Shown here: piece by piece, positions 1 through 64,000 of the stretch
Numbering within the stretch: the stretch's first letter is position 1
How the letters are laid out: each line of letters opens with the position of its first letter
NCBI GenBank assembly: GCA_937907455.1
Contig: CALESQ010000120.1
Span: forward strand, 35,447 to 99,446
Length of the DNA stretch: 64,000 nucleotides
Reading direction: 5' to 3'
From: an uncultured Caldilineales bacterium
GTDB taxonomy: Bacteria; Chloroflexota; Anaerolineae; JAAEKA01
Translations under genes and position numbers: made by a program
Notes under the pieces: generated by a model
What the model was told of the DNA's origin: nothing
Databases searched by the model: none
The model's input: the letters and a program-made list of their open reading frames with translations, nothing else

Positions 1-248
1 AGGGGCGCGCGCGCGCACCAGGAACTGCGGCAGGCTGTGGGCGCGAAAGAGCCGCTCAGCAGGCCATTGAAAATCAACAATGGGCTGGCTGGATCATCCC
101 AGGCGCGGGTGGGGTTGAAATCCTGCCAAAACAGCCATGCGGCGTAGCCGCTGCCGAGCAAAAAGCGTCGCGCCTCTACGGGATCAACCGCGCAGCGCTG
201 CATGTCTCCGCTGGACAGATCAACGTGCAGGTAGAAGCCAGAGATCAT
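1..248 (-). CDS. aldehyde:ferredoxin oxidoreductase (AOR) family protein, N-terminal fragment (gene runs off window start)
   Basis: Minus-strand ATG near 248 preceded by AAGGAT RBS; translation MISGFYLHVDLSSGDMQRCAVDPVEARRFLLGSGYAAWLF...LIFNGLLSGSFAPT follows the conserved AOR N-domain pattern (VDLSxG...RxFLGGRGLAA...LIFAAGPxxG). Not in ORF track because truncated. Confidence 0.5.
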   Translation of the reverse strand, partial: MISGFYLHVDLSSGDMQRCAVDPVEARRFLLGSGYAAWLFWQDFNPTRAWDDPASPLLIFNGLLSGSFAPTACRSSWCARAP

Positions 249-321
249 AGGTATCCTTGTGTAACACGTAACTCAGAACTTGACATCTTTGCAGTCGCAA
301 ATCGCCAATCCGGGTTACGAG

Positions 322-1788
322 TTACGCATTACTCGTTAGAAATCCTGCCAACTCTGCTTTTAGTGCGTGTAACGACGCAAGCTGCACATACATCATGTGG
401 CCGGCTTCGTAGTAGCTCATGCTGATGTTGGCGTGCAGGCTCTTGTCCAGACCGAGGTGATTGAAGGTGTAGCGGGTGGCGAAGTAGGGCGTGGCCAGGT
501 CGTAATAGCCGTTGGCTACATGGACGCGCAGGTGTGGGTTGTTGCTGATAGCGCTGCGCAGCTTTTCGGCCACGTTGACGTATTGGTTCTCGAACTCTTT
601 GTAGCTCCAGTTCTGATACAGCCCCTTGAGGATTTCGTAGGGTAGGTCGCTTTCGTAGCCCAGGTCGCTGCGCACATAATCGTTGAAACAGGCGGTGTAC
701 GCGCCCAAAATGGCTGAGTAGCTGGGATCAGACTCGGCGTGTTCGCCCACAGCGTCGCGGTCAATGCCGGTGTAGCGGCTGTCCAGGCGACCTACAGTGC
801 GTTGCTCGCGGCGTAGCAGCTCTTTGGTGAAGCGGAAGATATCAATACGCAGGTCGCTGCGCTCGACATAATCCTGACTAAGGCCGGTGAAACGGGCCAA
901 CTGCGCGGCGACTCGGCTACGCTGGGCCGCTGGGAGGGCTGCGCCGTGCAGCAAAGCTGCTGCGTAGTCATTTAAGGTGAATTCTTCGACCTGTTGCAGT
1001 AATTCAGTTAAAGGAAGGGCTTGCAGCTCGGCGGGCAGGCGATGGTGGTACCAGGCAGTGGCCGCGTAGGTGGGCAGGAAGAGCAACGGCGGCAGGTCGT
1101 TGCCGGGGTTAAAGTCGGCAGTCTGGAAGTTGAGGATGCTGGACACTAGCATGATGCCGTTTAGCCAGAGGCCGTGACGTTCTTGCAGGTACTCGCTGAG
1201 GCCGGCAGCGCGTGTAGTGCCGTAGCTTTCGCCGATGAGGTATTTCGGGGATAACCACCGACGATAGCGGGTGGTGTAGAGGCGGATGAAATCGCCTACG
1301 GATTCGATGTCTTTTGTGTAGCCGTGATAGTTTTTGGCCTTTTCGCCCACCACGGCGCGGCTGAATCCCGTGCTGATGGGGTCAATGAAAACGAGGTCGC
1401 TGGTATCCAGCAGGCTGGCGTCATTGTCTACCAAGCGATAGGGCGGACGCAGGCTAAAGCCTTCGTCATCTAACAGCACGCGTCGCGGGCCGAGCAGCCC
1501 CAGGTGCATCCACACGGAGGAGGAGCCGGGGCCGCCGTTGAAGGAAAAGGTGACGGGCCGCGCTGTGGGGTCGGCTACGTCGTCGCGGGTGTAGGCGATG
1601 AAGAAGAGCGAGGCTTTGGGCTTTTCGCCCTCAGATGCGCCGTCGTCGTCGCCGCTCTTTTCGGCTTCCTCGCGCAGTACTAGTGTGCCCGCGGTGGCGG
1701 TGTAGGTGATGACCTGGCCGTTGAGGGTGATGCTGTGGTGGGTGATGATGAGGTTGTCTTGCGGGATGGAAGGGGTTGTTTCGGTCAT
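322..1788 (-). CDS. S10 family serine carboxypeptidase
   Basis: 488-aa ORF; motifs FNGGPGSSS and GESYG typical of peptidase S10. Confidence 0.7.
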   Translation of the reverse strand: MTETTPSIPQDNLIITHHSITLNGQVITYTATAGTLVLREEAEKSGDDDGASEGEKPKASLFFIAYTRDDVADPTARPVTFSFNGGPGSSSVWMHLGLLGPRRVLLDDEGFSLRPPYRLVDNDASLLDTSDLVFIDPISTGFSRAVVGEKAKNYHGYTKDIESVGDFIRLYTTRYRRWLSPKYLIGESYGTTRAAGLSEYLQERHGLWLNGIMLVSSILNFQTADFNPGNDLPPLLFLPTYAATAWYHHRLPAELQALPLTELLQQVEEFTLNDYAAALLHGAALPAAQRSRVAAQLARFTGLSQDYVERSDLRIDIFRFTKELLRREQRTVGRLDSRYTGIDRDAVGEHAESDPSYSAILGAYTACFNDYVRSDLGYESDLPYEILKGLYQNWSYKEFENQYVNVAEKLRSAISNNPHLRVHVANGYYDLATPYFATRYTFNHLGLDKSLHANISMSYYEAGHMMYVQLASLHALKAELAGFLTSNA

Positions 1789-2219
1789 TGTTGATGCTCC
1801 GGGTTTGGGGAGGCTCTTACCCCCGGCCCCTCCCCCTGGGGGAGAGGGGAGTGTGTGCTTTCCGGTTTTCTCTCCCAGGGGGAGAGGGTTAGGGTGAGGG
1901 TCAAATCCAGCAGCATCACCCCCACGGCGATCAGCTTGCGGTTGGCTGCTACCAGTGTCACCGAGGCGATATCATGCTGGCTGGTGAGTAGTTGGCTGCG
2001 CTCCAATTCCATGCCGAACAGCACGTCTGCGAGCGCGGCTACGATCACCCCCTGCACGTGCGCCTGCTGCGCGGGGAGATCGCCCAGCGCAGCCAGCCGC
2101 GCGGCATTGCGTACTTGAACATCGGCAACGCCAGCCGCATGTACCGCGCCCGCGGGCAGTTCAACCGGCTCCTCGGTGTTCCAGGGCAGACTGTGCCACG
2201 GTGACGGCTCAAAGGCCAT
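1785..2219 (-). CDS. hypothetical small protein; C-terminus encoded by REP-like element; stop overlaps S10 peptidase start (ATGA)
   Basis: ATG at 2219 directly after CoA-transferase stop (2209-2211); frame stays open through the palindromic element to 1785. No recognisable family; may be a non-coding spacer instead. Confidence 0.3.
   Translation of the reverse strand: MAFEPSPWHSLPWNTEEPVELPAGAVHAAGVADVQVRNAARLAALGDLPAQQAHVQGVIVAALADVLFGMELERSQLLTSQHDIASVTLVAANRKLIAVGVMLLDLTLTLTLSPWERKPESTHSPLPQGEGPGVRASPNPEHQQ
1816..1901. repeat. REP/MITE-like palindromic element, copy A
   Basis: CCCCGGCCCCTCCCCCTGGGGGAGAGGGG ... CTCTCCCAGGGGGAGAGGGTTAGGGTGAGGG; nested inverted repeats; near-identical arms recur at 43976-44096. 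Confidence 0.6.
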
Positions 2220-3441
2220 TGCCGCGACGCTCCTGCAAGCCGGTGATGATACCTTCTTCGTGTAGCCGAGCGATGCCCGCGGCGTCGTAACCCAGTTCGG
2301 CGGCGATTTCATCGCTGTGTTCGCCCAGCCGCGGGGGCGCAATGCGGTAACTCATCGGCGTGCCAGAGAAGTGACCCGGAAAGGCCAGCGACTTGAACAT
2401 GCCCAGCCCGGGATGCTCCATTTCCACGATCATGCGCCGCGCCTGGATGTGCGGATCGTTGAGCGCCTCGTCCACGGCGTAGAGCGGGCCGCCGGGGATT
2501 TCCGCTTCGTTGAGCAGCTCAACCCATTCGTGCGCGGGCCGCGCGGCCAGCAATTCATCCAGGATCGGCGTCAACTGGTCACGGTTGACGTTGCGCAGCG
2601 CGTTGGTGGCAAAGAGGGGGTGCGTCACCAGCGATGGATCCGCGTGGATCACCTCGCAAAACTTGCGCCAGAGCCGTTCGCTGCCTGCGGCCACCACGAT
2701 CCACTTGCCATCGCCCGCCTTGAAGGGCTGATAGGGGGTAATGGTCGGGTGCTGGTTGCCGGTTTTGATCGGGGCGTTACCGCTGACCCAATAGTTGCTC
2801 GCCAGATAGCTCGTCCAATTGAGCTGCGATTCGACCAGGCTGATGTCGAGTGCCTGGCCGACACCGGTATGCTGGCGGGCCAGCAGCGCGGCCAGCACGC
2901 TGATCAGCGCGTAAAGACCCGCGCTGAAGTCGGCCATCGCCATCGGGAAGCGCATCGGGGGATCGCCCTGCTCGCCGGTCAGTTCCATCAAACCGCCCAT
3001 CGCCTGCGCCACGATGTCGAAGCCGCTGCGGTCGGCATACGGCCCGCTGCGGCCAAAGCCGGTGATGCTGACGTGGATCAACTTGGGGTTGCGCGCCAGA
3101 CAGGCTTCGGCAGAAAGGCCGTATTTGTCCAGCGAGGCTTGCCGCGGCAGGTTAATCAGGAAGACGTCGGCGTCGTCGAGCAGGCGATGGAAGATTTCCA
3201 GCCCCTCCGGCTTGGTGTAGTCCAGCGCCAGGCCGCGCTTGTTGCGGTTGGTGGAGAGGAAATAGCCGCTTTCACCCTCGATAAAGGGGGGGCCCCAGCC
3301 GCGACACACATCGCCGATGCCTGGCTGTTCGATCTTGATGACGTCTGCGCCCATGTCGCCGAGGTACATGCTGCATGTCGGCCCGGCCAGCGCCTGAGTA
3401 AGATCAACGACTTTGATATTTTGGAGAATGGTGGGGGTCAT
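2209..3441 (-). CDS. CoA-transferase family III (CaiB/BaiF/formyl-CoA transferase-like)
   Basis: 410 aa; N-terminal VVDLTQALAGPTCSMYLGDMGADVIKIE signature of family III CoA-transferases. Confidence 0.8.
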   Translation of the reverse strand: MTPTILQNIKVVDLTQALAGPTCSMYLGDMGADVIKIEQPGIGDVCRGWGPPFIEGESGYFLSTNRNKRGLALDYTKPEGLEIFHRLLDDADVFLINLPRQASLDKYGLSAEACLARNPKLIHVSITGFGRSGPYADRSGFDIVAQAMGGLMELTGEQGDPPMRFPMAMADFSAGLYALISVLAALLARQHTGVGQALDISLVESQLNWTSYLASNYWVSGNAPIKTGNQHPTITPYQPFKAGDGKWIVVAAGSERLWRKFCEVIHADPSLVTHPLFATNALRNVNRDQLTPILDELLAARPAHEWVELLNEAEIPGGPLYAVDEALNDPHIQARRMIVEMEHPGLGMFKSLAFPGHFSGTPMSYRIAPPRLGEHSDEIAAELGYDAAGIARLHEEGIITGLQERRGNGL

Positions 3442-3535
3442 AATGGTGAATGGTGAGCGGAAGGGAATGGCAGATTGGTATGCCTTCGGCGGGTAGATAG
3501 GTAGTTGCTGAATTTACGTCTGGCTGGTGTATAAA

Positions 3536-4303
3536 TTACTGTTTACCGTCTGCCGCGCCGCGCAGCACGGCAATGATCTCGGCCATGATGGCAACGGCGA
3601 TCTCGGCGGGTGTGTGTGCGGCGATGTCGAGGCCGATGGGCGCGTGGACGCGGGTGAATTTCGTCGCAGGGATGCCCTGCCCGCGGCTGAGCAGATCGAA
3701 CACGGTGCGTATACGGCGCTTGCTGCCGATCATGCCGATGTAGGCCAGTGGCGTGTCCAGCACTTCCAACAGACATTCGACGTCGTGCTGATGGCCGCGG
3801 GTAACGAGTACGAGATAGCTGTCGGTATCCAGGCGGCCCGCAGCCACCCAGTCGCGCATGGTTTCGCGCAGCGGCGTAGCCAGCACGTTGTCAGCCTGCG
3901 GGAAACGTTGACGATTGGCGTATTGTGGGCGGTCGTCCAGCACGGTGATGGTGAAATCGCACAGCTTGCCGAGCTGCGCCAGCGGCACGGCGATGTGTCC
4001 GGCTCCGACGATGATCAATTCGGGTGGACGATGCTGTACCTCAACGAAAACCTTCACCTGGCCGGTGGGTGTGGGGTAGGTCAGGGTTTTGTGAACCCGG
4101 CCAGCCAGCGCGCTCTGGGCATCTGCCAGCACTTGCACTTCCAAGTTGCCGAGGCCAAGCTCGCTGAGCGGCTCGGCATCCAGCCAGACCAGCGCGTGCC
4201 GACCCAGCAGAGCCGCTTCGGGCGCGGCGGTAATTGTCGCCAGCGCGACCGGACGATGCGCTTCCAGGGAGGTGATGAGGGAGGAGAGGAGAGGGGGCAT
4301 CAT
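3536..4303 (-). CDS. XdhC/CoxI family protein, C-terminal Rossmann-like domain (molybdenum hydroxylase maturation)
   Basis: IIVGAGHIAVPLAQLGKLCDFTITVLDDRP motif; ORF-track N-terminal Arg-rich extension (to 4540) judged spurious, start placed at MMPPLL (4303). Confidence 0.65.
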   Translation of the reverse strand: MMPPLLSSLITSLEAHRPVALATITAAPEAALLGRHALVWLDAEPLSELGLGNLEVQVLADAQSALAGRVHKTLTYPTPTGQVKVFVEVQHRPPELIIVGAGHIAVPLAQLGKLCDFTITVLDDRPQYANRQRFPQADNVLATPLRETMRDWVAAGRLDTDSYLVLVTRGHQHDVECLLEVLDTPLAYIGMIGSKRRIRTVFDLLSRGQGIPATKFTRVHAPIGLDIAAHTPAEIAVAIMAEIIAVLRGAADGKQ

Positions 4304-4377
4304 GGTCAATGGGTGGGGAAATGATCGATTTCCAAGTTTTAATAGCCGACGGTCAATGAAAGGGGAGGGTTTCCTGC

Positions 4378-4698
4378 TTAAAGCTGGCCTTGCCAGCGCT
4401 CCACAAACACGTTGAAGATGCCGCCGCAGACGCCGAGGCTTTGCATGGTGGGGTCTTCGGTGAGGTCTACGCGCACGGTGGCAGGCTGGCCGGTTTGAAT
4501 GACATCCAGCGCGGCCAGGATCACATCCCCTTCGCCGCAACCGCCGCCCACCGTGCCATAGTGTTGCCCCAGCGGGTGGATGATCATTTTTGCGCCCACC
4601 TCGCGCGGCACACTGCCGCGCACCTCGGTGATGGTGGCTACGGCTACGGTTTCGCCGCTGCGCAGGTACTCATGCAGCTTGTGGTAAAAGGTGTCCAT
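4378..4698 (-). CDS. XdhC/CoxI family protein, N-terminal domain (separate ORF)
   Basis: 106 aa; TVGGGCGEGDV motif of the XdhC N-domain; immediately upstream of the C-domain ORF on the same strand. Confidence 0.6.
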   Translation of the reverse strand: MDTFYHKLHEYLRSGETVAVATITEVRGSVPREVGAKMIIHPLGQHYGTVGGGCGEGDVILAALDVIQTGQPATVRVDLTEDPTMQSLGVCGGIFNVFVERWQGQL

Positions 4699-4705
4699 TA
4701 GCGGC

Positions 4706-5317
4706 TTACTCCTGACGACTTACTCTGTACTGTTCGCGGGTGTCGAGGTCGGTCAACACGCTGGGAGTGTCTACAGGCAGGTAGGTAATCTCCGCGGCGT
4801 GTTGTTGAAGCACGCTGCGCAAGGTGTTATCCCAGGAAAGGGCGAGGATTTCAGGCCACAGCCGCCGTGGCAGGGTGATGGGATGGCCGCGGCGCATGGC
4901 ATAGCTGGGTACGATCAGCCCGCCACCGTCGCCGACGCGGAAAGCCTCCACTACCTGCCGCGCCACCGGCGCTTCCATTTGGGGCTGATCAGCCAGAGCC
5001 AGCAGCGCGCCCGCGCTTTGGCTATCTGCGGCAGCCAGCGCCGTTTGGATCGAGGAGAGCATTTCGCCGCTATGGTAGTGGGGGTTGCGCACGCAGCGCA
5101 CTGCATATCCCCGCAGTCGCGCTTCGATTTCTTCACCGCGGTGGCCAGTGACGATGATTATTTCGTCTACTGCTGCGGCCAACAGTGTGTTGACTACGGT
5201 TTCTATGACAGTGGCAGTGCCCCACGGCAGCAACGGTTTGGGCAGGGGGCCGCCCATACGCGACGACAAGCCCGCTGCTGGCACAATGGCGCTGATTCGG
5301 TGCGCATGCGATGTCAT
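4706..5317 (-). CDS. MobA-like NTP transferase (molybdenum cofactor cytidylyl/guanylyltransferase, MocA/MobA family)
   Basis: Start placed at MTSHAHRISAIVPAAGLSSRMGGPLPKPLLPW (nucleotidyltransferase P-loop-like motif); the ORF-track extension to 5554 runs through the octamer repeat array and is judged spurious. Confidence 0.7.
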   Translation of the reverse strand: MTSHAHRISAIVPAAGLSSRMGGPLPKPLLPWGTATVIETVVNTLLAAAVDEIIIVTGHRGEEIEARLRGYAVRCVRNPHYHSGEMLSSIQTALAAADSQSAGALLALADQPQMEAPVARQVVEAFRVGDGGGLIVPSYAMRRGHPITLPRRLWPEILALSWDNTLRSVLQQHAAEITYLPVDTPSVLTDLDTREQYRVSRQE

Positions 5318-5322
5318 GGCGC

Positions 5323-5352
5323 GATTATAGCATGGGGCGTGTCCTATGAGAA
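5323..5352 (-). promoter_or_regulatory. putative sigma70 promoter for mocA; -10 TATAAT ends 6 nt before the ATG (leaderless transcript), weak -35
   Basis: minus-strand TATAAT at 5328..5323; -35 TTCTCA/TCTCAT-like 17-18 nt upstream. Confidence 0.35.
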
Positions 5353-5470
5353 TTTTTCGCGTACGGGCAATGGTTGGAAAAATGGACAACCGAGAATTGT
5401 CCGGGTGAATTCCATGCACCAATTGCGCTTGCCGTGCAGCGATGTCAGTGTTACAATGCCGGTGATCACT

Positions 5471-5541
5471 ATGCAAGTAGACAAGTAGACAAGTAGACAA
5501 GTACACAAGTACACAAGTACACAAGTATGCAAGTAGACAAG
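5471..5541. repeat. 8-nt tandem repeat array (AGACAAGT/ACACAAGT/ATGCAAGT x9) in divergent mocA / chbG-like intergenic region
   Basis: direct reading; period 8; on the minus (mocA) sense strand reads CTTGTCTA/CTTGTGTA. Confidence 0.8.
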
Positions 5542-5609
5542 CCATACGGGTCACCTTTACTCTTTACCTCTTACTCCCAGCTCATTACTCCTTACTCTCT
5601 GCCTGCAAC

Positions 5610-6443
5610 ATGTCTGGTTTAATCATCAATGCCGACGATCTGGGCTACTCCACCCAGATTAATAAGGCTATCATGGATCTGTTTGCTGCCGGTTTGGTAA
5701 CCAGCACCAGCCTGCTTGTTAATCAACCGGCCAGCGAAGCTGGTGCTGAATTGGCGCGGCGACAGCCGCAGCTCTCCGTGGGGGTGCATCTCAACCTCAG
5801 CCTGGGCCACCCGGTGCTGGCTGCCAAGTTGGTGCCCAGCCTGGTAGACGAGCAGGGTGTTTTCTGGGATACAGCTAGCTTGTTTCGTCGTGCTTTGCTG
5901 GGGCAAGTAAACTGGCATGAGGCTGCGGCCGAGCTGGAAGCGCAGGTGCGTTGGGCACTGGTGCATGGCCTGCATCTGGATAACCTCGACTCGCATGTGC
6001 ATTTTCATTCGCTCCCTGCGGCGCGGCGTATCACCCAGCAGCTTGCCCGGCAGTATCATGTAGCCGCCTGGCGCACCCCCTATGTCCTCTCCACGGTGAT
6101 GCCTACCCGGTTGTGGAGCGATGTGCTGGCTACCCCGGTGAAACCGTTGCGTTCCGATGAACTATCCACACCTGATTACTTGATGTTGCTGGATCAATGG
6201 GGGGAACGTCTGCTGACCGATGGCCGCATAGCCAAGCTACTTGGCAAGCCCGATGTAGTAGCCGAGCTAGTGTTGCATCCGGGGTATCACAACGACCCGG
6301 AACTGCCTGCCGATGAGCAACTTGGCTCGGAGCAACGTCAGGAAGAAGTAAACCTGGTGACCGGAACCCTCTTCCAAACCTGGCTACAGGAAACCGGCGC
6401 GCGCCTGGTCAGCTTTGCCAACTTCCAGCGGATGCAGGCATAG
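5610..6443 (+). CDS. ChbG/YdjC/HpnK family carbohydrate deacetylase-like protein
   Basis: 277 aa; N-terminal LIINADDLGYSTQINKAI and HLNLSLGHP motifs typical of YdjC-like proteins. Confidence 0.65.
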   Translation: MSGLIINADDLGYSTQINKAIMDLFAAGLVTSTSLLVNQPASEAGAELARRQPQLSVGVHLNLSLGHPVLAAKLVPSLVDEQGVFWDTASLFRRALLGQVNWHEAAAELEAQVRWALVHGLHLDNLDSHVHFHSLPAARRITQQLARQYHVAAWRTPYVLSTVMPTRLWSDVLATPVKPLRSDELSTPDYLMLLDQWGERLLTDGRIAKLLGKPDVVAELVLHPGYHNDPELPADEQLGSEQRQEEVNLVTGTLFQTWLQETGARLVSFANFQRMQA

Positions 6444-6504
6444 GGCCGCTTACCGATCACTTGACCAACCTCGTCAAATCGTGTATCATGCCGCAGGCTG
6501 TTTT

Positions 6505-6600
6505 GGGGGTGGATGTGTCCCGGTGGGCGCCCCGGTCTTCAAAATCGGTGGTGGGTGCCGCACAGGCAGCCACGGTGGGTTCGACTCCCATCCACTCCCG
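6505..6600 (+). tRNA. selC: tRNA-Sec (selenocysteine tRNA, anticodon UCA)
   Basis: Hand-folded: 8-bp acceptor stem (GGGGGTGG/CCACTCCC, one GU), 6-bp D-stem with 4-nt D-loop, anticodon loop CTTCAAA (UCA), long variable arm (~25 nt with stem), T-arm GTGGG-TTCGACT-CCCAT with GGTTCGACTCC identical to E. coli selC, discriminator G; 8/5 acceptor/T architecture typical of bacterial tRNA-Sec. Coordinates +/-2. Confidence 0.75.
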
Positions 6601-6643
6601 CTCTGCAGCCCCGCTTGCCCTCTGTAATTCCGGCGAAAAGGCT

Positions 6644-7123
6644 ATGTTTGAGCAACCTCTTGAGTTTTTCCACGAAGACCAGCCGCCGCATATGCTGCGT
6701 GGTCAGGCCCTGCCCTATCCCGATCTGCAACGCGTGTGGGTGCGCGTGCAACTTGCCCCCTTTGCCGGCCACCCTGAGCTGGAGATGGTCATCCTCGACT
6801 CTGCCGCTCAGCCTGTGGCCAGCATGATCATGGTAGACGTGCAGTTTGCCTATGTTTCCCTTACCTTGCACCTGAAACAACCGCAGCCCGCTGCCCCCTA
6901 CACGCTGCTGTTGCGCCTCACCCGCGATCATACGTTGCTTGATCAGCGTGCCGTTCCCTTTGTCCTTACCTTCGTCGAGCGCGACCAGGCCAAAGCCGAG
7001 GCTGAGGGCATGATTTGGCCGGAGCGCGGGGTGCCCATTACCCCCCTCACCCCTGAAGACGATCTCTCTGAGCCGTTGCCCGAGGATATACTCGCACTCT
7101 CCTCTCTCAACGGTGCCTCTTGA
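6644..7123 (+). CDS. hypothetical protein (159 aa)
   Basis: ATG at 6644 with AAAAGG upstream; ORF-track start 6461 rejected because it overlaps tRNA-Sec; no recognisable domain. Confidence 0.45.
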   Translation: MFEQPLEFFHEDQPPHMLRGQALPYPDLQRVWVRVQLAPFAGHPELEMVILDSAAQPVASMIMVDVQFAYVSLTLHLKQPQPAAPYTLLLRLTRDHTLLDQRAVPFVLTFVERDQAKAEAEGMIWPERGVPITPLTPEDDLSEPLPEDILALSSLNGAS

Positions 7124-7229
7124 TGCAGGGCCGCTGTCCCTGAACCGCGGACTTCATTCAGTTTTATCCCCTGTTGCTGGCCTTTTCCGGCAGTGCGCCG
7201 GTCTATCTTTTATTTCGGCTCGGAGGCGT

Positions 7230-8594
7230 ATGGCAGCGATCAACTCTGCAATCAGCACTTATCTCGATTTAGCAACCCCGCAGGTTTTGGCCGATTCATG
7301 GGGGCAGTTGCAAGACGCCATGCGTAGCGACCATTTGCTGTTTGGCGAACGCTTGCTCTGTTCCGCTCTGCGTCCGCAATTTGTCACCGTGGCTGAGTGG
7401 AAAACCGCCAGCACCATGAGCACCACCCTGGTTTCCGCTTTTCACAAGGCCTATCAGGCCATGTTGAGCAGTCCGGCTTTGCGCGGGCAGGTGTGGCTCA
7501 CTCCTGAGGAAGAAACTCTGGTTGCCTGGGAGGCCGAAACGCATCTGCCTGTGCCCATTGGCCGCCTCGATTGCGCCTTGATCCACGATGCCGGTGGCGG
7601 TGACCCCGCACTGCGCCTGCTGGAGTATAATGCCGAAAGCCCCGCGGCCATTGCCTATGAAGATGGTCTGGCGCGGGCTTTTTTGCAGACGCCGTTGCTG
7701 CGTGCCTTTCAGCAGCATGTCGTCGCGCGTCCGCTTTGGGCCATGCCCGCAGCCCTGCAAACCCTGCTGCACATCTACCGCGCCTGGGGAGGGCGTACCC
7801 TGCCCACCATAGCTATCGTAGATTGGCAAGGTTTGCCCACCCAGCACGAGTTTTTGCTCTTCCAGGCCTATTTTGCCCGTCACGGCATTCGCGCTCTTAT
7901 TGTTGATCCAGATGCGCTCAGCTATCAGGGCGGGGTATTGCGGGCCGCGGGGGAACCGGTGGATTTTGTCTACAAGCGCATTCTTACCCACGAGTTGTTG
8001 GCGCGCTATGGCTTGCAGCATCCCCTTATTGATGCCGTGCGCGAGCGTGCGGTGTGCATGATGAATCGCTTTTCCTGCAAGCTGTTGCACAAAAAGGCCA
8101 GTCTGGCTTTGCTAAGCGACGAGGACAATGCCGCTCTCTTCAACCCGGCCGAACAAGCAGCCATTGCCCGTCACATTCCTTGGACGCGGCGCATGGAAGA
8201 ACGCCATACCCAGTTTGCCGGTGAGGAAATTGACCTGTTGCCCTTTGTGTTGGCTAATCGGCAGCGCCTTGTGCTCAAACCCAACGACGAGTACGGCGGC
8301 AAGGGCGTGGTGCTGGGCTGGGATGTAGAAGATGCCCAATGGCAGCAGGCTGTGGCCGATGCACTCGCTCAGCCCTCGGTGGTGCAAGAGCGAGTACCGT
8401 TGGGTAGCGAGCTGTTCCCCGTAGTCCTGCCAGATGGCAGCTTCGATATTCAGCCCCGCCTGGTAGATTTTGACCCCTTCATCTTTGACAACACCTATGC
8501 CGGCGGTTGTCTCACCCGGCTTTCTGCCGGTGGCCTGCTTAACGTGACTGCCGGGGGCGGTACCACCGTGCCCACCATGGTTGTGGCAGCGTAA
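7230..8594 (+). CDS. circularly permuted ATP-grasp superfamily protein (type-2 CP-ATP-grasp / glutathionylspermidine-synthetase-like amidoligase)
   Basis: 455 aa from ATG 7230 (GGAGG RBS); the ATP-grasp lysine/glycine-rich loop LKPNDEYGGKGVVLGWD sits near the C-terminus instead of mid-protein, as in circularly permuted ATP-grasp families. Confidence 0.5.
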   Translation: MAAINSAISTYLDLATPQVLADSWGQLQDAMRSDHLLFGERLLCSALRPQFVTVAEWKTASTMSTTLVSAFHKAYQAMLSSPALRGQVWLTPEEETLVAWEAETHLPVPIGRLDCALIHDAGGGDPALRLLEYNAESPAAIAYEDGLARAFLQTPLLRAFQQHVVARPLWAMPAALQTLLHIYRAWGGRTLPTIAIVDWQGLPTQHEFLLFQAYFARHGIRALIVDPDALSYQGGVLRAAGEPVDFVYKRILTHELLARYGLQHPLIDAVRERAVCMMNRFSCKLLHKKASLALLSDEDNAALFNPAEQAAIARHIPWTRRMEERHTQFAGEEIDLLPFVLANRQRLVLKPNDEYGGKGVVLGWDVEDAQWQQAVADALAQPSVVQERVPLGSELFPVVLPDGSFDIQPRLVDFDPFIFDNTYAGGCLTRLSAGGLLNVTAGGGTTVPTMVVAA

Positions 8595-8813
8595 TCGTAA
8601 GCCATCACTGTTTTCTTGGAGACTGTTTAAAAAGCCTTAATCAGTGGTTTCGATACGCTGTTTTGACTGAAACACCGCGTCGGTTGCGGGCGTTATACTC
8701 AAAAACACGCCGGTTGGACGGGCTAACCCGCTACTCAACCACCTTGTTCACTGTGAAATACCGTTTTAAGCAGCTTCTTACTCCTTACTCTTTTTGATCC
8801 CCCAGGAGCCGCC

Positions 8814-9956
8814 ATGTCTACCCCGCCCAGCCTGCGCCTCGGCATCGAGGAAGAATACCAGATTGTTGACCCCGAAACGCGCACCCTGCGCTACATCATC
8901 ACGCGCACGCCCAGAGACGAGCGACCCGTGTTGCGCGGGACTGAGGGCGATACCCCCCTCGAACCGCCCCTGGCCAAGCTGATGGCTGACCTTGCCAAGC
9001 CCGTCTTCAATAGCGCCGCTGAGCTGGGTGAGGCGCTGATCGAACAGCGCCGCGCGGTGTGCCAGATGGCCAGCGACCGTGGCCTGTGGGTTGCCGCCGC
9101 CGGTACACATCCCTTTGCCGCCTGGTCGCAAACCAGCACCCCGTTGCATGGTCGCTATGAGGGTCTCACCGAAGAAATGCGTGCCGTAGCCAAGCGCCTG
9201 TTGATCTTTGGTGCCCACATCCATGTGGCTATCGAAGACCCCGGCATGGCGATTGATTGCATGAACACCGTGCGCTACATGCTGCCGCACCTGCTTTGCC
9301 TCTCCACCAGCTCGCCCTTTTTCGCCGGACATGACACCGGCCTTAAATCATACCGGGCGATTTTGCACGAAAACCTGCCGCGCAGCGGCGTCCCGCACGA
9401 ATTCGCCTCGCCCGATGAATACAAGCACTACGTAGAGTTGCTCATCAAAACGCACTGTATCCGCGGCGAAAACGATATTTGGTGGGATGTGCGTCCGCAT
9501 CGTCAGCCTTCGTCGCTGGAGTTTCGTTTGTTTGACATGATGCCCGCAGTAGAGGACACCATCGGTCTGGTGGCCGCCGTGCAGGCGGTGGTAGCCTGGC
9601 TTACCGATCTGCGCGGCCACAACATCAGCTTCCGCCTCTACCCGCGCAGCCTGATCGAAGAGAACAAATGGCGCGCCGAACGCTATGGCCTGGACGGCAA
9701 GCTGATTGATTTCGGCAAAGAGCAGCAGTTGCCCGCGCGTACCCTGGTGCGTGAGCTGTTGCGCCTGGCCGATCCCTATGTCGAGCGGCTTGGTTCGCGC
9801 CGCCAGATAGACCACCTCTACCAGGTGATCGAGCGCGGCACCAGCGCCGACCGCCAACGCCGTGTCTATCAGCAAAATGGTGGTAAGAAAAACCACAACG
9901 CTGCATTGATCGCCGTGGTTGATGCACTCGTCGCCGAAACCATGATCTGCCGCTAG
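8814..9956 (+). CDS. carboxylate-amine ligase, YbdK / glutamate-cysteine ligase family 2 (GCS2), paralog 1
   Basis: 380 aa; [18 protein letters not shown]-terminus and overall YbdK-like layout. Confidence 0.8.
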   Translation: MSTPPSLRLGIEEEYQIVDPETRTLRYIITRTPRDERPVLRGTEGDTPLEPPLAKLMADLAKPVFNSAAELGEALIEQRRAVCQMASDRGLWVAAAGTHPFAAWSQTSTPLHGRYEGLTEEMRAVAKRLLIFGAHIHVAIEDPGMAIDCMNTVRYMLPHLLCLSTSSPFFAGHDTGLKSYRAILHENLPRSGVPHEFASPDEYKHYVELLIKTHCIRGENDIWWDVRPHRQPSSLEFRLFDMMPAVEDTIGLVAAVQAVVAWLTDLRGHNISFRLYPRSLIEENKWRAERYGLDGKLIDFGKEQQLPARTLVRELLRLADPYVERLGSRRQIDHLYQVIERGTSADRQRRVYQQNGGKKNHNAALIAVVDALVAETMICR

Positions 9957-9998
9957 CGATGCAGCATGGCGAATTGAAACCCCTGCGAGAACACATCC

Positions 9999-11147
9999 AT
10001 GATAACCCGTCCCTCCCTCACTGTTGGCATCGAAGAAGAATATCAGATCATTGAGCCCGGCACGCGCGAGTTAAAATCCTTCATCACCCAGTTTATGGAA
10101 TCCAAAGAGGGCGCGATGGAGATAAAAAAGGGCGAGTTGAAAGCTGGTGTCAAGCCAGAACTGCACGCCTCGATGGTCGAGCTGGGCACCCCGGTCTGCG
10201 CCAACGTAGCCGAGCTGAAAAGCGCACTCTTCGCCCAGCGCAATTCTATTTTTGAGCTGGCCGCGCAGCGCGGGCTGCAGATCGCCGCCGCCTCTACCCA
10301 TCCCTTCTCGCATTGGCTGGGACAAGAGATTTCTCCCTATGAGCGCTACGCCAAGACCGTGGAAGATCACCAGATGATCGCCCAGCGCATGTTGATCTTT
10401 GGCATGCACGTACACGTCGGTGTGGAAGACCGCGACTTTGCCATTGATTGCATGGATACCGTGCGCTACATGCTGCCGCACATCCTGGCCCTCACCACCA
10501 GCTCTCCCTTCTGGGCCGGTCGTCAAACCGGTCTGAAGTCCTATCGCTCCGTGGTGTTCGAGGATTTACCCCGCACCGGCCTGCCGGAAAGTTTTTCTTC
10601 ATGGGCGCACTTCGATCGTTTTGTGCAGCGCCTGGTTAACACCGGCTGCATCGCTGATGGTTCCAAGATCTGGTGGGATGTGCGCCCCCACTATGCCTTC
10701 CCTACACTGGAATTCCGCGTGCCCGACATCTGCACCCGCGCTGAAGAGGCCGTAGCAGTGGCTGCGCTGCTGCAAGCCATCGTCGCCTGGCTGTGGGAGC
10801 TGCGTCGCCGCAACATGACCTTCCGCAGTTATCGCCGTGATTTTATTGCCGAAAACAAGCGCCGCGCCCTGCGCAACGGTCTCGATGGCATGATGATTGA
10901 CTTCGGCAAAGAAATCGAAGTACCCACCCGCCAACTGGTGCGTGAACTGTTGCTGCTGGTAGACGAGCAGATTGACGAGTTGGGCAGCCGTGACGAAGTT
11001 GAAGTGATCTACCGCATTTTGGAGGACGGCACCAGCGCCGACCGACAGGTCAAGGTGTACCAGGAGCATGGCGGTGATGCCAATCGCGCCGAAGCTCTGC
11101 GCGCCGTGGTAGATCACCTGGTGCAGGAAACCGCTGAAGGGATTTAA
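9999..11147 (+). CDS. carboxylate-amine ligase, YbdK / GCS2 family, paralog 2
   Basis: 382 aa; [17 protein letters not shown]; roughly 50% identical to the upstream paralog (tandem duplication). Confidence 0.8.
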
Positions 11148-11148
11148 T

Positions 11149-12339
11149 GTGCCTGTTTTAGCACTGCGTCGCACTGCTGTTGCGGTGTTGATTTTCTGCC
11201 TGGCTGCGCTGGCACTGCTGGGGATGCCGGTGCTGGCGCGTCCGTTGCCCTCAGCACCACCCCTTGCCTTTTGCCCCGACTACGACGGCAACGGTCAGGT
11301 AGACGCCGCCGACATTACCCGCATTGCCGCATTGTGGGGTGGTTCCGCGCCCGATCCCCGGTTTGATTTCGATGATGACCCCACGGTGACAGTGAGCGAT
11401 GTCATGGCGGTGGCGGCGCGCTTCGGCTCTGCCTGCGCCGCCGGCAGCGGCTGTCTGTTCTTTCCACCCGATAACATCTGGAACGCCCGCGTTGATGCGC
11501 TCCCTGCCGATGCCAACTCGGCGGCCTACGTGCAGGCCATTGGTACGGCCGCCGGGCTGCATCCTGACTTTGGCGCCGGTTTGTGGGATGGCGGCCCTAT
11601 TGGCATTCCTTTCGTTGTCGTGCCCACCGTTCAACCGCCTGTGGCTGTGGCCTTCGACTACGCCGACGAGAGCGACCCCGGCCCTTATCCCATTCCCACC
11701 GCTGCGCCCATCGAGGGTGGCCCAGACAGCGATGGTGACCGCCATGTGCTGGTGTTGCGCAACGGCGATTGTCGCCTGTTCGAGACCTATTATGCTTGGC
11801 CCACACCTGATGGCAGTTGGTACGGCGGTTCGGGTGCAGTGTTTGATCTCAATGCACACGCCCTGCGTCCAGCAGGCTGGACTTCAGCCGATGCCGCCGG
11901 TCTGCCCATTCTGTCGGGGCTGGTGCGCTACGACGAGATAGCCAGCGGACGAATTGAGCATGCCCTGCGCTTCACCGCTCCGCGCACCCGTCGGGCCTAT
12001 GTCTGGCCCGCACGTCATTATGCTTCCAGCCTCACCGACCCCGCCCTGCCGCCCATGGGACAGCGCTTCCGCCTGCGCGCCGACTTCGATGTGTCCGGTT
12101 TTTCATCGGTCAACCGCGTGATTTTGACAGCACTCAAAGAATATGGAATGATGCTGGCTGACAATGGCTCCGCCTGGTATCTTTCAGGCGTGCCCGACGA
12201 ACGCTGGGACAACGCCGATCTGCATCAATTGCAGACCGGCGTCCACGGCTCGGATTTCGAGGCTGTAGATGTTTCCGGCTTGCTGCTGCACCCCGACTCG
12301 GGTCAGGTCAGGCCGACCTCTGCGCCATCATCACCCTGA
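11149..12339 (+). CDS. secreted protein with N-terminal signal peptide and dockerin-like calcium-binding repeats
   Basis: GTG start; hydrophobic signal; DYDGNGQVDAADITRIAALWG and DFDDDPTVTVSDVMAVAARFG dockerin type-I-like repeat pair; rest of protein without recognisable family. Confidence 0.5.
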   Translation: MPVLALRRTAVAVLIFCLAALALLGMPVLARPLPSAPPLAFCPDYDGNGQVDAADITRIAALWGGSAPDPRFDFDDDPTVTVSDVMAVAARFGSACAAGSGCLFFPPDNIWNARVDALPADANSAAYVQAIGTAAGLHPDFGAGLWDGGPIGIPFVVVPTVQPPVAVAFDYADESDPGPYPIPTAAPIEGGPDSDGDRHVLVLRNGDCRLFETYYAWPTPDGSWYGGSGAVFDLNAHALRPAGWTSADAAGLPILSGLVRYDEIASGRIEHALRFTAPRTRRAYVWPARHYASSLTDPALPPMGQRFRLRADFDVSGFSSVNRVILTALKEYGMMLADNGSAWYLSGVPDERWDNADLHQLQTGVHGSDFEAVDVSGLLLHPDSGQVRPTSAPSSP

Positions 12340-12515
12340 TAGCAGGCCGGTCAGGTAATCGTCTGGAGACTGAGTACAGCATAAACAAAGCGCCGTCGCC
12401 ACCTACTCGATCGGCGGCCCGCTGCTTAAGCTCAGTTACAAAGCACTAAGTTGGCGCTCTGCACTCCAAGCCAGCCCGGTTTTGCCTTACACCCCGGAAA
12501 GCATTCATTTCATTC

Positions 12516-13766
12516 ATGTCGCATCTTGCTGACGCCCGCTGGCCGCTGCCACAGGGGGTTGTGGATCTACTCTACGAAGACGCCGCCGACAAGCGCGGCC
12601 TGGAAGCCGCCCTGCGCGGTTGTTTTCGCGTTTGGAGCTACGACGAGCTGATTGCACCCACCTTTGAGTATGCCGATACGTTGGCCTCGGAGGCAGGCAC
12701 GCAGCTTGCCGAAGAGATGTACCGCTTCACCGACCGTGATGGCCGCACCCTGGCCCTGCGCCCTGAACTGACCATCCCCGCCGCGCGCGTGGCGGCCACC
12801 CGGCTCTACGACCAAGCCATGCCACTGCGTCTGTGCTACATCGGCCCGGTGTTTCGCTACGAAGCACCTCAGGCCGGGCGTCAGCGTGAGTTCACTCAGG
12901 CAGGCGTGGAGCTGATCGGCGCCGCTGGCCCCGCGGCCGATGCCGAGGTGCTGGCGCTCACTGCCGAGGCACTGCGCACCGCCGGGCTTACCCGTTTTCA
13001 GCTTGCTCTCGGCCAAATGGCCTTTTTTCATGCCCTGCTGGTTGAGTTGAACCTCACGCCGGTCGCCTTGCATACGCTGCAAAGCGCGTTGGACCGCAAA
13101 AACGCCGCTGATATTGCCGCGGCGCTGGCAGCCATCCCCGCCAGCCCTGCCCTGCACCGCACGTTGCTGGCCCTGCCCGCCTTGTCCGGTGGCCCCGTCA
13201 TTCTCCACACTGCCCGCACCCTTTGCCTGAACCCAGCAATGACCGCGGCACTCGACCATCTGGCTGCGCTGCATGAGTTGCTGCACGGCTATGGTGTGGC
13301 CGATCACATCACTTTCGACTTGGGCGAGACCCGTGCCATGCAATATTATACCGGCATCACCTTCAAGGGGTACACGCCCGGCGTCGGTTTTGCCATTTGT
13401 TCCGGCGGGCGCTACGATGACCTGCTGGCTCATTTTGGGCGGCCTCAGCCCGCTGTGGGCTGTGCGCTTTGGGTGGATAGAATAGCCCTGGCGCGGCAGC
13501 GGCAGGGCTGGCAGCCTTCCCCACTGCGTGCCGATCTGCTGTGGCTGGGGGAACTTTCGCCTGCCTGCCTGGCCGCGCTGATCGAGCTGCGCCGCCGCGG
13601 CCTGCGCGTAGAACTACACCTGGGCGATGCCGCTGTTGATGTTCAGTCGGCCCGCGCGCCGCGCCTGGCCCATTGTGTGGATGCAGATACCGTGCGGCTG
13701 CGCACCGCCGAGGGCACGCGCACGCTGTCCATCACCGCGCTGATGCACGAGGCTGCCACATGGTAA
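12516..13766 (+). CDS. hisZ: ATP phosphoribosyltransferase regulatory subunit HisZ (HisRS paralog)
   Basis: 416 aa class-II aaRS-like (YRFTDRDGRTLALRPELT, GPVFRYEAPQAGRQREF); followed by short-form hisG. Confidence 0.8.
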   Translation: MSHLADARWPLPQGVVDLLYEDAADKRGLEAALRGCFRVWSYDELIAPTFEYADTLASEAGTQLAEEMYRFTDRDGRTLALRPELTIPAARVAATRLYDQAMPLRLCYIGPVFRYEAPQAGRQREFTQAGVELIGAAGPAADAEVLALTAEALRTAGLTRFQLALGQMAFFHALLVELNLTPVALHTLQSALDRKNAADIAAALAAIPASPALHRTLLALPALSGGPVILHTARTLCLNPAMTAALDHLAALHELLHGYGVADHITFDLGETRAMQYYTGITFKGYTPGVGFAICSGGRYDDLLAHFGRPQPAVGCALWVDRIALARQRQGWQPSPLRADLLWLGELSPACLAALIELRRRGLRVELHLGDAAVDVQSARAPRLAHCVDADTVRLRTAEGTRTLSITALMHEAATW

Positions 13767-14425
13767 ATCGTCTGGCTGCTGATCGCCTGGTGGTGGCACT
13801 ACCCAAAGGCCGCTTGCTGGAGGAAGCCCGCACTTGTCTGGAGCAGGCCGGTTATGGCCTGCGTGCTGGTGACAACGACCGCCAATTACTGTTGCCTTCT
13901 GCCGCACCGCACCTGAGCTACGTGCTGGCCAAGCCCGGTGATGTGCCGGTGTATGTGGAAAACGGCGCTTGTGATTTGGGCATTGCTGGTCTCGATGTGC
14001 TGCGCGAGCATCAACCCGATCTGCTGGAGCCGCTGCTGCTGCCGTTTGGCTACTGCCGCCTGGCCGTAGCTGGGCCTGCAGCACGCGGTGATCATCCGTT
14101 GCGGCTGGAGCCGAACCCGCGCGTAGCTACCAAGTTTCCCCGCCTGACCGAGGCTTTCTTTCGCAGCCGAGGGGTCAGCGCCGAGATTATCGAGTTGTCC
14201 GGCAGTGTCGAGCTGGCCCCGCTGGTAGATCTGTCTGATCTGATTGTGGATCTGGTGCAGAGCGGTCAGACGCTGCACGACAATGGACTGCGTGAGCTGC
14301 GCGTGGTGCTGCACAGCCAGGCCGTGCTGGTAGCCAACCGCGCGGCGTGGCGGCTGAAAACCGCCGTGATCGAGACTTTTGTGGCCGATCTGCGCCGCGC
14401 GGTGGAGGAAATGTCCAATGCCTGA
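13760..14425 (+). CDS. hisG: ATP phosphoribosyltransferase, short form
   Basis: MVNRLAADRLVVALPKGRLLEEAR...; about 221 aa; 7-nt overlap with hisZ. Confidence 0.85.
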   Translation: MVNRLAADRLVVALPKGRLLEEARTCLEQAGYGLRAGDNDRQLLLPSAAPHLSYVLAKPGDVPVYVENGACDLGIAGLDVLREHQPDLLEPLLLPFGYCRLAVAGPAARGDHPLRLEPNPRVATKFPRLTEAFFRSRGVSAEIIELSGSVELAPLVDLSDLIVDLVQSGQTLHDNGLRELRVVLHSQAVLVANRAAWRLKTAVIETFVADLRRAVEEMSNA

Positions 14426-15341
14426 ATTTACCGTCCGCCCTGCCGCCAGGCAGGAATTCGCCGCGTTTGTCGCCTGGTACATCGAAGAGCGCAGCCGCGA
14501 TCCGCGCTTTGCTGCCACCGCGGGCAATGCCTGGCAGCGTTTTCTGTTTCGACGCTGGGTGTTGCCGCGCTATCTGCGCACGCGTACCAATCAACTGGTA
14601 TTGGAACAGGATGGCAGCTTCGCAGGCTTTGCCGTGGTTGAGCAGGCCGGTGACACCGTCACTCTGAGCGAATTCCGTGTAGAGCCGGGCTTTGCAGTGC
14701 CTGAACTGCTTAAGGCACTGCTGGCTGCTGTTGAAACACTGGCACGCGACCGCGAATATCGCTATGTGCGTCTGGCTCCGCTTGATAGCAGCGCCGAACA
14801 CCTGGCGCTCTACCGGGCTGCGGGCTATGAGCTGCTGGACTACTACCTGTGGAGCTACCGCGGTGAGCTGACAGGCGAGGTTGCCCCTGCCGGCCTGACG
14901 CTGCGCTCTCTGTTGCCGCGCGATGGCCTCAGCGAGCGCCTGCACTGGCTGGCTATCGAAATGGACGCCTCGGCGGTGGTGGCGCGCGAGCTGATTGACA
15001 GCAGCCTGCTGCCGCAGCGCCCTTCACCTTTCCCTTCATATCGCATTGAACAGCACGGCGACGCGGTAGGTTATGTGTCAGTACGCGCGGATGAGCGCAA
15101 TGATGGGGTGCTGTCGCTGGCGCTTTCGCTTCAACCGGCTCTGTGGGGCAGCGAGATCGAGACGCAGGCCGTGCTGGCTGCCGTGGCTACCCACCGCGCC
15201 GCAGCGCCGGTGGCGGTGCGCATCATGCTCAACACCACGGCACATGCCGACCGCGCCGAAGCGGTTTACAGCCGCCTCGGTCTTAGCCGCATGTTGGATG
15301 ACCGGCCTTTGCTGGTGAGGGATTTGGCTGCGCTGCCGTAG
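14418..15341 (+). CDS. GNAT-like N-acetyltransferase (apparent tandem GNAT folds) embedded in his operon
   Basis: ATG 14418 overlapping hisG stop; weak GNAT-like features; no specific family recognised. Confidence 0.4.
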   Translation: MPEFTVRPAARQEFAAFVAWYIEERSRDPRFAATAGNAWQRFLFRRWVLPRYLRTRTNQLVLEQDGSFAGFAVVEQAGDTVTLSEFRVEPGFAVPELLKALLAAVETLARDREYRYVRLAPLDSSAEHLALYRAAGYELLDYYLWSYRGELTGEVAPAGLTLRSLLPRDGLSERLHWLAIEMDASAVVARELIDSSLLPQRPSPFPSYRIEQHGDAVGYVSVRADERNDGVLSLALSLQPALWGSEIETQAVLAAVATHRAAAPVAVRIMLNTTAHADRAEAVYSRLGLSRMLDDRPLLVRDLAALP

Positions 15342-15426
15342 ATAGTTCACAGCGCTGCCTGCATAACACTTCCAACGCTTTGACAGCCTGCTGTTTGCGC
15401 GTATACTGACTTTCATACCACACTGT

Positions 15427-16185
15427 ATGTTGATCTTTCCTGCCATTGATTTACGTCGCGGGCGTTGCGTGCGTCTACGCCAGGGCGACCCCACCGCTGA
15501 AACTGTGTTCGGCGATGATCCCGCGGCTATGGCACGCCATTGGGCTGCCCAGGGAGCCCAATGGCTGCATGTGGTCAATCTGGATGGCGCGTTGGGCGAT
15601 CAGGCTGCCGATGCCCCGAATCTGCGCTGCCTGGCGGCTATCCGTGCCGTGATTGATCTGCCCATTCAGTTCGGCGGCGGGCTGCGCACGCTGGATGATG
15701 TGGCCCTTGCTCTGCGTTTGGGGGCCACGCGTGTGGTGCTGGGCACAGCATTGCTGCAAGATTCTGCATTGGCCGCCACCGCAGTGCGGCGTTTCGGCAG
15801 CGAGGCGATTGTGGCCGGTCTGGATGCACGCGGCGGTTATGTAGCTACTCATGGCTGGCAGTCTGCCAGCACTGTAACTGTTTTGGAGTTGGCTCGTCAC
15901 CTGGCTGCGGCCGGTGTGCTGCGCGCGGTTTACACCGATATTGCCCGTGATGGCATGTTGAGCGGTGTGGATGTCGCGGGCAGTGTGGCATTGGCCGAAC
16001 ACAGTGGCCTGGCTGTGATTGCCAGCGGCGGCGTGCGCGATCTGGATGATATCCGCGCACTGCTGGCAGTGACTGCCCGCGGCGTTGAAGGTGTTATTGC
16101 TGGTCAGGCTCTTTACACTGGTTCGCTGGATCTGCGTAGTGCTGTGGCACTGGCAGACGCGCAGACAATGGAATTGTCTGGCTGA
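15427..16185 (+). CDS. hisA: ProFAR isomerase
   Basis: [21 protein letters not shown] canonical HisA N-terminus. Confidence 0.85.
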
Positions 16186-16278
16186 CAGCACGAAGCGCCT
16201 TTGGGCGTTGCGGAAACAGGCCCTGAGGGGCCTTTGTATGATGAGGCGGCGAATTCCATTCGCTGCGTATCGTTCATT

Positions 16279-17034
16279 ATGCTTGCTAAACGCATCATCC
16301 CCTGTCTCGATGTCAAAGATGGCCGCGTGGTCAAAGGCGTCAGTTTCGTTGACCTGCGCGATGCCGGCGATCCGGTAGAGCAGGCGCGCATCTATGACGG
16401 TGAGGGCGCCGATGAGTTGGTGTTTCTTGACATAACAGCCAGCCACGAACGCCGTGAAATTACGTTGGAGATGGTTGAGGCCGTGGCGCGTACGGTGTTT
16501 ATTCCTTTCACTGTGGGCGGCGGCATTCGCACCGTGGCTGATATGCGCGGCCTGTTGCTGGCCGGGGCCGACAAGGTAAGTATCAATTCCGCCGCAGTAC
16601 ACAACCCCCGGCTCATTGCCGAGGGTGCGCAGCAGTTCGGCAGCCAGTGCGTGGTGGTCGCCATTGATGCCAAACGTCACGGCGACGGTTGGCAGGTTTA
16701 TATCAACGGCGGGCGCACTGCCACCGGGCTGGATGCGCTCACCTGGGCCGAGCAAGTGACAACGCTGGGCGCGGGCGAAATCCTGCTTACCAGTATGGAT
16801 GCCGATGGCACACAGGCCGGGTACGATGTGGCACTCACTCGCGCGGTGGCCGGGCGCGTATCAGTGCCGGTGATTGCCTCTGGCGGAGCGGGATCGCTGG
16901 CCCATTTTCATGCTGCCTTTGCCGAGGGTCATGCCGATGCCGCCCTGGCTGCCTCGCTGTTTCACTTTCGCCAGCTCAGCATTGGCGAGGTGAAACGCTA
17001 TCTGGCCGGTCAGGAAATACCGGTAAGACTTTAG
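16279..17034 (+). CDS. hisF: imidazole glycerol phosphate synthase cyclase subunit
   Basis: [20 protein letters not shown] canonical HisF; ORF-track start 16201 trimmed. Confidence 0.85.
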
Positions 17035-17046
17035 CACAGCCTGCTT

Positions 17047-17457
17047 ATGGATCTCTTGAACGACTTAACCTGGAACGCCGATGACTTGCTGCCTGCTGTC
17101 GTGCAGGATGCCCACACTCAGCAGGTGTTGATGCTGGGTTGGATGAACGCCGAAGCGCTGCAAAAAACCTTGCTGGAAGGCTATGTCACCTTCTGGAGCC
17201 GCAGCCGCAGCACGTTGTGGCGCAAGGGTGAAAGCTCCGGCAATCTGCTGGTTACCACAGCGGTAGCCTACGATTGTGATGCGGACGCGCTGCTGGTGCA
17301 GGCTGCACCGCTTGGCCCTACCTGTCATACCGGCAATGTCTCCTGCTTTTATCGTCAGATATCCTACGATGATGCCCTGCTGCAACAACAGCGCCTTGCT
17401 GGCGCGGCTCAGCCCGTGTGGTCTGCCGAAGCCGCCCAGGGTGCTGACACCCCGTAA
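17047..17457 (+). CDS. hisI: phosphoribosyl-AMP cyclohydrolase
   Basis: 136 aa; [25 protein letters not shown]. Confidence 0.85.
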
Positions 17458-17470
17458 CCATACATAGGAC

Positions 17471-17761
17471 GTGTTTATGAACGACTCAACGCTTGCGCGG
17501 CTTTGGGAGGTCATTGAAGCCCGCAAAAGCCAGCAGCCTTCCGGCTCTTACACCGTGCATTTGCTGCAAGCTGGCGAGGACGAAATCCTGAAAAAGATCG
17601 GTGAAGAGGCTATCGAGGTGATAGTGGCCGCTAAAGGTCAGGGTGATGAGCGTGTGGTCTGCGAAATCGCGGACCTGTGCTACCATGTGATGATGCTGCT
17701 GGCGGTGCGCGGCCAATCGTGGCACGACGTGGCCGCCGAGCTGGAGCGCCGTCTTACCTAG
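17471..17761 (+). CDS. hisE: phosphoribosyl-ATP pyrophosphohydrolase
   Basis: 96 aa; LARLWEVIEARK...EEAIEVIVAAK. Confidence 0.85.
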   Translation: MFMNDSTLARLWEVIEARKSQQPSGSYTVHLLQAGEDEILKKIGEEAIEVIVAAKGQGDERVVCEIADLCYHVMMLLAVRGQSWHDVAAELERRLT

Positions 17762-17763
17762 CC

Positions 17764-19311
17764 ATGCGCATCGTTACCGTTGTTCTGCGCTGGAGCCTGT
17801 ATCTTGCTTTGTTGGTCGGCAGCGTTGCCGCGTGTACCTTCCGCCCTCAGCCGCAGCGGCCACAGAGTGAGGCAGCCACCACAACAGCGCAGCTTGAGCC
17901 AACTGTCAGCCCCACACCCACGGCCACTGCCTTGCCACCGGCCGTGCTGCAAGCGGGGGCATTGCCCGCTGGTCAGGTTATCTTTTCCGTGCAGCGTGCA
18001 GGTGAGGCAGGCGCGGGGCTTTGGCGTTTGAATGCCGATGGCTTGCAACTGCTGCGCTCCGATGTGGTCGCTTCGGCCTGGGACTGTGCGGACACCGCCA
18101 TGCCGAGCTGCGTGACGGTTGCCAGTGATGCCGGCCTCTATGCCTTTGATCCCATTAGCCGCAGTGTGCAGTTGTTGGATGTGCTGGATGGCTGGACGTT
18201 GCCGCCAGTTGCGGTTGCCGAACCGCCGATGCTCACCGAGCCTGCCGAGAGTCAACCCGCCGAGCCGGTGACGCTTACCATGTCTGCCGAGAGTATGCCT
18301 GCCGAGCCGGTGACGCTTACCATGTCTGCCGATAGCCCGTCTTTCGAGCCGCTGACGTTCACCGGGCCTGCCGAGAGTCTGCTCACCGAGCCGCTGACGC
18401 TCACCGTGCCCTTTGCCGTGCTGCCGTCGCCCACGCTGGCGCTTTCTGCTGATGGCAAAAGCCTGGCTGTGGCTGCGTTTAGCCAATTGCGCCTGTATGC
18501 GTTGGCTGAACCCGCTTTGCTGGCCGCGCTGCCTGCACCCAACCCCACCGAGATGGCTTGGTCGCCCGATGGTCAATGGCTGGCTGTGATAGCTGATGAC
18601 CGTGGCCGACGCGCCGTGTGGCTGTGGGGTGACGCTGCCGGACAGTTCACCTCGCTGGCGCAGATGGAGGCCGCGGCGCATCTGGCCTGGTCACCGGACA
18701 GCAGTCAACTGGCGTTTGACGCGCGTATGACCGCGGCTACTCCCAGCAATCAGGGCGACCAGTCTGATATTTTCTTGTGGCAGCGCGACAGCAACGAGAT
18801 TCGCAACGTCACCGAGCTGTTTCTCACCAACGGTTGGACGGATCCTGCCTATCAGATCGCGGCCTGGCTGCCGCAGTGGGAGCCAGATGGCATGGCCTTG
18901 CGCTATCTGCGCGGGTTGCCAGCCGATCCCACTACCTACGCGTGGGCACGCCAGACGTTGAGCGGCAATCGCTTTATCAGTATTTTGCCGTTGGCTGTAG
19001 AGCCGGGTGCGGGCTTTTATCCGCAGCAACCGGTTACCGGCCTATGGCTACGCCGCTTGCCGCGTGATGGTCGCGATTTGCTTCAGCAGAGTTTGGATGG
19101 CAATAGCTGGCAGGATGTCGGCGGTACCTTTGCCGAGATACGCAGCGTGGCGTGGCAACCAGCTACGGCCGCGGCGAAGGCTGCCTCACCCCGCCTGCTG
19201 ATCGCTGATCGGCAAAGCCTGCTGCTGCTTGATCCGGTAAGCAACGCCCTGAGCGGCCTGGCCGTTACCTGTGCAGCCTGCGAGATCAGCCACGCGGTAT
19301 GGTTGCCTTGA
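17764..19311 (+). CDS. lipoprotein with TolB/PD40-like beta-propeller repeats and an internal 14-aa tandem repeat
   Basis: ATG 17764 overlapping hisE stop; lipobox LVGSVAAC; AWSPDGQWLAV / AWSPDSSQLAF PD40-like motifs. Confidence 0.5.
   Translation: MRIVTVVLRWSLYLALLVGSVAACTFRPQPQRPQSEAATTTAQLEPTVSPTPTATALPPAVLQAGALPAGQVIFSVQRAGEAGAGLWRLNADGLQLLRSDVVASAWDCADTAMPSCVTVASDAGLYAFDPISRSVQLLDVLDGWTLPPVAVAEPPMLTEPAESQPAEPVTLTMSAESMPAEPVTLTMSADSPSFEPLTFTGPAESLLTEPLTLTVPFAVLPSPTLALSADGKSLAVAAFSQLRLYALAEPALLAALPAPNPTEMAWSPDGQWLAVIADDRGRRAVWLWGDAAGQFTSLAQMEAAAHLAWSPDSSQLAFDARMTAATPSNQGDQSDIFLWQRDSNEIRNVTELFLTNGWTDPAYQIAAWLPQWEPDGMALRYLRGLPADPTTYAWARQTLSGNRFISILPLAVEPGAGFYPQQPVTGLWLRRLPRDGRDLLQQSLDGNSWQDVGGTFAEIRSVAWQPATAAAKAASPRLLIADRQSLLLLDPVSNALSGLAVTCAACEISHAVWLP
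18244..18411 (+). repeat. 42-nt x4 in-frame tandem repeat inside lipoprotein gene (AES-PAEPVTLTMS units)
   Basis: direct reading of near-identical 42-mers. Confidence 0.7.
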
Positions 19312-19336
19312 TATAGAAGCCAAAAGGAGATAAACG

Positions 19337-20614
19337 ATGCCAGTCACAGCAGTCGTCGGTGCTCAATGGGGCGATGAGGGCAAAGGGCGTGTCATTGATT
19401 TTCTGGCCGAAAACGCCGATGTGGTCATCCGCTTTCAGGGAGGCGACAATGCCGGCCATACGGTGGTCAACCACCTGGGCACGTTTCGCCTCCACTTGAT
19501 TCCCTCCGGTATTTTTTACTCCAACACGCACAACATCATTGGCGCGGGGCCGGTGGTGAATCCCGACAGCCTGTTGCGCGAGATGGCCGAGCTGACAGCC
19601 GCGGGTGTGGATTTGAGCAATCTATGGCTTTCAGATCGCGCCCACATTGTCATGCCCTACCATGTGCAGCTAGATGGCTTGCAAGAGGCGGCACGCGGCG
19701 GTGCAGCCATCGGCACCACCAAGCGCGGCATTGGTCCGGCCTACAGCGACAAGGCCGCGCGCTGGGGGCTGCGCCTGGGCGACCTGCTTCATCCCGATTG
19801 GCTGCAGGCACGACTGGAGCAGATCATCCCGCGCAAAAACGCTGATCTTGAGCGTTTTGGTGCGCCACCGCTGACAACAGAGGCGTTGTACGCGCAGTGC
19901 CTGGAGTGGGCAGCGCAGCTTGGTCCGCGCATTATCAACGTGTTGCCGCTGATACGTGCCGCGGTAGAGGCCGATCAGGCCGTGTTGCTGGAGGGCCAAC
20001 TGGGCGTGATGCGTGACCTGGATTGGGGCATTTACCCCTACGTCACGTCATCCAACCCCACCGCAGCCTTTGCCGCGGCGGGTGCAGGCATCCCTCCCGG
20101 CAAGATCAGCCGTGTAGTGGGAGTGGTCAAGGCCTACTCCACCTGTGTGGGTGCCGGGCCTTTTCCGGTGGAATTGCTGGATGAAGAGGGCGGGCGGCTG
20201 CGCCGGCTGGGTCACGAATATGGTGCTACTACCGGACGCCCGCGCCGCGTGGGCTGGTTTGACGGTGTGGCTATCAGCTATGCCGTATGGCTTAACGGCA
20301 TGACCGATCTGGCCGTTACCAAGCTGGATGTGCTTGATACGCTGCCGGAGCTGAAGATTTGCACCGGGTACCTTCTGGGCAAAGAGCGGCTCAGCCACGT
20401 TCCTGAGACTGCCGTGCTGGAGCAGGTGACGCCATGCTACGAGACATGGCCCGGCTGGCTGCAACCTACCACGGCTTGCCGCTCATGGGATGATTTGCCT
20501 ATGGCTGCCCAGCGCTATCTGCGGCGCATTGAAGAACTTGCCGGCGCTCCGCTGACGTGGGTTTCTGTAGGTGCAGAACGTGAGGCGATGTTTCGGGTAA
20601 TGAATAAGGCGTGA
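19337..20614 (+). CDS. purA: adenylosuccinate synthetase
   Basis: [24 protein letters not shown] motifs. Confidence 0.9.
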
Positions 20615-20690
20615 TTGGTTTCGGTACGGGCGGCAGACTTGAGTCGTGCAGGTTGTCGCCTCACGCCGTCCTACTCAACCAGCGGAACGC

Positions 20691-20763
20691 TCATTCCCAA
20701 TTCTCAACTCTCAATTCTCCCTTCTCAACTCTCAATTCCCAATTCCCAATTTTCAACTCCCAT
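20691..20763 (+). repeat. 73-nt G-less heptamer-repeat tract (YTCYCAA x8) forming the entire purA-purB spacer up to the purB ATG
   Basis: direct reading; zero G on the sense strand; no Shine-Dalgarno. Confidence 0.8.
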
Positions 20764-22156
20764 GTTCGCCCACGACACCTATCTTTCCCCCCTCACCTGG
20801 CGTTACGGCTCGGAGACGATGCGCGCCCTGTGGTCAGAACAGCACAAACGCCTTCTGTTAAGGCGCTTTTGGGTTGCTTTGGCAACTGCACAGCATGAGG
20901 CCGGCCTGGTCAGCGCGGCGCAGCTTGCCGATTTGCAGGCGCACGAGCAAGCAGTAGATTTGGCCCGCGCTGCCGAGATCGAGGCTGAGATCCGCCATGA
21001 CCTGATGGCTGAAATTCGCACCTACGCCGAGCAATGTACGGTGGGTGGTGGCATCATCCACCTGGGGGCCACCAGCACTGATGCGCTGGACAATGTGGAA
21101 GTGCTGCGGGTGGCCGAGGCGTTGGATCTGTTGCTGGCGACGTTGGCGCAGTTTTTGCGCGTAGTCAAAGAGCAGGTTGAGCGGTATGCCCAACTCACCT
21201 GCATGGCTTTCACCCATTTGCAGCCCGCCGAGCCGACCACGGTGGGGTATCGTCTGGCCCAGTATGGCTATGACCTGCTCACCGACTGGCAAGAGTTGCA
21301 GCGGGTGCGTGCCGGTCTGCGCGCCAAGGGATTGCGCGGGGCAGTGGGGACATCGGCTTCGTATACCCAACTGTTGGAAGACACCGGCTGGAGCGCCGAG
21401 CGGCTGGAAGCGCGCCTGCTGGCGCAACTCGGCTTGGCTGCGCACCCGGTGGGCACGCAGGTGTACCCGCGCAAACAAGATTGGTTGGTACTCAACGCGC
21501 TGGCCGGAGTCGCCCAATCCGTCTATCGCTTGGCCTATGATGTGCGGCTGTTACAAAGCCCTCCCATCGGTGAATGGAGCGAACCGTTCGGCGCGCAGCA
21601 GGTGGGCAGCAGTGCCATGCCTTTCAAGCGTAACCCCGTGGATGCGGAAAACCTCGACAGCCTGGCGCGGCAGCTCGCGGCATTACCCCGTATTACCTGG
21701 GACAACGCCGCCCACAGCCACTTGGAGCGCACACTGGACGACTCAGCCAACCGGCGTATGGTGCTGCCTGAGGCATTTTTGTTGGCTGATGAGCTGCTCC
21801 ACCGCGCCACGCGCCTGATGCAAGGGTTGGTGGTGCGCGAGGATGTAGTGGCCCGCCATGTTGCTCTCTATGGTGTGTTTGCTGCCACGGAACGCCTGCT
21901 GATGGAAGCCGTAAAGGCCGGTGGCGACCGGCAAGTGCTGCATGACATTCTGCGCGGCCACAGCCTGGCCGCCTGGGAAGCTGTGCGTCAGGGGTTGCCT
22001 AATCCATTGGCAGCAGGTTTGCGAGCCGATCCGCGGCTGACGCAGTGGCTGTTGCCCGGCGAAATCGCTTCGTTGCTGGATGCCGGTGATTATGTAGGCG
22101 ATGCACCGCAGCGCGCCCGCGCCCTGGCTCAAAACATCGCCGTTACCATCGCATGA
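20762..22156 (+). CDS. purB: adenylosuccinate lyase
   Basis: start at MFAHDTYLSPLTWRYGSETMRALWSE; ORF-track N-terminal extension (20615) is translation of the repeat tract and rejected. Confidence 0.85.
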   Translation: MFAHDTYLSPLTWRYGSETMRALWSEQHKRLLLRRFWVALATAQHEAGLVSAAQLADLQAHEQAVDLARAAEIEAEIRHDLMAEIRTYAEQCTVGGGIIHLGATSTDALDNVEVLRVAEALDLLLATLAQFLRVVKEQVERYAQLTCMAFTHLQPAEPTTVGYRLAQYGYDLLTDWQELQRVRAGLRAKGLRGAVGTSASYTQLLEDTGWSAERLEARLLAQLGLAAHPVGTQVYPRKQDWLVLNALAGVAQSVYRLAYDVRLLQSPPIGEWSEPFGAQQVGSSAMPFKRNPVDAENLDSLARQLAALPRITWDNAAHSHLERTLDDSANRRMVLPEAFLLADELLHRATRLMQGLVVREDVVARHVALYGVFAATERLLMEAVKAGGDRQVLHDILRGHSLAAWEAVRQGLPNPLAAGLRADPRLTQWLLPGEIASLLDAGDYVGDAPQRARALAQNIAVTIA

Positions 22157-22213
22157 ATGGATGTCATTAAGGTGAAGGTCCTGGCGCTTTAATTCAGGTA
22201 TCAAGGAGTTTGA

Positions 22214-24115
22214 ATGTCAACCTATTCTATTCAATCATTGCTTTCTGCCCGTAACTTTCGCCATCCTCAAGTGGTGGGTGACCGACTGTATTTCATCAGT
22301 GATCTTTCCGGCTGGCTCAGTTTGTATGTGATGGATGTGGCCGGCAGTGTGCCCCTGCCGCTGTTGCCTCCTGACATTGTGCTGCCTAACCCTGAGCATT
22401 TTGATGGCGCAGTGGCCTTCAAGGTGTTGCCGCAGCTTGGCAAAATTTTGCTGATGCTGGACCGCGACGGAGACGAAAACTATCAGCCGATGTGGGTTCC
22501 CCTGGAGGGCGGTTTGCCTGAGCTGGTTTTCGGCCAGCGGTTTGCTGGTCAACAGGTCTTTTGTGCCGAGTGCGATGCCGAACGCTTGCTGGCTTTGTTT
22601 ACCGTAGATGCGCGTACAGCCCCAGTCTACCACACTTGGCGCGTAGACCTGCGCACGCTGGAGATTGTTGATCTGGGCCAAAGCGAGTATGGCAATGTGC
22701 CTGTCGGTTATAGTTCCGACATGAACACCGTGATTCTGGCCGATAACTATACCTTCGGCGATATTATCCTGTATCGCTGGCAGGCCGATGCCGGGCCGCG
22801 CCGCTTGCTTTACGGCACGCCGCTGGGGCAGCGCACGCCTGGCAAAGTGTATGAGCGCAACGGCATCGGCGAGCTGCACTTCACCGCTCACGGCATTCTG
22901 CTCACCACCTGCCTGTTCGACGATCATTACGGCTTGGGCTATCTGCCCGACGCTGAGCCTGCTGTAATTCGTCCGGTCGCTATCGAGGGCTTGGTCCACA
23001 CCGGCAACGGCGAGTTGGAGGTACTGTATCATCGTCAAGGCGCGCGCTACACCGTGCATTACAACATTGACGGCGCTTCCTGGGTCTACGAAGGGGAGTT
23101 TGATGAAGCGGCGTTGTGCTTTAGCGTGCAGCGGGTGCTGGTGGGTGAGGGTCAACTCAGCGGTGGTGTGGTTGAGGCATTGGACTACGAAGAGGCTACA
23201 GGTCGCTATGTTCTGGCCTTTTCCACTGCGGTTTCTCCGTCGCAACTGTACCTGCTGGAGCCGGATGGCGCGCTCCGCCAGGTGACACAGGAACGCCTGC
23301 TGGGCATTCCCCGCTCAGCAATGGCCGCGGGAGAAGATTATGCCTATACCAGCCACGACGGCCTGCGCATTTCGGCGCGGCTCTACCTGCCTGCTGCCGA
23401 GTTGGGCTTCACCGGTCCGCGCCCGGTGGTTTTCTACATTCATGGCGGCCCCCAAAGCCAGGAGCGCCCTGACTTTACTTGGTTCTCTATGCCGTTGATT
23501 CAGTTTTTCACCCTGAATGGCTTTGCCGTGTGGGTTCCTAATGCACGCGGTAGCAGCGGCTATGGCATGGACTACATGCAGCGCGTAGATCATGACTGGG
23601 GTGGGCTGGATCGCTTAGATCACGTAGCGGCTTTTGAGCTGCTGCGCAGCGATGCCCGTCTGGACATGAACCGTGTCGGCGTGATGGGACGATCCTACGG
23701 CGGCTACATGACCCTGACCCTGCTGGGGCGGCATCCTGAGCTGTGGCGTGCCGGCGTAGATATGTTTGGCCCGTACAATCTGTTCACCTTTATAGATCGC
23801 CTGCCGGAAACCTGGAAGGTCTACTTCTATCAGGCTTTGGGTCACCCGGAGCAGGATAAAGCATTCCTGGAAGAGCGCTCACCCAGCAGCTATCTGGCGA
23901 ATCTGGCCTGCCCCTTGCTGGTGATGCAAGGCGCCAACGATCCGCGCGTGGTTGAGCGTGAGTCGCGCGATGTAGTTGAAACCCTGCAAGCACAGGGCAA
24001 GGCGGTGGACTATGTTGTCTACGCCGATGAAGGTCACGATGTGTTGAAATTCGTCAACAAGGTGGACTGCTACAGCCGCATCGTGCACTTCTTCGCCCAA
24101 TACCTCCAGCCGTAG
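22214..24115 (+). CDS. S9 family prolyl oligopeptidase / acylaminoacyl-peptidase-like serine peptidase
   Basis: 633 aa; N-terminal propeller region, C-terminal GRSYGGYM nucleophile elbow and GxxDxRV. Confidence 0.75.
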   Translation: MSTYSIQSLLSARNFRHPQVVGDRLYFISDLSGWLSLYVMDVAGSVPLPLLPPDIVLPNPEHFDGAVAFKVLPQLGKILLMLDRDGDENYQPMWVPLEGGLPELVFGQRFAGQQVFCAECDAERLLALFTVDARTAPVYHTWRVDLRTLEIVDLGQSEYGNVPVGYSSDMNTVILADNYTFGDIILYRWQADAGPRRLLYGTPLGQRTPGKVYERNGIGELHFTAHGILLTTCLFDDHYGLGYLPDAEPAVIRPVAIEGLVHTGNGELEVLYHRQGARYTVHYNIDGASWVYEGEFDEAALCFSVQRVLVGEGQLSGGVVEALDYEEATGRYVLAFSTAVSPSQLYLLEPDGALRQVTQERLLGIPRSAMAAGEDYAYTSHDGLRISARLYLPAAELGFTGPRPVVFYIHGGPQSQERPDFTWFSMPLIQFFTLNGFAVWVPNARGSSGYGMDYMQRVDHDWGGLDRLDHVAAFELLRSDARLDMNRVGVMGRSYGGYMTLTLLGRHPELWRAGVDMFGPYNLFTFIDRLPETWKVYFYQALGHPEQDKAFLEERSPSSYLANLACPLLVMQGANDPRVVERESRDVVETLQAQGKAVDYVVYADEGHDVLKFVNKVDCYSRIVHFFAQYLQP

Positions 24116-24135
24116 AATGGTTCTCCGAAGAAAAA

Positions 24136-25656
<1,521 letters not shown>

Positions 25657-25661
25657 GTTGG

Positions 25662-25778
25662 GTCACGAGCGCTTGCTGCGGTCTACAGCTTTCAGAATGG
25701 TCAGGTTCAGAACAATAAAACGCCAAAACTGATAGAGCTTGTTGTTCATCAGGGCGCGTTGGCGGTCGGTAATTTCCA
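25662..25778 (-). CDS. possible 38-aa small protein (MEITDRQRALMNNKLYQFWRFIVLNLTILKAVDRSKRS) downstream of sqr
   Basis: ATG with GGAGGCC RBS 13 nt after sqr stop on the same strand; below the ORF-track length cutoff; unsupported by homology. Confidence 0.25.
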
Positions 25779-25790
25779 TGATGGCCTCCT

Positions 25791-27227
25791 TTATTCAGGA
25801 ATAATCGTCCAGCCGGGCCGGCCTTGCAGTTTCCACATGAAGGTTTCGTGGATCATGCGCTTCATCCAGGCGCCCGCCAGACCCATCTCCATGTGGGTGA
25901 CTTGCAGGTCGCGCCCGGCTTCGTTCGGGAAGCGGCGCTGATCCGGCACGACCGGATAGATGTTGATAACCACGGCTGCGCCATCGCGCAGCGAGTCGCC
26001 CATCGAGGCGATGCACGATGCGAACATCTCGGACATGCGCTCGTGGTGGGTCATGCGCCCCTTCTTGATCAGGTCAATCACGTTCAGCGCCACGACACGG
26101 CCAATGATGCCCGACACCATGCCGGTGCGCGGCGGCGCGGCAGTGATGGATGTGCCGTTGGGGGTGACATGGGGCATAGAAATGGGGCCAGGCGGGGCAA
26201 AGGCAATGCCCGCGGCAAAGATGTTGCGGTAGGTGGGGTTTTGGTACACCGAGGGCCAGGCATCGGGGTTTTCCACCAGCACTTCGTAGGGCAGGCCGTA
26301 GATGCCATCCGTCAGGATAAAGCCCGCCTTGTTGGTGAGCTTATCAGAAACATCCTGGCCGTCGCTGCCGATGTAGCGCAGCGGCGCGCCGGTGAATTGC
26401 GGGATCAGCATGGCAAAGTCATACGGCGTTTCACCGTAGTTGCCCTCGAAGTCTTCCCAGTGGATGCTGTTCGCCTCGACGCGATGTACCCCTTTTTGAA
26501 TCTCCCAGGCAATGTCGTAGTCTTTGAAGATCGAGTGGATGAAGTCCTCGCTGTGGTAGACCTTGCCGTGCTGACGCACGCTGACCCCGTGCACGCCGAA
26601 ATCGCCCAGCGCCTGCTCGTTGGAAAGCCAGGTGAGCTGCACGCGGTCGCGCACCCCCTGCTTCACCAGGTCGCGGTGAATGTTGATCAGATACTCGAAG
26701 CCCGCGCCCTGGCAGGTTGCGCCCGGATGGCCGGTGCCGATCACCATGCGGCTGGTCTCGCCCTTTTTCAGACGCTGCACGATCTCCAGATAGCGGTCGC
26801 GCGCCTCAATCGCGTGCGGCAGGGTGCAGATCGAATGGCTCAGGCCCGCTTTTGGCCCCAGACCGGGCGTGCCCTCGTAGTTCAGCTTGGGGCCGGTGGC
26901 AATGATCAGGTAGTCGTAAGGCTGGCGCAGCAGTGCGCCGTCATCTGCTTCCACCACCACATATTGATCCTGCGGGTCGGGGTGAATTTCCGTGGCCTTG
27001 CCAATCACCAGCTTGACGTGCATCCGGTCGTAAACCGGTTTTAGCTTGAAGGTAGTCTTTTGCGGGGCCATGTGGCCGATCCCGACCCAGACCCAGGAGG
27101 GCACAAATCCAAAGAAGTCATAGCGATTGATGACTGTAATATCATGCTCTTTGCCGAGCCGATTGCCAAGATACAATGCCGCTGTATGTCCGGCAAAGCC
27201 GGCACCGATCACCACAACTTTAGCCAT
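25791..27227 (-). CDS. sqr: sulfide:quinone oxidoreductase (FAD-dependent, SQR family)
   Basis: start at MAKVVVIGAGFAGHTAALYLG (GGAGG RBS); YDYLIIATGPKL matches the Aquifex-type SQR motif. Confidence 0.75.
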   Translation of the reverse strand: MAKVVVIGAGFAGHTAALYLGNRLGKEHDITVINRYDFFGFVPSWVWVGIGHMAPQKTTFKLKPVYDRMHVKLVIGKATEIHPDPQDQYVVVEADDGALLRQPYDYLIIATGPKLNYEGTPGLGPKAGLSHSICTLPHAIEARDRYLEIVQRLKKGETSRMVIGTGHPGATCQGAGFEYLINIHRDLVKQGVRDRVQLTWLSNEQALGDFGVHGVSVRQHGKVYHSEDFIHSIFKDYDIAWEIQKGVHRVEANSIHWEDFEGNYGETPYDFAMLIPQFTGAPLRYIGSDGQDVSDKLTNKAGFILTDGIYGLPYEVLVENPDAWPSVYQNPTYRNIFAAGIAFAPPGPISMPHVTPNGTSITAAPPRTGMVSGIIGRVVALNVIDLIKKGRMTHHERMSEMFASCIASMGDSLRDGAAVVINIYPVVPDQRRFPNEAGRDLQVTHMEMGLAGAWMKRMIHETFMWKLQGRPGWTIIPE

Positions 27228-27348
27228 AGAGGGCCTCCTGGAGAGAAACAGAGACAGGGGTGTTTTTGCAAACCACGGAGCCGCAGTAAACCGCATTCAC
27301 TCAGACGCGGTTTAGCCGGAAAGGTTACTTTTTCAGATGAAATGAAAG

Positions 27349-27377
27349 TTGACAAACTTTCCTGTCCTGATTATACT
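27349..27377 (+). promoter_or_regulatory. sigma70-type promoter of ilv leader (-35 TTGACA, 17-nt spacer, -10 TATACT)
   Basis: direct reading. Confidence 0.5.
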
Positions 27378-27417
27378 GCGCCTACGTTTGAGACAGGCAG
27401 TTTTTAGTTTATGTCCT

Positions 27418-27519
27418 ATGGCTACCACCGGTTCTACGCTCTTCAACCTCCTTGTCATCCTCATTAGTGTGCTCCTGGTACTTGCCGGGAGCCAATGGCA
27501 GCTGGGAACCGAGCGTTGA
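27418..27519 (+). CDS. ilvB leader peptide (33 aa, branched-chain-rich: MATTGSTLFNLLVILISVLLVLAGSQWQLGTER)
   Basis: run of 14 Leu/Val/Ile codons in 15; lies between the promoter and a rho-independent terminator upstream of ilvB. Confidence 0.55.
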   Translation: MATTGSTLFNLLVILISVLLVLAGSQWQLGTER

Positions 27520-27552
27520 ACCACTTGTAGCAACATCACAAGCATGTGCGAA

Positions 27553-27583
27553 ACCCCTCCCAGCCGCGGAGGGGTTTTTTATT
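27553..27583 (+). terminator. rho-independent attenuator terminator upstream of ilvB
   Basis: CCCCTCC-cagccgcg-GGAGGGG followed by TTTTTTATT. Confidence 0.65.
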
Positions 27584-27741
27584 GAATTGGATAGCAGCCG
27601 GTTAGCTAAATCAAGTCGCTTTCCGGAGTATGGCAAGCCGATCCAGGCGATGAAGCCTCTATCTGATCTGCCCAGCAAGGGCGGGCTCAGGTTGAGGCTT
27701 TTTGTATCTGGTTGGGCAAACACAGGAAAGGTGTGATTCAC

Positions 27742-29460
27742 ATGGAGAAGACAGGCGCTCAAATCGTTTGGGAGACCATTTTGCGCGAAGGCGTGGATAC
27801 GGTCTTCGGCTATCCCGGCGGTGCGACTTTGCCCATTTATGACGCTATGCCGGCATATCCCATCCGCCATGTTCTGGTGCGCCACGAACAGGCTGCCGTC
27901 CACATGGCCGAAGGCTGGGCGCGTGCCACGGGTAAGGTCGGTGTGGCGCTGGCTACCAGCGGCCCCGGGGCTACCAATCTCGTCACTGGTCTGGCAAATG
28001 CCATGATGGATTCGATCCCGATTGTGGCAATCACCGGTCAGGTGGCTACTCATCTGCTGGGCGGCGACGCCTTTCAGGAAACCGACGTGACCGGCATCAC
28101 CTTGCCGATCACCAAGTACAACTATCTCATCACCGACATTGCTGATCTGGGTGAGGCGCTGGTTGAAGCGTTCTATATTGCGCGTAGTGGGCGCCCCGGC
28201 CCGGTGCTGGTGGATATTTGCAAAGACGTACAAAACAGCAAAATTGACTGGGAATACTCTGCTGAGTTGACTCGCCCCGGTCTGGTGAAGGTGTTGCGCG
28301 AACAGCCCGACGCCGTGGTTGCCGCTGCCACGCTGATCAATCAGGCACAGCGCCCGCTGATTATTGCCGGCCACGGTGTGCAGATGGGCGAGGCTCAGGC
28401 TGAATTGATGGAGTTGGCAGAGCGGGCTGAAATTCCCGTGGTCACCACGTTGCTGGGTATTGGTGTCATTACCGAGAACCACCGCCTGGCCCTGGGCATG
28501 GGCGGCATGCACGGCGAGGCTGCCACCAATCACGCCGTGCAGGAATGCGATGTGTTGATAGCTGTGGGAATGCGCTTCGATGACCGTATCACCGGACGGT
28601 TAGATCAGTTTGCACCCAAAGCTAAAGTGATCCACTTCGAGCTGGATCCCTCCGAGGTGGGCAAGAACGTCAAACCCGCGGTGACTGTGCTGGGCGACTG
28701 CAAGCATACCCTGGGGCAACTGCTGCCGAACATCGAACCAAAGCAGCATCAGCAATGGCTGACAACCATTCATGAATGGCAGGACACCACCGGCAAGGTA
28801 GACATTGCCAACCAGGAAGTAGATGAGCTGATCCCGCCTTTTGTGATGCGCCAACTGTGGTATGCCACGCAGGGCAATTGCACGGTGGTGACAGACGTAG
28901 GCCAGCATCAGATGTGGGAGGCCCAATACTTCACCCATCTGCGCCCGGGCCAGTTGATCACCAGCGGCGGGCTGGGCACGATGGGCTTCGGCGTGCCTGC
29001 GGCTGTGGGAGCCAAGATTGGCCGCCCTGACCAATTGGTTTGGGTGATGGTGGGCGATGGTGGCTTCCAGCAAACCATGCAGGAATTGGGCACCATTATT
29101 CAGGAAAATGTCGGGGTGAAAATTGGTATCATCAACAACGGCTTTTTAGGCATGGTGCGTCAGTGGCAGCAGTTCTTCTATGAAAAGCGCTATGCCGGCA
29201 CGCCGATGATCAGTCCAGATTACATGAAGCTGGCTGATGCCTACGGCATTCCTGCATTGCGCGTGACCAAAAACGATGAGGTTTTTTCGGCCATGCAGCA
29301 GGCCAACGCTCATGATGGCCCCTTCCTGATCGAATTCCGTGTGATGGAAGAAGTAAACGTGTACCCGATGGTGGCCCCCGGCGCGGCCGTCGGTGATATG
29401 ATCCGCCGCCCCGGCCCCGCCATTGTCCAGGGCTATTCCGGTGTGCAACCGAGTTGGTAG
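27742..29460 (+). CDS. ilvB: acetolactate synthase large subunit
   Basis: start [27 protein letters not shown]; ThDP-enzyme motifs. Confidence 0.9.
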
Positions 29461-29696
29461 ATTGGTAAGTAGTCAGGAGTAAGTAGTGAGCAGTTGAAGA
29501 GTCTGTGTGAAAGCGTTGCAGAGAATTCCGAAGTGGCAATTTTACCCGTTGAGTTGCCGTAAGCTGGTTAACCCTGGCTTTAGGCGATTTGCCACTTCTG
29601 AATTCTGAATTTCGATTTCTTTAACGTTTTTCAGAGATTGTTTAACTCCTGACGATTTACTTCTTACTCCTTACTGTCTGCAAAAGGATTGAGACC
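29461..29696 (+). promoter_or_regulatory. 236-nt highly structured ilvB-ilvN spacer (nested inverted repeats; GGAGTAAGTAG / CTTACTCCTTAC flanks; 17-bp palindrome GAATTCCGAAGTGGCAA...TTGCCACTTCTGAATTC)
   Basis: direct reading; ilvB and ilvN are usually adjacent. Confidence 0.4.
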
Positions 29697-30230
29697 ATGA
29701 AACACACAGTCGTCGCATGGATGGAAGACCGCCCCGGTGTTTTGTCCCGCGTATCCAATTTGTTCCGCCGTCGTGGATTTAACATCGAAAGCCTGGCCGT
29801 TGGCCCCAGCGAAACTTCGGGCATCAGTCGCATGACCTTTGTGGTGGATGGCGATGAGCGCATGGTGGATCAGGCCGTCAAGCAACTGGAAAAGCAGATT
29901 GACGTGACCCGCGTCGAGGATGTCACCGATCAGCCGGTGGTCGTGCGCGAGCTGGCGTTGATCCGGGTGCGCACCGACACACAAACCCGCACCGAGATCA
30001 TGCAGATCGTGGATGTGTATCGTGCCCAGATTGTGGACATTGCTCTCGATTCGCTGATTATTCAGGTGGTGGGTGCGGAAGAGCGCATTAACAGCCTGAT
30101 TGATCTGCTGGACCACTATGGCATTCGTGAGATGGTGCGTACCGGACGCGTAGCCATCACCCGCGGGCGCGCTACACTGGAAAGCGCACAGCATAATGGC
30201 AACGGCAATGGCCGCAAGATGGGAATTTAG
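29697..30230 (+). CDS. ilvN: acetolactate synthase small (regulatory) subunit
   Basis: [42 protein letters not shown] domain. Confidence 0.85.
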
Positions 30231-30303
30231 TGCAATAGTACGCAGGTGAGATGGTGAGATAGCGGTTGTTCTATAGTCGCGGCACTGCTTTTGCCAGGCC
30301 TCG

Positions 30304-30408
30304 CTACACATTCACCAACTCACTCACTATCTCACTATCTTACTATCTCACTAACTCACTAATTCACTATCTCACTCCCACACTCCCACACTATCTCTAC
30401 TTTACCCC
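30304..30408 (+). repeat. 105-nt G-less octamer-repeat tract (CTCACTAT x~10) in ilvC 5' leader
   Basis: direct reading; preceded by complementary purine-type copy GGTGAGATGGTGAGATAG (30246-30263). Confidence 0.8.
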
Positions 30409-30417
30409 GAGGAATTC

Positions 30418-31422
30418 ATGGCAACCTTATTTTACGAAAAAGACGCAGATCTCTCCCGCCTGGCAGGCCGCAAAGTCGCTGTAATCGGTTATGGCAGCCA
30501 GGGGCACGCCCACGCGCTCAACCTGAAAGACAGCGGCGTAGACGTGATGGTAGGGCTTTATCCCAATTCGCCAAGCTGGAGCAAGGCTGAGGCCGCCGGT
30601 CTCACCGTCAAGACGGTGGAGCAGGCCGCGGACGAAGCTGATATCATCATGGTGGTAATCCCCGACACGGTGCAGGCGCGTGTGTACAAGCAAAGCATCG
30701 AACCGGCTCTGCGTCCCGGCAAAACATTGATGTTCGCCCACGGCTTCAACATTCGCTTCGGCCAGATTACGCCACCCGATTTTGTGGATGTGAGCATGAT
30801 TGCACCCAAGGCCCCCGGCCATCGTGTGCGTGAGGTTTATCAGGACGGTCAGGGTACACCCGCGTTGGTGGCCGTGCATCAGGATGCTTCCGGCCACGCT
30901 TTGGCCGATGCCATCGCTTACGGCGCGGGGGTCGGCTGTGCCCGCGCTGGTCTGCTGCTCACTACTTTCACCGAAGAAACCGAAACCGACTTGTTTGGCG
31001 AGCAGGCCGTGCTCTGCGGTGGCGTTAGCGAGTTGGTAAAATCCGCCTTTTATACCCTGGTGGATGCCGGTTATCAGCCTGAGGTGGCTTATTTTGAGTG
31101 TATGCACGAGCTGAAGCTGATCGTAGACCTGTTCTACCGCGGCGGCCTGAGCTACATGCGCTACTCGGTGAGCGACACCGCCGAACATGGCGATTATCAC
31201 AGCGGCCCCAAAGTGGTCACCGACGAGACCCGTGCCGCCATGAAGGGCATTTTGGCCGATATTCAGAGCGGCGCTTATGCCGAGGATTGGATTGAAGAAA
31301 ACGCCAAGGGGCGTCCCTGGTTCGATGATGTGCGCGCCCGTGAGCGCGATCAGCAGATCGAAACCGTAGGCCGTCAACTGCGCAGCATGATGCCCTGGCT
31401 GCATCCCGTGGAAGTCGAATAG
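30418..31422 (+). CDS. ilvC: ketol-acid reductoisomerase
   Basis: [40 protein letters not shown]. Confidence 0.9.
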
Positions 31423-31437
31423 TTGGTACGAGGAATA

Positions 31438-31648
31438 AGTACACAAGTAGACAAGGAAGAAGTACACAAGCAGACAAGGAAGAAGTACACAAGTAGACAA
31501 GGAAAAAGTACACAGGCAGATGTAGATAAGGAAGAAGTACAGAATACATAAAAATTCCCAGTCACCTGTGTACTTGTTTACCTGTCTACCTGTCTACCTG
31601 TATACTTGTTTACCTGTCTACCTGTCTACCTGTGTACTTGTCTACTTT
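31438..31648. repeat. paired inverted repeat arrays between ilvC and leuA: purine-type 23-nt units (GTACACAAGTAGACAAGGAAGAA x4) then pyrimidine-type octamers (CTACCTGT / CTACTTGT x~10)
   Basis: direct reading; arrays are partially complementary (e.g. GTACACAGG / CCTGTGTAC). Confidence 0.75.
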
Positions 31649-31664
31649 CCCGAAGGAGCCCTCC

Positions 31665-33308
31665 ATGCCCTCACAACCTGATCGCGATGTGATCCTGATT
31701 TTCGATACCACCCTGCGTGACGGCGAGCAGTCCCCGGGTGCTACGCTGACCACGCAGGAGAAACTGGAAATAGCCCGGCAGCTTGCCCGCCTCGGCGTGG
31801 ATATCATCGAAGCCGGTTTCCCGGCGGCCTCGCCTGGCGATCTTGAGGCTGTGCACCAGATCGCCGCGACCATCGGCTGTGAGCAACGCCTGGACAAGTT
31901 CGGCAATCCCGCTGCGCCGCCGGTGATTGCTGGTCTGGCCCGCGCTAACCATAACGACATCAACGCGGCCTGGCAGGCAGTGCAGGCCGCGCAGCGCCCG
32001 CGCATTCATACCTTCCTCGCCACATCGCCCATTCACATGGAGCACAAGCTGAAGATGACACCGGAACAGGTGGTGGAGCGCGTGCGTGAGATGGTGGGTT
32101 ATGCCCGCAGCCTGTGCCCCGACGTGGAGTTTAGCCCGGAGGATGCCGGGCGCAGCGACCCTCGCTTCCTGTATCAAGTGCTGGCCGTAGCCATTGAGGC
32201 CGGTGCTACCACGCTTAACATCCCCGACACAGTGGGCTACACTGTGCCCGCAGAGTATGGCAAGCTGATCCGCGATATCCGCGAAAACACTCCGGGAGCC
32301 CAAAACGTTGTCATCTCCTGCCACTGTCACAACGACCTGGGACTGGCGACAGCCAACACCCTGGCCGGCATCGAAAACGGCGCCCGCCAGGTAGAGGTGA
32401 CGGTGAACGGCATCGGTGAGCGTGCCGGCAACACCAGCTTGGAAGAGATCACCATGGCGCTTTACACCCGCCATCAGGTCTACGAAACCGACACCAACAT
32501 TGTCACCCATGAGATTCATCGCAGCAGCGACATGGTCAGCCGCTACACCGGCATGGTGGTACAGCCCAACAAGGCCATTGTCGGCGCCAATGCCTTCGCG
32601 CACGAGGCCGGCATCCATCAGGACGGCATGTTGAAGCACAAGCGCACCTACGAGATCATGGACGCGGGCACTATCGGCCTGAACCAAAGCAAACTGGTGT
32701 TGGGCAAGCATTCCGGTCGCCACGCCTTCCGTCTGCAACTGGAGCAGATGGGCTATAAGTTGGATGACAAAGACCTGGATGAGGTGTTTCGCCGCTTCAA
32801 GGAGCTGGCCGACAAGAAAAAAGTAGTTACCGACGGCGATCTGCAAGCCCTGGTAGGTGATGAACTCTACAAGCCGCCGGAGACCTGGCAGGTAGAGGAC
32901 GTGCAAGTGAGCTGCGGCACCACGGTGATCCCCACAGCCGTGGTACGCCTGCGCTACGTTGCCACCGGCGAAATCGTCACCGACGCCGGTTTCGGCACCG
33001 GCCCGGTAGATGCGGTGTATCAGGGTATCAACCGGCTGGTAGGTGTTCCCAACCGCCTGGTCGAGTTCGTGATCCAGGCCATTGATCAGGGCATGGACGC
33101 CGTGGGTGATGTGACCATTCGCATCGAAGCTAATGAGCTGATCGGCACGGTGGAGCGTGCGCAGGGCGGCCGCGGCCAGCGCATCTTCTCCGGACGTGGC
33201 ATTGATACCGACATCGTGGTAGCCAGCGCCAAAGCCTACATGCAGGCGTTGAACAAGATGCTGGCTGCCAAAGAAGAGCGCGAGTCGGTGCTGGCTTTGG
33301 GCGTATAG
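31665..33308 (+). CDS. leuA: 2-isopropylmalate synthase (long form with C-terminal regulatory domain)
   Basis: [42 protein letters not shown]; E. coli LeuA-like C-terminal domain. Confidence 0.85.
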
Positions 33309-33450
33309 CGAAGCGGCAAGCGGTAATCGGAGCAGAACATGCCGATATTCCATCCTGCTGCCCCTTCCTGCCATCTGCCCCTCCATCATTAACCACCCGT
33401 CCATTCTCGTTCTCACCTCTCAATTCTCACCTCTCCCCAAGGAGCCTCTC

Positions 33451-33621
33451 ATGTCCCACCCATCTCCCGCCTCGAACGCCAAACCGGCCAATCCCGTGCT
33501 GGTCGAATGGCTGGTAAAGCAGTACGATCAGCCTCAGCAGGTCCATTGTGGTCCCGAAGCCCTGGCCTGGGACATGCAGGGCCTGCAACAGGCCACAACC
33601 CTCCGCCCCAGTCTGAAATAG
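33451..33621 (+). CDS. possible small protein (56 aa) between leuA and gltB
   Basis: ATG preceded by CCCCAAGGAGCCTCTC, the same RBS context as leuA/ybdK; pyrimidine-repeat leader upstream; no homology support. Confidence 0.3.
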   Translation: MSHPSPASNAKPANPVLVEWLVKQYDQPQQVHCGPEALAWDMQGLQQATTLRPSLK

Positions 33622-33813
33622 CCGCCATGCTGTGGCGATTTTTGGCTGAACTTCATCCCATGATGGGGCGACCGAGCAAAGACGCTCCTGTTGTGTCATC
33701 ACATCCTGTGTCCACCGGCGAGGTCATACCGCCCTCAATTTACTGTGGGCTGCAAGGCCCGCCCGGCTGCGCCGCGCACATCATTGGTGGCCGCATTGAA
33801 TCGGGAGCATCGC

Positions 33814-36800
33814 ATGAAACCAAGCCTTAGCGGGCCAGGCCTTGCAGCGCCTGGCCCACTCTACGACCCCTCTTTTGAGCATGATGCCTGTGGCACCGGC
33901 TTTGTGGCTCAGCGCAGCGGTGCGCGCAGCCATCGTGTGCTGCAATTGGCCCTGGAGGCGCTGTGTAACCACGCCCACCGCGGCGCTGTGGCGGCTGATG
34001 GCCGCTCCGGTGATGGCGCTGGCATCCTCACCCAACTGCCGCACAAGCTGATCGCGCGCGATCTGGCCCGGCTTGGCGTGCGTACCCCCGCCCCGGGCGA
34101 TGTCGCCGTAGCGATGGTGTTCATGCCTCTGCGCAATCTGGTACACCGCGCTCGCAGCGAGACGCTGCTGCAGCAGGCCATTGGTGAATTCGGCTTGGAA
34201 TTCCTGGGCTGGCGTGAAGTCCCCGTCAACCTTGAGGCGCTGGGCGAATGGGCGATCAGCCTGCGACCCTACATCGTTCAGGCCTTTGTCGGGCGTCCCC
34301 CAGCGCTGGCTCGCGGCGACAGCTTCGAGCGTGCCCTTTACCTGGTGCGCAAACGCGCTACCCAGCTTTGCTGGGCCGAGGGCATCAGCAATTTCTATAT
34401 TGCCTCCTTTTCGGCTAAAACCATCGTCTACAAGGGGCTGTTCATGGCCCCGCAACTGGCTAATTTCTATCTGGACATGGCCGATGCCGATTTCGAGACC
34501 GCGCTGGCGGTTTTTCACCAGCGCTACAGCACCAACACCTTTCCCACCTGGGAGCGCGCCCAGCCTTTCCGTTTGCTCTGCCATAACGGCGAGATCAACA
34601 CCCTGCGCGGCAACATCAATTGGATGCGTGCCCGTGAAGCGGATCTCGTGCGTTCGGCTCGGCCTTATTTCGGCGAAGCAGTCAGTTATTTGGCGCCGGT
34701 GATCAGCGAGCGCGGCAGCGATTCCGCCATGCTCGACAACGCCCTCGATCTGTTGGTGCAGTCGGGCCGTGACATTCGCCACGCCATGCTGATGCTGGTG
34801 CCGCGCGCCTGGGAGCACGATCCCGAACTGTCTCCCGAGGCCCGCGCCTTCTATCACTATCATGCCTGCCTGCAGGAACCCTGGGATGGCCCCGCGGCGC
34901 TGGCCTTCACCGATGGCACGGTAGTGGGTAGCACACTTGACCGTAACGGCCTGCGTCCGGCGCGCTATCTGACCACCGCCGACGGGCTGGTGATTATGGC
35001 CTCGGAAGCTGGTTCCGTACACATTGATGAGCGCGACGTTACCGCCAAAGGCCGCCTTGGCCCGGGCGAAATGTTGGCCGTAGATACCGCGGGCGGCGAA
35101 ATGCTGGCTACCGGCGCAATCATCGAGCGCCTGGCCGCGGCCTATCCCTATCAACGCTGGCTGGACGAAAATCTGGTGCGGCTGGAAGATTTGGTGACGC
35201 CGGAGGAAAGCAGCTACGTGCCGCCGGTGACCGTCAGCACCCGCATGTTGCCTTCGCGTCGCCGCAATCTTGCCGCCGCTTCAGAGATCGCCCCTGCCGC
35301 CTCTGCTGCTGACAGCTCGCTTACCGCGCTGCAAGCAGCCTTTGGCTATAATCGTGAAGAATTGGTAGTGCTGTTTCGCCCGATGTGGCAGCAAGGCGCA
35401 GAGGCTATCGGCTCGATGGGCGATGACACGCCTTCGGCTGCGCTCAGCAGGCTTCCCCGTCCCCTGTTCCATTACTTCTATCAACGGTTTGCCGAAGTCA
35501 CCAACCCCCCGATTGATCCGCTGCGCGAGGCTCAGGTAATGTCGCTGGCGCAACGCGTCGGACGACGCAGCAGCCTGCTTGGCCGCGGGCCTGAGGCTGC
35601 GCGCCTGGTGGAGCTGGCCGGTCCGGTACTCAGCAACCAGCACATTCAGGCGTTGCGCGAGCTAAAGCAATACCTCGGCCCGGAGCGCGCCGAAGAGTTT
35701 CAGACCGCCACGCTCGATACCACCTGGCCGGTGGTGGATGGCGTAGATGGGCTGGAGGCGGCGGTGAAGCGGCTGTGCAATCAGGCAGTGGCCTCGGTGA
35801 AATCAGGCGTTAGCTTGCTGATCCTCAGCGACCGCGCCCTGCAAGCCCGACGCACGCTGATTCCTGCGCTGCTGGCTACCTCAGCCGTACATCAGCGTTT
35901 GATTCAGGCAGGTGTGCGCAACCAAGTGAGCCTGGTGATTGAAACCGGCGAAGCGCGCGATGTGCATCACCTGGCTGCATTGGTGGGCTTTGGGGCCAGC
36001 GCTGTGAACCCCTGGCTGGCGCTGCGTACCGTGGAAGACGAGGTGCGTAGCGCGGGTCGCCATGCCGAAGGTATCAGCGTGGCCGAGGGGGTTGAGAACT
36101 ATCGCAAAGCGTTGGAAAAGGGCCTGCTCAAAATCATGTCCAAGATGGGCATTACCACCGTAGACAGCTACTGCGGCGCGCAGATTTTTGATGTATTGGG
36201 TCTGGCGCAGGATGTGGTGGATCGTTACTTCCCCGGCACACCGGCGCGCCTGGGTGGTCGTGGCCTGGCCGACATCGCAGCCGACGTGCTGGCTTGGCAC
36301 GCCGCGGCTTATCCTGCCGGTGATGCATCCGCCGCTTTGGCCAGCTATGGCTTGTTCAAGTTCAAGCGTGACGGCGAATATCACAGCTATAATCCCGACG
36401 TAGTGCGCGCCCTGCACGAGACAACAGGCCTCTCCCTCCCCTCTTCCACCACCAAAGCAGCCCGGGGTGAGGGTGATTCTTCCTCTGCGTCAGGGGCCGG
36501 GGATGAGGGTGACTCTCCCTCTGCGTCAGAGGCCGGGGGTGAGGGCCTCTCCCCTGCTTACCGTCGCTACACCGAGCTGGTACAGGGGCGGCCTCTCACC
36601 ACGCTGCGCGACCTGCTGGACTTTGCTCCGCGCCGCGACCCTGTTGCATTGGACGAGGTAGAAGCACCGGAGGCTATTTTGCGCCGCTTCTCCACCGCGG
36701 CCATGTCGCACGGGGCGCTCAGCGGCATCACTCACGAAACGTTGGCCGTCGCTATGAATCGCCTGGGCGGAGCCTCCAACAGCGGCGAGGGCGGTGAGGA

Positions 36801-38568
36801 CGAAGCCCGCTTTGCTGATGAACGCAACAGCAAGATCAAACAAGTAGCCTCTGGGCGCTTCGGTGTTACACCGGCCTATCTGATGTCTGCTCAAGAGCTG
36901 CAAATCAAGATGGCGCAAGGTTCCAAGCCGGGCGAAGGCGGCCAGTTGCCGGGCCATAAGGTCACGGACGAGATTGCCCGACTGCGCCACAGCACCCCCG
37001 GCGTGGCGTTGATCTCCCCGCCGCCCCATCACGATATCTACAGCATCGAGGACCTGGCGCAACTGATTTTCGATCTGAAGCAGGTAAACCCTGATGCCGC
37101 GGTGTCAGTCAAGCTGGTGAGTGAAGCAGGTGTCGGCACGGTAGCTGCCGGAGTCGCCAAAGGCCACGCCGATCTAATCCACCTCAGCGGTGCCGATGGT
37201 GGTACAGGGGCATCGCCTCTTAGCAGCATCAAACATGCTGGTGGGTCGTGGGAATTGGGTCTGGCCGAGACGCAGCATACCCTGCTCACCAACGGTTTGC
37301 GCAGCCGCGTGCGTGTGCGCGTGGATGGCGGCTTTCAGTCGGGCCGTGATGTGCTGATCGCGGCCTTGCTGGGTGCGGATGAATTCAGCTTCGGCACCGC
37401 CGCTCTGATCGCCGTGGGCTGTAAAATGGCTCGCGCTTGCCACACCAACACCTGTCCCGTGGGCGTGGCTACGCAGCGCGCCGATCTGATTGCCAAATTC
37501 CCCGGCCAACCGGAGCATCTGATGGTATTTCTGCATCAGGTAGCTGAGGAGGTGCGGCAATTGTTGGCGCGGCTGGGTTATCGCACGTTACAAGAGGTAA
37601 TCGGCCACGCCGAGCTGCTCACCCAGGCAGTGAGCGGTGAAGCCGCCAGTTGGCTGGATTTGGAGCCGCTGCTGTGGACGCCAGACACCGGTCGCCCGCG
37701 TCGTGCCGTGGACGAGCGCAACGCGTTGCTGGCAGGTTCGGCTCTGGGCGACCGTCTGGCGGAGGACGCGCTGGACGATCTGGCTGATTTCAGCGCTCCG
37801 GTGCGACTGCGCTATGCCATCAGCAACACTGATCGCACAGTTGGGGCGCGGCTGGCCGGGCAAATCGCGCGGCAGCATGGTAATGTTGGCTTGCCTGCGG
37901 GCAGCATCACCGCCGAGTTCGAGGGTACAGCGGGCCAAAGTTTCGGTGCGTTTCTGTGCCACGGCATTCACCTGCATCTTACCGGTCAGGCCAACGACTA
38001 CATCGGCAAGGGTATGGGCGGCGGCGAAATTGTAGTTCGTCCGCGTGTTGATGCCGCCTATGTGTGGCATGAAAACGTTGTCATCGGCAACACGGCTCTG
38101 TATGGCGCTACTGATGGCGCGCTCTATGCCGCAGGCCGCGCCGGTGAGCGTTTTGCCGTGCGCAACAGCGGTGCGCAGGCAGTCGTGGAAGGCGTAGGCG
38201 ACCACGGCTGCGAATATATGACCGGCGGTGTAGCGGTGATCCTGGGTGACACCGGACGCAACTTCGGCGCGGGCATGACCGGCGGCCTGGCCTATGTCTA
38301 CGATCCTGCAGATGCCTTGCCCGGTCGCTACAATGCTCAGTTGATCACTCTGCGCCGTGTGCAGCGCGTCGCACACGAAAAACAACTTCGTGCGCTCATC
38401 CGTCATCATGCACAAACCACCGGCAGCCCGCGTGCCCGCGCCATCCTTAGCGACTGGGACACCGAGCTGGGCAACTTCTGGTTGGTGATCCCCAGAGACG
38501 CCGTCGCCGCCATTGAAGCCGTCAACGAAGGCGCAGAGAATGAAGCGCGCGAGGGGATAACAGGATGA
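33814..38568 (+). CDS. gltB: glutamate synthase large subunit
   Basis: start MKPSLSG...CGTGFVAQ (Ntn amidotransferase Cys1 after Met-processing), central, FMN and GXGXG domains; 1584 aa. Confidence 0.9.
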   Translation: MKPSLSGPGLAAPGPLYDPSFEHDACGTGFVAQRSGARSHRVLQLALEALCNHAHRGAVAADGRSGDGAGILTQLPHKLIARDLARLGVRTPAPGDVAVAMVFMPLRNLVHRARSETLLQQAIGEFGLEFLGWREVPVNLEALGEWAISLRPYIVQAFVGRPPALARGDSFERALYLVRKRATQLCWAEGISNFYIASFSAKTIVYKGLFMAPQLANFYLDMADADFETALAVFHQRYSTNTFPTWERAQPFRLLCHNGEINTLRGNINWMRAREADLVRSARPYFGEAVSYLAPVISERGSDSAMLDNALDLLVQSGRDIRHAMLMLVPRAWEHDPELSPEARAFYHYHACLQEPWDGPAALAFTDGTVVGSTLDRNGLRPARYLTTADGLVIMASEAGSVHIDERDVTAKGRLGPGEMLAVDTAGGEMLATGAIIERLAAAYPYQRWLDENLVRLEDLVTPEESSYVPPVTVSTRMLPSRRRNLAAASEIAPAASAADSSLTALQAAFGYNREELVVLFRPMWQQGAEAIGSMGDDTPSAALSRLPRPLFHYFYQRFAEVTNPPIDPLREAQVMSLAQRVGRRSSLLGRGPEAARLVELAGPVLSNQHIQALRELKQYLGPERAEEFQTATLDTTWPVVDGVDGLEAAVKRLCNQAVASVKSGVSLLILSDRALQARRTLIPALLATSAVHQRLIQAGVRNQVSLVIETGEARDVHHLAALVGFGASAVNPWLALRTVEDEVRSAGRHAEGISVAEGVENYRKALEKGLLKIMSKMGITTVDSYCGAQIFDVLGLAQDVVDRYFPGTPARLGGRGLADIAADVLAWHAAAYPAGDASAALASYGLFKFKRDGEYHSYNPDVVRALHETTGLSLPSSTTKAARGEGDSSSASGAGDEGDSPSASEAGGEGLSPAYRRYTELVQGRPLTTLRDLLDFAPRRDPVALDEVEAPEAILRRFSTAAMSHGALSGITHETLAVAMNRLGGASNSGEGGEDEARFADERNSKIKQVASGRFGVTPAYLMSAQELQIKMAQGSKPGEGGQLPGHKVTDEIARLRHSTPGVALISPPPHHDIYSIEDLAQLIFDLKQVNPDAAVSVKLVSEAGVGTVAAGVAKGHADLIHLSGADGGTGASPLSSIKHAGGSWELGLAETQHTLLTNGLRSRVRVRVDGGFQSGRDVLIAALLGADEFSFGTAALIAVGCKMARACHTNTCPVGVATQRADLIAKFPGQPEHLMVFLHQVAEEVRQLLARLGYRTLQEVIGHAELLTQAVSGEAASWLDLEPLLWTPDTGRPRRAVDERNALLAGSALGDRLAEDALDDLADFSAPVRLRYAISNTDRTVGARLAGQIARQHGNVGLPAGSITAEFEGTAGQSFGAFLCHGIHLHLTGQANDYIGKGMGGGEIVVRPRVDAAYVWHENVVIGNTALYGATDGALYAAGRAGERFAVRNSGAQAVVEGVGDHGCEYMTGGVAVILGDTGRNFGAGMTGGLAYVYDPADALPGRYNAQLITLRRVQRVAHEKQLRALIRHHAQTTGSPRARAILSDWDTELGNFWLVIPRDAVAAIEAVNEGAENEAREGITG
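36464..36560 (+). repeat. ~37-nt x2.5 tandem repeat inside gltB encoding a Gly/Glu/Asp/Ser-rich linker (GEGDSSSASGAG DEGDSPSASEAG GEG), REP-element-like sequence
   Basis: direct reading; shares GGGGTGAGGG / CCTCTCCCC motifs with the REP-like element. Confidence 0.5.
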
Positions 38569-38636
38569 CAAGGTGACAGGGTGACTATTTACTCCCTCCC
38601 CTTGTCACCCCCTCACCCCCATCCCCTCTTTACCCA

Positions 38637-38692
38637 CCTGTCTACCTGTCTACTTATCTACTTATCTACTAGTCTACATGTCTACCTCTCTT
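38637..38692 (+). repeat. octamer repeat array (CTACCTGT / CTACTTAT x7) in G-poor leuC leader
   Basis: direct reading; whole 38586-38710 leader is pyrimidine-rich. Confidence 0.75.
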
Positions 38693-38710
38693 CTCTCCCA
38701 ATCCCCGCCC

Positions 38711-40117
<1,407 letters not shown>

Positions 40118-40155
40118 CAGCAACGCCAAACGATGAAATGGCGACAGGAGTTTTT

Positions 40156-40746
40156 ATGGACGCATTGAAAACATTAACTGCAAGTGCTGCGCCTCTGCGC
40201 GCCGAGAATGTAGACACCGATCAAATCATCCCGGCGCGTTATCTCACCGCCGTGACCAAGGCAGGCATGGGCGATGGCTTGTTCGCTGCCTGGCGCTATG
40301 CCGCTGATGGTACACTCAATCCCGATTTTGTGTTGAACAACCCGGCATACCGCAGTGCTGCCGTACTGGTGGCCGGACGTAACTTCGGCAGTGGTTCGAG
40401 TCGTGAACACGCCGTTTGGGCGCTCACCGAGTATGGCTTTCGCGCGGTGATCGCTCCCGCCTTTGCCGATATTTTCTACAACAACTCACTGAAAAACGGT
40501 CTGCTCCCCATTCCGCTTGCCGAGGAACAGATAGCCATGTTGTGGGATTTGATCGAGGAAGAGCCTGACACGCAACTTGCCATTGATTTAGCTGCGCAAA
40601 CCGTGACCCTGCCCGACGGCCAGCAAGCTGAGTTTGCCATTGATCCCTATTGCAAGCATTGCCTTCTCAACGGTCTGGACGATTTGGGCTACCTGCTCTC
40701 GAAGGATGCTCAGATTGCCCGCTACGAGGAAAGTCGCCACTTCTAA
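40156..40746 (+). CDS. leuD: 3-isopropylmalate dehydratase small subunit
   Basis: MDALKTLTASAAPLRAENVDTDQIIPARYL; ACAGGAG RBS. Confidence 0.9.
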   Translation: MDALKTLTASAAPLRAENVDTDQIIPARYLTAVTKAGMGDGLFAAWRYAADGTLNPDFVLNNPAYRSAAVLVAGRNFGSGSSREHAVWALTEYGFRAVIAPAFADIFYNNSLKNGLLPIPLAEEQIAMLWDLIEEEPDTQLAIDLAAQTVTLPDGQQAEFAIDPYCKHCLLNGLDDLGYLLSKDAQIARYEESRHF

Positions 40747-40830
40747 ACCGCTCACTTCTCACTTTACTGGATGCTGGTTACTACTTACATCTTACTTCTT
40801 ACTACTCCCTCCTCCCCAAGGATCTCCCTA

Positions 40831-41072
40831 TGTCCCGCAAAGCTACGCAAAAAACACCCCCTGATCACGACGATCTGCATCCTTTCTGGATTGATCCCGA
40901 TGTTGAGGTGGCAATCACCGCTCAGATCAACGAGCATTTCCCGCCGGAAGGCGCACAACTCGATCTGGCTGAGTTGAAAACGCCGCCCGCGCTGATGGGA
41001 CGCTACAACCGCGGCGAGGCGCGCGAAGTAGATGTGGCGCGCTCGTTTGGAGAAGACGAGGCAGCGGCATGA
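40831..41072 (+). CDS. small hypothetical protein (80 aa) translationally coupled to leuB (ATGA overlap)
   Basis: ATG after CCCCAAGGATCTCCCT; pyrimidine-repeat leader upstream; no family recognised. Confidence 0.4.
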
Positions 41073-42154
41073 AGGTGACCATTGCGGTATTACCGGGCGA
41101 TGGCATTGGCCCGGAAGTGACTGCCGAGACGGTGAAGCTGCTCCAGACAGTGGCGACGCGCTTCGGTCATACCTTTGAATTTGAGACCGCGCTGTTAGGT
41201 GGCTGCGCTATTGACGCCACCGGCACGGCCCTGCCTGAGGCCACCGTAACCGTGTGCCGTGCTGCCGATGCCGTGCTGCTGGGCGCGGTGGGCGGCCCCA
41301 AGTGGGATAATCCCGCGGCCGCGGTGCGTCCCGAACAGGGCCTGCTGGGCATCCGCAAGGCGCTGGGCCTGTATGCCAATCTGCGTCCGGTGAAGCTGGT
41401 CCCCGCGCTGCTGCATGCCTCAACCATCAAGCCGGAAACGCTGGCCGGTGTGGATTTGCTGGTGGTGCGCGAGCTGACCGGCGGCATCTACTTCGGCGCC
41501 CGTCAGGAAGCCACTGTCGAGCAGCCCGTGGCCTTTGATACCATGATCTATCAGCGTGATGAGATCGAGCGCGTCGCTCGGCTGGCGGCCGAGGCGGCAC
41601 GCGGTCGCCGCGGCAAACTCGCCTCGGTAGACAAGGCCAATGTACTGGCAAGTTCCCGCCTCTGGCGACGTGTGGTGAGCGAGGTGCTAGCCGCAGAGTT
41701 CCCCGATGTGGCCCTGGAGCATGTGCTGGTGGATGCGATGGCCATGCATCTGATCCGTCGCCCTGCGGCCTACGATGTCATCGTCGCTGAAAACCTGTTT
41801 GGCGACATCCTCACCGATGAAGCCAGCATGTTAGCCGGCAGCATGGGCCTGTTGCCCAGCGCCAGCCTGGGCGAGTCGCTCAATCGTCACGGCCTGCCGC
41901 GCGGTCTCTACGAGCCGATTCACGGCTCTGCGCCCGATATCGCCGGGCAGGGCGTGGCTAATCCGCTGGCAACCATGCTTAGCGCGGCGCTGCTGCTGCG
42001 CCACTCCCTCGGTTTGGAGGCGGAAGCACAAGCCATCGAGACCGCAGTAGAGGCGGTGTTGGCTGCCGGGCTGCGCACTGCTGATATCGCCTATGGTGCA
42101 GCCGGGGCACTGGGCACTGCCGCCATGGGCGCTGCGGTGATCAGCAGGCTTTAG
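41069..42154 (+). CDS. leuB: 3-isopropylmalate dehydrogenase
   Basis: [20 protein letters not shown] canonical. Confidence 0.9.
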
Positions 42155-42196
42155 ACAACGATTTTTTAACACTTGCAACCCAAACAGGATTTTCTC

Positions 42197-43885
42197 ATGT
42201 CTATAGGTTCCGTGCAATCCCCCCCGATCTGGCTTTATGACACCACTCTGCGCGATGGCACGCAAGGTGAGGGCGTTAACTTTTCCTGCGAAGACAAGCT
42301 GCGCATCAGCCGCAAGCTGGACGACCTCGGCATTCACTACATCGAGGGCGGTTGGCCTGGCTCCAATCCCAAAGACATCGAATACTTCGAGCGCGCCCGT
42401 CACGAACTCAAATTGCGCACTGCGCGCGTGGTGGCTTTTGGCAGCACTGTGAAGGCGCACACCGACCCGGCTGACGATTCTCAAATGCGTCTGCTGGTAG
42501 ATGCGGCCACGCCTGTCATCTGCATTTTTGGCAAAACGTGGGATTTGCATGTGCATGAGGTGCTGCGCACTACCCTGGACGAGAATTTGCGCATGATCGG
42601 CGCCAGCGCGGCCTATCTCAAAGCGCACACCGGTGAATTTATCTACGACGCCGAGCATTTCTTCGATGGCTACAAAGCCAATCCCGATTATGCCCTGGAG
42701 ACGCTGAAGGCCGCCGCCGACAACGGCGCCGATGCGTTGGTGCTGTGTGATACCAATGGCGGCAGCTTGTATTGGGAAGTGGGTGAGATCGTCACAGCCG
42801 TGCGCGCTTCGCTGGAGCGCATGGGCTATCGCGGGGTATTGGGGATTCACACCCATAACGATGGCGATGTCGGCGTGGCGAACGCGTTGGAGGCGATCCG
42901 CCGCGGAGCCACCCACGTTCAGGGTACTATCAACGGCTACGGCGAACGCTGCGGCAACAGCAACTTAAACAGCATCATCGCCAATCTTAAATTGAAGATG
43001 GGGCTGGATGCTATCAGCGAGCAGCAATTGGCGCACCTGCACGAGACCGCCCATTTTGTGGCTGAGTTGGCTAACCTGCAACTACCCTCGCACATGGCTT
43101 TTGTAGGACGTTCTGCTTTCGCTCATAAGGGCGGCACGCACGTCAATGCTGTGGTAAAGTTGGAGCGCAGCTATCAGCACATCACTCCGCAGCTTGTGGG
43201 CAACCAAAAGCGTATTGTGGTCAGTGAGCTGAGCGGCAAGGATAATATTGCGGTCAAGCGCGAAGAATTTGGCCTGCATGATCTGAGCAAGGAGCAAGAG
43301 CGCGGCGTGCTGGCGCGCATCAAGGAGCTGGAGAACCACGGTTTCGCCTTTGAGGGTGCCGAAGGCTCGGTGGCCCTGCTGCTGCGCCGCTTGCAGCCCG
43401 GCTATCAGCCCCCGTTTGAGCTGTTGCGCTACAAAGTGGTCGTGGAGCACATGAACGGCAAGGCGCACAATGGCTTGGTGGGCGATCATACCAGCGCAAT
43501 GCCGACTGACATGGCCTATGATCCCTCAGCCTGGTTTGTAGAGGCCACGGTGAAGGTGAAGGTGGGCGGCCAGATCTTTCACACCGCAGCCGAGGGCAAC
43601 GGTCCTGTGAACGCATTGGACCTGGCGCTACGCAAGGCCATTTTGCAGTTCTATCCCCAATTGGTGGATGTAAATCTGGTGGACTACAAGGTGCGCATTC
43701 TGGATAGCCACGCAGCCACTGGTGCTATTGTGCGCGTGCTGATCGAATCAACCAACGGTCACGCCCGCTGGAGTACCGTGGGTGCCAGCAGCAACATCAT
43801 CGAAGCCAGTTGGCAAGCTCTGGCCGATAGCGTGGAATACGCGCTGCTGGGTATGGCCGGGGAGCAGGCGGGGAGTGACAGGTAA
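42197..43885 (+). CDS. cimA: (R)-citramalate synthase (Geobacter/Leptospira-type CimA, LeuA paralog)
   Basis: YDTTLRDGTQGEG, IHYIEGGWPGSNPKD, YDAEHFFDGYKANPDYA, TINGYGERCGN, AFAHKGGTHV, TAAEGNGPVNALD motifs characteristic of the CimA clade. Confidence 0.75.
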   Translation: MSIGSVQSPPIWLYDTTLRDGTQGEGVNFSCEDKLRISRKLDDLGIHYIEGGWPGSNPKDIEYFERARHELKLRTARVVAFGSTVKAHTDPADDSQMRLLVDAATPVICIFGKTWDLHVHEVLRTTLDENLRMIGASAAYLKAHTGEFIYDAEHFFDGYKANPDYALETLKAAADNGADALVLCDTNGGSLYWEVGEIVTAVRASLERMGYRGVLGIHTHNDGDVGVANALEAIRRGATHVQGTINGYGERCGNSNLNSIIANLKLKMGLDAISEQQLAHLHETAHFVAELANLQLPSHMAFVGRSAFAHKGGTHVNAVVKLERSYQHITPQLVGNQKRIVVSELSGKDNIAVKREEFGLHDLSKEQERGVLARIKELENHGFAFEGAEGSVALLLRRLQPGYQPPFELLRYKVVVEHMNGKAHNGLVGDHTSAMPTDMAYDPSAWFVEATVKVKVGGQIFHTAAEGNGPVNALDLALRKAILQFYPQLVDVNLVDYKVRILDSHAATGAIVRVLIESTNGHARWSTVGASSNIIEASWQALADSVEYALLGMAGEQAGSDR

Positions 43886-43975
43886 CGAGCGAGAAGCGCA
43901 AAGGAAAAGTTCTCACCGCTGTCACTGCGAACGCAGTGAGGAGTCCCCTGCGCGCTGATGCAGTGGTTCTTTTGT

Positions 43976-44096
43976 CTTTAGTTTGCCCTCACCCCCGGCC
44001 CCTCTCCCAGGGGGAGAGGGGAGTGTCTGCTTTCCGGTTCTCTCCGCTTTCCGGTTCCCTCTTTTTCTGGTTCCCTCTCCCTTTGGGAGAGGGTTA
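43976..44096. repeat. REP/MITE-like palindromic element, copy B (with internal triplicated CTTTCCGGTTCCCTC sub-repeat)
   Basis: CCCTCACCCCCGGCCCCTCTCCCAGGGGGAGAGGGG ... GGGAGAGGGTTAGGGTGAGGG; between convergent cimA and membrane-protein gene. Confidence 0.6.
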
Positions 44097-44114
44097 GGGT
44101 GAGGGCTGCTTCCT

Positions 44115-44816
44115 TCACTTCCTCGTCCCCATCACCGTTTCACCACCGCGCACGCGGTCGCCTGGAGCCACCGCCAGGCGCATGCCCGCTGGTAGATACA
44201 ACCGCACCACGCCGCCCAATGCCAGATGGGCCGTCACCTGTCCCCTGCCGACAGCATCTTCCAGATCAACCAGTGCTGTAATTGGCTGCGCCATCCACGT
44301 TGGCAGCAACTGCCATTCCGCGCGCGCAGTGAGCTGCATCAGCACACGTGTGCCTTGCGGCTGGCGAATGCCTAACCACAGGCTTTCCCCCACCGTTGTT
44401 GGCTGTTCCGGGGAGACAAGCTCCAGACACCGGTACTGCACGGCCCCCTGACCGGGCGCGCGCACCAGCGGCACATCACCCAGGTTGATGCGAATGGTCA
44501 CCTGTTGAGCAGGCGCGTGCAAAAAGCGTTCTTCCTGCTGAATTGAAATTGTTTGTACCGTGCCATCGCAAGGGGCCAGAATGGCATCTTCTACCGCTGG
44601 AATGCGCCGCGGTGGGTTGCGGAATACCCAGAAAACACCGGCTAATCCGGTCAAGCTGGCTGCTGCTGCCAAGAAGCGCCCTGCAGATTTGCGGCGCAGC
44701 CAGCGCAGCAGCGTTGCGGCGCTGGCACTGCCTAGCAGTGCTACCAGGCCACCGGCGCGCTCCAGCGCGCTGATACGTTCTTCGGGCAGGGGAACCGGGA
44801 CAAATGATTGCTTCAT
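44115..44816 (-). CDS. hypothetical membrane protein (possible phosphatidylserine decarboxylase-related)
   Basis: start placed at MKQSFVPVPLPEER; two N-terminal TM helices; PCDGTV motif weakly Psd-like. Confidence 0.35.
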   Translation of the reverse strand: MKQSFVPVPLPEERISALERAGGLVALLGSASAATLLRWLRRKSAGRFLAAAASLTGLAGVFWVFRNPPRRIPAVEDAILAPCDGTVQTISIQQEERFLHAPAQQVTIRINLGDVPLVRAPGQGAVQYRCLELVSPEQPTTVGESLWLGIRQPQGTRVLMQLTARAEWQLLPTWMAQPITALVDLEDAVGRGQVTAHLALGGVVRLYLPAGMRLAVAPGDRVRGGETVMGTRK

Positions 44817-44952
44817 CGTGATGACATAGAAAAAATAGACAAAAAACGCCGAAAGCATTACACTGGTTTTTCGTGCTGAACTACAGGCAGATTATGGCAC
44901 AGCCCCGCGGGGCTGTCAATCTGTTCGCTGCCACAGAAAGACCAATCTTGCT

Positions 44953-45633
44953 ATGACGATTTCCAGCCAGACGGCAGATGTTGCCGCATTTTTTGATATG
45001 GATAAAACCTTGCTTAGCGACAGCTCGGTGCTGTTGCTGGCGCGCTACATGCGCAGCCGTGGCGAGCTGTCATGGAGCGAAGTTCGCATCATTTTGAAAG
45101 ATGTATTGCGCTACAAGCTGGGTCAACTGGACTTGCCCGAAGCTACCCGGCGCTACGTGGAAAAAATTGCTGGTCATCTCGAAGCTGACCGCATCGCTCA
45201 TTCACACCAATGGTTTCAGGATCACCTTATCCATTACGTGGCTGCAGAAGGGCGTCGCTGGATCGAGGAGCATCGCCGCAACGGCCATCGCGTAGCCCTG
45301 ATCACCGCATCGCCCACCTATACCGCCGATCAACTCGCTCGACACCTCAGCATCGAGCCGGAAGATGTGATGGCGACGCGTTTTGAGGTTGAGGATGGGC
45401 GCTTCACTGGCCGCGTGCTGGAGCCGATGGTCTACGGCCAGGGTAAGTTGCAGGCTGCCCGCGCCTATGCGGCCCGTTTCGGGGTAGACCTGGCGCGCAG
45501 TTACTTCTACACCGACAGCATCGAAGATTTGCCTTTGCTGGAGCGCATCGGCAACCCGGTGGCAGTGAATCCTGACCGTCCATTGCGCAAGCTGGCTAAA
45601 GCGCGCGGCTGGGCGATCCAACGCTTTTATTGA
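44953..45633 (+). CDS. HAD-IB family hydrolase
   Basis: FFDMDKTL DxDxT motif; 226 aa. Confidence 0.65.
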   Translation: MTISSQTADVAAFFDMDKTLLSDSSVLLLARYMRSRGELSWSEVRIILKDVLRYKLGQLDLPEATRRYVEKIAGHLEADRIAHSHQWFQDHLIHYVAAEGRRWIEEHRRNGHRVALITASPTYTADQLARHLSIEPEDVMATRFEVEDGRFTGRVLEPMVYGQGKLQAARAYAARFGVDLARSYFYTDSIEDLPLLERIGNPVAVNPDRPLRKLAKARGWAIQRFY

Positions 45634-45655
45634 TAGCGAAGTGCTGAGCGGGGTA

Positions 45656-48600
45656 TCAAGGCATGCTGGCGGCCATCAGCGGCAGGTATACCCGTCCGCA
45701 GGCATTCGTCCAGCCTGGGGTAGGCACGAACAAATAGCCCCAGGGGTCGCTGTTCAGCGGGCAACGGCCATAGGCCACATCCCCGGTCTGCGCCGGAAAC
45801 ACCACACTATCCAACATCGTTACACTGTCCGGGTGAAAAAGCCCAACGGCTTCACCGGCCTTGTCCAGCTTGAAATTGGTATGGGTTGGCCCCTGGGTGG
45901 TCTCATCATCAGCCCAGAACAGCAGTGACTGGCCGGGGTTCAGCAGGATATCCGCCATGATTCTGAACTTGGTGGGGCGTTGCAGATTGTCGGTCAGCGA
46001 ATAGTTGCGCAGGTTAACCGTGGCCGTGCTGACATTCGTCACCTCGATCCAGTCGGGGAATTCGCCCGGATCGTCAGGGTCTTCAATGGTGTTTTCGTTG
46101 TCTGCCATGAACTCGGTGATCAGCACCGGTGAAGTTTGGAACCCTACGCGATACCTGTGCAGCAGTACCGGCGCGGCAAAGGGATCATACCCGGCGCGGC
46201 CATAATCATCCAGCACATGTAGATAATACGACACCACCGTGCCATTGCTTGCCGCGGGGATTTGTCCGCCATACAGCCCATCATTCGCCGCACCATCGCC
46301 GTGCAGTCCATCATCGTACAGCGTTGCCGATGTGGTGGGACGGCCCTGCGTGCCATAGAGGATGCTGGCTTGGCTGATCAGCCCGTCATCGGCCAGTCGC
46401 GCCGTGACCGTCACTACATCACCCGCCTGCGGCAGTGCCGGCGTCTGCTGTACCTGGCTGATGACAGGCGACAGCAGGCGGTTGGACTGTTCAGGGGTTG
46501 GTTGGTTGAAACGGAACCATTGACCGCTGTAATCAGGAAAGCGCGCCCAGGCCACATCCGCGCTTAATGCCGGATACGTGATGCTATCCAGCAGGGTGCT
46601 GCCATCGCGGTCAAACCAGTACAGCGTGCCGCCGTTTGCTGACAGCACGAAGTTCGTATGCTGGTTGCCTTGCTGCGGCTGGCCGTCGCCCCAAAACAGC
46701 AGCGTGCCCAGCGGAGCCATCTGCGTGCCTGTGGCGATCTGAAAGCGCGTTGGCTCGGAGCGGTTGTCGCTGAGGTAAGTTCCGCCGATGTCCACAGCAC
46801 GCAGACCCGCATTCACCAGCTCGAACCAGGGGTCATAGCGGCGATCTGCCGGATCGGGCAAGGTGCGGCTGTTGTAGGGCATCAGCTCATTTAGGCTGAG
46901 AAAGCGGCTTTGCGTTGGCATATAGGCGGGCAATGCAGCCTGCACAAAGTGGTTGCGTTGTTCTGCAAACGTGCGCATCGCCATCATGCTGGCGTTCATC
47001 ACAGCATAGTTCTCGCGGGTTGGCTTCCAGATATCGCGCACCGCATCAAACCAGATCTGCTGGCGGGCGGTCTCTACGCGCGCGGCCACTGCCTGCGGCG
47101 TCATCAGGGTAGCCATCAGCTCTTGCAGACGTTCACCGTAGTAGCGGCGATATTGCGGCACGGCTAGCAGGCGCGTTTGCAGCACATTGATCTCGGCATT
47201 GGCGCTGGGATGGGCGGCTGTACCGTAGTCCAGCGCTTGCACTGAATTGCCGAAAGACAGGTTGTTGTCCCACGGTAACATCTGCCAGCGTTTGCTGGCG
47301 GCGTTGTGGTAAAGCAGATATTGGTGAACGAAGTCCTGGTCAGCGATCAACGTTTTCAGCGCCAGATAGTCGAGAAAACTACGCACATCAAACACATCGC
47401 TGATGGTTGCAGCAAATTCATGCTCGGCGGTACGATTCACCACCGCAGCAAAGTCGTATAGCGCCTGCTGATTGCGTCCCTTCACGACCTGGTTGACGCA
47501 GTTGGGGTCACTGTCCAGACCGTCGTCGCATTTGAACACGTCGTCGTTGAGGGGGTCGCGCCCGGTGCGCTGCAAAAACGCGCTGTCGGGGTTCTCCACT
47601 GCAGTCAGCACGCCCAGGAATTGCCCGTTTAGCGCCAAATGCACAAATTGAGCTTGTTGCGGTTGCAAGCCCAGCGCCTCGAAAAGGTCGTAAACAATCT
47701 TGTCGCGCAGCAGCGTGGGATCGTAGCCTTCACCGTTGATCAACAACACGTTGCTGCCCCACATAGGCAGCGCTACGTTAGCTTCAAAACGCCATCCTTT
47801 TTTGTTGCTGGCGCGCGTGCTGCGTCCGCGGTATTGTGCGGTGGCGTCGTAGGTTACGCCCTGCCAGGTCAGATCGGCGGCCACTTTGTTGTCGGTGAAG
47901 GGGTCGCTGTATAGTCGAAACCAGTTGCTTAACGACAAGCTCAATTGCAGCACCGGCAGCGTGCTGACGCTGTGATCCACGGGTGTAGCGCAGGCAGGCG
48001 TGCTGCGTGGGCTGCTGTTGCCGTCTACATCTATTGCCATCACTGCGTAGCACACCGGCTGACCTACAGTGACAGCGCTGTCGAAATAGCGCGTCAGCGG
48101 GGTGAGGCTATCACTCACCGGCAGGAATGGCCCGGCGCTGCTGTTGGCGCGGTACACGCGATAGCCGGCCACATCTGCCGCAGTGGCGGCATCCCAGCTC
48201 ACCAGTGCCATGGCATAGCCTCCCAGCACCTCAAGCCCTTGTGGCTGCGCAGGAGCCTGCTGATCAGCACGGTGCGCCTCGATCCAGATTGCTGAAACCA
48301 GCGGTTGGGTGGCCGGTGCTGAAAAGGTGATGTCTAGTTGACCATCGGCTACCTGCGCGGCAAAGCGATAGCGCACCACATAATCGTGCTGGGCCAGGGC
48401 GTACAGGTCCAGGTTTTGGATCACCGGTTGCCCCTCGATCGCTACGCTGAAACTGGCTTGATTGGGGCCGTGGAAGCGCACCTCGGCCATGTGCAGCTCC
48501 ACCAGGTACAGGCCGTTGGGCACGGTGAAGCGATAAGCGGCCATGCCGGCGCGCGCGCTGCGGTACACGTCATCGTCTTCGGTGTTTTCCAGCGGCTCAA

Positions 48601-48928
48601 AGGAATAGTAGGTGCTTACGATTTCGCCGCCTTCGTAACCGCCTCCATCCAGGCCGTTGCGGGCATGGTCGGCATGCAGCCAGCGGCCATCGCCCAACGT
48701 CACGGCCTCGCCGCCACTGTTCAGGCCATAAGGCAGGCTGACGGGCGTATAGCTGGGGCGGCTGATTAGCGGCAGATAGACGCGGCAAGGCGATGTGCCG
48801 CCGCCGGTGCAGGTCGCACCTTGTGCAGCTATCGCTAGCGCGCCTGTCAGCCAGGCAGAAAGTGCCAGCAGTAGGCTGATCAAGCTGTAAAGCCCCCCGC
48901 GCACGATGCGATCAATTTGCGCGTTCAT
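45656..48928 (-). CDS. large secreted multidomain protein: CotH-like kinase domain, malectin-like and fibronectin-III-like modules, C-terminal lamin-tail domain(s)
   Basis: 1090 aa; signal peptide; NGEGYDPTLLRDKIVYDLFEALG...LNGQFLGVLTAVE CotH-like core; LITEFMADNENT...WIEVTNVSTATVNLRNYSL LTD motif. Confidence 0.5.
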   Translation of the reverse strand: MNAQIDRIVRGGLYSLISLLLALSAWLTGALAIAAQGATCTGGGTSPCRVYLPLISRPSYTPVSLPYGLNSGGEAVTLGDGRWLHADHARNGLDGGGYEGGEIVSTYYSFEPLENTEDDDVYRSARAGMAAYRFTVPNGLYLVELHMAEVRFHGPNQASFSVAIEGQPVIQNLDLYALAQHDYVVRYRFAAQVADGQLDITFSAPATQPLVSAIWIEAHRADQQAPAQPQGLEVLGGYAMALVSWDAATAADVAGYRVYRANSSAGPFLPVSDSLTPLTRYFDSAVTVGQPVCYAVMAIDVDGNSSPRSTPACATPVDHSVSTLPVLQLSLSLSNWFRLYSDPFTDNKVAADLTWQGVTYDATAQYRGRSTRASNKKGWRFEANVALPMWGSNVLLINGEGYDPTLLRDKIVYDLFEALGLQPQQAQFVHLALNGQFLGVLTAVENPDSAFLQRTGRDPLNDDVFKCDDGLDSDPNCVNQVVKGRNQQALYDFAAVVNRTAEHEFAATISDVFDVRSFLDYLALKTLIADQDFVHQYLLYHNAASKRWQMLPWDNNLSFGNSVQALDYGTAAHPSANAEINVLQTRLLAVPQYRRYYGERLQELMATLMTPQAVAARVETARQQIWFDAVRDIWKPTRENYAVMNASMMAMRTFAEQRNHFVQAALPAYMPTQSRFLSLNELMPYNSRTLPDPADRRYDPWFELVNAGLRAVDIGGTYLSDNRSEPTRFQIATGTQMAPLGTLLFWGDGQPQQGNQHTNFVLSANGGTLYWFDRDGSTLLDSITYPALSADVAWARFPDYSGQWFRFNQPTPEQSNRLLSPVISQVQQTPALPQAGDVVTVTARLADDGLISQASILYGTQGRPTTSATLYDDGLHGDGAANDGLYGGQIPAASNGTVVSYYLHVLDDYGRAGYDPFAAPVLLHRYRVGFQTSPVLITEFMADNENTIEDPDDPGEFPDWIEVTNVSTATVNLRNYSLTDNLQRPTKFRIMADILLNPGQSLLFWADDETTQGPTHTNFKLDKAGEAVGLFHPDSVTMLDSVVFPAQTGDVAYGRCPLNSDPWGYLFVPTPGWTNACGRVYLPLMAASMP

Positions 48929-48940
48929 TGTCCACCGCTT

Positions 48941-48985
48941 TTTTCCTGAAAAAAGCCCCTCGACGGCTTGAGCGACCGGAGGGGC
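48941..48985 (-). terminator. rho-independent terminator (minus strand) after small basic ORF / rpoD unit
   Basis: GCCCCTC...GAGGGGC hairpin followed (minus strand) by TTTTTT. Confidence 0.5.
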
Positions 48986-48991
48986 AGAAAG

Positions 48992-49279
48992 CTAGTTGCT
49001 TTTCCAGATGCGGAACGTGTAGCTAAACACGTTGGGATTGGCTGGCGGTGGCTCTACCGGCCGCGGGGCTCTTCCCAGTTTCAGATACGGTGACAGGTTG
49101 TCGTCCGGTGGCGGGGTGACGCTACGCGGATGGCGGCCAACTGTTTTGGTGGGTGTTGCCGCATGGTCTGTTTTGGCGGGTGCGTTCTTGCGGCGTTTGC
49201 GCCGTGGTACTCGCACCGGTGCTTTGGCGGGTGCTGCTGCTTCGTCAGCAGGTTTGTCGTTGGGTTTACGTCTTGGCAA
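48992..49279 (-). CDS. small basic Pro/Lys/Arg-rich hypothetical protein immediately downstream of rpoD
   Basis: 95-aa ORF, 9 nt after rpoD stop; low complexity; could be non-coding. Confidence 0.3.
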   Translation of the reverse strand: MPRRKPNDKPADEAAAPAKAPVRVPRRKRRKNAPAKTDHAATPTKTVGRHPRSVTPPPDDNLSPYLKLGRAPRPVEPPPANPNVFSYTFRIWKSN

Positions 49280-49287
49280 GGCAACCT

Positions 49288-50466
49288 CTACAGATAATCA
49301 CGTAACTGGCGGCTGCGGCTGGGATGGCGTAGTCGCGCCAACGCTTCCTGTTCGATCTGGCGAATGCGCTCGCGCGTCAGGCCGAACATCTCGCCAACTT
49401 CCTGCAAGGTATAGGTGTGTCCATCCAGCAGGCCATAGCGCAGGCGTAGAATGCGCTCTTCACGCGGTTGCAACGTATCCAGCAGGTCATCCAGCTTTTC
49501 GCGCAGCAGCGATTGTTCGGCACGTTCGGAAGGTTCGGGGCTGTCGTCATCTTCAATAAATTGCCCCAGCGTACTTTCTTCCTCTTCACCTACCGGCTGC
49601 TCCAGCGAGAGCGGGCGCACTGCAGTGCGCAGGTAGCGATGCACGCGCTCGGCGGGCAGATCCAGCGCCTCGGCCAGCTCTTCGGGGGTAGGCTCGCGGC
49701 CCAGGGTTTGTTCCATTTCCTGGCTGGTGCGGCGCAGTTTGAGCAGCTTTTCGCTCATGTGTACCGGCAGGCGGATGGTGCGGCCCTGGTCGGACACGGC
49801 ACGGCTGACCGCCTGGCGAATCCACCAAGTGGCGTAGGTGCTGAATTTGTAGCCGCGGTCAGGATCAAACTTGTCTACAGCACGCATCAAGCCCAGGTTG
49901 CCTTCCTGGATCAGGTCAAGGAAGGGCACACCGTGGCCGATGTAACGCTTGGCAACGCTGATCACCAGGCGGCTGTTCGATTCGATCATGCGGCGGCGGG
50001 CGCGTTGGCCCTGCTGAACAACGGTGTTGAGTTCGTTTTGGTCGTACGTTGCCACGTCGGTGGCGCGTGCCAAGCGGCGTGAGGCTTGCTTGCCGGCTAC
50101 CACGCGACCGGCCAGAATTTTTTCTTCTTCGGCTGTCAGCAGCGGGTGCGCGCCCATTTGCCGGAAGTACAGATCTACGGCATCGCGCGCTAAAGCCAAA
50201 TCATCCTCGTCTTTGGCAGAAATCACACGGCTGGGCGGCAGCTCAATCTCTTCTTCTGCTTCCTCTGCCTGATCCTGCACGGGAATATCCATTTCTCTCA
50301 GGCGGGCAAACAGATCTTCCAGCACATCGAGGCGTTCTTCAACCTCGGGCAGGGTTTCGAGGATTTCATCGTAGGTGATGTAGCCCTGCGCAGCCGCGCG
50401 TGCCATCAACTCGGCTAAGGTGTTGGCTTGTTCGTTGCTGTTTTCTGTGGGAGTCGCTTGGTCCAT
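49288..50466 (-). CDS. rpoD: RNA polymerase sigma-70 family factor (RpoD/SigA-like)
   Basis: 392 aa; regions 1.2-4 recognisable (YIGHGVPFLDLIQEGNLGLMRAVDKFD, TLQEVGEMFGLTRERIRQIE). Confidence 0.85.
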   Translation of the reverse strand: MDQATPTENSNEQANTLAELMARAAAQGYITYDEILETLPEVEERLDVLEDLFARLREMDIPVQDQAEEAEEEIELPPSRVISAKDEDDLALARDAVDLYFRQMGAHPLLTAEEEKILAGRVVAGKQASRRLARATDVATYDQNELNTVVQQGQRARRRMIESNSRLVISVAKRYIGHGVPFLDLIQEGNLGLMRAVDKFDPDRGYKFSTYATWWIRQAVSRAVSDQGRTIRLPVHMSEKLLKLRRTSQEMEQTLGREPTPEELAEALDLPAERVHRYLRTAVRPLSLEQPVGEEEESTLGQFIEDDDSPEPSERAEQSLLREKLDDLLDTLQPREERILRLRYGLLDGHTYTLQEVGEMFGLTRERIRQIEQEALARLRHPSRSRQLRDYL

Positions 50467-50708
50467 AAGTCCTTAGCAGACCGATCATCTGGTTTTACAG
50501 CCGCTGCCGGTAGGAGGAGTGCCGGAAAAACAACCGGGAACAGGCTAAAAGTGATTACGCAGCCATCCTGAAGCCAGGAGAGGCTGCGTGAGCTTGTACT
50601 GATGTGGAATGATCGTTCAGGTTTTGATTTTCGGGCGGCGGTGCCGCCCGGCAGGAGTTGCTTTGACTGCTCCCTTACATTGAATCGGTCGTCAATGTAA
50701 TCCTGTTC

Positions 50709-50737
50709 AGTATAACATGGAAAAAATGCTGTGTCAA
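50709..50737 (-). promoter_or_regulatory. consensus sigma70 promoter for rpoD (-35 TTGACA, 17 nt, -10 TATACT), about 235-nt 5' UTR
   Basis: minus-strand reading GTGTTGACACAGCATTTTTTCCATGTTATACTGAACAGG. Confidence 0.5.
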
Positions 50738-50811
50738 CACATTTTTTGCGGATTGTGTAGCGCCTCTCATTTCCTTTGAAGCTGCAATCTTCAAGCGCGC
50801 TGTGCCTGTCT

Positions 50812-50841
50812 TTGACAGCTTTAACAATGATGCGGTATAAT
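50812..50841 (+). promoter_or_regulatory. consensus sigma70 promoter (-35 TTGACA, 18 nt, -10 TATAAT) for S1-domain gene, divergent from rpoD promoter
   Basis: CTTTGACAGCTTTAACAATGATGCGGTATAATTTC. Confidence 0.5.
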
Positions 50842-50961
50842 TTCTGTCTGGCAGCAATTTTATTCTTTTTGAGATTCATGGTCACTTCTCATGCCGCAAC
50901 GGTACCCGCCCTGCGGCTTCACTATTCATGGCTGTGAATTTCCCTGCAGGAGGAAGCGCAA

Positions 50962-51825
50962 GTGACGTCAGTAGATAACAGCCCCGCCCTCGAACCGCAA
51001 GACCTGGAGTCTGCGGCTGTCGAGACTGCACCCTCGCCCGCACCGGCGACGAAAGAAAAAGGCCGGCACAAGGTTCAAACCTTGCCGCGCAAGAAAATCG
51101 TCAAGGTGCTCAGTGTCGGTATGGAAGTTACCGGCAAGGTCAAGCGAGTCTCTGAATACGGTGCGTTCGTAGACATTGGCGTGGGCCGCGATGGTTTACT
51201 TCATATCTCGGAACTCTCCACCAGCCGTGTGCGCAAAGTAGATGACATGGTCAAGGAAGGCGACGAGATCACCGCGTGGATCAAAGAGCTGGATCGCGAC
51301 AAGAATCGCATCAGCTTGACGATGATCGCACCGGGCACAAAAACCATCCGTGATTTGCAGGTTGGCGAATTGGTCACCGGCACCGTCCAACGGCTGACCA
51401 ACTACGGTGCGTTCGTAAACATCGGTTTGGAGCGCGACGCCATGTTGCACGTCAAGGAAATGGGTGATGGCTATGTGGCCAAGCCGGAAGACGTGGTCAA
51501 GGTCGGTGAAGAGATCGAAGCGCGCATCAGCGGTGTAGATGCCCGCCGCGGTCGCATTGACCTCAGCCTGAAGGGTCTGCGCGCCGCCGCTCCCGCGGTA
51601 GAGTCGTCTACAGCCGAGCGCGAAGAAGCCTACGCGCCTGGTGACGACGAAGAAGAGACCCTGCCCACGCTGATGGAGATGGCTTTTCGCCAGGCGTTGG
51701 ACGGCGACGATGGTGGCTTCCACGATGCCCCCGCCCGCGGCCGCAAGCAGAAGCGCCGCAGCAAGGGCCGCGACCGCTACGAGCAAGACGACATCATCAA
51801 TCGCACCCTGCGCTACCGAGGCTAG
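50962..51825 (+). CDS. S1 RNA-binding domain protein (two S1 domains, acidic/basic C-tail)
   Basis: GTG start with AGGAGG RBS; GKVKRVSEYGAFVDIG and GTVQRLTNYGAFVNIG S1 motifs. Confidence 0.65.
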   Translation: MTSVDNSPALEPQDLESAAVETAPSPAPATKEKGRHKVQTLPRKKIVKVLSVGMEVTGKVKRVSEYGAFVDIGVGRDGLLHISELSTSRVRKVDDMVKEGDEITAWIKELDRDKNRISLTMIAPGTKTIRDLQVGELVTGTVQRLTNYGAFVNIGLERDAMLHVKEMGDGYVAKPEDVVKVGEEIEARISGVDARRGRIDLSLKGLRAAAPAVESSTAEREEAYAPGDDEEETLPTLMEMAFRQALDGDDGGFHDAPARGRKQKRRSKGRDRYEQDDIINRTLRYRG

Positions 51826-51860
51826 TTCTGCCTCCTTGCTGCCATGCTCGTGTCAACAGC

Positions 51861-51895
51861 AAAAAGCTCCGGCCTTCGCGCCGGAGCTTTTTTAT
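51861..51895. terminator. bidirectional rho-independent terminator between convergent S1 gene and elp3-like gene
   Basis: AAAAAGCTCCGGCcttcgcGCCGGAGCTTTTTT. Confidence 0.6.
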
Positions 51896-53520
51896 AGCGG
51901 CTTGTGCATGTACAGGCTTTGCAAGGCAAAGCCACGCTGCTGATAGTAGCGCCGTGTGCCCAGCGCCGCAATCACCGCAAGACGCTGCCACCCTGCTTCG
52001 CTGGCAATACGTTCTGCCTCGGCCAGCAGCAACCCTCCCAGTCCGCGGTGTTGCGCCGTGTCGCCTGCATCCGCGCCGATTTCCAGCGCCAGACCGTATA
52101 CGTGCAGCTCACGGATCACCGCACAGCCGTGCAACTCGGCCGGCTGATCAGCCTGCACCGTCCCGGCTGGTAGCAGCAGCCGCAAAAAGCCTGCCAATCG
52201 CCCTTCGGCCGTGTCTACGCTGATGAAATGTTCTTCTCCTGCGCCGGTGGCATACACCAGGTCGTGCAGGCGGATTTCATTCAACCGCAACGGTTGATCG
52301 CCCAGCTCACGGCAGCGGATGCAGCGGCATTGCCGCGCCGTAGCCGCTAGATGTGTTTGCACGGCCTCGCGCAGGTTGCTGCTGCGACTGCCAGCCACAA
52401 TGTAATCTGCCGGAATGTCGCGGATCACCCGGGTCAGGCGGCAATAGGGCGGTGTGGCGGCTTTGCAGTCAGCCAGCAGCTCGATCAATGCCGACTCGTC
52501 GTAGGGCTGATAGTGCCCCTGTTGCCACAGGCGATACAGGCCGGTGTCGGGCAGCAACGCCGTGGGATAGATCTTCAGGTCGTCGGGGCGCAGGTCTGGG
52601 TCATCCCACAGCCGGGCATAGTCGGCGCGGTCGCTGGCGGGTGTGGCTCCGTACAGGTTGGGCATCCAGTGCAGATGGAGTTTGAAGCCCGCGGCGCGCA
52701 GCCGCCGACAGGCACGGCGGGTGACGGCCAGATCGTGCCCACGAGCGTTGAGCGCCAGCACCGCGTCATCCAGGCTTTGCACTCCCAGTTGCACCCGGGT
52801 GACGCCCAAACCGCGCAGGCGAATCAGCTCTTGCGGGGTGATCCAGTCGGGCCGCGTTTCAATGGTCAGTCCTACGCAGCGATTGGGCGCGGTTTCATTG
52901 TGCATCTGCGCTTCGGCTAGTGAAGCCGAGGGCTGTTCGTTGAGCGCATCCAGGCAGCGTTGCACGAACCAGTTGCCATAGTCGTGCGGATAGGCGCTCC
53001 AGGTGCCGCCTAAAATCAGCAATTCCACCTTGTCGGTGGCGTGCCCCACGTTGTGCAACGCATTCAGCCGGTTGCGCGTTTGGCGATAGGGATCGAATTG
53101 ATGCTGCAAGGCGCGCTGTGCCCCCGGTTCGCGTGCCAGGTAGCTCTTGGGCATCAGCGGATCGTCCGGGCAGAAAATGCAATGAGCCGGGCAGCCTGCG
53201 GGTTCGGTGAGTACGGCAATCACTGCCACGCCGGAGCGGGTGCGCACGGGCTTCATCTGCACCCGTCGTGCGGTTTCCTGTTCAAAGGGCAGCTCACCCG
53301 TTTCGACCAACTGGCGATAACCGGCTACTAATTGGCTTTTGCTGAAAAAACCGCTGCCGTCGCGCGGGTGGCGGCGCAAAATCTGGCGCAAAATCTGCGC
53401 GTTGAACTCTGGCGCGGCGCGCAGCTCGCCAAAAATCGCCAGCAGCGCCGCGCGGTGGCGTATCAGGTCTACCGGCGGGTAGCGGCTGGCCGGTACATTT
53501 TCGCTGAAAGATTCGGTCAT
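51892..53520 (-). CDS. Elp3-like radical SAM + GNAT protein (tRNA uridine-34 carboxymethylation / ELP3 family)
   Basis: 542 aa; radical-SAM CxxxCxxC (CPAHCIFC) plus C-terminal GNAT. Confidence 0.75.
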   Translation of the reverse strand: MTESFSENVPASRYPPVDLIRHRAALLAIFGELRAAPEFNAQILRQILRRHPRDGSGFFSKSQLVAGYRQLVETGELPFEQETARRVQMKPVRTRSGVAVIAVLTEPAGCPAHCIFCPDDPLMPKSYLAREPGAQRALQHQFDPYRQTRNRLNALHNVGHATDKVELLILGGTWSAYPHDYGNWFVQRCLDALNEQPSASLAEAQMHNETAPNRCVGLTIETRPDWITPQELIRLRGLGVTRVQLGVQSLDDAVLALNARGHDLAVTRRACRRLRAAGFKLHLHWMPNLYGATPASDRADYARLWDDPDLRPDDLKIYPTALLPDTGLYRLWQQGHYQPYDESALIELLADCKAATPPYCRLTRVIRDIPADYIVAGSRSSNLREAVQTHLAATARQCRCIRCRELGDQPLRLNEIRLHDLVYATGAGEEHFISVDTAEGRLAGFLRLLLPAGTVQADQPAELHGCAVIRELHVYGLALEIGADAGDTAQHRGLGGLLLAEAERIASEAGWQRLAVIAALGTRRYYQQRGFALQSLYMHKPL

Positions 53521-54331
53521 GGCAGGTTTACAGGCAACAACACCGGCTACAGCTCCGGCGCAGGCTATGCAGCCCGCAGTGGTTGATCGGCTGTGGCAAC
53601 TTAACCGCGATTTTTACACCGCACTGGCCGAGCCGTTTGCGGCCAGTCGCGCTGCGCCACAGGCCGGATGGCAGCGGCTGGCGCCATTTTTGCCTCAGCA
53701 CGGCATGTTGCTGGATGCGGGATGCGGCAATGGGCGGTTGGCACATTTTCTGCACACGGCTCAACCTGCGTTGGGCTATGTGGGGGTGGATGGCAGCGCG
53801 GCCCTGCTGAGCGCAGCCCGGCGCAGTGCCGCCGCGGCCGGGCTTGCTGCATCCTTTATACAAGCTGATCTGGCTGCGGCAGATTGGCCGGCGCAACTGC
53901 CGCAGCAGGGCTTCGCGGCGGTTGCGCTGTTGGCGGTGCTGCATCATGTGCCGGGTTGGGCGGCGCGTGTGGCCTTGTTGCACCGCAGTGCCGCGGTGCT
54001 GGCGGCCAACGGGGTGATTCTGCTTTCGGTGTGGCAGTTTTTGAATGAAGACCGGCTGCGCCGCAGGCTAATGCCGTGGAACGCAGCCGGATTGCAGGCT
54101 GATGAGGTTGAACCTGAAGATTATCTGCTGGATTGGCAACGCGGCGGCACGGGGCTGCGCTATTGCCATTGGGTGAGCGAGGCCGAGCTGGCCGGGCTGG
54201 CCGCCGCGGCTGGGCTGGCTGTGCGCACGCTGTTTTACGCCGATGGTCGCAGCGGACGCTTGAACCTGTTTGCTGTGTTGCAGCCTATGGCGCATTACGC
54301 CGCAGCAGCGGCAGATAGATGGGGCGGGTAA
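53519..54331 (+). CDS. class I SAM-dependent methyltransferase
   Basis: LLDAGCGNGRLAHFL motif I; start uncertain (53519 overlaps divergent elp3 start; alternative ATG near 53567). Confidence 0.6.
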   Translation: MAGLQATTPATAPAQAMQPAVVDRLWQLNRDFYTALAEPFAASRAAPQAGWQRLAPFLPQHGMLLDAGCGNGRLAHFLHTAQPALGYVGVDGSAALLSAARRSAAAAGLAASFIQADLAAADWPAQLPQQGFAAVALLAVLHHVPGWAARVALLHRSAAVLAANGVILLSVWQFLNEDRLRRRLMPWNAAGLQADEVEPEDYLLDWQRGGTGLRYCHWVSEAELAGLAAAAGLAVRTLFYADGRSGRLNLFAVLQPMAHYAAAAADRWGG

Positions 54332-54869
54332 CTGTGGGGGCAATCACGGTGACGCTGCCGGCCACTGCGGTTGAGGCCAGCACGCTGCCGCTGCGGTCTG
54401 TGATTTTCAGCTCAGTCAGACGCAGGGTGCTGGTGCCGGGGGCGTTGGCGGTCATGGTGACAGTAGCCAGCACGCCATTGCCTGCGGCGCCTGCGGCTTC
54501 GCCGTAGCTGTAGGCCCCGAACAGCGGCACGCCGGGTTGGCCGGGAGCCGAGGCCAGGCGCAACACGCCGGTGGTGCGGCCGGTGCTGCCCAGCAGCGCA
54601 CCCAACTCAATGGCGTTGACGGTTGTGGTGGCGATGTCGGCATTGAACCGATATTCAAATTCAAATGCGCCCAGATCGGTTACTTCATCGGCTATGATGG
54701 TGACGACGAAGGGTTGGCCTGTGACTATCGGTGAGGCGGGGCCTATCACGCGCACAGCGGCTGCGAGGGGAGCGGCAGCCGCGTGGTAGTTGCCACCGAC
54801 CGTTGCCAGCAGACTCAACAGGGCAAACAGGAATAGCAGATGCTTGAAACGGGAAAAACGCGGGTTCAT
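54285..54869 (-). CDS. secreted cohesin-like domain protein
   Basis: signal peptide; beta-rich 150-aa domain with layout resembling cohesin modules; weak. Confidence 0.35.
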   Translation of the reverse strand: MNPRFSRFKHLLFLFALLSLLATVGGNYHAAAAPLAAAVRVIGPASPIVTGQPFVVTIIADEVTDLGAFEFEYRFNADIATTTVNAIELGALLGSTGRTTGVLRLASAPGQPGVPLFGAYSYGEAAGAAGNGVLATVTMTANAPGTSTLRLTELKITDRSGSVLASTAVAGSVTVIAPTVTRPIYLPLLRRNAP

Positions 54870-55122
54870 GCAGTCAAATCCTCAATATATGTGCAGAGCA
54901 GGGGCAATTTAACGGAGATTGTCTTACCCGATTATCGTGGGCAAAGTATACTGCACGTTGGGGCAAATTTCCAAATGCCCATGCCAGCACCTGGTTGAGG
55001 GGGGGACAGACAGCCCTTTCGCTGTTTCAAGATGGGCTAACTTGCATCTGGAAGCGCTGTGGTGCGGAAACTGGTGCGTGTGTATGGGGCCTGGCGTGCT
55101 GCCTAAGCCTGTTGAAGGCGTG

Positions 55123-55512
55123 CTAGCCCATCATCGCGTCCGCTTCGATCTCGACCAGCATCGCAGGATCAATCAGCGCGCTGACCTCGATCATGGTGGC
55201 GGCAGGGCGAATGTCGCGAAACACTTCGCCGTGTGCGCGCCCCACTGGCTCCCAGTTGGCCGCGATGTTCACTACGTACAGCCGCGTGCGCACCACATCC
55301 TGTACGCTGGCGCCGGCGCGCTCCAGCGCCCGCGCCAGGTTGTGTAATGCCTGCACTGTCTGCGCATACGCATCTCCCGCACCGACGATGCTGCCATCTG
55401 CTGCGGTGGCGGTGGTACCCGACACCCACACATGATTGCCCATGCGCACCGCGCGCGAGTAGCCGACAAGCGGCTCCCACGGCGTGCCACTGGCGAAATT
55501 TTCCCGTTGCAA
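55123..55512 (-). CDS. ridA: RidA/YjgF family reactive-intermediate deaminase
   Basis: TTG start after AAGGAGAG RBS; [25 protein letters not shown]...IEVSALIDP; ORF-track start 55554 lies inside the lysS terminator hairpin and is rejected. Confidence 0.7.
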
Positions 55513-55533
55513 TGGTCTCTCCTTGTCGCTGTT

Positions 55534-55573
55534 ACAAAAAGAGCGTCTTGCCATCGCAAGACGCTCTTTGCTA
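55534..55573 (-). terminator. rho-independent terminator of greA-lysS (minus strand)
   Basis: 14-bp perfect stem AAAGAGCGTCTTGC-catc-GCAAGACGCTCTTT followed by T-run on minus strand. Confidence 0.6.
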
Positions 55574-55587
55574 AAAATCGTTACTGC

Positions 55588-57102
55588 CTACGCTTCGCTG
55601 TCATCCGTGCGCTCCAGGCTGCGCAGGTGCGGGAACAGCAGCACATCGCGGATGCTGGAATTGTCGGTGAACAGCATCGCCAGCCGGTCAATGCCGGTGC
55701 CGAAGCCGCCGTTGGGCGGCATGCCGTAGCTCATCGCCAACAGGTAATCTTCGTCCACAGGATGACGTTCTTCGTCATCTGCACCGTAGAGCTGCTGCAT
55801 CCACTCCATGCGGGCGCGCTGGTCGAGGGGATCGTTCAGTTCCGTGAACGCGTTACCCATTTCCATGCCCGCGATGAAGTACTCGAAGCGTTCCACTGTG
55901 GTGGGATCGCCCTCTTTTTTCTTCGCCAACGGGCTGATTTCGATCGGGTATTCGGTAATGAAGGTCGGCTGGATGAGGTTCGGCTCGACATAAGTGCTGA
56001 GCAGCGAATCGATCAACTTGCCGCGATTGCTGGTGTTTTCCGGGCGATGGCCGCGTAGGCGCATGGCTTCAGCCAGCTCGGCAGCCGTGGGGTACTGCGT
56101 GTAATCAACCCCGGAATAATGCAGGATGGCATCACGCAGGGTCAGGCGCTGCCACGGCGGGGCCAGGTTGATTTCGTGGCCCTGATAGGTGATGGTTGTG
56201 CCACCGGTCAGCCGCTGCGCCACATGGGCCAGCATCGCTTCAACGCGTTCCATCACCACGTTGTAATCTGCGTAGGCCTCGTACCATTCAAGCTGGGTAA
56301 ACTCCGGGTTGTGCTTGAAGCTCACGCCCTCGTTGCGGAAGTCGCGCCCGATTTCGTAGACCCGTTCCAGACCGCCCACCAGCAGACGTTTCAGGTACAG
56401 TTCAAAGCTGATGCGCAGATAGAGGTCTTGCTTGAGCTGGTTATGGTAGGTGGTAAAGGGCCGCGCGGCCGCGCCGCCGTAGATCGGCTGCAACACCGGC
56501 GTCTCCACTTCGATGAAGCCTTCGCCGTCCAGGTATTGACGGATCGCTTGCATCATGCGGGCGCGGGTGATGAACACCTCACGCACCTCAGGGTTTGCCA
56601 GCAAGTCTACATAACGACGACGATAGCGTGTCTCCGTGTCTTTCAGGCCGTGCCATTTGTCGGGCATTGGCTCCAGACTTTTAGCCAGCAGTTGCAGTTG
56701 TTGTGCCTGGCACGAGATTTCGCCGGTTTTGGTACGCACCAGCGTGCCGGTAGCCAACACAAAGTCACCCAGGTCTAGCAGGCGCTTGAAGAGCTGGTCA
56801 TAGACCTCTTCACCTATCTCGTCTTTGCGCACGAAGATCTGAATGCGTCCGCTGCCGTCTTCAAGGTGCGCAAAACCTACCTTGCCCATGAGGCGGCGGC
56901 TGAGCATCCGCCCTGCCAGGGTGACGGTCAGCTTTGGCGCGTTATCCTGTGCTTCAGCCTGCTCAAAGGCAGCAATCGCCTCGGCTGCGGTGTGGCTGCG
57001 CGGGACATCCAGGCGCGCGGGGTACGGCTCAATGCCCAGGCTGCGCAGTTCTTCCAGCTTGGCCAGACGGATTTGATCGCGTTCGTTGCTGCTGTCAGTC
57101 AT
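55588..57102 (-). CDS. lysS: lysine--tRNA ligase (class II)
   Basis: 504 aa; canonical LysRS-II motifs. Confidence 0.9.
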   Translation of the reverse strand: MTDSSNERDQIRLAKLEELRSLGIEPYPARLDVPRSHTAAEAIAAFEQAEAQDNAPKLTVTLAGRMLSRRLMGKVGFAHLEDGSGRIQIFVRKDEIGEEVYDQLFKRLLDLGDFVLATGTLVRTKTGEISCQAQQLQLLAKSLEPMPDKWHGLKDTETRYRRRYVDLLANPEVREVFITRARMMQAIRQYLDGEGFIEVETPVLQPIYGGAAARPFTTYHNQLKQDLYLRISFELYLKRLLVGGLERVYEIGRDFRNEGVSFKHNPEFTQLEWYEAYADYNVVMERVEAMLAHVAQRLTGGTTITYQGHEINLAPPWQRLTLRDAILHYSGVDYTQYPTAAELAEAMRLRGHRPENTSNRGKLIDSLLSTYVEPNLIQPTFITEYPIEISPLAKKKEGDPTTVERFEYFIAGMEMGNAFTELNDPLDQRARMEWMQQLYGADDEERHPVDEDYLLAMSYGMPPNGGFGTGIDRLAMLFTDNSSIRDVLLFPHLRSLERTDDSEA

Positions 57103-57110
57103 AACAGTCC

Positions 57111-57593
57111 TTACTCGACAGAAACTATTTCAAATTCGAGTTCACCGCTGGGGGTGGCTACCAGCACATGGTCGCCGATGCGCTTGCCCATCAACGCACG
57201 CCCCATGGGCGATTCGTTGGAGATACGGCCATTACTGGGGTTGGCCTCGGCCGAACCGACGATAAAGTAGGTTTCCTTGTCGTCGTAGCCCAGCTCGCGG
57301 ATGGTCACCGAGCGACCCAGGTCTACCCGGTCAGCCGGGCTGGCGTGGTTTTGGATCATTACCGCGCGTTTCAGCCGCTGCTCCAGTTCCAGAATTCGCC
57401 CTTCCAGAAAAGCCTGTTGGTTTTTGGCTTCGTCGTAGCCGGCGTTTTCTGAGATGTCGCCGTCGGCTTTGGCTTCGCCGATGCGTTGCGCTACCTGTTC
57501 GCGGCCTTCGGTGCGCAGATAATCAAGCTCTTCGCGCAAGGCGCGCAAGCCTTCTTCAGTAATATAAATCGGTGGTTGTTTCCCGTTGCCCAT
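57111..57593 (-). CDS. greA: transcription elongation factor GreA
   Basis: 160 aa; ITEEGLRALREELDYL...DISENAGYDEAK. Confidence 0.9.
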   Translation of the reverse strand: MGNGKQPPIYITEEGLRALREELDYLRTEGREQVAQRIGEAKADGDISENAGYDEAKNQQAFLEGRILELEQRLKRAVMIQNHASPADRVDLGRSVTIRELGYDDKETYFIVGSAEANPSNGRISNESPMGRALMGKRIGDHVLVATPSGELEFEIVSVE

Positions 57594-57640
57594 GACGCTG
57601 CTTAACGGCCTCTTTAAAACAAACTACAAACCAAGAAACG

Positions 57641-57690
57641 GCTAGCAGGTGCTAGCCGAATAAAGCCCGGCTCTTGTGGAGCCGGGTGAG
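57641..57690 (-). terminator. two tandem hairpins (GGCTAGCAcctgCTAGCC; CCCGGCTCttgtGGAGCCGGG) downstream of PIG-L gene, upstream of greA
   Basis: direct reading; followed on minus strand by T-rich run. Confidence 0.35.
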
Positions 57691-57865
57691 TAAACACATA
57701 TTCAACTCAGGGGCCTATTATATGCGCGCTAAAACTCAAATGCAAACTAGACAGACGCGGAAGCAGGGAACAGTAAAAAGTAAAAAGTTAGCAGTAACCA
57801 GTTCAGAATCGGCCACTTCCAACCGGCGGAAGGAGGAGTTTCGATCCTGTCACTGTCTCACCCCG

Positions 57866-58654
57866 TCACCGCGCCACGGTTAATTCGCTGGGGTCACCGC
57901 TGCCGCATTGTCGGGAGTAAGCCCAAACCGCTGCGGCTACGCGCTTATCTACTGTTTCCTCGCCGGGGAACAGCACCGCCAATTGGCTGCGATAGGCCAA
58001 GATCGCCTCGATCTTGCGCGTCACCTGCGCGGCACTTAGCGGAATAGCTTCGATCTGCCATTGCACATCGTTTGGCAGCTGTACCAGCGTCTGGGCTAAC
58101 GCGTCAGGCTGGCGCACAGCATAAGGGTAATCTACGTAGAAACGCACGCAGGCCCCGCGCTGATGCAGCCGCAGCGCGGCGCGCCGCGCCAGTTGATGAT
58201 CCACATGATTGCCTACTGCCAGCGGCGCAATGATTTCGCAGCCGCGTGATGCCGTGGCTTGCGCCGTTACCCAGGCCACAATCGCTTCAACGAGCGGCGC
58301 ATCTTCGGCATCTGGCGGGCCAAACAGCGCGGCTTCGTCGGTCACCAGCCAGCGGCTGCCCGCAGCGTCGCGGCGATAGATGCAGTCCAGCCACGGCCCC
58401 AGCACACTGCGTGCCTGCAAAATCGCCAGTGCTTCCGCTTCCTCAGCACGGCGTTGGCTGATGAGATCCTCATCGGCCAGCGGGCGGCCATGGATCTGCT
58501 GCGCAAAGGGTGACAGGTCGGTGTAATCAGGACGCGCGGCAAACAGGGTAAGCACCGCCGCGGCCCGGCCTTCATCAGCCAGCCGCGCCAACAGACCGCC
58601 GCACGACAGGGCCGCATCATCGTAATGAGGAGAGAGGATCAGCGTTTCAGCCAT
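57866..58654 (-). CDS. PIG-L/LmbE family N-acetylglucosaminyl deacetylase
   Basis: start MAETLILSPHYDDAALSCGG (PIG-L HxDD motif); ORF-track extension to 58807 rejected. Confidence 0.7.
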   Translation of the reverse strand: MAETLILSPHYDDAALSCGGLLARLADEGRAAAVLTLFAARPDYTDLSPFAQQIHGRPLADEDLISQRRAEEAEALAILQARSVLGPWLDCIYRRDAAGSRWLVTDEAALFGPPDAEDAPLVEAIVAWVTAQATASRGCEIIAPLAVGNHVDHQLARRAALRLHQRGACVRFYVDYPYAVRQPDALAQTLVQLPNDVQWQIEAIPLSAAQVTRKIEAILAYRSQLAVLFPGEETVDKRVAAAVWAYSRQCGSGDPSELTVAR

Positions 58655-58663
58655 AGTCGGGCC

Positions 58664-58692
58664 ATTATCGGAGATGGGGCGGCAATTGTCAA
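58664..58692 (-). promoter_or_regulatory. sigma70 promoter for PIG-L gene (-35 TTGACA, 17 nt, -10 GATAAT), transcript essentially leaderless
   Basis: minus-strand GGTTGACAATTGCCGCCCCATCTCCGATAATGGCCCGACTATG. Confidence 0.45.
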
Positions 58693-58704
58693 CCTGGCAG
58701 AGAC

Positions 58705-58732
58705 TTGACCAACGCGGGTAGGTGACGATAAT
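58705..58732 (+). promoter_or_regulatory. sigma70 promoter for ParB-Usp gene (-35 TTGACC, 16 nt, -10 GATAAT), leaderless
   Basis: ACTTGACCAACGCGGGTAGGTGACGATAATCAGAAGATATG. Confidence 0.45.
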
Positions 58733-58740
58733 CAGAAGAT

Positions 58741-60399
58741 ATGAACGATGAATTGGCTCTAGCTGCGGCGGTACGCGACTTTCGTGAGGCGCGCCGTCGT
58801 GCGGCACTCGACGACCTGAAGGCGCGGCTCACCGGCAAATCGGATGATTTGCTGTCCTACGAGGCTGTGCGCGATCTGCTGCAAGCAGAAGGCAGCATCA
58901 GCCGCGGGCTGCGTGAAATTCCCCTCCATGCTGTGGTAGGCAGTGTAGGGCGCTATCACGATTTTACCCGCTCGTTCTTGCCGCGCCGTGACAGTGACGT
59001 GGAGCGTTGGACTAAAGTCAAGTTGAAAGCGCTTTACCACGGCGGCATGGCCCCGATTGAAGTTTATCAGCTTGGCGATGTCTATTTTGTGCTGGATGGC
59101 AACCATCGCGTATCGGTGGCCCGACAACTGGGCGCACAGACCATTCAGGCTTACGTGACCGAAATTCCCGTGCGTGTGCCCATCACGCCTGACATCAGTG
59201 CCGATGATCTGATCATCAAAGCGCGCTATGCCCGCTTTTTGATCCACACCGCGTTGGACGAAACCCGTCCGCAGGCTGATTTGTTGGTGACCGCGCCGGG
59301 CCAATATCGCAAGCTGGAGGAGCAGATTGAAGCCTATCGCCGGGTATGCAACGAGCGGCAGGCAGCCGAGGTGAGCACGCACCAGGCAGCCACTGCCTGG
59401 TACGATGCTGTCTACGCGCCGGTGGCTGTGCTGATCCGGGAAAGCAACCTGCTTCAGGCTTTTTCCGGTCGCACCGAGGCCGACCTGTTTCTTTGGATCA
59501 CCGACCGGCAGCAAGAGCTGCATCGGCAGCTAGGCTGGCAGGTCAACCCGCAGCGCGTGGTCAAAGAGCTGGCTCAGCGCCGCACGCCGGAAAGTGTCCC
59601 TGCCTCGCTCCCTGTTGCCGCACCGTTGCCGGTGCAAGAAGCGCTTTTTCCGGAAATTCTAGTGCCCATCAGCGGCACTGGACACGGCTGGGCCGCCCTG
59701 GATCAGGCACTTCTTGTGGCCCAGCGCGAAGGCTCAGTGCTGCGTGGCTATCATGTAGTGCGTTCCTTCTCGCGTGAGGCTGCCACGCGCAGCGACACCG
59801 TGCGACGCACCTTCGACGAGCGTTGCCGCGCCGCGGGTGTATCCGGTCACCTGGTGATTGAACCGGGCGCGGTGACGCAATCCATCTGCCGCCGTGCCAG
59901 TTGGACCGATCTGGTGATCGCCAACCTGGCCTATCCACCGCAGTTGAGCTTTCAGGGGCGGCTGCGCTCTGGTTTCCGCACCCTGGTGCAGCGTTGCGAC
60001 CGCCCCCTGCTGGCTGTGCCTGCTGTTTCTTCCCTCCGCCGTGCCCTGGTGGCCTTTGATGGCAGTCTGCGTGCCTGGGAGGCGCTGACGCTGGCGGCTT
60101 GTCTGGCTATGCGCTGGCAAATACCGCTGGCCGTGGTCACCGTGCTGGAGGAAACGCGCACCACCGCCGACACGCTGCCTCAGGCCGAAGACTACTTGAG
60201 CCGGTTCCCGCTGCAAGTCGCCTTTTGGCAACGCGCCGGTGCCGTTGCTGAGGTTATCTTGCAGGTAGCTGCCGAGGACGATGCCGACCTGTTGATAATG
60301 GGTGGCTACGGCTATACGCCGATGTGGGAAGCCATGCTGGGCAGTACAGTGGATCGGCTGTTGCGCCAGTGTCGGCGTCCCATGCTGATCTGTCAGTAA
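58741..60399 (+). CDS. ParB-like nuclease-fold N-domain fused to tandem universal stress protein (UspA) domains
   Basis: VLDGNHRVSVARQLG ParB/Srx-fold motif; two C-terminal Usp-like alpha/beta domains (ILVPISGTGHG..., ALVAFDGSLRA...LLIMGGYG). Confidence 0.5.
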   Translation: MNDELALAAAVRDFREARRRAALDDLKARLTGKSDDLLSYEAVRDLLQAEGSISRGLREIPLHAVVGSVGRYHDFTRSFLPRRDSDVERWTKVKLKALYHGGMAPIEVYQLGDVYFVLDGNHRVSVARQLGAQTIQAYVTEIPVRVPITPDISADDLIIKARYARFLIHTALDETRPQADLLVTAPGQYRKLEEQIEAYRRVCNERQAAEVSTHQAATAWYDAVYAPVAVLIRESNLLQAFSGRTEADLFLWITDRQQELHRQLGWQVNPQRVVKELAQRRTPESVPASLPVAAPLPVQEALFPEILVPISGTGHGWAALDQALLVAQREGSVLRGYHVVRSFSREAATRSDTVRRTFDERCRAAGVSGHLVIEPGAVTQSICRRASWTDLVIANLAYPPQLSFQGRLRSGFRTLVQRCDRPLLAVPAVSSLRRALVAFDGSLRAWEALTLAACLAMRWQIPLAVVTVLEETRTTADTLPQAEDYLSRFPLQVAFWQRAGAVAEVILQVAAEDDADLLIMGGYGYTPMWEAMLGSTVDRLLRQCRRPMLICQ

Positions 60400-60512
60400 C
60401 GAAGCGCGTCTGTTGTGACTTGCCAGGTCATCGGCTCCCGCTTCTGCTGCAATCTCTTCCTTGTTTGTGTTAAATTACCCCTGCCCGGATGTCTGTTCAA
60501 AGGAGCTGCACG

Positions 60513-61931
60513 ATGAAATATTTCTTCCGCTGCCTTGTTCTGGTGGCTCTGTTGCTTTCGTCTGCCCTGTCTGCATTGCCGGCAGGAGCAGCCGATGAAC
60601 CCCCCCAGCCTGCGGCGCCGCAGGCAACCATTTCGCTGCAACTGGTTGCCTCAGGTTTGGCGCGTCCGGTAGCGGTGACTGCGCCAACTGGTGACCGCAC
60701 CCGCTTGTTTATCACAGAAAAAACCGGTTATCTGCGCATTGTCACCATCTCTGGTGGGGTGTATACCCTGTTGCCAACTCCTTTTCTGGACATTGATGCG
60801 CTGGTAGGCAGTAGTGGCAACGAGCAAGGATTGCTCAGCGTAGCGTTTCATCCCAACTATGTCGCCAACGGCTATTTCTACGTGAATTATACCAACAACA
60901 CAGGGGCCACCGTGCTGGCGCGCTACCAGGTGAGCGCAGCCAATGCTAACCTGGCTGATCCTGCCAGCGCGCAGGTGCTGTTGACCATTGCCCAACCCTT
61001 TTCCAACCACAACGGCGGGCAATTGCAGTTTGGGCCGGACGGCTATTTGTACATTGGTATGGGAGATGGCGGCAGCAGCGGAGATCCGAGCGACCGTGCC
61101 CAGAACACGGGTGAACTGCTGGGCAAAATGCTGCGTCTTGATGTGGACAGCGGCTCACCCTACGGCATTCCTGCCAGCAACCCCTTTGTTGGGCCTGGCA
61201 ACCCGCTGGATGAAATTTGGGCGCTGGGGGTGCGCAACCCGTGGCGTTTCAGCTTCGACCGCCTCACTGGTGATCTATGGATTGGTGATGTGGGACAGGG
61301 CAATTGGGAAGAAATTGATTTGGAGCCTGCCGGCAGCGCCGGAGGGCGCAACTGGGGTTGGCGCTGCCTGGAGGGCACGCATGTCTACGATACTTCCGGT
61401 AACTGCCCGGCCAACCTGGGCACGCTTGATGCTCCCATCTACGAATATTCTCATACCGAGGGCTGTTCCATCACCGGCGGCTATGTTTACCGCGGCTCAG
61501 TGAACAGCGCTTATTTTGGCGACTATCTGTTTGCCGATTATTGTGCCTCCAGCAATCTGCGCACCCTGCGCTACAATGGGACGGCCTGGGTGCGCGCCGA
61601 TCATGTTCTTAGTGCGCCGGGGGGACTGGCTATGAGCCGCCCTACCGCCTTTGGTGAAGATGCTCTGGGCAATATCTACATGGTAGATGACAACAACATC
61701 GGCATCGGCAACAGCGGCGAGGTGTACCTGCTGCAACTGCGGCCTGCCGCCTGCATGGCCGGCAATTACGATCTGAACGGCGATGGCGCGCACAATATCC
61801 ACGATATTCAACTGGTGGCTGGTGACTGGCAGCGCGCCGACTTTGCGCCTGACTTTGATGTGAACTGCGATGGCCGCGTGGATATCCTGGATGTGCAGCT
61901 TGTGGCCACAGCTTGGGGCCTTACTTTGTAA
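60513..61931 (+). CDS. secreted PQQ-dependent glucose/sorbosone dehydrogenase-family beta-propeller with C-terminal dockerin
   Basis: AAAGGAG RBS; signal peptide; HNGGQLQFGPDGYLYIGMGDGG motif; C-terminal DLNGDGAHNIHDIQLV / DVNCDGRVDILDVQLV dockerin repeats. Confidence 0.7.
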   Translation: MKYFFRCLVLVALLLSSALSALPAGAADEPPQPAAPQATISLQLVASGLARPVAVTAPTGDRTRLFITEKTGYLRIVTISGGVYTLLPTPFLDIDALVGSSGNEQGLLSVAFHPNYVANGYFYVNYTNNTGATVLARYQVSAANANLADPASAQVLLTIAQPFSNHNGGQLQFGPDGYLYIGMGDGGSSGDPSDRAQNTGELLGKMLRLDVDSGSPYGIPASNPFVGPGNPLDEIWALGVRNPWRFSFDRLTGDLWIGDVGQGNWEEIDLEPAGSAGGRNWGWRCLEGTHVYDTSGNCPANLGTLDAPIYEYSHTEGCSITGGYVYRGSVNSAYFGDYLFADYCASSNLRTLRYNGTAWVRADHVLSAPGGLAMSRPTAFGEDALGNIYMVDDNNIGIGNSGEVYLLQLRPAACMAGNYDLNGDGAHNIHDIQLVAGDWQRADFAPDFDVNCDGRVDILDVQLVATAWGLTL

Positions 61932-61954
61932 TAGCTTTCACAGCGTGGTATAAT
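61926..61954 (+). promoter_or_regulatory. sigma70 promoter for sucCD (-35 TTGTAA, 17 nt, extended -10 TGgTATAAT)
   Basis: TTGTAATAGCTTTCACAGCGTGGTATAAT. Confidence 0.5.
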
Positions 61955-62046
61955 TCTGCTCCGGCAGACAATGCAACGGGGCATTGCCTGTTGTATTTTG
62001 CAGCTTTCCCGTCCTCAAGTGAGAGACCAAGCCACAGGAGGGCACT

Positions 62047-63177
62047 TTGAATCTCCACGAATATCAATCCAAGCGTGTCTTCGCTCAGTACGGCATTCCG
62101 ATTCCGCGCGGCGAAGTAGCCAACAGCCCGGCAGAAGCGCGCGAGATCGCGGCGAAGCTGGGCGGCAAGGTGGTTGTCAAGTCGCAGGTGCTGGTCGGCG
62201 GCCGCGGTAAAGCCGGCGGCATCAAGCTGGCTGTTGATAAAGATGACGCCGAAGAAAAGGCCAAGGCCATCCTCGGCATGACCATCAAAGGGCTGACTGT
62301 GACCAAAGTTTTGGTTGATGAAGCCGCGGATATCAAGGACGAAATCTACCTTGGCCTGGTGATTGACCGCGCCCAGCGCCGTGTGATCATGATGGGCTCC
62401 AGCGAAGGCGGCGTAGATATCGAAGAAGTTGCCGCCAACACCCCAGAAAAGATCATCAAAGTCGCTATTGACCCCTGCATCGGTTTTCGTTCTTATCAGG
62501 CCACTGATCTGGCTACGGCACTGGGCATTCCCAAGGACCTGTCGCGCAGCTTTGCGCAGATCGCTTCCGGTCTCTACAACGCCTTTGTCGGCAGCGACGC
62601 TTCGCTGGCTGAGATCAACCCGCTGGTGGTAACCGGCGACGGCAAGCTGCTGGCTGTGGATGGCAAAATGTCGGTGGATGACAATGCCCTGTACCGCCAA
62701 AAGGGGCTGTCCGATCTGCGCGATCCCTCTGAAGAAGACCCCTACGAGGTTGAGGCACGGCGCTTTGGCCTGAGCTACGTCAAGCTCGACGGCACTATCG
62801 GTTGCATGGTTAACGGCGCAGGCTTGTCTATGGCTACCATGGACATGATCAAGCTCTACGGCGGCGAACCGGCCAACTTCCTGGATATTGGTGGCGGTGC
62901 CACAGCCGAGCGCGTGGCCGCGGCTTTGCGCATCATTTTGTCTGACACCAACGTTACCGGCGTGTTGATCAACATCTTCGGCGGCATTACCCGCTGTGAT
63001 GAAGTGGCGCGCGGCGTGGTGCAGGCTCTTGATGAGGTGGGCGTCACCGTGCCGATGGTGGTGCGCCTGGTGGGCACCAACGAGGAAGAAGGCCGTGCCA
63101 TTTTGGCTGATGCCAAGATGGAAACCGCCTCAACCCTGGCTGAAGCAGCCTCGAAGGCTGTCGCTGTGTCGCGGTAG
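62047..63177 (+). CDS. sucC: succinyl-CoA synthetase beta subunit
   Basis: TTG start after AGGAGGG; [22 protein letters not shown]. Confidence 0.9.
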
Positions 63178-63187
63178 GAAGGCAACC

Positions 63188-64000
63188 ATGAGCATTTTGG
63201 TCAACAAAAACACGCGTTTGATCGTGCAGGGCATCACCGGCCGTGAGGGTATGTTCCACGCCGAGCAGATGATCGCCTATGGCACCAATGTAGTTGGCGG
63301 TGTCACCCCAGGCAAGGGCGGACAGTGGGCAGCCGGCGTGCCGGTTTTTGACAGCGTGCGTGACGCTGTTAGAGCTACCGAAGCCAATACATCTATTATC
63401 TACGTCCCCGCGGCTTTTTCTGCCGACGCCATTCTGGAAGCCGTGGATGCCGGTATTAAACTGGTGATCTGCATCACCGAGGGTGTGCCCACGCTGGACA
63501 TGGTGAAGGTTCGCGCCTACGTGGATCAAACCGACGCCCGGCTGATTGGCCCTAACTGCCCCGGCCTGATTACTCCCGGCGAAGCCAAAGTGGGCATCAT
63601 GCCCGGCCACATCCACATCCCCGGCAATGTCGGCGTGGTGAGCCGCAGCGGTACGCTCACCTACGAGGTAGTAGCTGCGCTCAGCGCGCGTGGCATCGGC
63701 CAGTCTACCGCAGTGGGCATTGGCGGCGACCCCATCATCGGATCCACCTTCGTGGATATTCTGGGCCTGTTCCAGGATGACCCTGAAACCGAGCAGGTGG
63801 TGATGATTGGTGAAATCGGCGGCACCGACGAGGAAGATGCCGCGCGCTTCATCCGCGACTACATGAGCAAGCCCGTCACTGGCTTCATTGCCGGGCAGAC
63901 CGCACCGCCTGGGCGGCGCATGGGCCATGCTGGGGCTATCATCTCCGGCGGCAAGGGCACTGCGGCCGAGAAGGTGGCTGCGTTGGAGGCTGTGGGCGTG
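63188..64000 (+). CDS. sucD: succinyl-CoA synthetase alpha subunit (3' end beyond window)
   Basis: [45 protein letters not shown]; not in ORF track because truncated. Confidence 0.85.

Follow-up and report, generated by a model that had tools for sequence, protein, structure and literature searches.

Locus-specific 7-8-nt tandem repeats form G-free or G-poor leaders upstream of start codons in an uncultured Caldilineales bacterium

In a 64,000-nt stretch of DNA from an uncultured Caldilineales bacterium, referred to here as the window, we found that fast-evolving 7-8-nt tandem repeats fill the spacers that separate the genes of operons, and that their mRNA strand is nearly without G just 5' of the next start codon. 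These repeats are oriented with the message, avoid G, are predicted to lack structure, differ in copy number between strains, and have had their units replaced between orthologues. The explanation that we favour, though tentatively, is that they are simple-sequence repeats born by slippage and selected as a structure-free, start-codon-free leader for translation initiation. The effect on initiation and any role of the hairpins described below, like every functional step, we infer.

Tandem repeats at start codons have been noticed for decades in cyanobacteria, Beggiatoaceae and Bacteroidetes without an accepted function. With this locus, the phenomenon extends to Chloroflexota and, in another form, to Acidobacteriota, and it gains constraints absent from the earlier cases: a changeable unit, the exclusion of G from the mRNA strand, a complementary array on the stop side, and copy-number change between strains. 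These features point to a function based on composition or structure rather than to a specific binding site, and such a reading is testable by simple reporter and RNA-end experiments. If a G-free strip does drive Shine-Dalgarno (SD)-independent initiation in a GC-rich organism, it would offer synthetic operons a naturally evolved principle for the insulation of their cistrons. The tracts also matter for annotation and assembly, as they cause spurious ORFs, wrong gene starts and broken metagenome assemblies. The spurious ORFs had been pointed out in an earlier note on this DNA and are real, for example as over-extended starts at 31632 (leuA), 20615 (purB) and 5554 (mocA). The complementary purine arrays and hairpins, the single-operon context, the copy-number variation between strains and the spread outside the clade had escaped that note.

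Results

Tandem repeats and G-free tracts at start codons

The longest stretch in the window that is missing any single base is a zero-G run of 105 nt in the ilvN-ilvC spacer (A 28%, C 42%, T 30%), found exactly where it had been described before, and the purB leader is likewise devoid of G, over 74 nt (Table 1). With 30% G and both strands of the window taken into account, ~1e-7 G-less runs of at least 74 nt and ~2e-12 of 105 nt are expected by chance. The sequence of the ilvN-ilvC spacer is identical in seven independent assemblies and is therefore no assembly artefact.

TRF detected arrays of period 7-8 with 3.6-10.2 copies and at least seven different units in the window. Nine of the ten period-7/8 arrays with at least three copies lie in the non-coding 9.3% of the window (P=5e-9). 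When both strands were scanned, all segments with at most 3 G per 60 nt were sense-oriented at start codons, with the single exception of the purine arm that follows the ilvB stop. Such tracts are therefore not equally frequent inside coding regions or on antisense strands, as would be the case for a compositional artefact. The distance from the end of a tract to the ATG is 0-20 nt. Thus TRF and the G-count scan together bear out the earlier description of locus-specific 7-8-nt units that share one architecture and a sense-strand depletion of G just upstream of starts, in genes whose names are supported by NCBIfam and Pfam. The conserved ribosome-binding context proposed in the same description, CCCCAAGGAGCC, recurs at start sites in every case: it is exact at 33435, with one mismatch at 31649 and 8799 and two mismatches at 40814. 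We also considered a sequence motif shared by the units. TAC/CAC cores and CCAAT recur, at a level not above the post hoc expectation for G-free 8-mers, and no shared motif is claimed.

Table 1 Repeat arrays, leaders and hairpins in the window
Feature	Positions	Strand	Details
CoA-transferase leader	3442-3482	-	G-poor (6 G in 60 nt), CACCATT x2; runs into ATG 3441; no SD
Two neighbouring arrays, chbG-like leader	5474-5598	+	Between promoter-like site 5429-5457 and chbG/HpnK-like ATG 5610
First array of the pair	5474-5541	+	TRF: CAAGTAGA x8.5
Second array of the pair	5555-5598	+	TRF: CTTTACT x6.3
Short repeat before GCS2-family gene	8775-8813	+	CTTACTC x2, then CCCCCAGGAGCC; ATG 8814
purB leader	20690-20763	+	ATTCTCA/TTCCCAA x9, zero G; runs into ATG (20762); no SD
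purB array	20693-20756	+	TRF: ATTCTCA x9.1
Operon head, upstream of ilvB	27349-27583	+	Strong promoter-like site, leader peptide, intrinsic terminator
ilvB-ilvN hairpin	29463-29676	+	Purine arm GGTAAGTAGTCAGGAGTAAGTAGTGAG (29463-29490) pairs with TTTACTTCTTACTCCTTACTG (29656-29676)
TTACTCC array	29657-29675	+	TRF: x2.7
ilvN-ilvC hairpin	30228-30353	+	From ilvN stop; purine arm GGTGAGATGGTGAGATAG (30244-30262) pairs with first CTATCTCAC repeats of G-free tract
G-free tract, ilvN-ilvC spacer	30304-30408	+	Ends 9 nt before ilvC ATG (30418), just ahead of SD GAGGAA
ilvC leader arrays	30323-30376 and 30373-30392	+	TRF: CTCACTAT x6.8, CACTCCCA x2.5
ilvC-leuA purine-type array, 5' hairpin arm	31431-31541	+	AAGTACACAAGTAGACAAGGAAG x3.7; starts 9 nt after ilvC stop
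ilvC-leuA pyrimidine-type array (leuA array), 3' hairpin arm	31564-31645	+	TRF, RNA fold; ACCTGTCT/ACTTGTTT x10.2; ends 19 nt before leuA ATG (31665)
G-poor tract before small ORF 33451-33621	33371-33441	+	Holds TCTCACC array; ends in CCCCAAGGAGCC
TCTCACC array	33411-33435	+	TRF: x3.6
gltB-stop hairpin	38563-38624	+	(TGACAAGG)x2.5 pairs with CCTTGTCACCCCCTCACC; includes gltB stop codon; z -2.7; inverted repeat
leuC leader	38625-38710	+	G-poor, unstructured; no SD before ATG 38711
leuC array	38636-38691	+	TRF: ACCTGTCT/ACTTATCT x7
G-free tract before small ORF 40830-41072	40778-40819	+	42 nt; holds TTACTAC array
TTACTAC array	40778-40806	+	TRF: x4.1

Arrays of the ilv-leu operon and other loci

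Most of the context is given by the head of the ilv-leu operon, where a Leu/Ile/Val-rich leader peptide (27418-27519) and an intrinsic terminator (27551-27583) follow the promoter-like site. Because promoter, leader peptide and terminator all precede ilvB, the downstream arrays are intercistronic and sit between the cistrons of a single attenuator-controlled ilv-leu operon. In a search for internal promoters in the spacers, only the promoter of the ilvB leader was strong. Terminator-like sites in the operon were at chance level (14 found vs 15.5 expected), and none of the spacer hairpins has the downstream T-run of an intrinsic terminator. The small ORF at 40830-41072 overlaps the leuB start.

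At purB, a non-repetitive hairpin (20613-20683) adjoins the purA stop and precedes the array. The two neighbouring arrays at 5474-5541 and 5555-5598 have no mutual complementarity, and their region is less structured than shuffled sequence (z +2.1). The first of them had been assigned to mocA as its leader. We rejected this assignment, which is probably wrong, as mocA has its own promoter (5352-5324) and looks leaderless because its ATG (5317) is only seven nt past the -10 box. The array probably belongs to the 5'UTR of the chbG-like gene, as a purine-type strand.

An Rfam search of the whole window at gathering score returned tRNA-Sec as the sole match, and a permissive scan of 27200-44300 yielded chance hairpin matches to plant miRNA precursors and nothing else. 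No rho gene is present within the window.

G avoidance and predicted accessibility of start regions

Judged from the sequences, G on the mRNA strand appears to be counter-selected in the arrays; the variant positions in seven of them (n=73) comprise 32 C, 23 T, 14 A and 4 G (P=1e-8). The tracts contain no start codons and no SD-like triplets. MFE folds leave them unpaired in the ilvC, purB, leuC and small-ORF leaders, with the ilvC tract predicted to be 93% unpaired at -70..-16. The predicted unpaired probability is 0.65 for array genes vs 0.47 for other genes at -25..+15 (P=2e-5), and 0.67 vs 0.40 at -70..-16 (P=9e-6). In most spacers, the antisense RNA is predicted to fold more stably than the sense RNA, and mismatches between hairpin arms on the mRNA are A.C rather than G.U. 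As in S1-bound leaders and standby sites, a pyrimidine-rich tract that is predicted to be single-stranded lies immediately 5' of the SD or start.

Five array-bearing starts are without an SD, and the same pattern is seen in L003 and L067, which come from related genomes. SD-less starts are common throughout the window, in array genes or not, and for this reason we claim no enrichment among array genes. The purine arms contain stop codons in all three frames; we dropped this as independent evidence, since it is trivial in arms that are poor in C when all stop codons are without C.

In the explanation that we favour, replication slippage would generate repeats in the untranslated operon spacers and in one primary 5'UTR, and selection would hold their mRNA strand G-free. 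RNA made of C, U and A only would offer no G-C or G-U pairs, no ATG, GTG or TTG, and no SD-like GGAG; therefore, the small ribosomal subunit could land on the 40-100 nt before the next start, a strip clear of structure and decoys that would serve as a standby or S1-type platform. In a genome of 60% G+C, the RNA of a random spacer would be expected to be tightly folded. The strip would substitute wholly for the SD in roughly half of the cases (purB, leuC and the chbG-like and CoA-transferase genes). The first repeats would pair with a G-rich segment, such as a complementary purine-rich array, located where the spacer begins, and the stop-adjacent hairpin formed in this way would probably close off the upstream cistron and delimit the single-strand strip.

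A role in translation is favoured by the position of the tracts flush with the start, by the five SD-less starts and by the unusually high predicted accessibility of the start regions, while the differences in unit between loci and between orthologues argue against a sequence-specific binder. Thus a Rho-utilisation (rut) site, an S1/CU-rich enhancer and a binding array, which the earlier note had called equally possible, are not on an equal footing.

Copy-number change between strains and unit turnover between orthologues

When strains of 99.2-99.8% identity were compared over 6.5-16 kb, the only indels were +8 and -24 nt, both in the ilvC-leuA arrays. The strain L081 carries one additional 8-mer in the pyrimidine array (31564-31645). 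The -24 nt is made up of -23 and -1, and the strains L084-L086 have one 23-mer fewer in the purine-type array (31431-31541). This is the copy-number instability expected of slippage. Gain or loss of a 7-8-nt unit in an untranslated spacer shifts neither a reading frame nor the spacing of a mapped promoter, and the genes are housekeeping biosynthetic ones (ilv, leu, pur), unlike the surface or virulence genes that phase-variable contingency loci switch.

Orthologous spacers in L001, L002 and L003 (related Anaerolineae and Ardenticatenaceae) have the same architecture built from other units, so that the feature is not absent from orthologous leaders. In the L001 orthologue of the ilvC leader, the repeats have decayed and no periodicity is left, yet only 3 of its 66 nt are G (P=2e-7). 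In the gltB-leuC spacer of L001, it is a purine-type array that makes up the long arm, which means that a long G-free arm is not universal.

A passive model, in which repeats may arise at any site but survive beside a start only if they are G-free, fits the same data. The arrays would then be products of slippage or template switching that sit in the free bases between stop and SD without any use, while purifying selection only purges structure, start codons and SD decoys near the start. This would account for units that differ at each locus and among orthologues and for a polymorphic copy number, and arrays that grow within a short spacer would inevitably end up flush with stop and SD. In addition, the one alignable hairpin shows no compensatory change (0 compensatory pairs among the window, two strains and L001, sequences with very little variation), and in unrelated soil bacteria many arrays have a reverse-complement partner but no G-depletion (42 of 112 arrays vs 2 in the reversed control). 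However, four lineages have retained spacers of 140-250 nt at the same junctions of the operon, although bacterial genomes are usually biased towards deletion. The ilvC-leuA spacer is 93% identical to that of L001 where it can be aligned, compared with 84-85% for the flanking coding DNA, and in the L001 ilvC leader the G-depletion has outlasted the decay of the repeats. We regard it as unlikely that the arrays are tolerated junk.

Resemblance to Rho loading sites

RNA that is C-rich, G-poor, unstructured and untranslated has the textbook properties of a rut site. The tracts of 74-105 nt contain 41-42% C, 0% G and 24-26 YC dinucleotides, are predicted to be 90-93% unpaired, and lie in untranslated spacers of more than 80 nt within a long operon; with rut sites they share at least 70 nt of such RNA, according to the fold predicted here. 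The C-rich, G-free, unstructured RNA of 75-105 nt also resembles a Rho loading site. The tracts might recruit Rho between cistrons, so that downstream transcription would continue only with prompt ribosome loading, which would amount to enforced polarity or to attenuation at a second level. Against this, the tracts are tandem repeats and are flush with the start region, whereas a rut site is not made of tandem repeats and can lie away from a start, and an essential biosynthetic operon would pay a high price for a strong constitutive rut site before almost every cistron. Cyanobacteria, to our knowledge, are without Rho. Similar heptamer arrays nevertheless exist in cyanobacteria (PMC4679880). 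We consider Rho loading a distinctly improbable reason for the arrays.

Hairpins formed by complementary arrays

In addition to the single-strand tracts, we observed that most of the pyrimidine arrays form the 3' arm of a hairpin whose 5' arm is a complementary purine-rich array, and that these hairpins begin 0-5 nt past the upstream stop codon. The ilvN-ilvC hairpin has a predicted RNA fold of -51.4 kcal/mol (z -5.1) and was also detected as an inverted repeat. In the ilvB-ilvN hairpin, the loop is occupied by an additional inner hairpin; this spacer folds with -92.5 kcal/mol (z -8.5), the sense strand being far more stable than the antisense strand, and contains two detected inverted repeats. 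The ilvB-ilvN and ilvC-leuA spacers fold almost wholly into hairpins; therefore, the pyrimidine arm would not be single-stranded there unless the stem is opened.

Hairpins of complementary arrays were also found in Vicinamibacteria and in many soil contigs, where they occur without G-depletion. We read 15 stem examples from Chloroflexota, Vicinamibacteria and unassigned soil contigs by eye, and in about 13 of these the stem starts 0-5 nt after the stop and ends 7-24 nt before the start. The metagenome relatives among the matches listed are contigs of at most 73% identity, and they serve to indicate breadth, not fine-scale evolution. Our search of the literature on Chloroflexi, Anaerolineae or intercistronic tandem-repeat hairpins returned nothing specific.

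This geometry raises the alternative that the stem itself, flush with stop and SD, is the essential part, as a 3' stabiliser or an RNase III processing site for the upstream cistron, or as a device that joins stop and start for re-initiation across a long spacer. The folds are far more stable than those of shuffled sequence (z -5 to -8.5), the partnering with reverse complements is strongly non-random, and the conservation of the ilvC-leuA stem-loop exceeds that of the flanking genes. However, such an element leaves the 60-90 nt of unpaired G-free repeats in ilvC, purB, leuC and the leader of the small ORF at 33451-33621 unexplained, the sense RNA is usually less stable than the antisense RNA, covariation was not seen in the one alignable hairpin, and the geometry may come by construction. 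An essential stem is very unlikely. A broader proposal, which we also hold to be improbable, is that stop-to-RBS stems of two complementary 7-8-nt arrays constitute an undescribed multi-phylum class of intercistronic element that would actively pass ribosomes, or mRNA stability, from one gene of an operon to the next, the start-proximal arm having been extended in Chloroflexota into a G-free runway able to replace the SD.

The footprint of a cold-shock domain is close to the 7-8-nt period of the arrays. An abundant single-strand RNA-binding protein (cold-shock-domain, KH or S1-domain) that coats the leader with one protomer per 7-8 nt would fit this period, the recurrence of CCAAT/ATTGG, the Y-box core, in units of the clade (purB, L001, L002, L003) and the protein with two S1 domains that is encoded in the window, but such a binder is highly doubtful given that there is no single recognition sequence, that units vary by locus and orthologue, that the enrichment of CCAAT is marginal and was noted post hoc, and that the L001 ilvC leader is G-depleted without periodicity.

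Comparison with known repeats and leaders

TAACTGA heptamers in marine Beggiatoaceae, cyanobacteria and Bacteroidetes are intergenic, run forward and lie a few nt from starts, often where a canonical RBS is lacking and at housekeeping genes among others (MacGregor 2015, PMC4679880). They consist of one unit genome-wide, in 169 sets of 2-6 copies with one inverted set, and binding of S1, Csp or CsrA has been proposed for them (PMC4679880), which would speak for a binder here as well. A role in translation has been proposed for heptamer repeats upstream of starts (PMC4679880; bioRxiv 10.1101/2022.06.06.494920), and such a role is suspected for the contiguous heptamers close to or overlapping the starts of Nostoc recF and recO (bioRxiv 10.1101/2022.06.06.494920). 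The arrays in the window likewise run forward and lie a few nt from start codons. However, TAACTGA is a single unit that contains G, while the window has locus-specific units in up to 10 copies, a G-free mRNA strand and, usually, a complementary array upstream. Dimers of TAACTGA, CCCCAAT, CCCCAGT, TTGGTCA, CAACAGT and TTTTGAA occur on neither strand of the window, and no fixed unit recurs at many loci as in the TAACTGA and STRR families.

STRR families are made of a few fixed units scattered through cyanobacterial genomes, and the purB unit AATTCCC is one base off STRR1 (AATCCCC). The STRR and other cyanobacterial heptamers are not known to show a systematic exclusion of G or a stop-adjacent hairpin, whereas the arrays in the window have both.

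Long simple-sequence repeats (SSRs) with units of 5-11 nt are described as non-coding arrays whose length exceeds chance expectation, which appear sporadically among phyla and arise by polymerase slippage (Mrazek et al. 2007, as summarised in PMC4679880). The tracts belong to this class, being head-to-tail copies of a 5-11-nt unit that are longer than chance. In that summary, long SSRs are a statistical class without a rule of position or strand, whereas the arrays in the window are G-free in the sense strand at starts and have their complement after stops.

The leaders can further be compared with S1-dependent pyrimidine- or AU-rich enhancers, standby sites and the G-poor TMV omega, in which a single-stranded, G-poor leader can support initiation at a weak or absent SD. 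The likeness lies in a G-poor leader, here predicted to be single-stranded, directly 5' of the start region. Known bacterial S1-type enhancers are 10-30 nt and non-repetitive, in contrast to the long, repetitive tracts of the window, and we know of no native bacterial leader of 75-105 nt with zero G.

Finally, REP/BIME in enterobacteria and MIRU in mycobacteria are repetitive elements, hairpin-forming or tandem, that lie between the cistrons of operons, vary in copy number, and have been connected with mRNA stability or translational coupling. They are dispersed families of shared sequence with units of 35-100 bp, whereas the units here are 7-8 nt and the hairpin arms are locus-specific, which sets them apart from REP/BIME or MITE-like elements. 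A separate, true dispersed element is present in the window at 1816-1898 and 43985-44106.

G-free tandem arrays in front of start codons

The ilvC leader extends over 105 nt with zero G (28% A, 42% C and 30% T), and no other stretch of the window goes as long without one of the four bases. Next among the G-less runs comes the purB leader, at 74 nt; at 30% G, about 1e-7 G-less runs of at least 74 nt are expected on both window strands together. Tandem Repeats Finder (TRF) also detected arrays at other leaders (see the table). On our curated gene map, 9 of the 10 period-7/8 arrays with at least 3 copies are non-coding (P=5e-9), the non-coding share of the window being 9.3%. Apart from a purine-rich segment after the ilvB stop, all 60-nt windows with at most 3 G, with both strands scanned, sit in sense orientation at starts, namely those of the chbG-like gene, purB, ilvC, sORF1 (a small ORF before gltB) and leuC on the plus strand and of the CoA-transferase, XdhC and peptidase genes on the minus strand. 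With that exception, the tracts are therefore not equally common in coding or antisense sequence, a pattern that the earlier note had raised as the mark of a compositional artefact.

The arrays are not assembly artefacts, since the ilvN-ilvC spacer recurs, identical but for one SNP, in 7 independent assemblies (NCBI, JGI, ENA, Logan); over 14 kb, JGI contig 3300014349 matches the window at 100% identity. The G-free arrays are real, statistically overwhelming and, as described below, evolutionarily dynamic. The earlier note, which had reported G-depleted, locus-specific repeats in leaders, was right in substance, its anatomy incomplete and its list of functions reasonable but unranked. Its gene names (ilvB, ilvN, ilvC, leuA, gltB, leuC, leuD, leuB, cimA, purB) and its ChbG/HpnK-like deacetylase, GCS2-family ligase and MobA-like transferase calls agree with NCBIfam and Pfam. 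The conserved ribosome-binding context that it saw at the end of several leaders recurs at four start sites, either as one sequence or as a variant of it with 1-2 mismatches.

Arrays, arms and neighbouring features in window coordinates (leader-array copy numbers from TRF)
Feature	Position	Sequence or unit
ilvC leader	30304-30408	CTACACATTCACCAACTCACTCACTATCTCACTATCTTACTATCTCACTAACTCACTAATTCACTATCTCACTCCCACACTCCCACACTATCTCTACTTTACCCC; CTCACTAT x6.8 + CACTCCCA x2.5
purB leader	20690-20763	ATTCTCA x9.1
leuA leader array		ACCTGTCT x10.2
leuC leader array		ACCTGTCT x7
Two arrays before chbG-like	5474-5598	CAAGTAGA x8.5; CTTTACT x6.3
Array	33411	TCTCACC x3.6
Array	40778	TTACTAC x4.1
ilvN leader array		TTACTCC x2.7
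ilvB-ilvN arms	29463-29490; 29656-29676	GGTAAGTAGTCAGGAGTAAGTAG; TTACTTCTTACTCCTTACT
ilvN-ilvC arms	30244-30262 (first arm)	GGTGAGATGGTGAGATAG; CTATCTCAC...
ilvC-leuA arms	31431-31541; 31564-31645	AAGTACACAAGTAGACAAGGAAG x3.7; ACCTGTGTACTTGT...
gltB-leuC arms	38566-38585 (first arm)	TGACAAGGTGACAGGGTGAC; CCTTGTCACC
Ribosome-binding context	33435, 31649, 8799, 40814	CCCCAAGGAGCC or 1-2-mismatch variant
Inner hairpin, ilvB-ilvN	29490-29655 (arms 29522-29539 / 29589-29606)	
Promoter-like site	27349	TTGACA-17-TATACT
Leader peptide	27418-27519	MATTGSTLFNLLVILISVLLVLAGSQWQLGTER (begins MATTGSTLFNLLVILISVLLVLAG...)
Terminator	27551-27583	
mocA, minus strand	4706-5317	
Promoter-like site of mocA	5352-5324	TGnTATAAT (extended -10)
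Plus-strand promoter-like site	5429-5457	
sORF1, before gltB	33451-33621	
ORF overlapping leuB start	40830-41072	
Repeat inside gltB	36462-36545	encodes ARGEGDSSSASGAGDEGDSPSASEAGGEG
Palindromic element	1816-1898; 43985-44106	CCCTCACCCCCGGCCCCTCTCCCAGGGGGAGAGGG ... GGGAGAGGGTTAGGGTGAGGG; GCTTTCCGGTTCCCTCC x2.9 in 43985 copy
tRNA-Sec	6505-6599	
Two-S1-domain gene	50962-51825	
T-less runs in this gene	51035-51073; 51727-51777	

The ilv-leu arrays are intercistronic in one attenuator-controlled operon, because the only strong promoter-like site within 27000-44500 lies upstream of ilvB and is followed by a 33-aa, Leu/Ile/Val-rich leader peptide and a terminator (a G+C hairpin with a T-run). This arrangement, a classical leader-peptide attenuator, has equivalents in L001, L002 and L003, the loci with the best IlvC matches.

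One leader named in the earlier note is probably misassigned. The mocA gene (MobA-like) has a promoter-like site whose -10 box is extended, and its ATG at 5317, which opens the typical MobA N-terminus AIVPAAGLSSRMG, sits 7 nt past this box. mocA therefore looks leaderless, so that the 5474-5541 array is probably not its leader, and the long mocA ORF call from 5554 is an artefact of repeat translation. A terminator-like hairpin also lies upstream of mocA on the minus strand. The plus-strand promoter-like site upstream of both arrays would instead place them, CAAGTAGA first and CTTTACT second, in the chbG-like 5'UTR, whose array region has less structure than shuffled sequence (z +2.1).

Complementary arms form intercistronic stems

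Most pyrimidine arrays are preceded by their own reverse-complement array in purine-rich form. In the predicted folds, the stems of the spacer RNAs start 0-5 nt past the stop codon of the preceding gene (ilvB-ilvN, -92.5 kcal/mol, z -8.5; ilvN-ilvC, -51.4 kcal/mol, z -5.1; ilvC-leuA, -81.3 kcal/mol, z -5.1; gltB-leuC, z -2.7). In the ilvN-ilvC, gltB-leuC, purA-purB and leuA-sORF1 spacers, G-poor repeats that are predicted to be unpaired fill the 64-86 nt between the stem and the next start region.

The loop of the ilvB-ilvN stem contains an extra 165-nt hairpin with 94% complementary arms, which is not present in L001 or L002. On the sense strand this hairpin includes 12 G.U pairs and folds 30 kcal/mol more stably than on the antisense strand; it could be an insertion or a structured RNA in its own right.

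Metagenome contigs often end inside arrays (L083, L085, L086, L087), and L087 has an inverted junction at the loop of the ilvC-leuA hairpin, indicating that the arrays break or mis-join short-read assemblies.

Signs of selection on the mRNA strand

The 73 off-consensus positions in 7 start-proximal arrays carry C 32 times, T 23 times, A 14 times and G 4 times, an avoidance of G with P=1e-8 under a null in which the three alternatives are used equally. For most spacers the predicted fold is more stable in the antisense than in the sense RNA (ilvC-leuA, sense -78 vs antisense -97; leuA-sORF1, -23.5 vs -39), which implies that, on the mRNA, imperfections between the arms are A.C and not G.U. The ilvB-ilvN spacer departs from this (-92.5 sense vs -62 antisense), its inner hairpin having a strong sense bias.

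Partition-function folding of -150..+100 around 46 starts gave a mean unpaired probability at -25..+15 of 0.65 for the ten array-bearing genes vs 0.47 for the rest (P=2e-5), and at -70..-16 of 0.67 vs 0.40 (P=9e-6), with ilvC at 0.93 and purB at 0.90. As a direct consequence of the absence of G, the triplets ATG, GTG, TTG, GGA, GAG and AGG are all missing from the G-free tracts, which hence have neither start codons nor SD-like triplets. Five array-bearing starts (purB, leuC, chbG-like, CoA-transferase, XdhC) have no SD; the others have a strong one.

Turnover among strains and relatives

The organism belongs to the Chloroflexota, class Anaerolineae, and its best IlvC matches are L001 (Anaerolineae MAG, 91%), L002 (Anaerolineales MAG, 84%) and L003 (Ardenticatenaceae MAG, 73%). 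In strains with identical IlvC, indels in 6.5-16 kb are confined to the ilvC-leuA arrays: one strain has an additional CTACCTGT, and three contigs lack one 23-mer of the purine arm and have a rearranged pyrimidine arm, net -1 nt. Across species, orthologous spacers keep the same plan with different repeat units, so that the comparison of leaders proposed in the earlier note yields both a conserved plan and, between strains, varying copy number. The ilvB-ilvN units are GGTAAGTAG/CTTACTC in the window, ATTGGTA/TACCAAT in L001 and CGGTAAT/GATTACCG in L002; those of ilvN-ilvC are CTCACTAT in the window, TCTACCAA x6.6 with TTGGTAGA x3.6 in L002 and GATTACTG-type in L003; for ilvC-leuA, L001 shares the window unit, L002 has a GTGAAAC-type and L003 GGAGTGA/CTCCCCA.

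The ilvC leader of L001 has lost its repetitiveness, yet only 3 of 66 nt are G (P=2e-7), and further examples in L003 and L067 have G-free arms, as long as 100 nt, that lead directly into ATG without an SD. The ilvC-leuA spacer (31420-31670 vs L001:11000-11189) is 93% identical where alignable, above the 84-85% of the flanking ilvC and leuA DNA. In the L001 leuC leader the long arm is a purine-type array, CAAGTAGA x9.4, which makes the long pyrimidine arm a tendency rather than a rule.

Many units of the clade that otherwise differ share CCAAT on the mRNA strand and ATTGG in the partner arm (the purB leader; L001:9325-9352; L002:9937-9989; L003:5219-5270), an enrichment that is post hoc and marginal. 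CCAAT is the Y-box / cold-shock-domain core motif.

Breadth and known systems

TRF across all fetched ilvC loci found period-7/8 arrays in the same operon of Vicinamibacteria MAGs (L015-L017), a Chloroflexota MAG (L004) and 22 of 80 metagenome contigs. Within 300 nt, 42 of the 112 arrays have a reverse-complement partner (two units, at most 2 mismatches), vs 2 with reversed and 10 with complemented sequence. Many cases are clear-cut. Locus L143, for example, reads TAG-(AGTGAGTC)x4-loop-(CTGACTCA/CTGACCCA)x4-TTACAGGAGCC...GTG, and L093, L158, L113, L152 and L016 have similar layouts. In these other lineages the start-proximal arm is not G-depleted, and the phenomenon therefore has two layers: widespread intercistronic stems built of tandem arrays and, in this lineage, a G-free, often over-extended start-proximal arm. 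A stem flush with stop codon and SD could be explained by array growth inside a short spacer, and this geometry alone is no proof of function.

In L004 (5863-6597), GAGGACG/GAGAACC x16 after ilvC and the partly complementary CAGTTCT x12 before leuA flank an inserted non-repetitive stretch of ~500 nt.

Cyanobacterial STRR repeats lie near start codons. The nearest described phenomena are these and other cyanobacterial heptamer repeats, TAACTGA repeats and long simple sequence repeats. TAACTGA heptamers occur in Beggiatoaceae, cyanobacteria and Bacteroidetes (PMC4679880), and cyanobacterial heptamers have been described near start codons (bioRxiv 10.1101/2022.06.06.494920). The window locus does not fit the fixed, dispersed TAACTGA/STRR units but fits the definition of long simple sequence repeats, a statistical class with 5-11-nt units (Mrazek 2007, as cited in PMC4679880). 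Acidobacteriota arrays (AAACTGA/GAACTGA and AACTGAG; L017:11042-11076; L070:1201-1226, 9221-9252) are one base off TAACTGA. The arrays match no Rfam family and no REP-like dispersed element and, by a promoter/terminator scan of the operon, are not intrinsic terminators. Elements of their kind have been described before without being explained; the literature searched, with incomplete coverage, contained no report of them in Chloroflexota or Acidobacteriota, nor of G-exclusion or complementary-array stems.

Possible role of the arrays

We tentatively favour the possibility that slippage generates the arrays while selection on the mRNA keeps them without G. The outcome would be a long leader free of structure, start codons and SD decoys, which could act as a standby or S1-type platform for translation initiation of the downstream cistron and, in some genes, substitute for the SD. 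The stop-adjacent hairpin would probably cap the upstream cistron and bound the single-stranded strip, and it might in addition stabilise or process the mRNA or link termination with re-initiation. This reading and its four rivals are not mutually exclusive. That the arrays are tolerated junk, with purifying selection as the only filter, seems unlikely to us. By composition, the tracts share features with both rut sites and S1/standby enhancers, and are ideal for Rho loading; their flush position at starts would then be unexplained, and we regard putative Rho loading sites as less likely still. A periodic single-strand RNA-binding protein, against which the diversity of the repeat units speaks, and a hairpin-centred element, which leaves the unpaired G-free part unexplained, are both improbable.

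Neighbouring genes and elements

Two small conserved ORFs without a Pfam family lie within the operon, sORF1 (56 aa) and an 80-aa ORF whose stop shares an ATGA with the start codon of leuB; both are recognisable in L001, the latter also in L002. A 36-nt x2.3 repeat, in-frame inside gltB, is akin to a palindromic ~110-nt REP- or MITE-like element with 2 copies in the window, the one at 43985 between convergent genes; the gltB match in L001 is ~23 codons shorter. The 287-aa product of the gene with T-less runs, which carries two S1 RNA-binding domains and has termini rich in Lys and Arg, is conceivably a single-strand RNA binder, without any link to the arrays. A tRNA-Sec gene (Rfam, 71 bits) indicates that the organism uses selenocysteine.

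Follow-up and report, generated by a model that had tools for sequence, protein, structure and literature searches.

Tandem arrays fill the spacer between ilvC and leuA

The window, as the whole 64,000-nt stretch of DNA analysed in this work is termed, carries an ilv-leu operon in which ilvB, ilvN, ilvC and leuA were assigned with NCBIfam models, and downstream of leuA follow an ORF of 56 aa, gltB and leuC (Table 1). The spacer between ilvC and leuA is 242 nt long and is filled by two arrays of tandem repeats, consisting of a G/A-rich array on the ilvC side (77% purine, 13% C) and a C/T-rich array on the leuA side (71% pyrimidine). Analysis with TRF placed 3.7 copies of a 23-nt unit at 31431–31514, with 93% matches, and these super-units are themselves composed of GTASACAR-type 8-mers. 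The 3’ array, located at 31564–31645 by the same program, consists of 10.2 copies of the 8-nt unit ACCTGTCT with a 32-nt super-period that is repeated 2.6 times at 94%. A first-pass annotation of the same DNA had described four copies of a purine-rich 23-mer followed, about 15 nt later, by an octamer array running up to the leuA ribosome binding site. Both arrays are present as described, although the last of the four 23-mers is degenerate, about 22 nt (31542–31563) separate the arrays, and the octamers end at 31647, 4 nt short of the Shine-Dalgarno (SD) sequence.

Both arrays consist of head-to-tail units within the 5–11-nt range of short-unit satellites and are longer than expected by chance. 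A CRISPR array was ruled out, as the units are contiguous and have no unique spacers between them. Sequences matching GTCTACNTGTCTAC with at most two mismatches occur 16 times within the window against 0.08 expected, and the GTCTAC core of this unit is found at three window loci.

Table 1. Positions of the operon genes, the ilvC-leuA hairpin and the related arrays within the window
Feature	Position	Strand	Description
ilvB	27712–29460		NCBIfam
ilvN	29697–30230		NCBIfam
ilvC	30418–31422		NCBIfam
leuA	31665–33308		NCBIfam
ilv-leu leader-peptide attenuator	27349–27583		5’ of ilvB; promoter, leader ORF, hairpin with T tract
ilvC stop codon	31420–31422	+	TAG; hairpin domain begins 8 nt further on
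5’ arm of ilvC-leuA hairpin	31431–31541	+	G/A-rich array, GTACACAAGTAGACAAGGAAGAA ×3.7 and a degenerate copy
Apical loop	31542–31563	+	GAATACATAAAAATTCCCAGTC, 22 nt
3’ arm of ilvC-leuA hairpin	31564–31647	+	C/T-rich array, 8-mer ACCTGTCT and variants ×10.2
leuA SD	31652–31658	+	GAAGGAG, just beyond the long stem
leuA start codon	31665–31667	+	ATG
ilvB-ilvN sister module	29464–29681	+	Fills spacer; spacer MFE −92.5 kcal/mol
ilvB-ilvN G-rich arm	29464–29493	+	GGTAAGTAGTCAGGAGTAAGTAGTGAGCAG
ilvB-ilvN C-rich arm	29646–29681	+	CTCCTGACGATTTACTTCTTACTCCTTACTGTCTGC
ilvN-ilvC sister module	30245–30397	+	GGTGAGATGGTGAGATAG (30245–30262) pairs with start of (CTCACTAT)n (30323–30397)
5’ UTR sister module	5474–5598	+	(CAAGTAGA)×8.5 (5474–5541), then (CTTTACT)×6.3 (5555–5598)
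gltB-leuC spacer	38566–38691	+	Small G-arm/C-arm hairpin, 38566–38585 with 38603–38620
Solitary C-rich 7-nt array	20686–20762	+	ATTCTCA type ×9, directly 5’ of start codon
Solitary C-rich 7-nt array	33411–33435	+	TCTCACC ×3.6, 5’ of SD of the 56-aa ORF
Solitary C-rich 7-nt array	40778–40806	+	TTACTAC ×4.1, 5’ of SD and start
CACCATT repeat	3442–3456	−	×2 on minus (sense) strand, directly 5’ of minus-strand gene 2209–3441

The two arrays are predicted to pair into a long imperfect hairpin

Both arms consist of units from a single 8-nt family, repeated in tandem but in opposite orientations. They share 24 inverted-repeat pairs (GTACACAGG/CCTGTGTAC among them) and form a predicted hairpin of approximately 217 nt and 79 bp. 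Folding of the sense RNA gave a minimum free energy (MFE) of −77.8 kcal/mol, with a z-score of −5.0 against dinucleotide shuffles. Because some pairing between a purine and a pyrimidine arm is expected from their composition, the arms were additionally shuffled one at a time. The observed energy of −73.1 compares with −41.9 ± 4.4 for these controls (z = −7.0), none of 100 being as low, and the arms are therefore complementary beyond what their purine/pyrimidine composition provides. When the arrays were instead rebuilt from shuffled units, the observed energy was matched in 3 of 100 trials. The proposal of the first-pass annotation that the two halves pair imperfectly into a long hairpin is thus well supported, and the comparison with shuffled controls that it had put forward as a check found the spacer far more stable, yet with the antisense strand folding better still.

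The antisense strand of the spacer folds to −97.6 (z = −6.9), while calculation with DNA parameters gave −38.6 (z = −5.1) for the hairpin. The antisense fold was the better one in 11 of 15 modules, the ilvB-ilvN modules being strongly opposite. This difference arises from A·C mismatches of the sense strand that turn into G·U pairs on the antisense strand, so that pairing of the sense RNA is not specially optimised, and the energy of the fold alone cannot tell which transcript is relevant or whether the DNA itself matters. RNAalifold analysis of four orthologous spacers, three of which are nearly identical, identified no pair with a two-sided compensatory change among 54.

Within the predicted stem, helices of up to 11–16 bp are separated by bulges, and the duplex attains the approximately two helical turns associated with cleavage by RNase III. 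The predicted ensembles leave the SD region of leuA largely free of pairing, with moderate to high accessibility. Translational coupling through unmasking of the SD gained no support as a general mechanism, as truncating the 5’ arm by 15 or 30 nt changed the predicted accessibility little in all cases except the ilvC-leuA spacer of L003, an Ardenticatenaceae relative described below.

The operon attenuator lies upstream of ilvB

Attenuation and an antisense promoter had both been listed among the possible roles of the spacer in the first-pass annotation. The very stable stem directly 5’ of leuA is what an attenuator or terminator for this gene would present. However, the stem has a G+C content of only about 40% and is followed by CTTTCCCGAAGGAG with no U tract, the terminator scan lists no terminator within the spacer, and the spacer has neither a leader ORF nor an alternative antiterminator. 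Canonical terminators, consisting of a hairpin and a T tract, are present at operon ends elsewhere in the window (e.g. 51855–51891). A scan of the spacer against Rfam gave no T-box, leader or riboswitch at gathering score, the only matches being to plant miRNA hairpin models at 23–30 bits against gathering scores of 64–96.

A leader-peptide attenuator for the operon is instead already present 5’ of ilvB. It comprises a strong promoter-like site (TTGACA-17-TATACT, 11/12, 27349–27377), a leader ORF of 33 aa that is rich in Leu, Val and Ile (MATTGSTLFNLLVILISVLLVLAGSQWQLGTER, 27418–27519), and a CCCCTCC...GGAGGGG hairpin with TTTTTTATT (approximately 27552–27583), the last of which was missed by the terminator scan and is visible in the sequence. 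The ilvC-leuA hairpin is not the branched-chain amino-acid attenuator of the operon. With regard to promoters, a scan of the loop for internal or antisense sites returned none apart from a single weak match (9/12) created by the array itself, and no minus-strand promoter-like site is found within the spacer. That the hairpin serves as an attenuator or terminator for leuA, or as an antisense promoter, is hardly credible on this evidence.

The same layout recurs at other sites in the window

At least five spacers or leaders of the window share the layout of the ilvC-leuA spacer. The stem of the ilvB-ilvN module begins 3 nt past the ilvB stop codon, with a G-rich arm opening with GGTAAGTAG and a C-rich arm closing with CTTACTCCTTACTG. 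In the ilvN-ilvC module only the beginning of the C-rich array is paired, and its remainder is unpaired as far as the SD. Recurrence of the purine-then-pyrimidine arrangement both before ilvC and in the ilvB-ilvN spacer had been noted in the first-pass annotation, and the arms concerned were located at both sites. The 5’ UTR module lies 3’ of a promoter-like site (TTGCCG-17-TACAAT, 5429–5457) and 5’ of an ATG at 5610. In the gltB-leuC spacer, the small hairpin is followed by an unpaired (ACCTGTCT)×7 array at 38636–38691, the unit of which is that of the ilvC-leuA spacer. Further C-rich arrays of 7-nt units stand alone before gene starts, and the CACCATT pair on the minus strand shows that the C-rich orientation tracks the direction of transcription.

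Repeat units are replaced between relatives while the layout is kept

The best matches to IlvC came from two uncultured Anaerolineae metagenome-assembled genomes (MAGs), L001 (91%) and L002 (84%), and an Ardenticatenaceae MAG, L003 (73%). Within the ilvC-leuA spacer, the window and L001 share the unit AAGTAGAC and a nearly identical apical loop, L001 having the same hairpin with fewer units. The same spacer of L003 has an identical layout built of a different unit, GGAGTGA with CTCCCCAC, and that of L002 contains two non-repeat hairpins instead. The ilvB-ilvN units are GTAAGTAG with CTTACTCC in the window, TTGGTAGA with ACCAATCT in L001 and CGGTAAA in L002. Similarly, the ilvN-ilvC units are GGTGAGAT in the window, three copies of TTGGTAGA with six of TCTACCAA in L002, and CAGTAAT in L003. 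Judged by sequence comparison, the three orthologous spacers, each across three to four genomes, have had their sequence replaced and their architecture kept. Beyond these three spacers, related Anaerolineae and Ardenticatenaceae genomes show the same layout in further spacers, built of unrelated units.

Comparison of the window with L001 shows a divergence of 35.5% at the third codon positions of ilvC, whereas alignable positions in the ilvC-leuA spacer diverge by only about 6%, and the final 58 nt ahead of the ATG show no difference at all. An IlvC identical to that of the window is encoded in GCA_040275545.1, on contig JBEOKG010000118.1. Among contigs with the identical protein, the units nevertheless vary. 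L081 has one additional octamer, and both L082 and L084 have one 23-mer fewer together with a rearranged right arm. Copy number is thus polymorphic between close strains, as in satellites that evolve by slippage, and the copy numbers of the two arms change independently.

Three of the five contigs with identical ilvC (L083, L084 and L085) each end inside the repeat arrays, and such spacers therefore fragment short-read assemblies between genes. At the end of L085 (Logan contig SRR30274994_306619, 1375–1510), the left arm GTACACAGG continues into the reverse-complemented loop TGACTGGGAATTTTTATGT, the pattern expected of a segment inverted between the 9-nt inverted repeats at 31508–31516 and 31565–31573. 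The contig stops there, and the inversion may be either a real flip or a fold-back artefact. The gltB-leuC spacer also differs between relatives. In L001 (15860–15934) it has a long G-rich arm, (AAGTAGAC/AAGTAAAC)×9.4, and a degenerate C-rich arm, and of these arms the window (38566–38691) keeps only the C-rich (ACCTGTCT)×7 array, alongside a different small hairpin. Arms have thus been gained and lost independently.

These observations bear on a non-adaptive explanation, in which slippage-prone 7–8-nt repeats would build up in spacers that tolerate them, inverted copies would arise and stay alike through template switching at quasi-palindromes during replication, and the hairpins would have no function of their own. 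Variation of copy number among strains with identical IlvC, assemblies that break within the array and the wholesale swapping of units between close species are all consistent with such an origin, as is the inverted loop of L085, which is expected where arms recombine or fold back. The absence of two-sided compensatory changes in the RNAalifold analysis and the frequently better fold of the antisense strand point in the same direction. Against it stand the low divergence of the spacer relative to ilvC third codon positions and the retention of the layout at three orthologous spacers, in addition to the positional evidence presented below.

Modules abut the upstream stop codon with the G-rich arm first

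Gene calls in the related loci were made with a home-made codon-likelihood model and are approximate; this model replaced a GC3 and RNY caller, which picked antisense ORFs. Arrays of 5–12-nt units, identified using TRF, occur at a density of 1.69 per kb of intergenic DNA in Anaerolineae loci and 3.27 in Ardenticatenaceae loci, compared with 0.44 in other phyla. When located no more than 40 nt from a start, arrays have the C-rich sequence on the sense strand in a ratio of 14:1, and G-rich arrays are located 43–154 nt upstream of starts.

All co-directional spacers of 60–260 nt were included in a folding survey, with a strong fold defined as z ≤ −3. In the close lineage 21 of 48 spacers (44%) folded strongly, and the 5’ arm was G>C rather than C>G in a ratio of 20:0 (binomial p = 2e-6). 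The corresponding values were 23% and 12:4 for other Chloroflexota, and 16% and 7:6 for other phyla. The main stem begins 0–8 nt past the stop codon in all 14 folded spacers inspected, with the distance from stem to start ranging between 1 and 93 nt. Eight of these spacers have 36–96 nt of slack, and the probability of such abutment arising by chance, estimated as a product, is approximately 6e-7. Distances that are fixed on the stop side and variable on the start side make the placement directionally asymmetric, which would be unnecessary for a palindrome acting purely at the DNA level.

Metagenome contigs were scanned for exact occurrences of CTGTCTACCTGTCTACCTGT (at least 120 stretches; (CTGTCTAC)n arrays). 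Approximately one third of the listed matches, being low-GC eukaryote-like CTAT/CTGT microsatellites (e.g. sample Ga0126342), were excluded, leaving 71 prokaryote-like loci among the matches listed. The gene model, having been trained on the window, was too unreliable for these contigs, and only a test of partner position that does not depend on strand was therefore applied. Among the matches listed, the C-rich array has a strong complementary array on its 5’ side in 19 loci and no locus has such a partner on the 3’ side, although some loci are duplicates of one organism and the effective number is below this count. Given that a hairpin reads alike on both strands, the polarity belongs to the module itself. 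A further 29 of the 71 loci, again among the matches listed, have no partner array, as is the case for several arrays of the window, and the hairpin is therefore not obligatory.

The first-pass annotation had proposed a recurring structured inter-cistronic module within the operon, a description that holds and extends further, to at least five sites of the window and to related genomes. The ilvC-leuA spacer is not a one-off and appears to belong to a class of spacer elements that is specific to this uncultured Anaerolineae lineage. The layout of the class is a stop codon, 0–8 nt, a G-rich arm, a loop, a complementary C-rich arm, optional unpaired C-rich repeats, the SD and the start codon.

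The frequency of solitary arrays would suit the non-adaptive explanation, in which no hairpin is required. However, stems that abut the stop codon in all 14 spacers inspected, eight of which offer ample room for placement elsewhere, and the strict polarity in both the folding survey and, among the matches listed, the metagenome loci are at odds with it. An origin purely as a by-product of slippage and template switching is overall considered somewhat unlikely.

The placement of C-rich arrays near starts raises two further alternatives. In the first, the G-poor repeats adjacent to the SD would constitute a periodic platform for a multi-domain RNA-binding protein, for instance ribosomal protein S1 or a protein of the Csp, KH or CsrA-like type, through which translation of the following cistron would be set, with the G-rich arm acting as a sequestering anti-leader. 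The 14:1 bias within 40 nt of starts, which follows gene orientation on the minus strand also, the regular 7–8-nt period and the over-represented GTCTAC core shared by three window loci would all fit such a platform, and a comparable proposal exists for TAACTGA repeats directly 5’ of starts in Beggiatoaceae (PMC4679880). The units themselves differ greatly, however (ACCTGTCT, CTCACTAT, TTACTCC, ATTCTCA, TCTACCAA, GATTACT and CTCCCCA), so that no single binding motif is evident between spacers, and no candidate protein emerged. A binding platform is distinctly unlikely.

The second alternative is a conjectural device for Rho-dependent polarity, in which the C-rich array would be a loading site for Rho that is masked by the first-transcribed G-rich arm, and read-through into leuA would need the hairpin or upstream translation. 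Both the 3’ arm and the additional unpaired arrays are C>G tracts of 60–100 nt and in this respect have the composition found at rut sites, and a G-first polarity is what kinetic masking would demand. However, long unpaired C-rich arrays also stand directly before essential genes, such as that at 38636–38691 before leuC, and under this scheme would terminate transcription constitutively. Such a device is quite improbable.

Relation to known repeats and intercistronic hairpins

Cyanobacterial STRRs are heptamer direct repeats that occur mostly in non-coding DNA. The arrays described here are likewise short, heptamer-type direct repeats in non-coding DNA, and as with STRR and TAACTGA repeats they are found directly 5’ of starts on the sense strand. 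TAACTGA repeats are known from Beggiatoaceae, Cyanobacteria and Bacteroidetes, where they occur within a few nt 5’ of starts in variable copy number, and a post-transcriptional role has been proposed (PMC4679880). These systems use one or a few fixed units per genome, whereas here each spacer has its own unit, none of which is STRR1-3 or TAACTGA, and their hosts belong to phyla other than the present one. In addition, 169 sets of TAACTGA repeats in the Maribeggiatoa genome are direct and one is indirect (PMC4679880). In contrast, about half of the arrays described here have a complementary partner with which they form a long stem.

Long simple sequence repeats (SSRs) with 5–11-nt units have been surveyed previously (Mrazek et al. 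2007, summarised in PMC4679880). Within the Chloroflexota, Chloroflexus aurantiacus contains abundant heptamer satellites of (GATAGRA)n (PMC6749651), and both Chloroflexus and Roseiflexus have an excess of oligopurine/oligopyrimidine runs (PMC4060949). The present arrays resemble these long SSRs and satellites, as far as the summarised accounts describe them, in being intergenic, composed of 7–8-nt units, longer than chance and presumably driven by slippage. Those accounts, to the extent that they are summarised, deal with arrays only and do not include paired inverted hairpins, a G-first polarity, abutment of stop codons or orientation relative to starts.

With respect to hairpins, the REP of E. 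coli malE-malF and the hairpins of the Rhodobacter puf operon are intercistronic stabilisers, acting as exonuclease barriers that set the stability of mRNA segments. REPs are a conserved, dispersed sequence family of 35–40 nt linked to RAYT transposases. Like REP/BIME elements, the modules are extragenic imperfect palindromes inside transcription units, and are predicted non-terminating stem-loops located just past a stop codon. They differ in that no dispersed 35–40-nt consensus is shared, the GTCTAC-type unit alone recurring (at three loci), and in having stems of up to about 80 bp whose tandem-repeat sequence is in most cases unique to the spacer. Hairpins processed by RNase III lie between cistrons in phage T7 early mRNA and in rplJL-rpoBC. 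These too are long, imperfect intercistronic duplexes with internal loops and with the ribosome binding site outside the stem, as predicted here; unlike the present modules, they are not built of tandem repeats.

Chloroflexus satellites, heptamers 5’ of starts and intercistronic stabiliser hairpins are each already known. In the literature searched, the coverage of which was incomplete, no account was found for Chloroflexota of paired inverted arrays that have a fixed polarity and directly adjoin stop codons.

A putative intercistronic stem-loop of the ilvBNC-leuA mRNA

Among the roles suggested in the first-pass annotation, RNA processing or stability is the most plausible, and is regarded as putative. 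The hairpin would be a non-terminating intercistronic stem-loop that packages the spacer, provides a site for stabilisation or processing and leaves the ribosome binding site free, a reading that is held tentatively and given slightly less than an even chance. Acting on a polycistronic ilvBNC-leuA mRNA, the stem could package a long, naked and C-rich untranslated spacer, thereby keeping it out of reach of Rho and of RNases specific for single strands. The long duplex may act as a barrier to exonucleases or serve as a substrate for RNase III, such that the ilvBNC and leuA segments would have separate fates. The SD and its G-poor leader would meanwhile remain accessible for independent initiation at leuA, and the arrays themselves would grow and shrink through replication slippage. 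The fixed polarity could have either of two reasons: the sequence adjoining the SD may have to stay G-poor, or a C-rich arm, if transcribed first, may be exposed to Rho.

A broader extension is that operons of Anaerolineae and Ardenticatenia use self-renewing ‘zipper’ hairpins, built in situ from tandem repeats and always with the G-rich arm first, which would replace REP-type elements as insulators between cistrons and, through rapid copy-number variation, adjust how strongly adjacent core-metabolism genes are expressed relative to one another in different strains. This extension is rather unlikely to hold in full.

Anaerolineae-type Chloroflexota are abundant in sludge, soil and sediments, and the expression of operons in these organisms is almost uncharted. 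If functional, the hairpins would define a simple rule for spacers (stop, G-arm, loop, C-arm, SD) that could sharpen the prediction of gene starts and operons in MAGs and would explain assembly breaks between genes. They would also represent a natural case in which an RNA structure is maintained while slippage keeps rebuilding its sequence. As a concrete regularity, the strict G-first polarity lends itself to testing against constraints from Rho loading or from the ribosome binding site.

Other features of the window

The ORF between leuA and gltB is conserved at 56–57 aa (window 33451–33621, L001 10863–11036, L081 6042–6212). It contains the motif EWL.K.YD.PQ..CGPEALAWD, has no NCBIfam match and is annotated as a gene in the public assembly. 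A hairpin element of a different kind, CCCTCACCCCC...GGGGGTGAGGG enclosing CCCTCTCC...GGAGAGGG, occupies the convergent intergenic region at 43990–44110, where it flanks a 16–17-nt repeat (GCTTTCCGGTTCCCTCC ×2.9), and a very similar element is located just 3’ of ilvC in the Chloroflexota MAG L047. Inside gltB, at 36462–36545, a 36-nt repeat is present in 2.3 copies with GGGGTGAGGGTGA, and resembles the GGGTGAGGG hairpin element; by this resemblance it may be a low-complexity protein insertion derived from that element. Another tandem repeat, of 42 nt in 4.6 copies (18217–18410), encodes a 14-aa repeat within the ORF at 17677–19311. The only Rfam match to pass within the window is a tRNA-Sec gene at 6505–6599 (RF01852, 71.2 bits), and the ORF at 25791–27296 gives a weak match to a selenoprotein-type sulfide:quinone reductase model.
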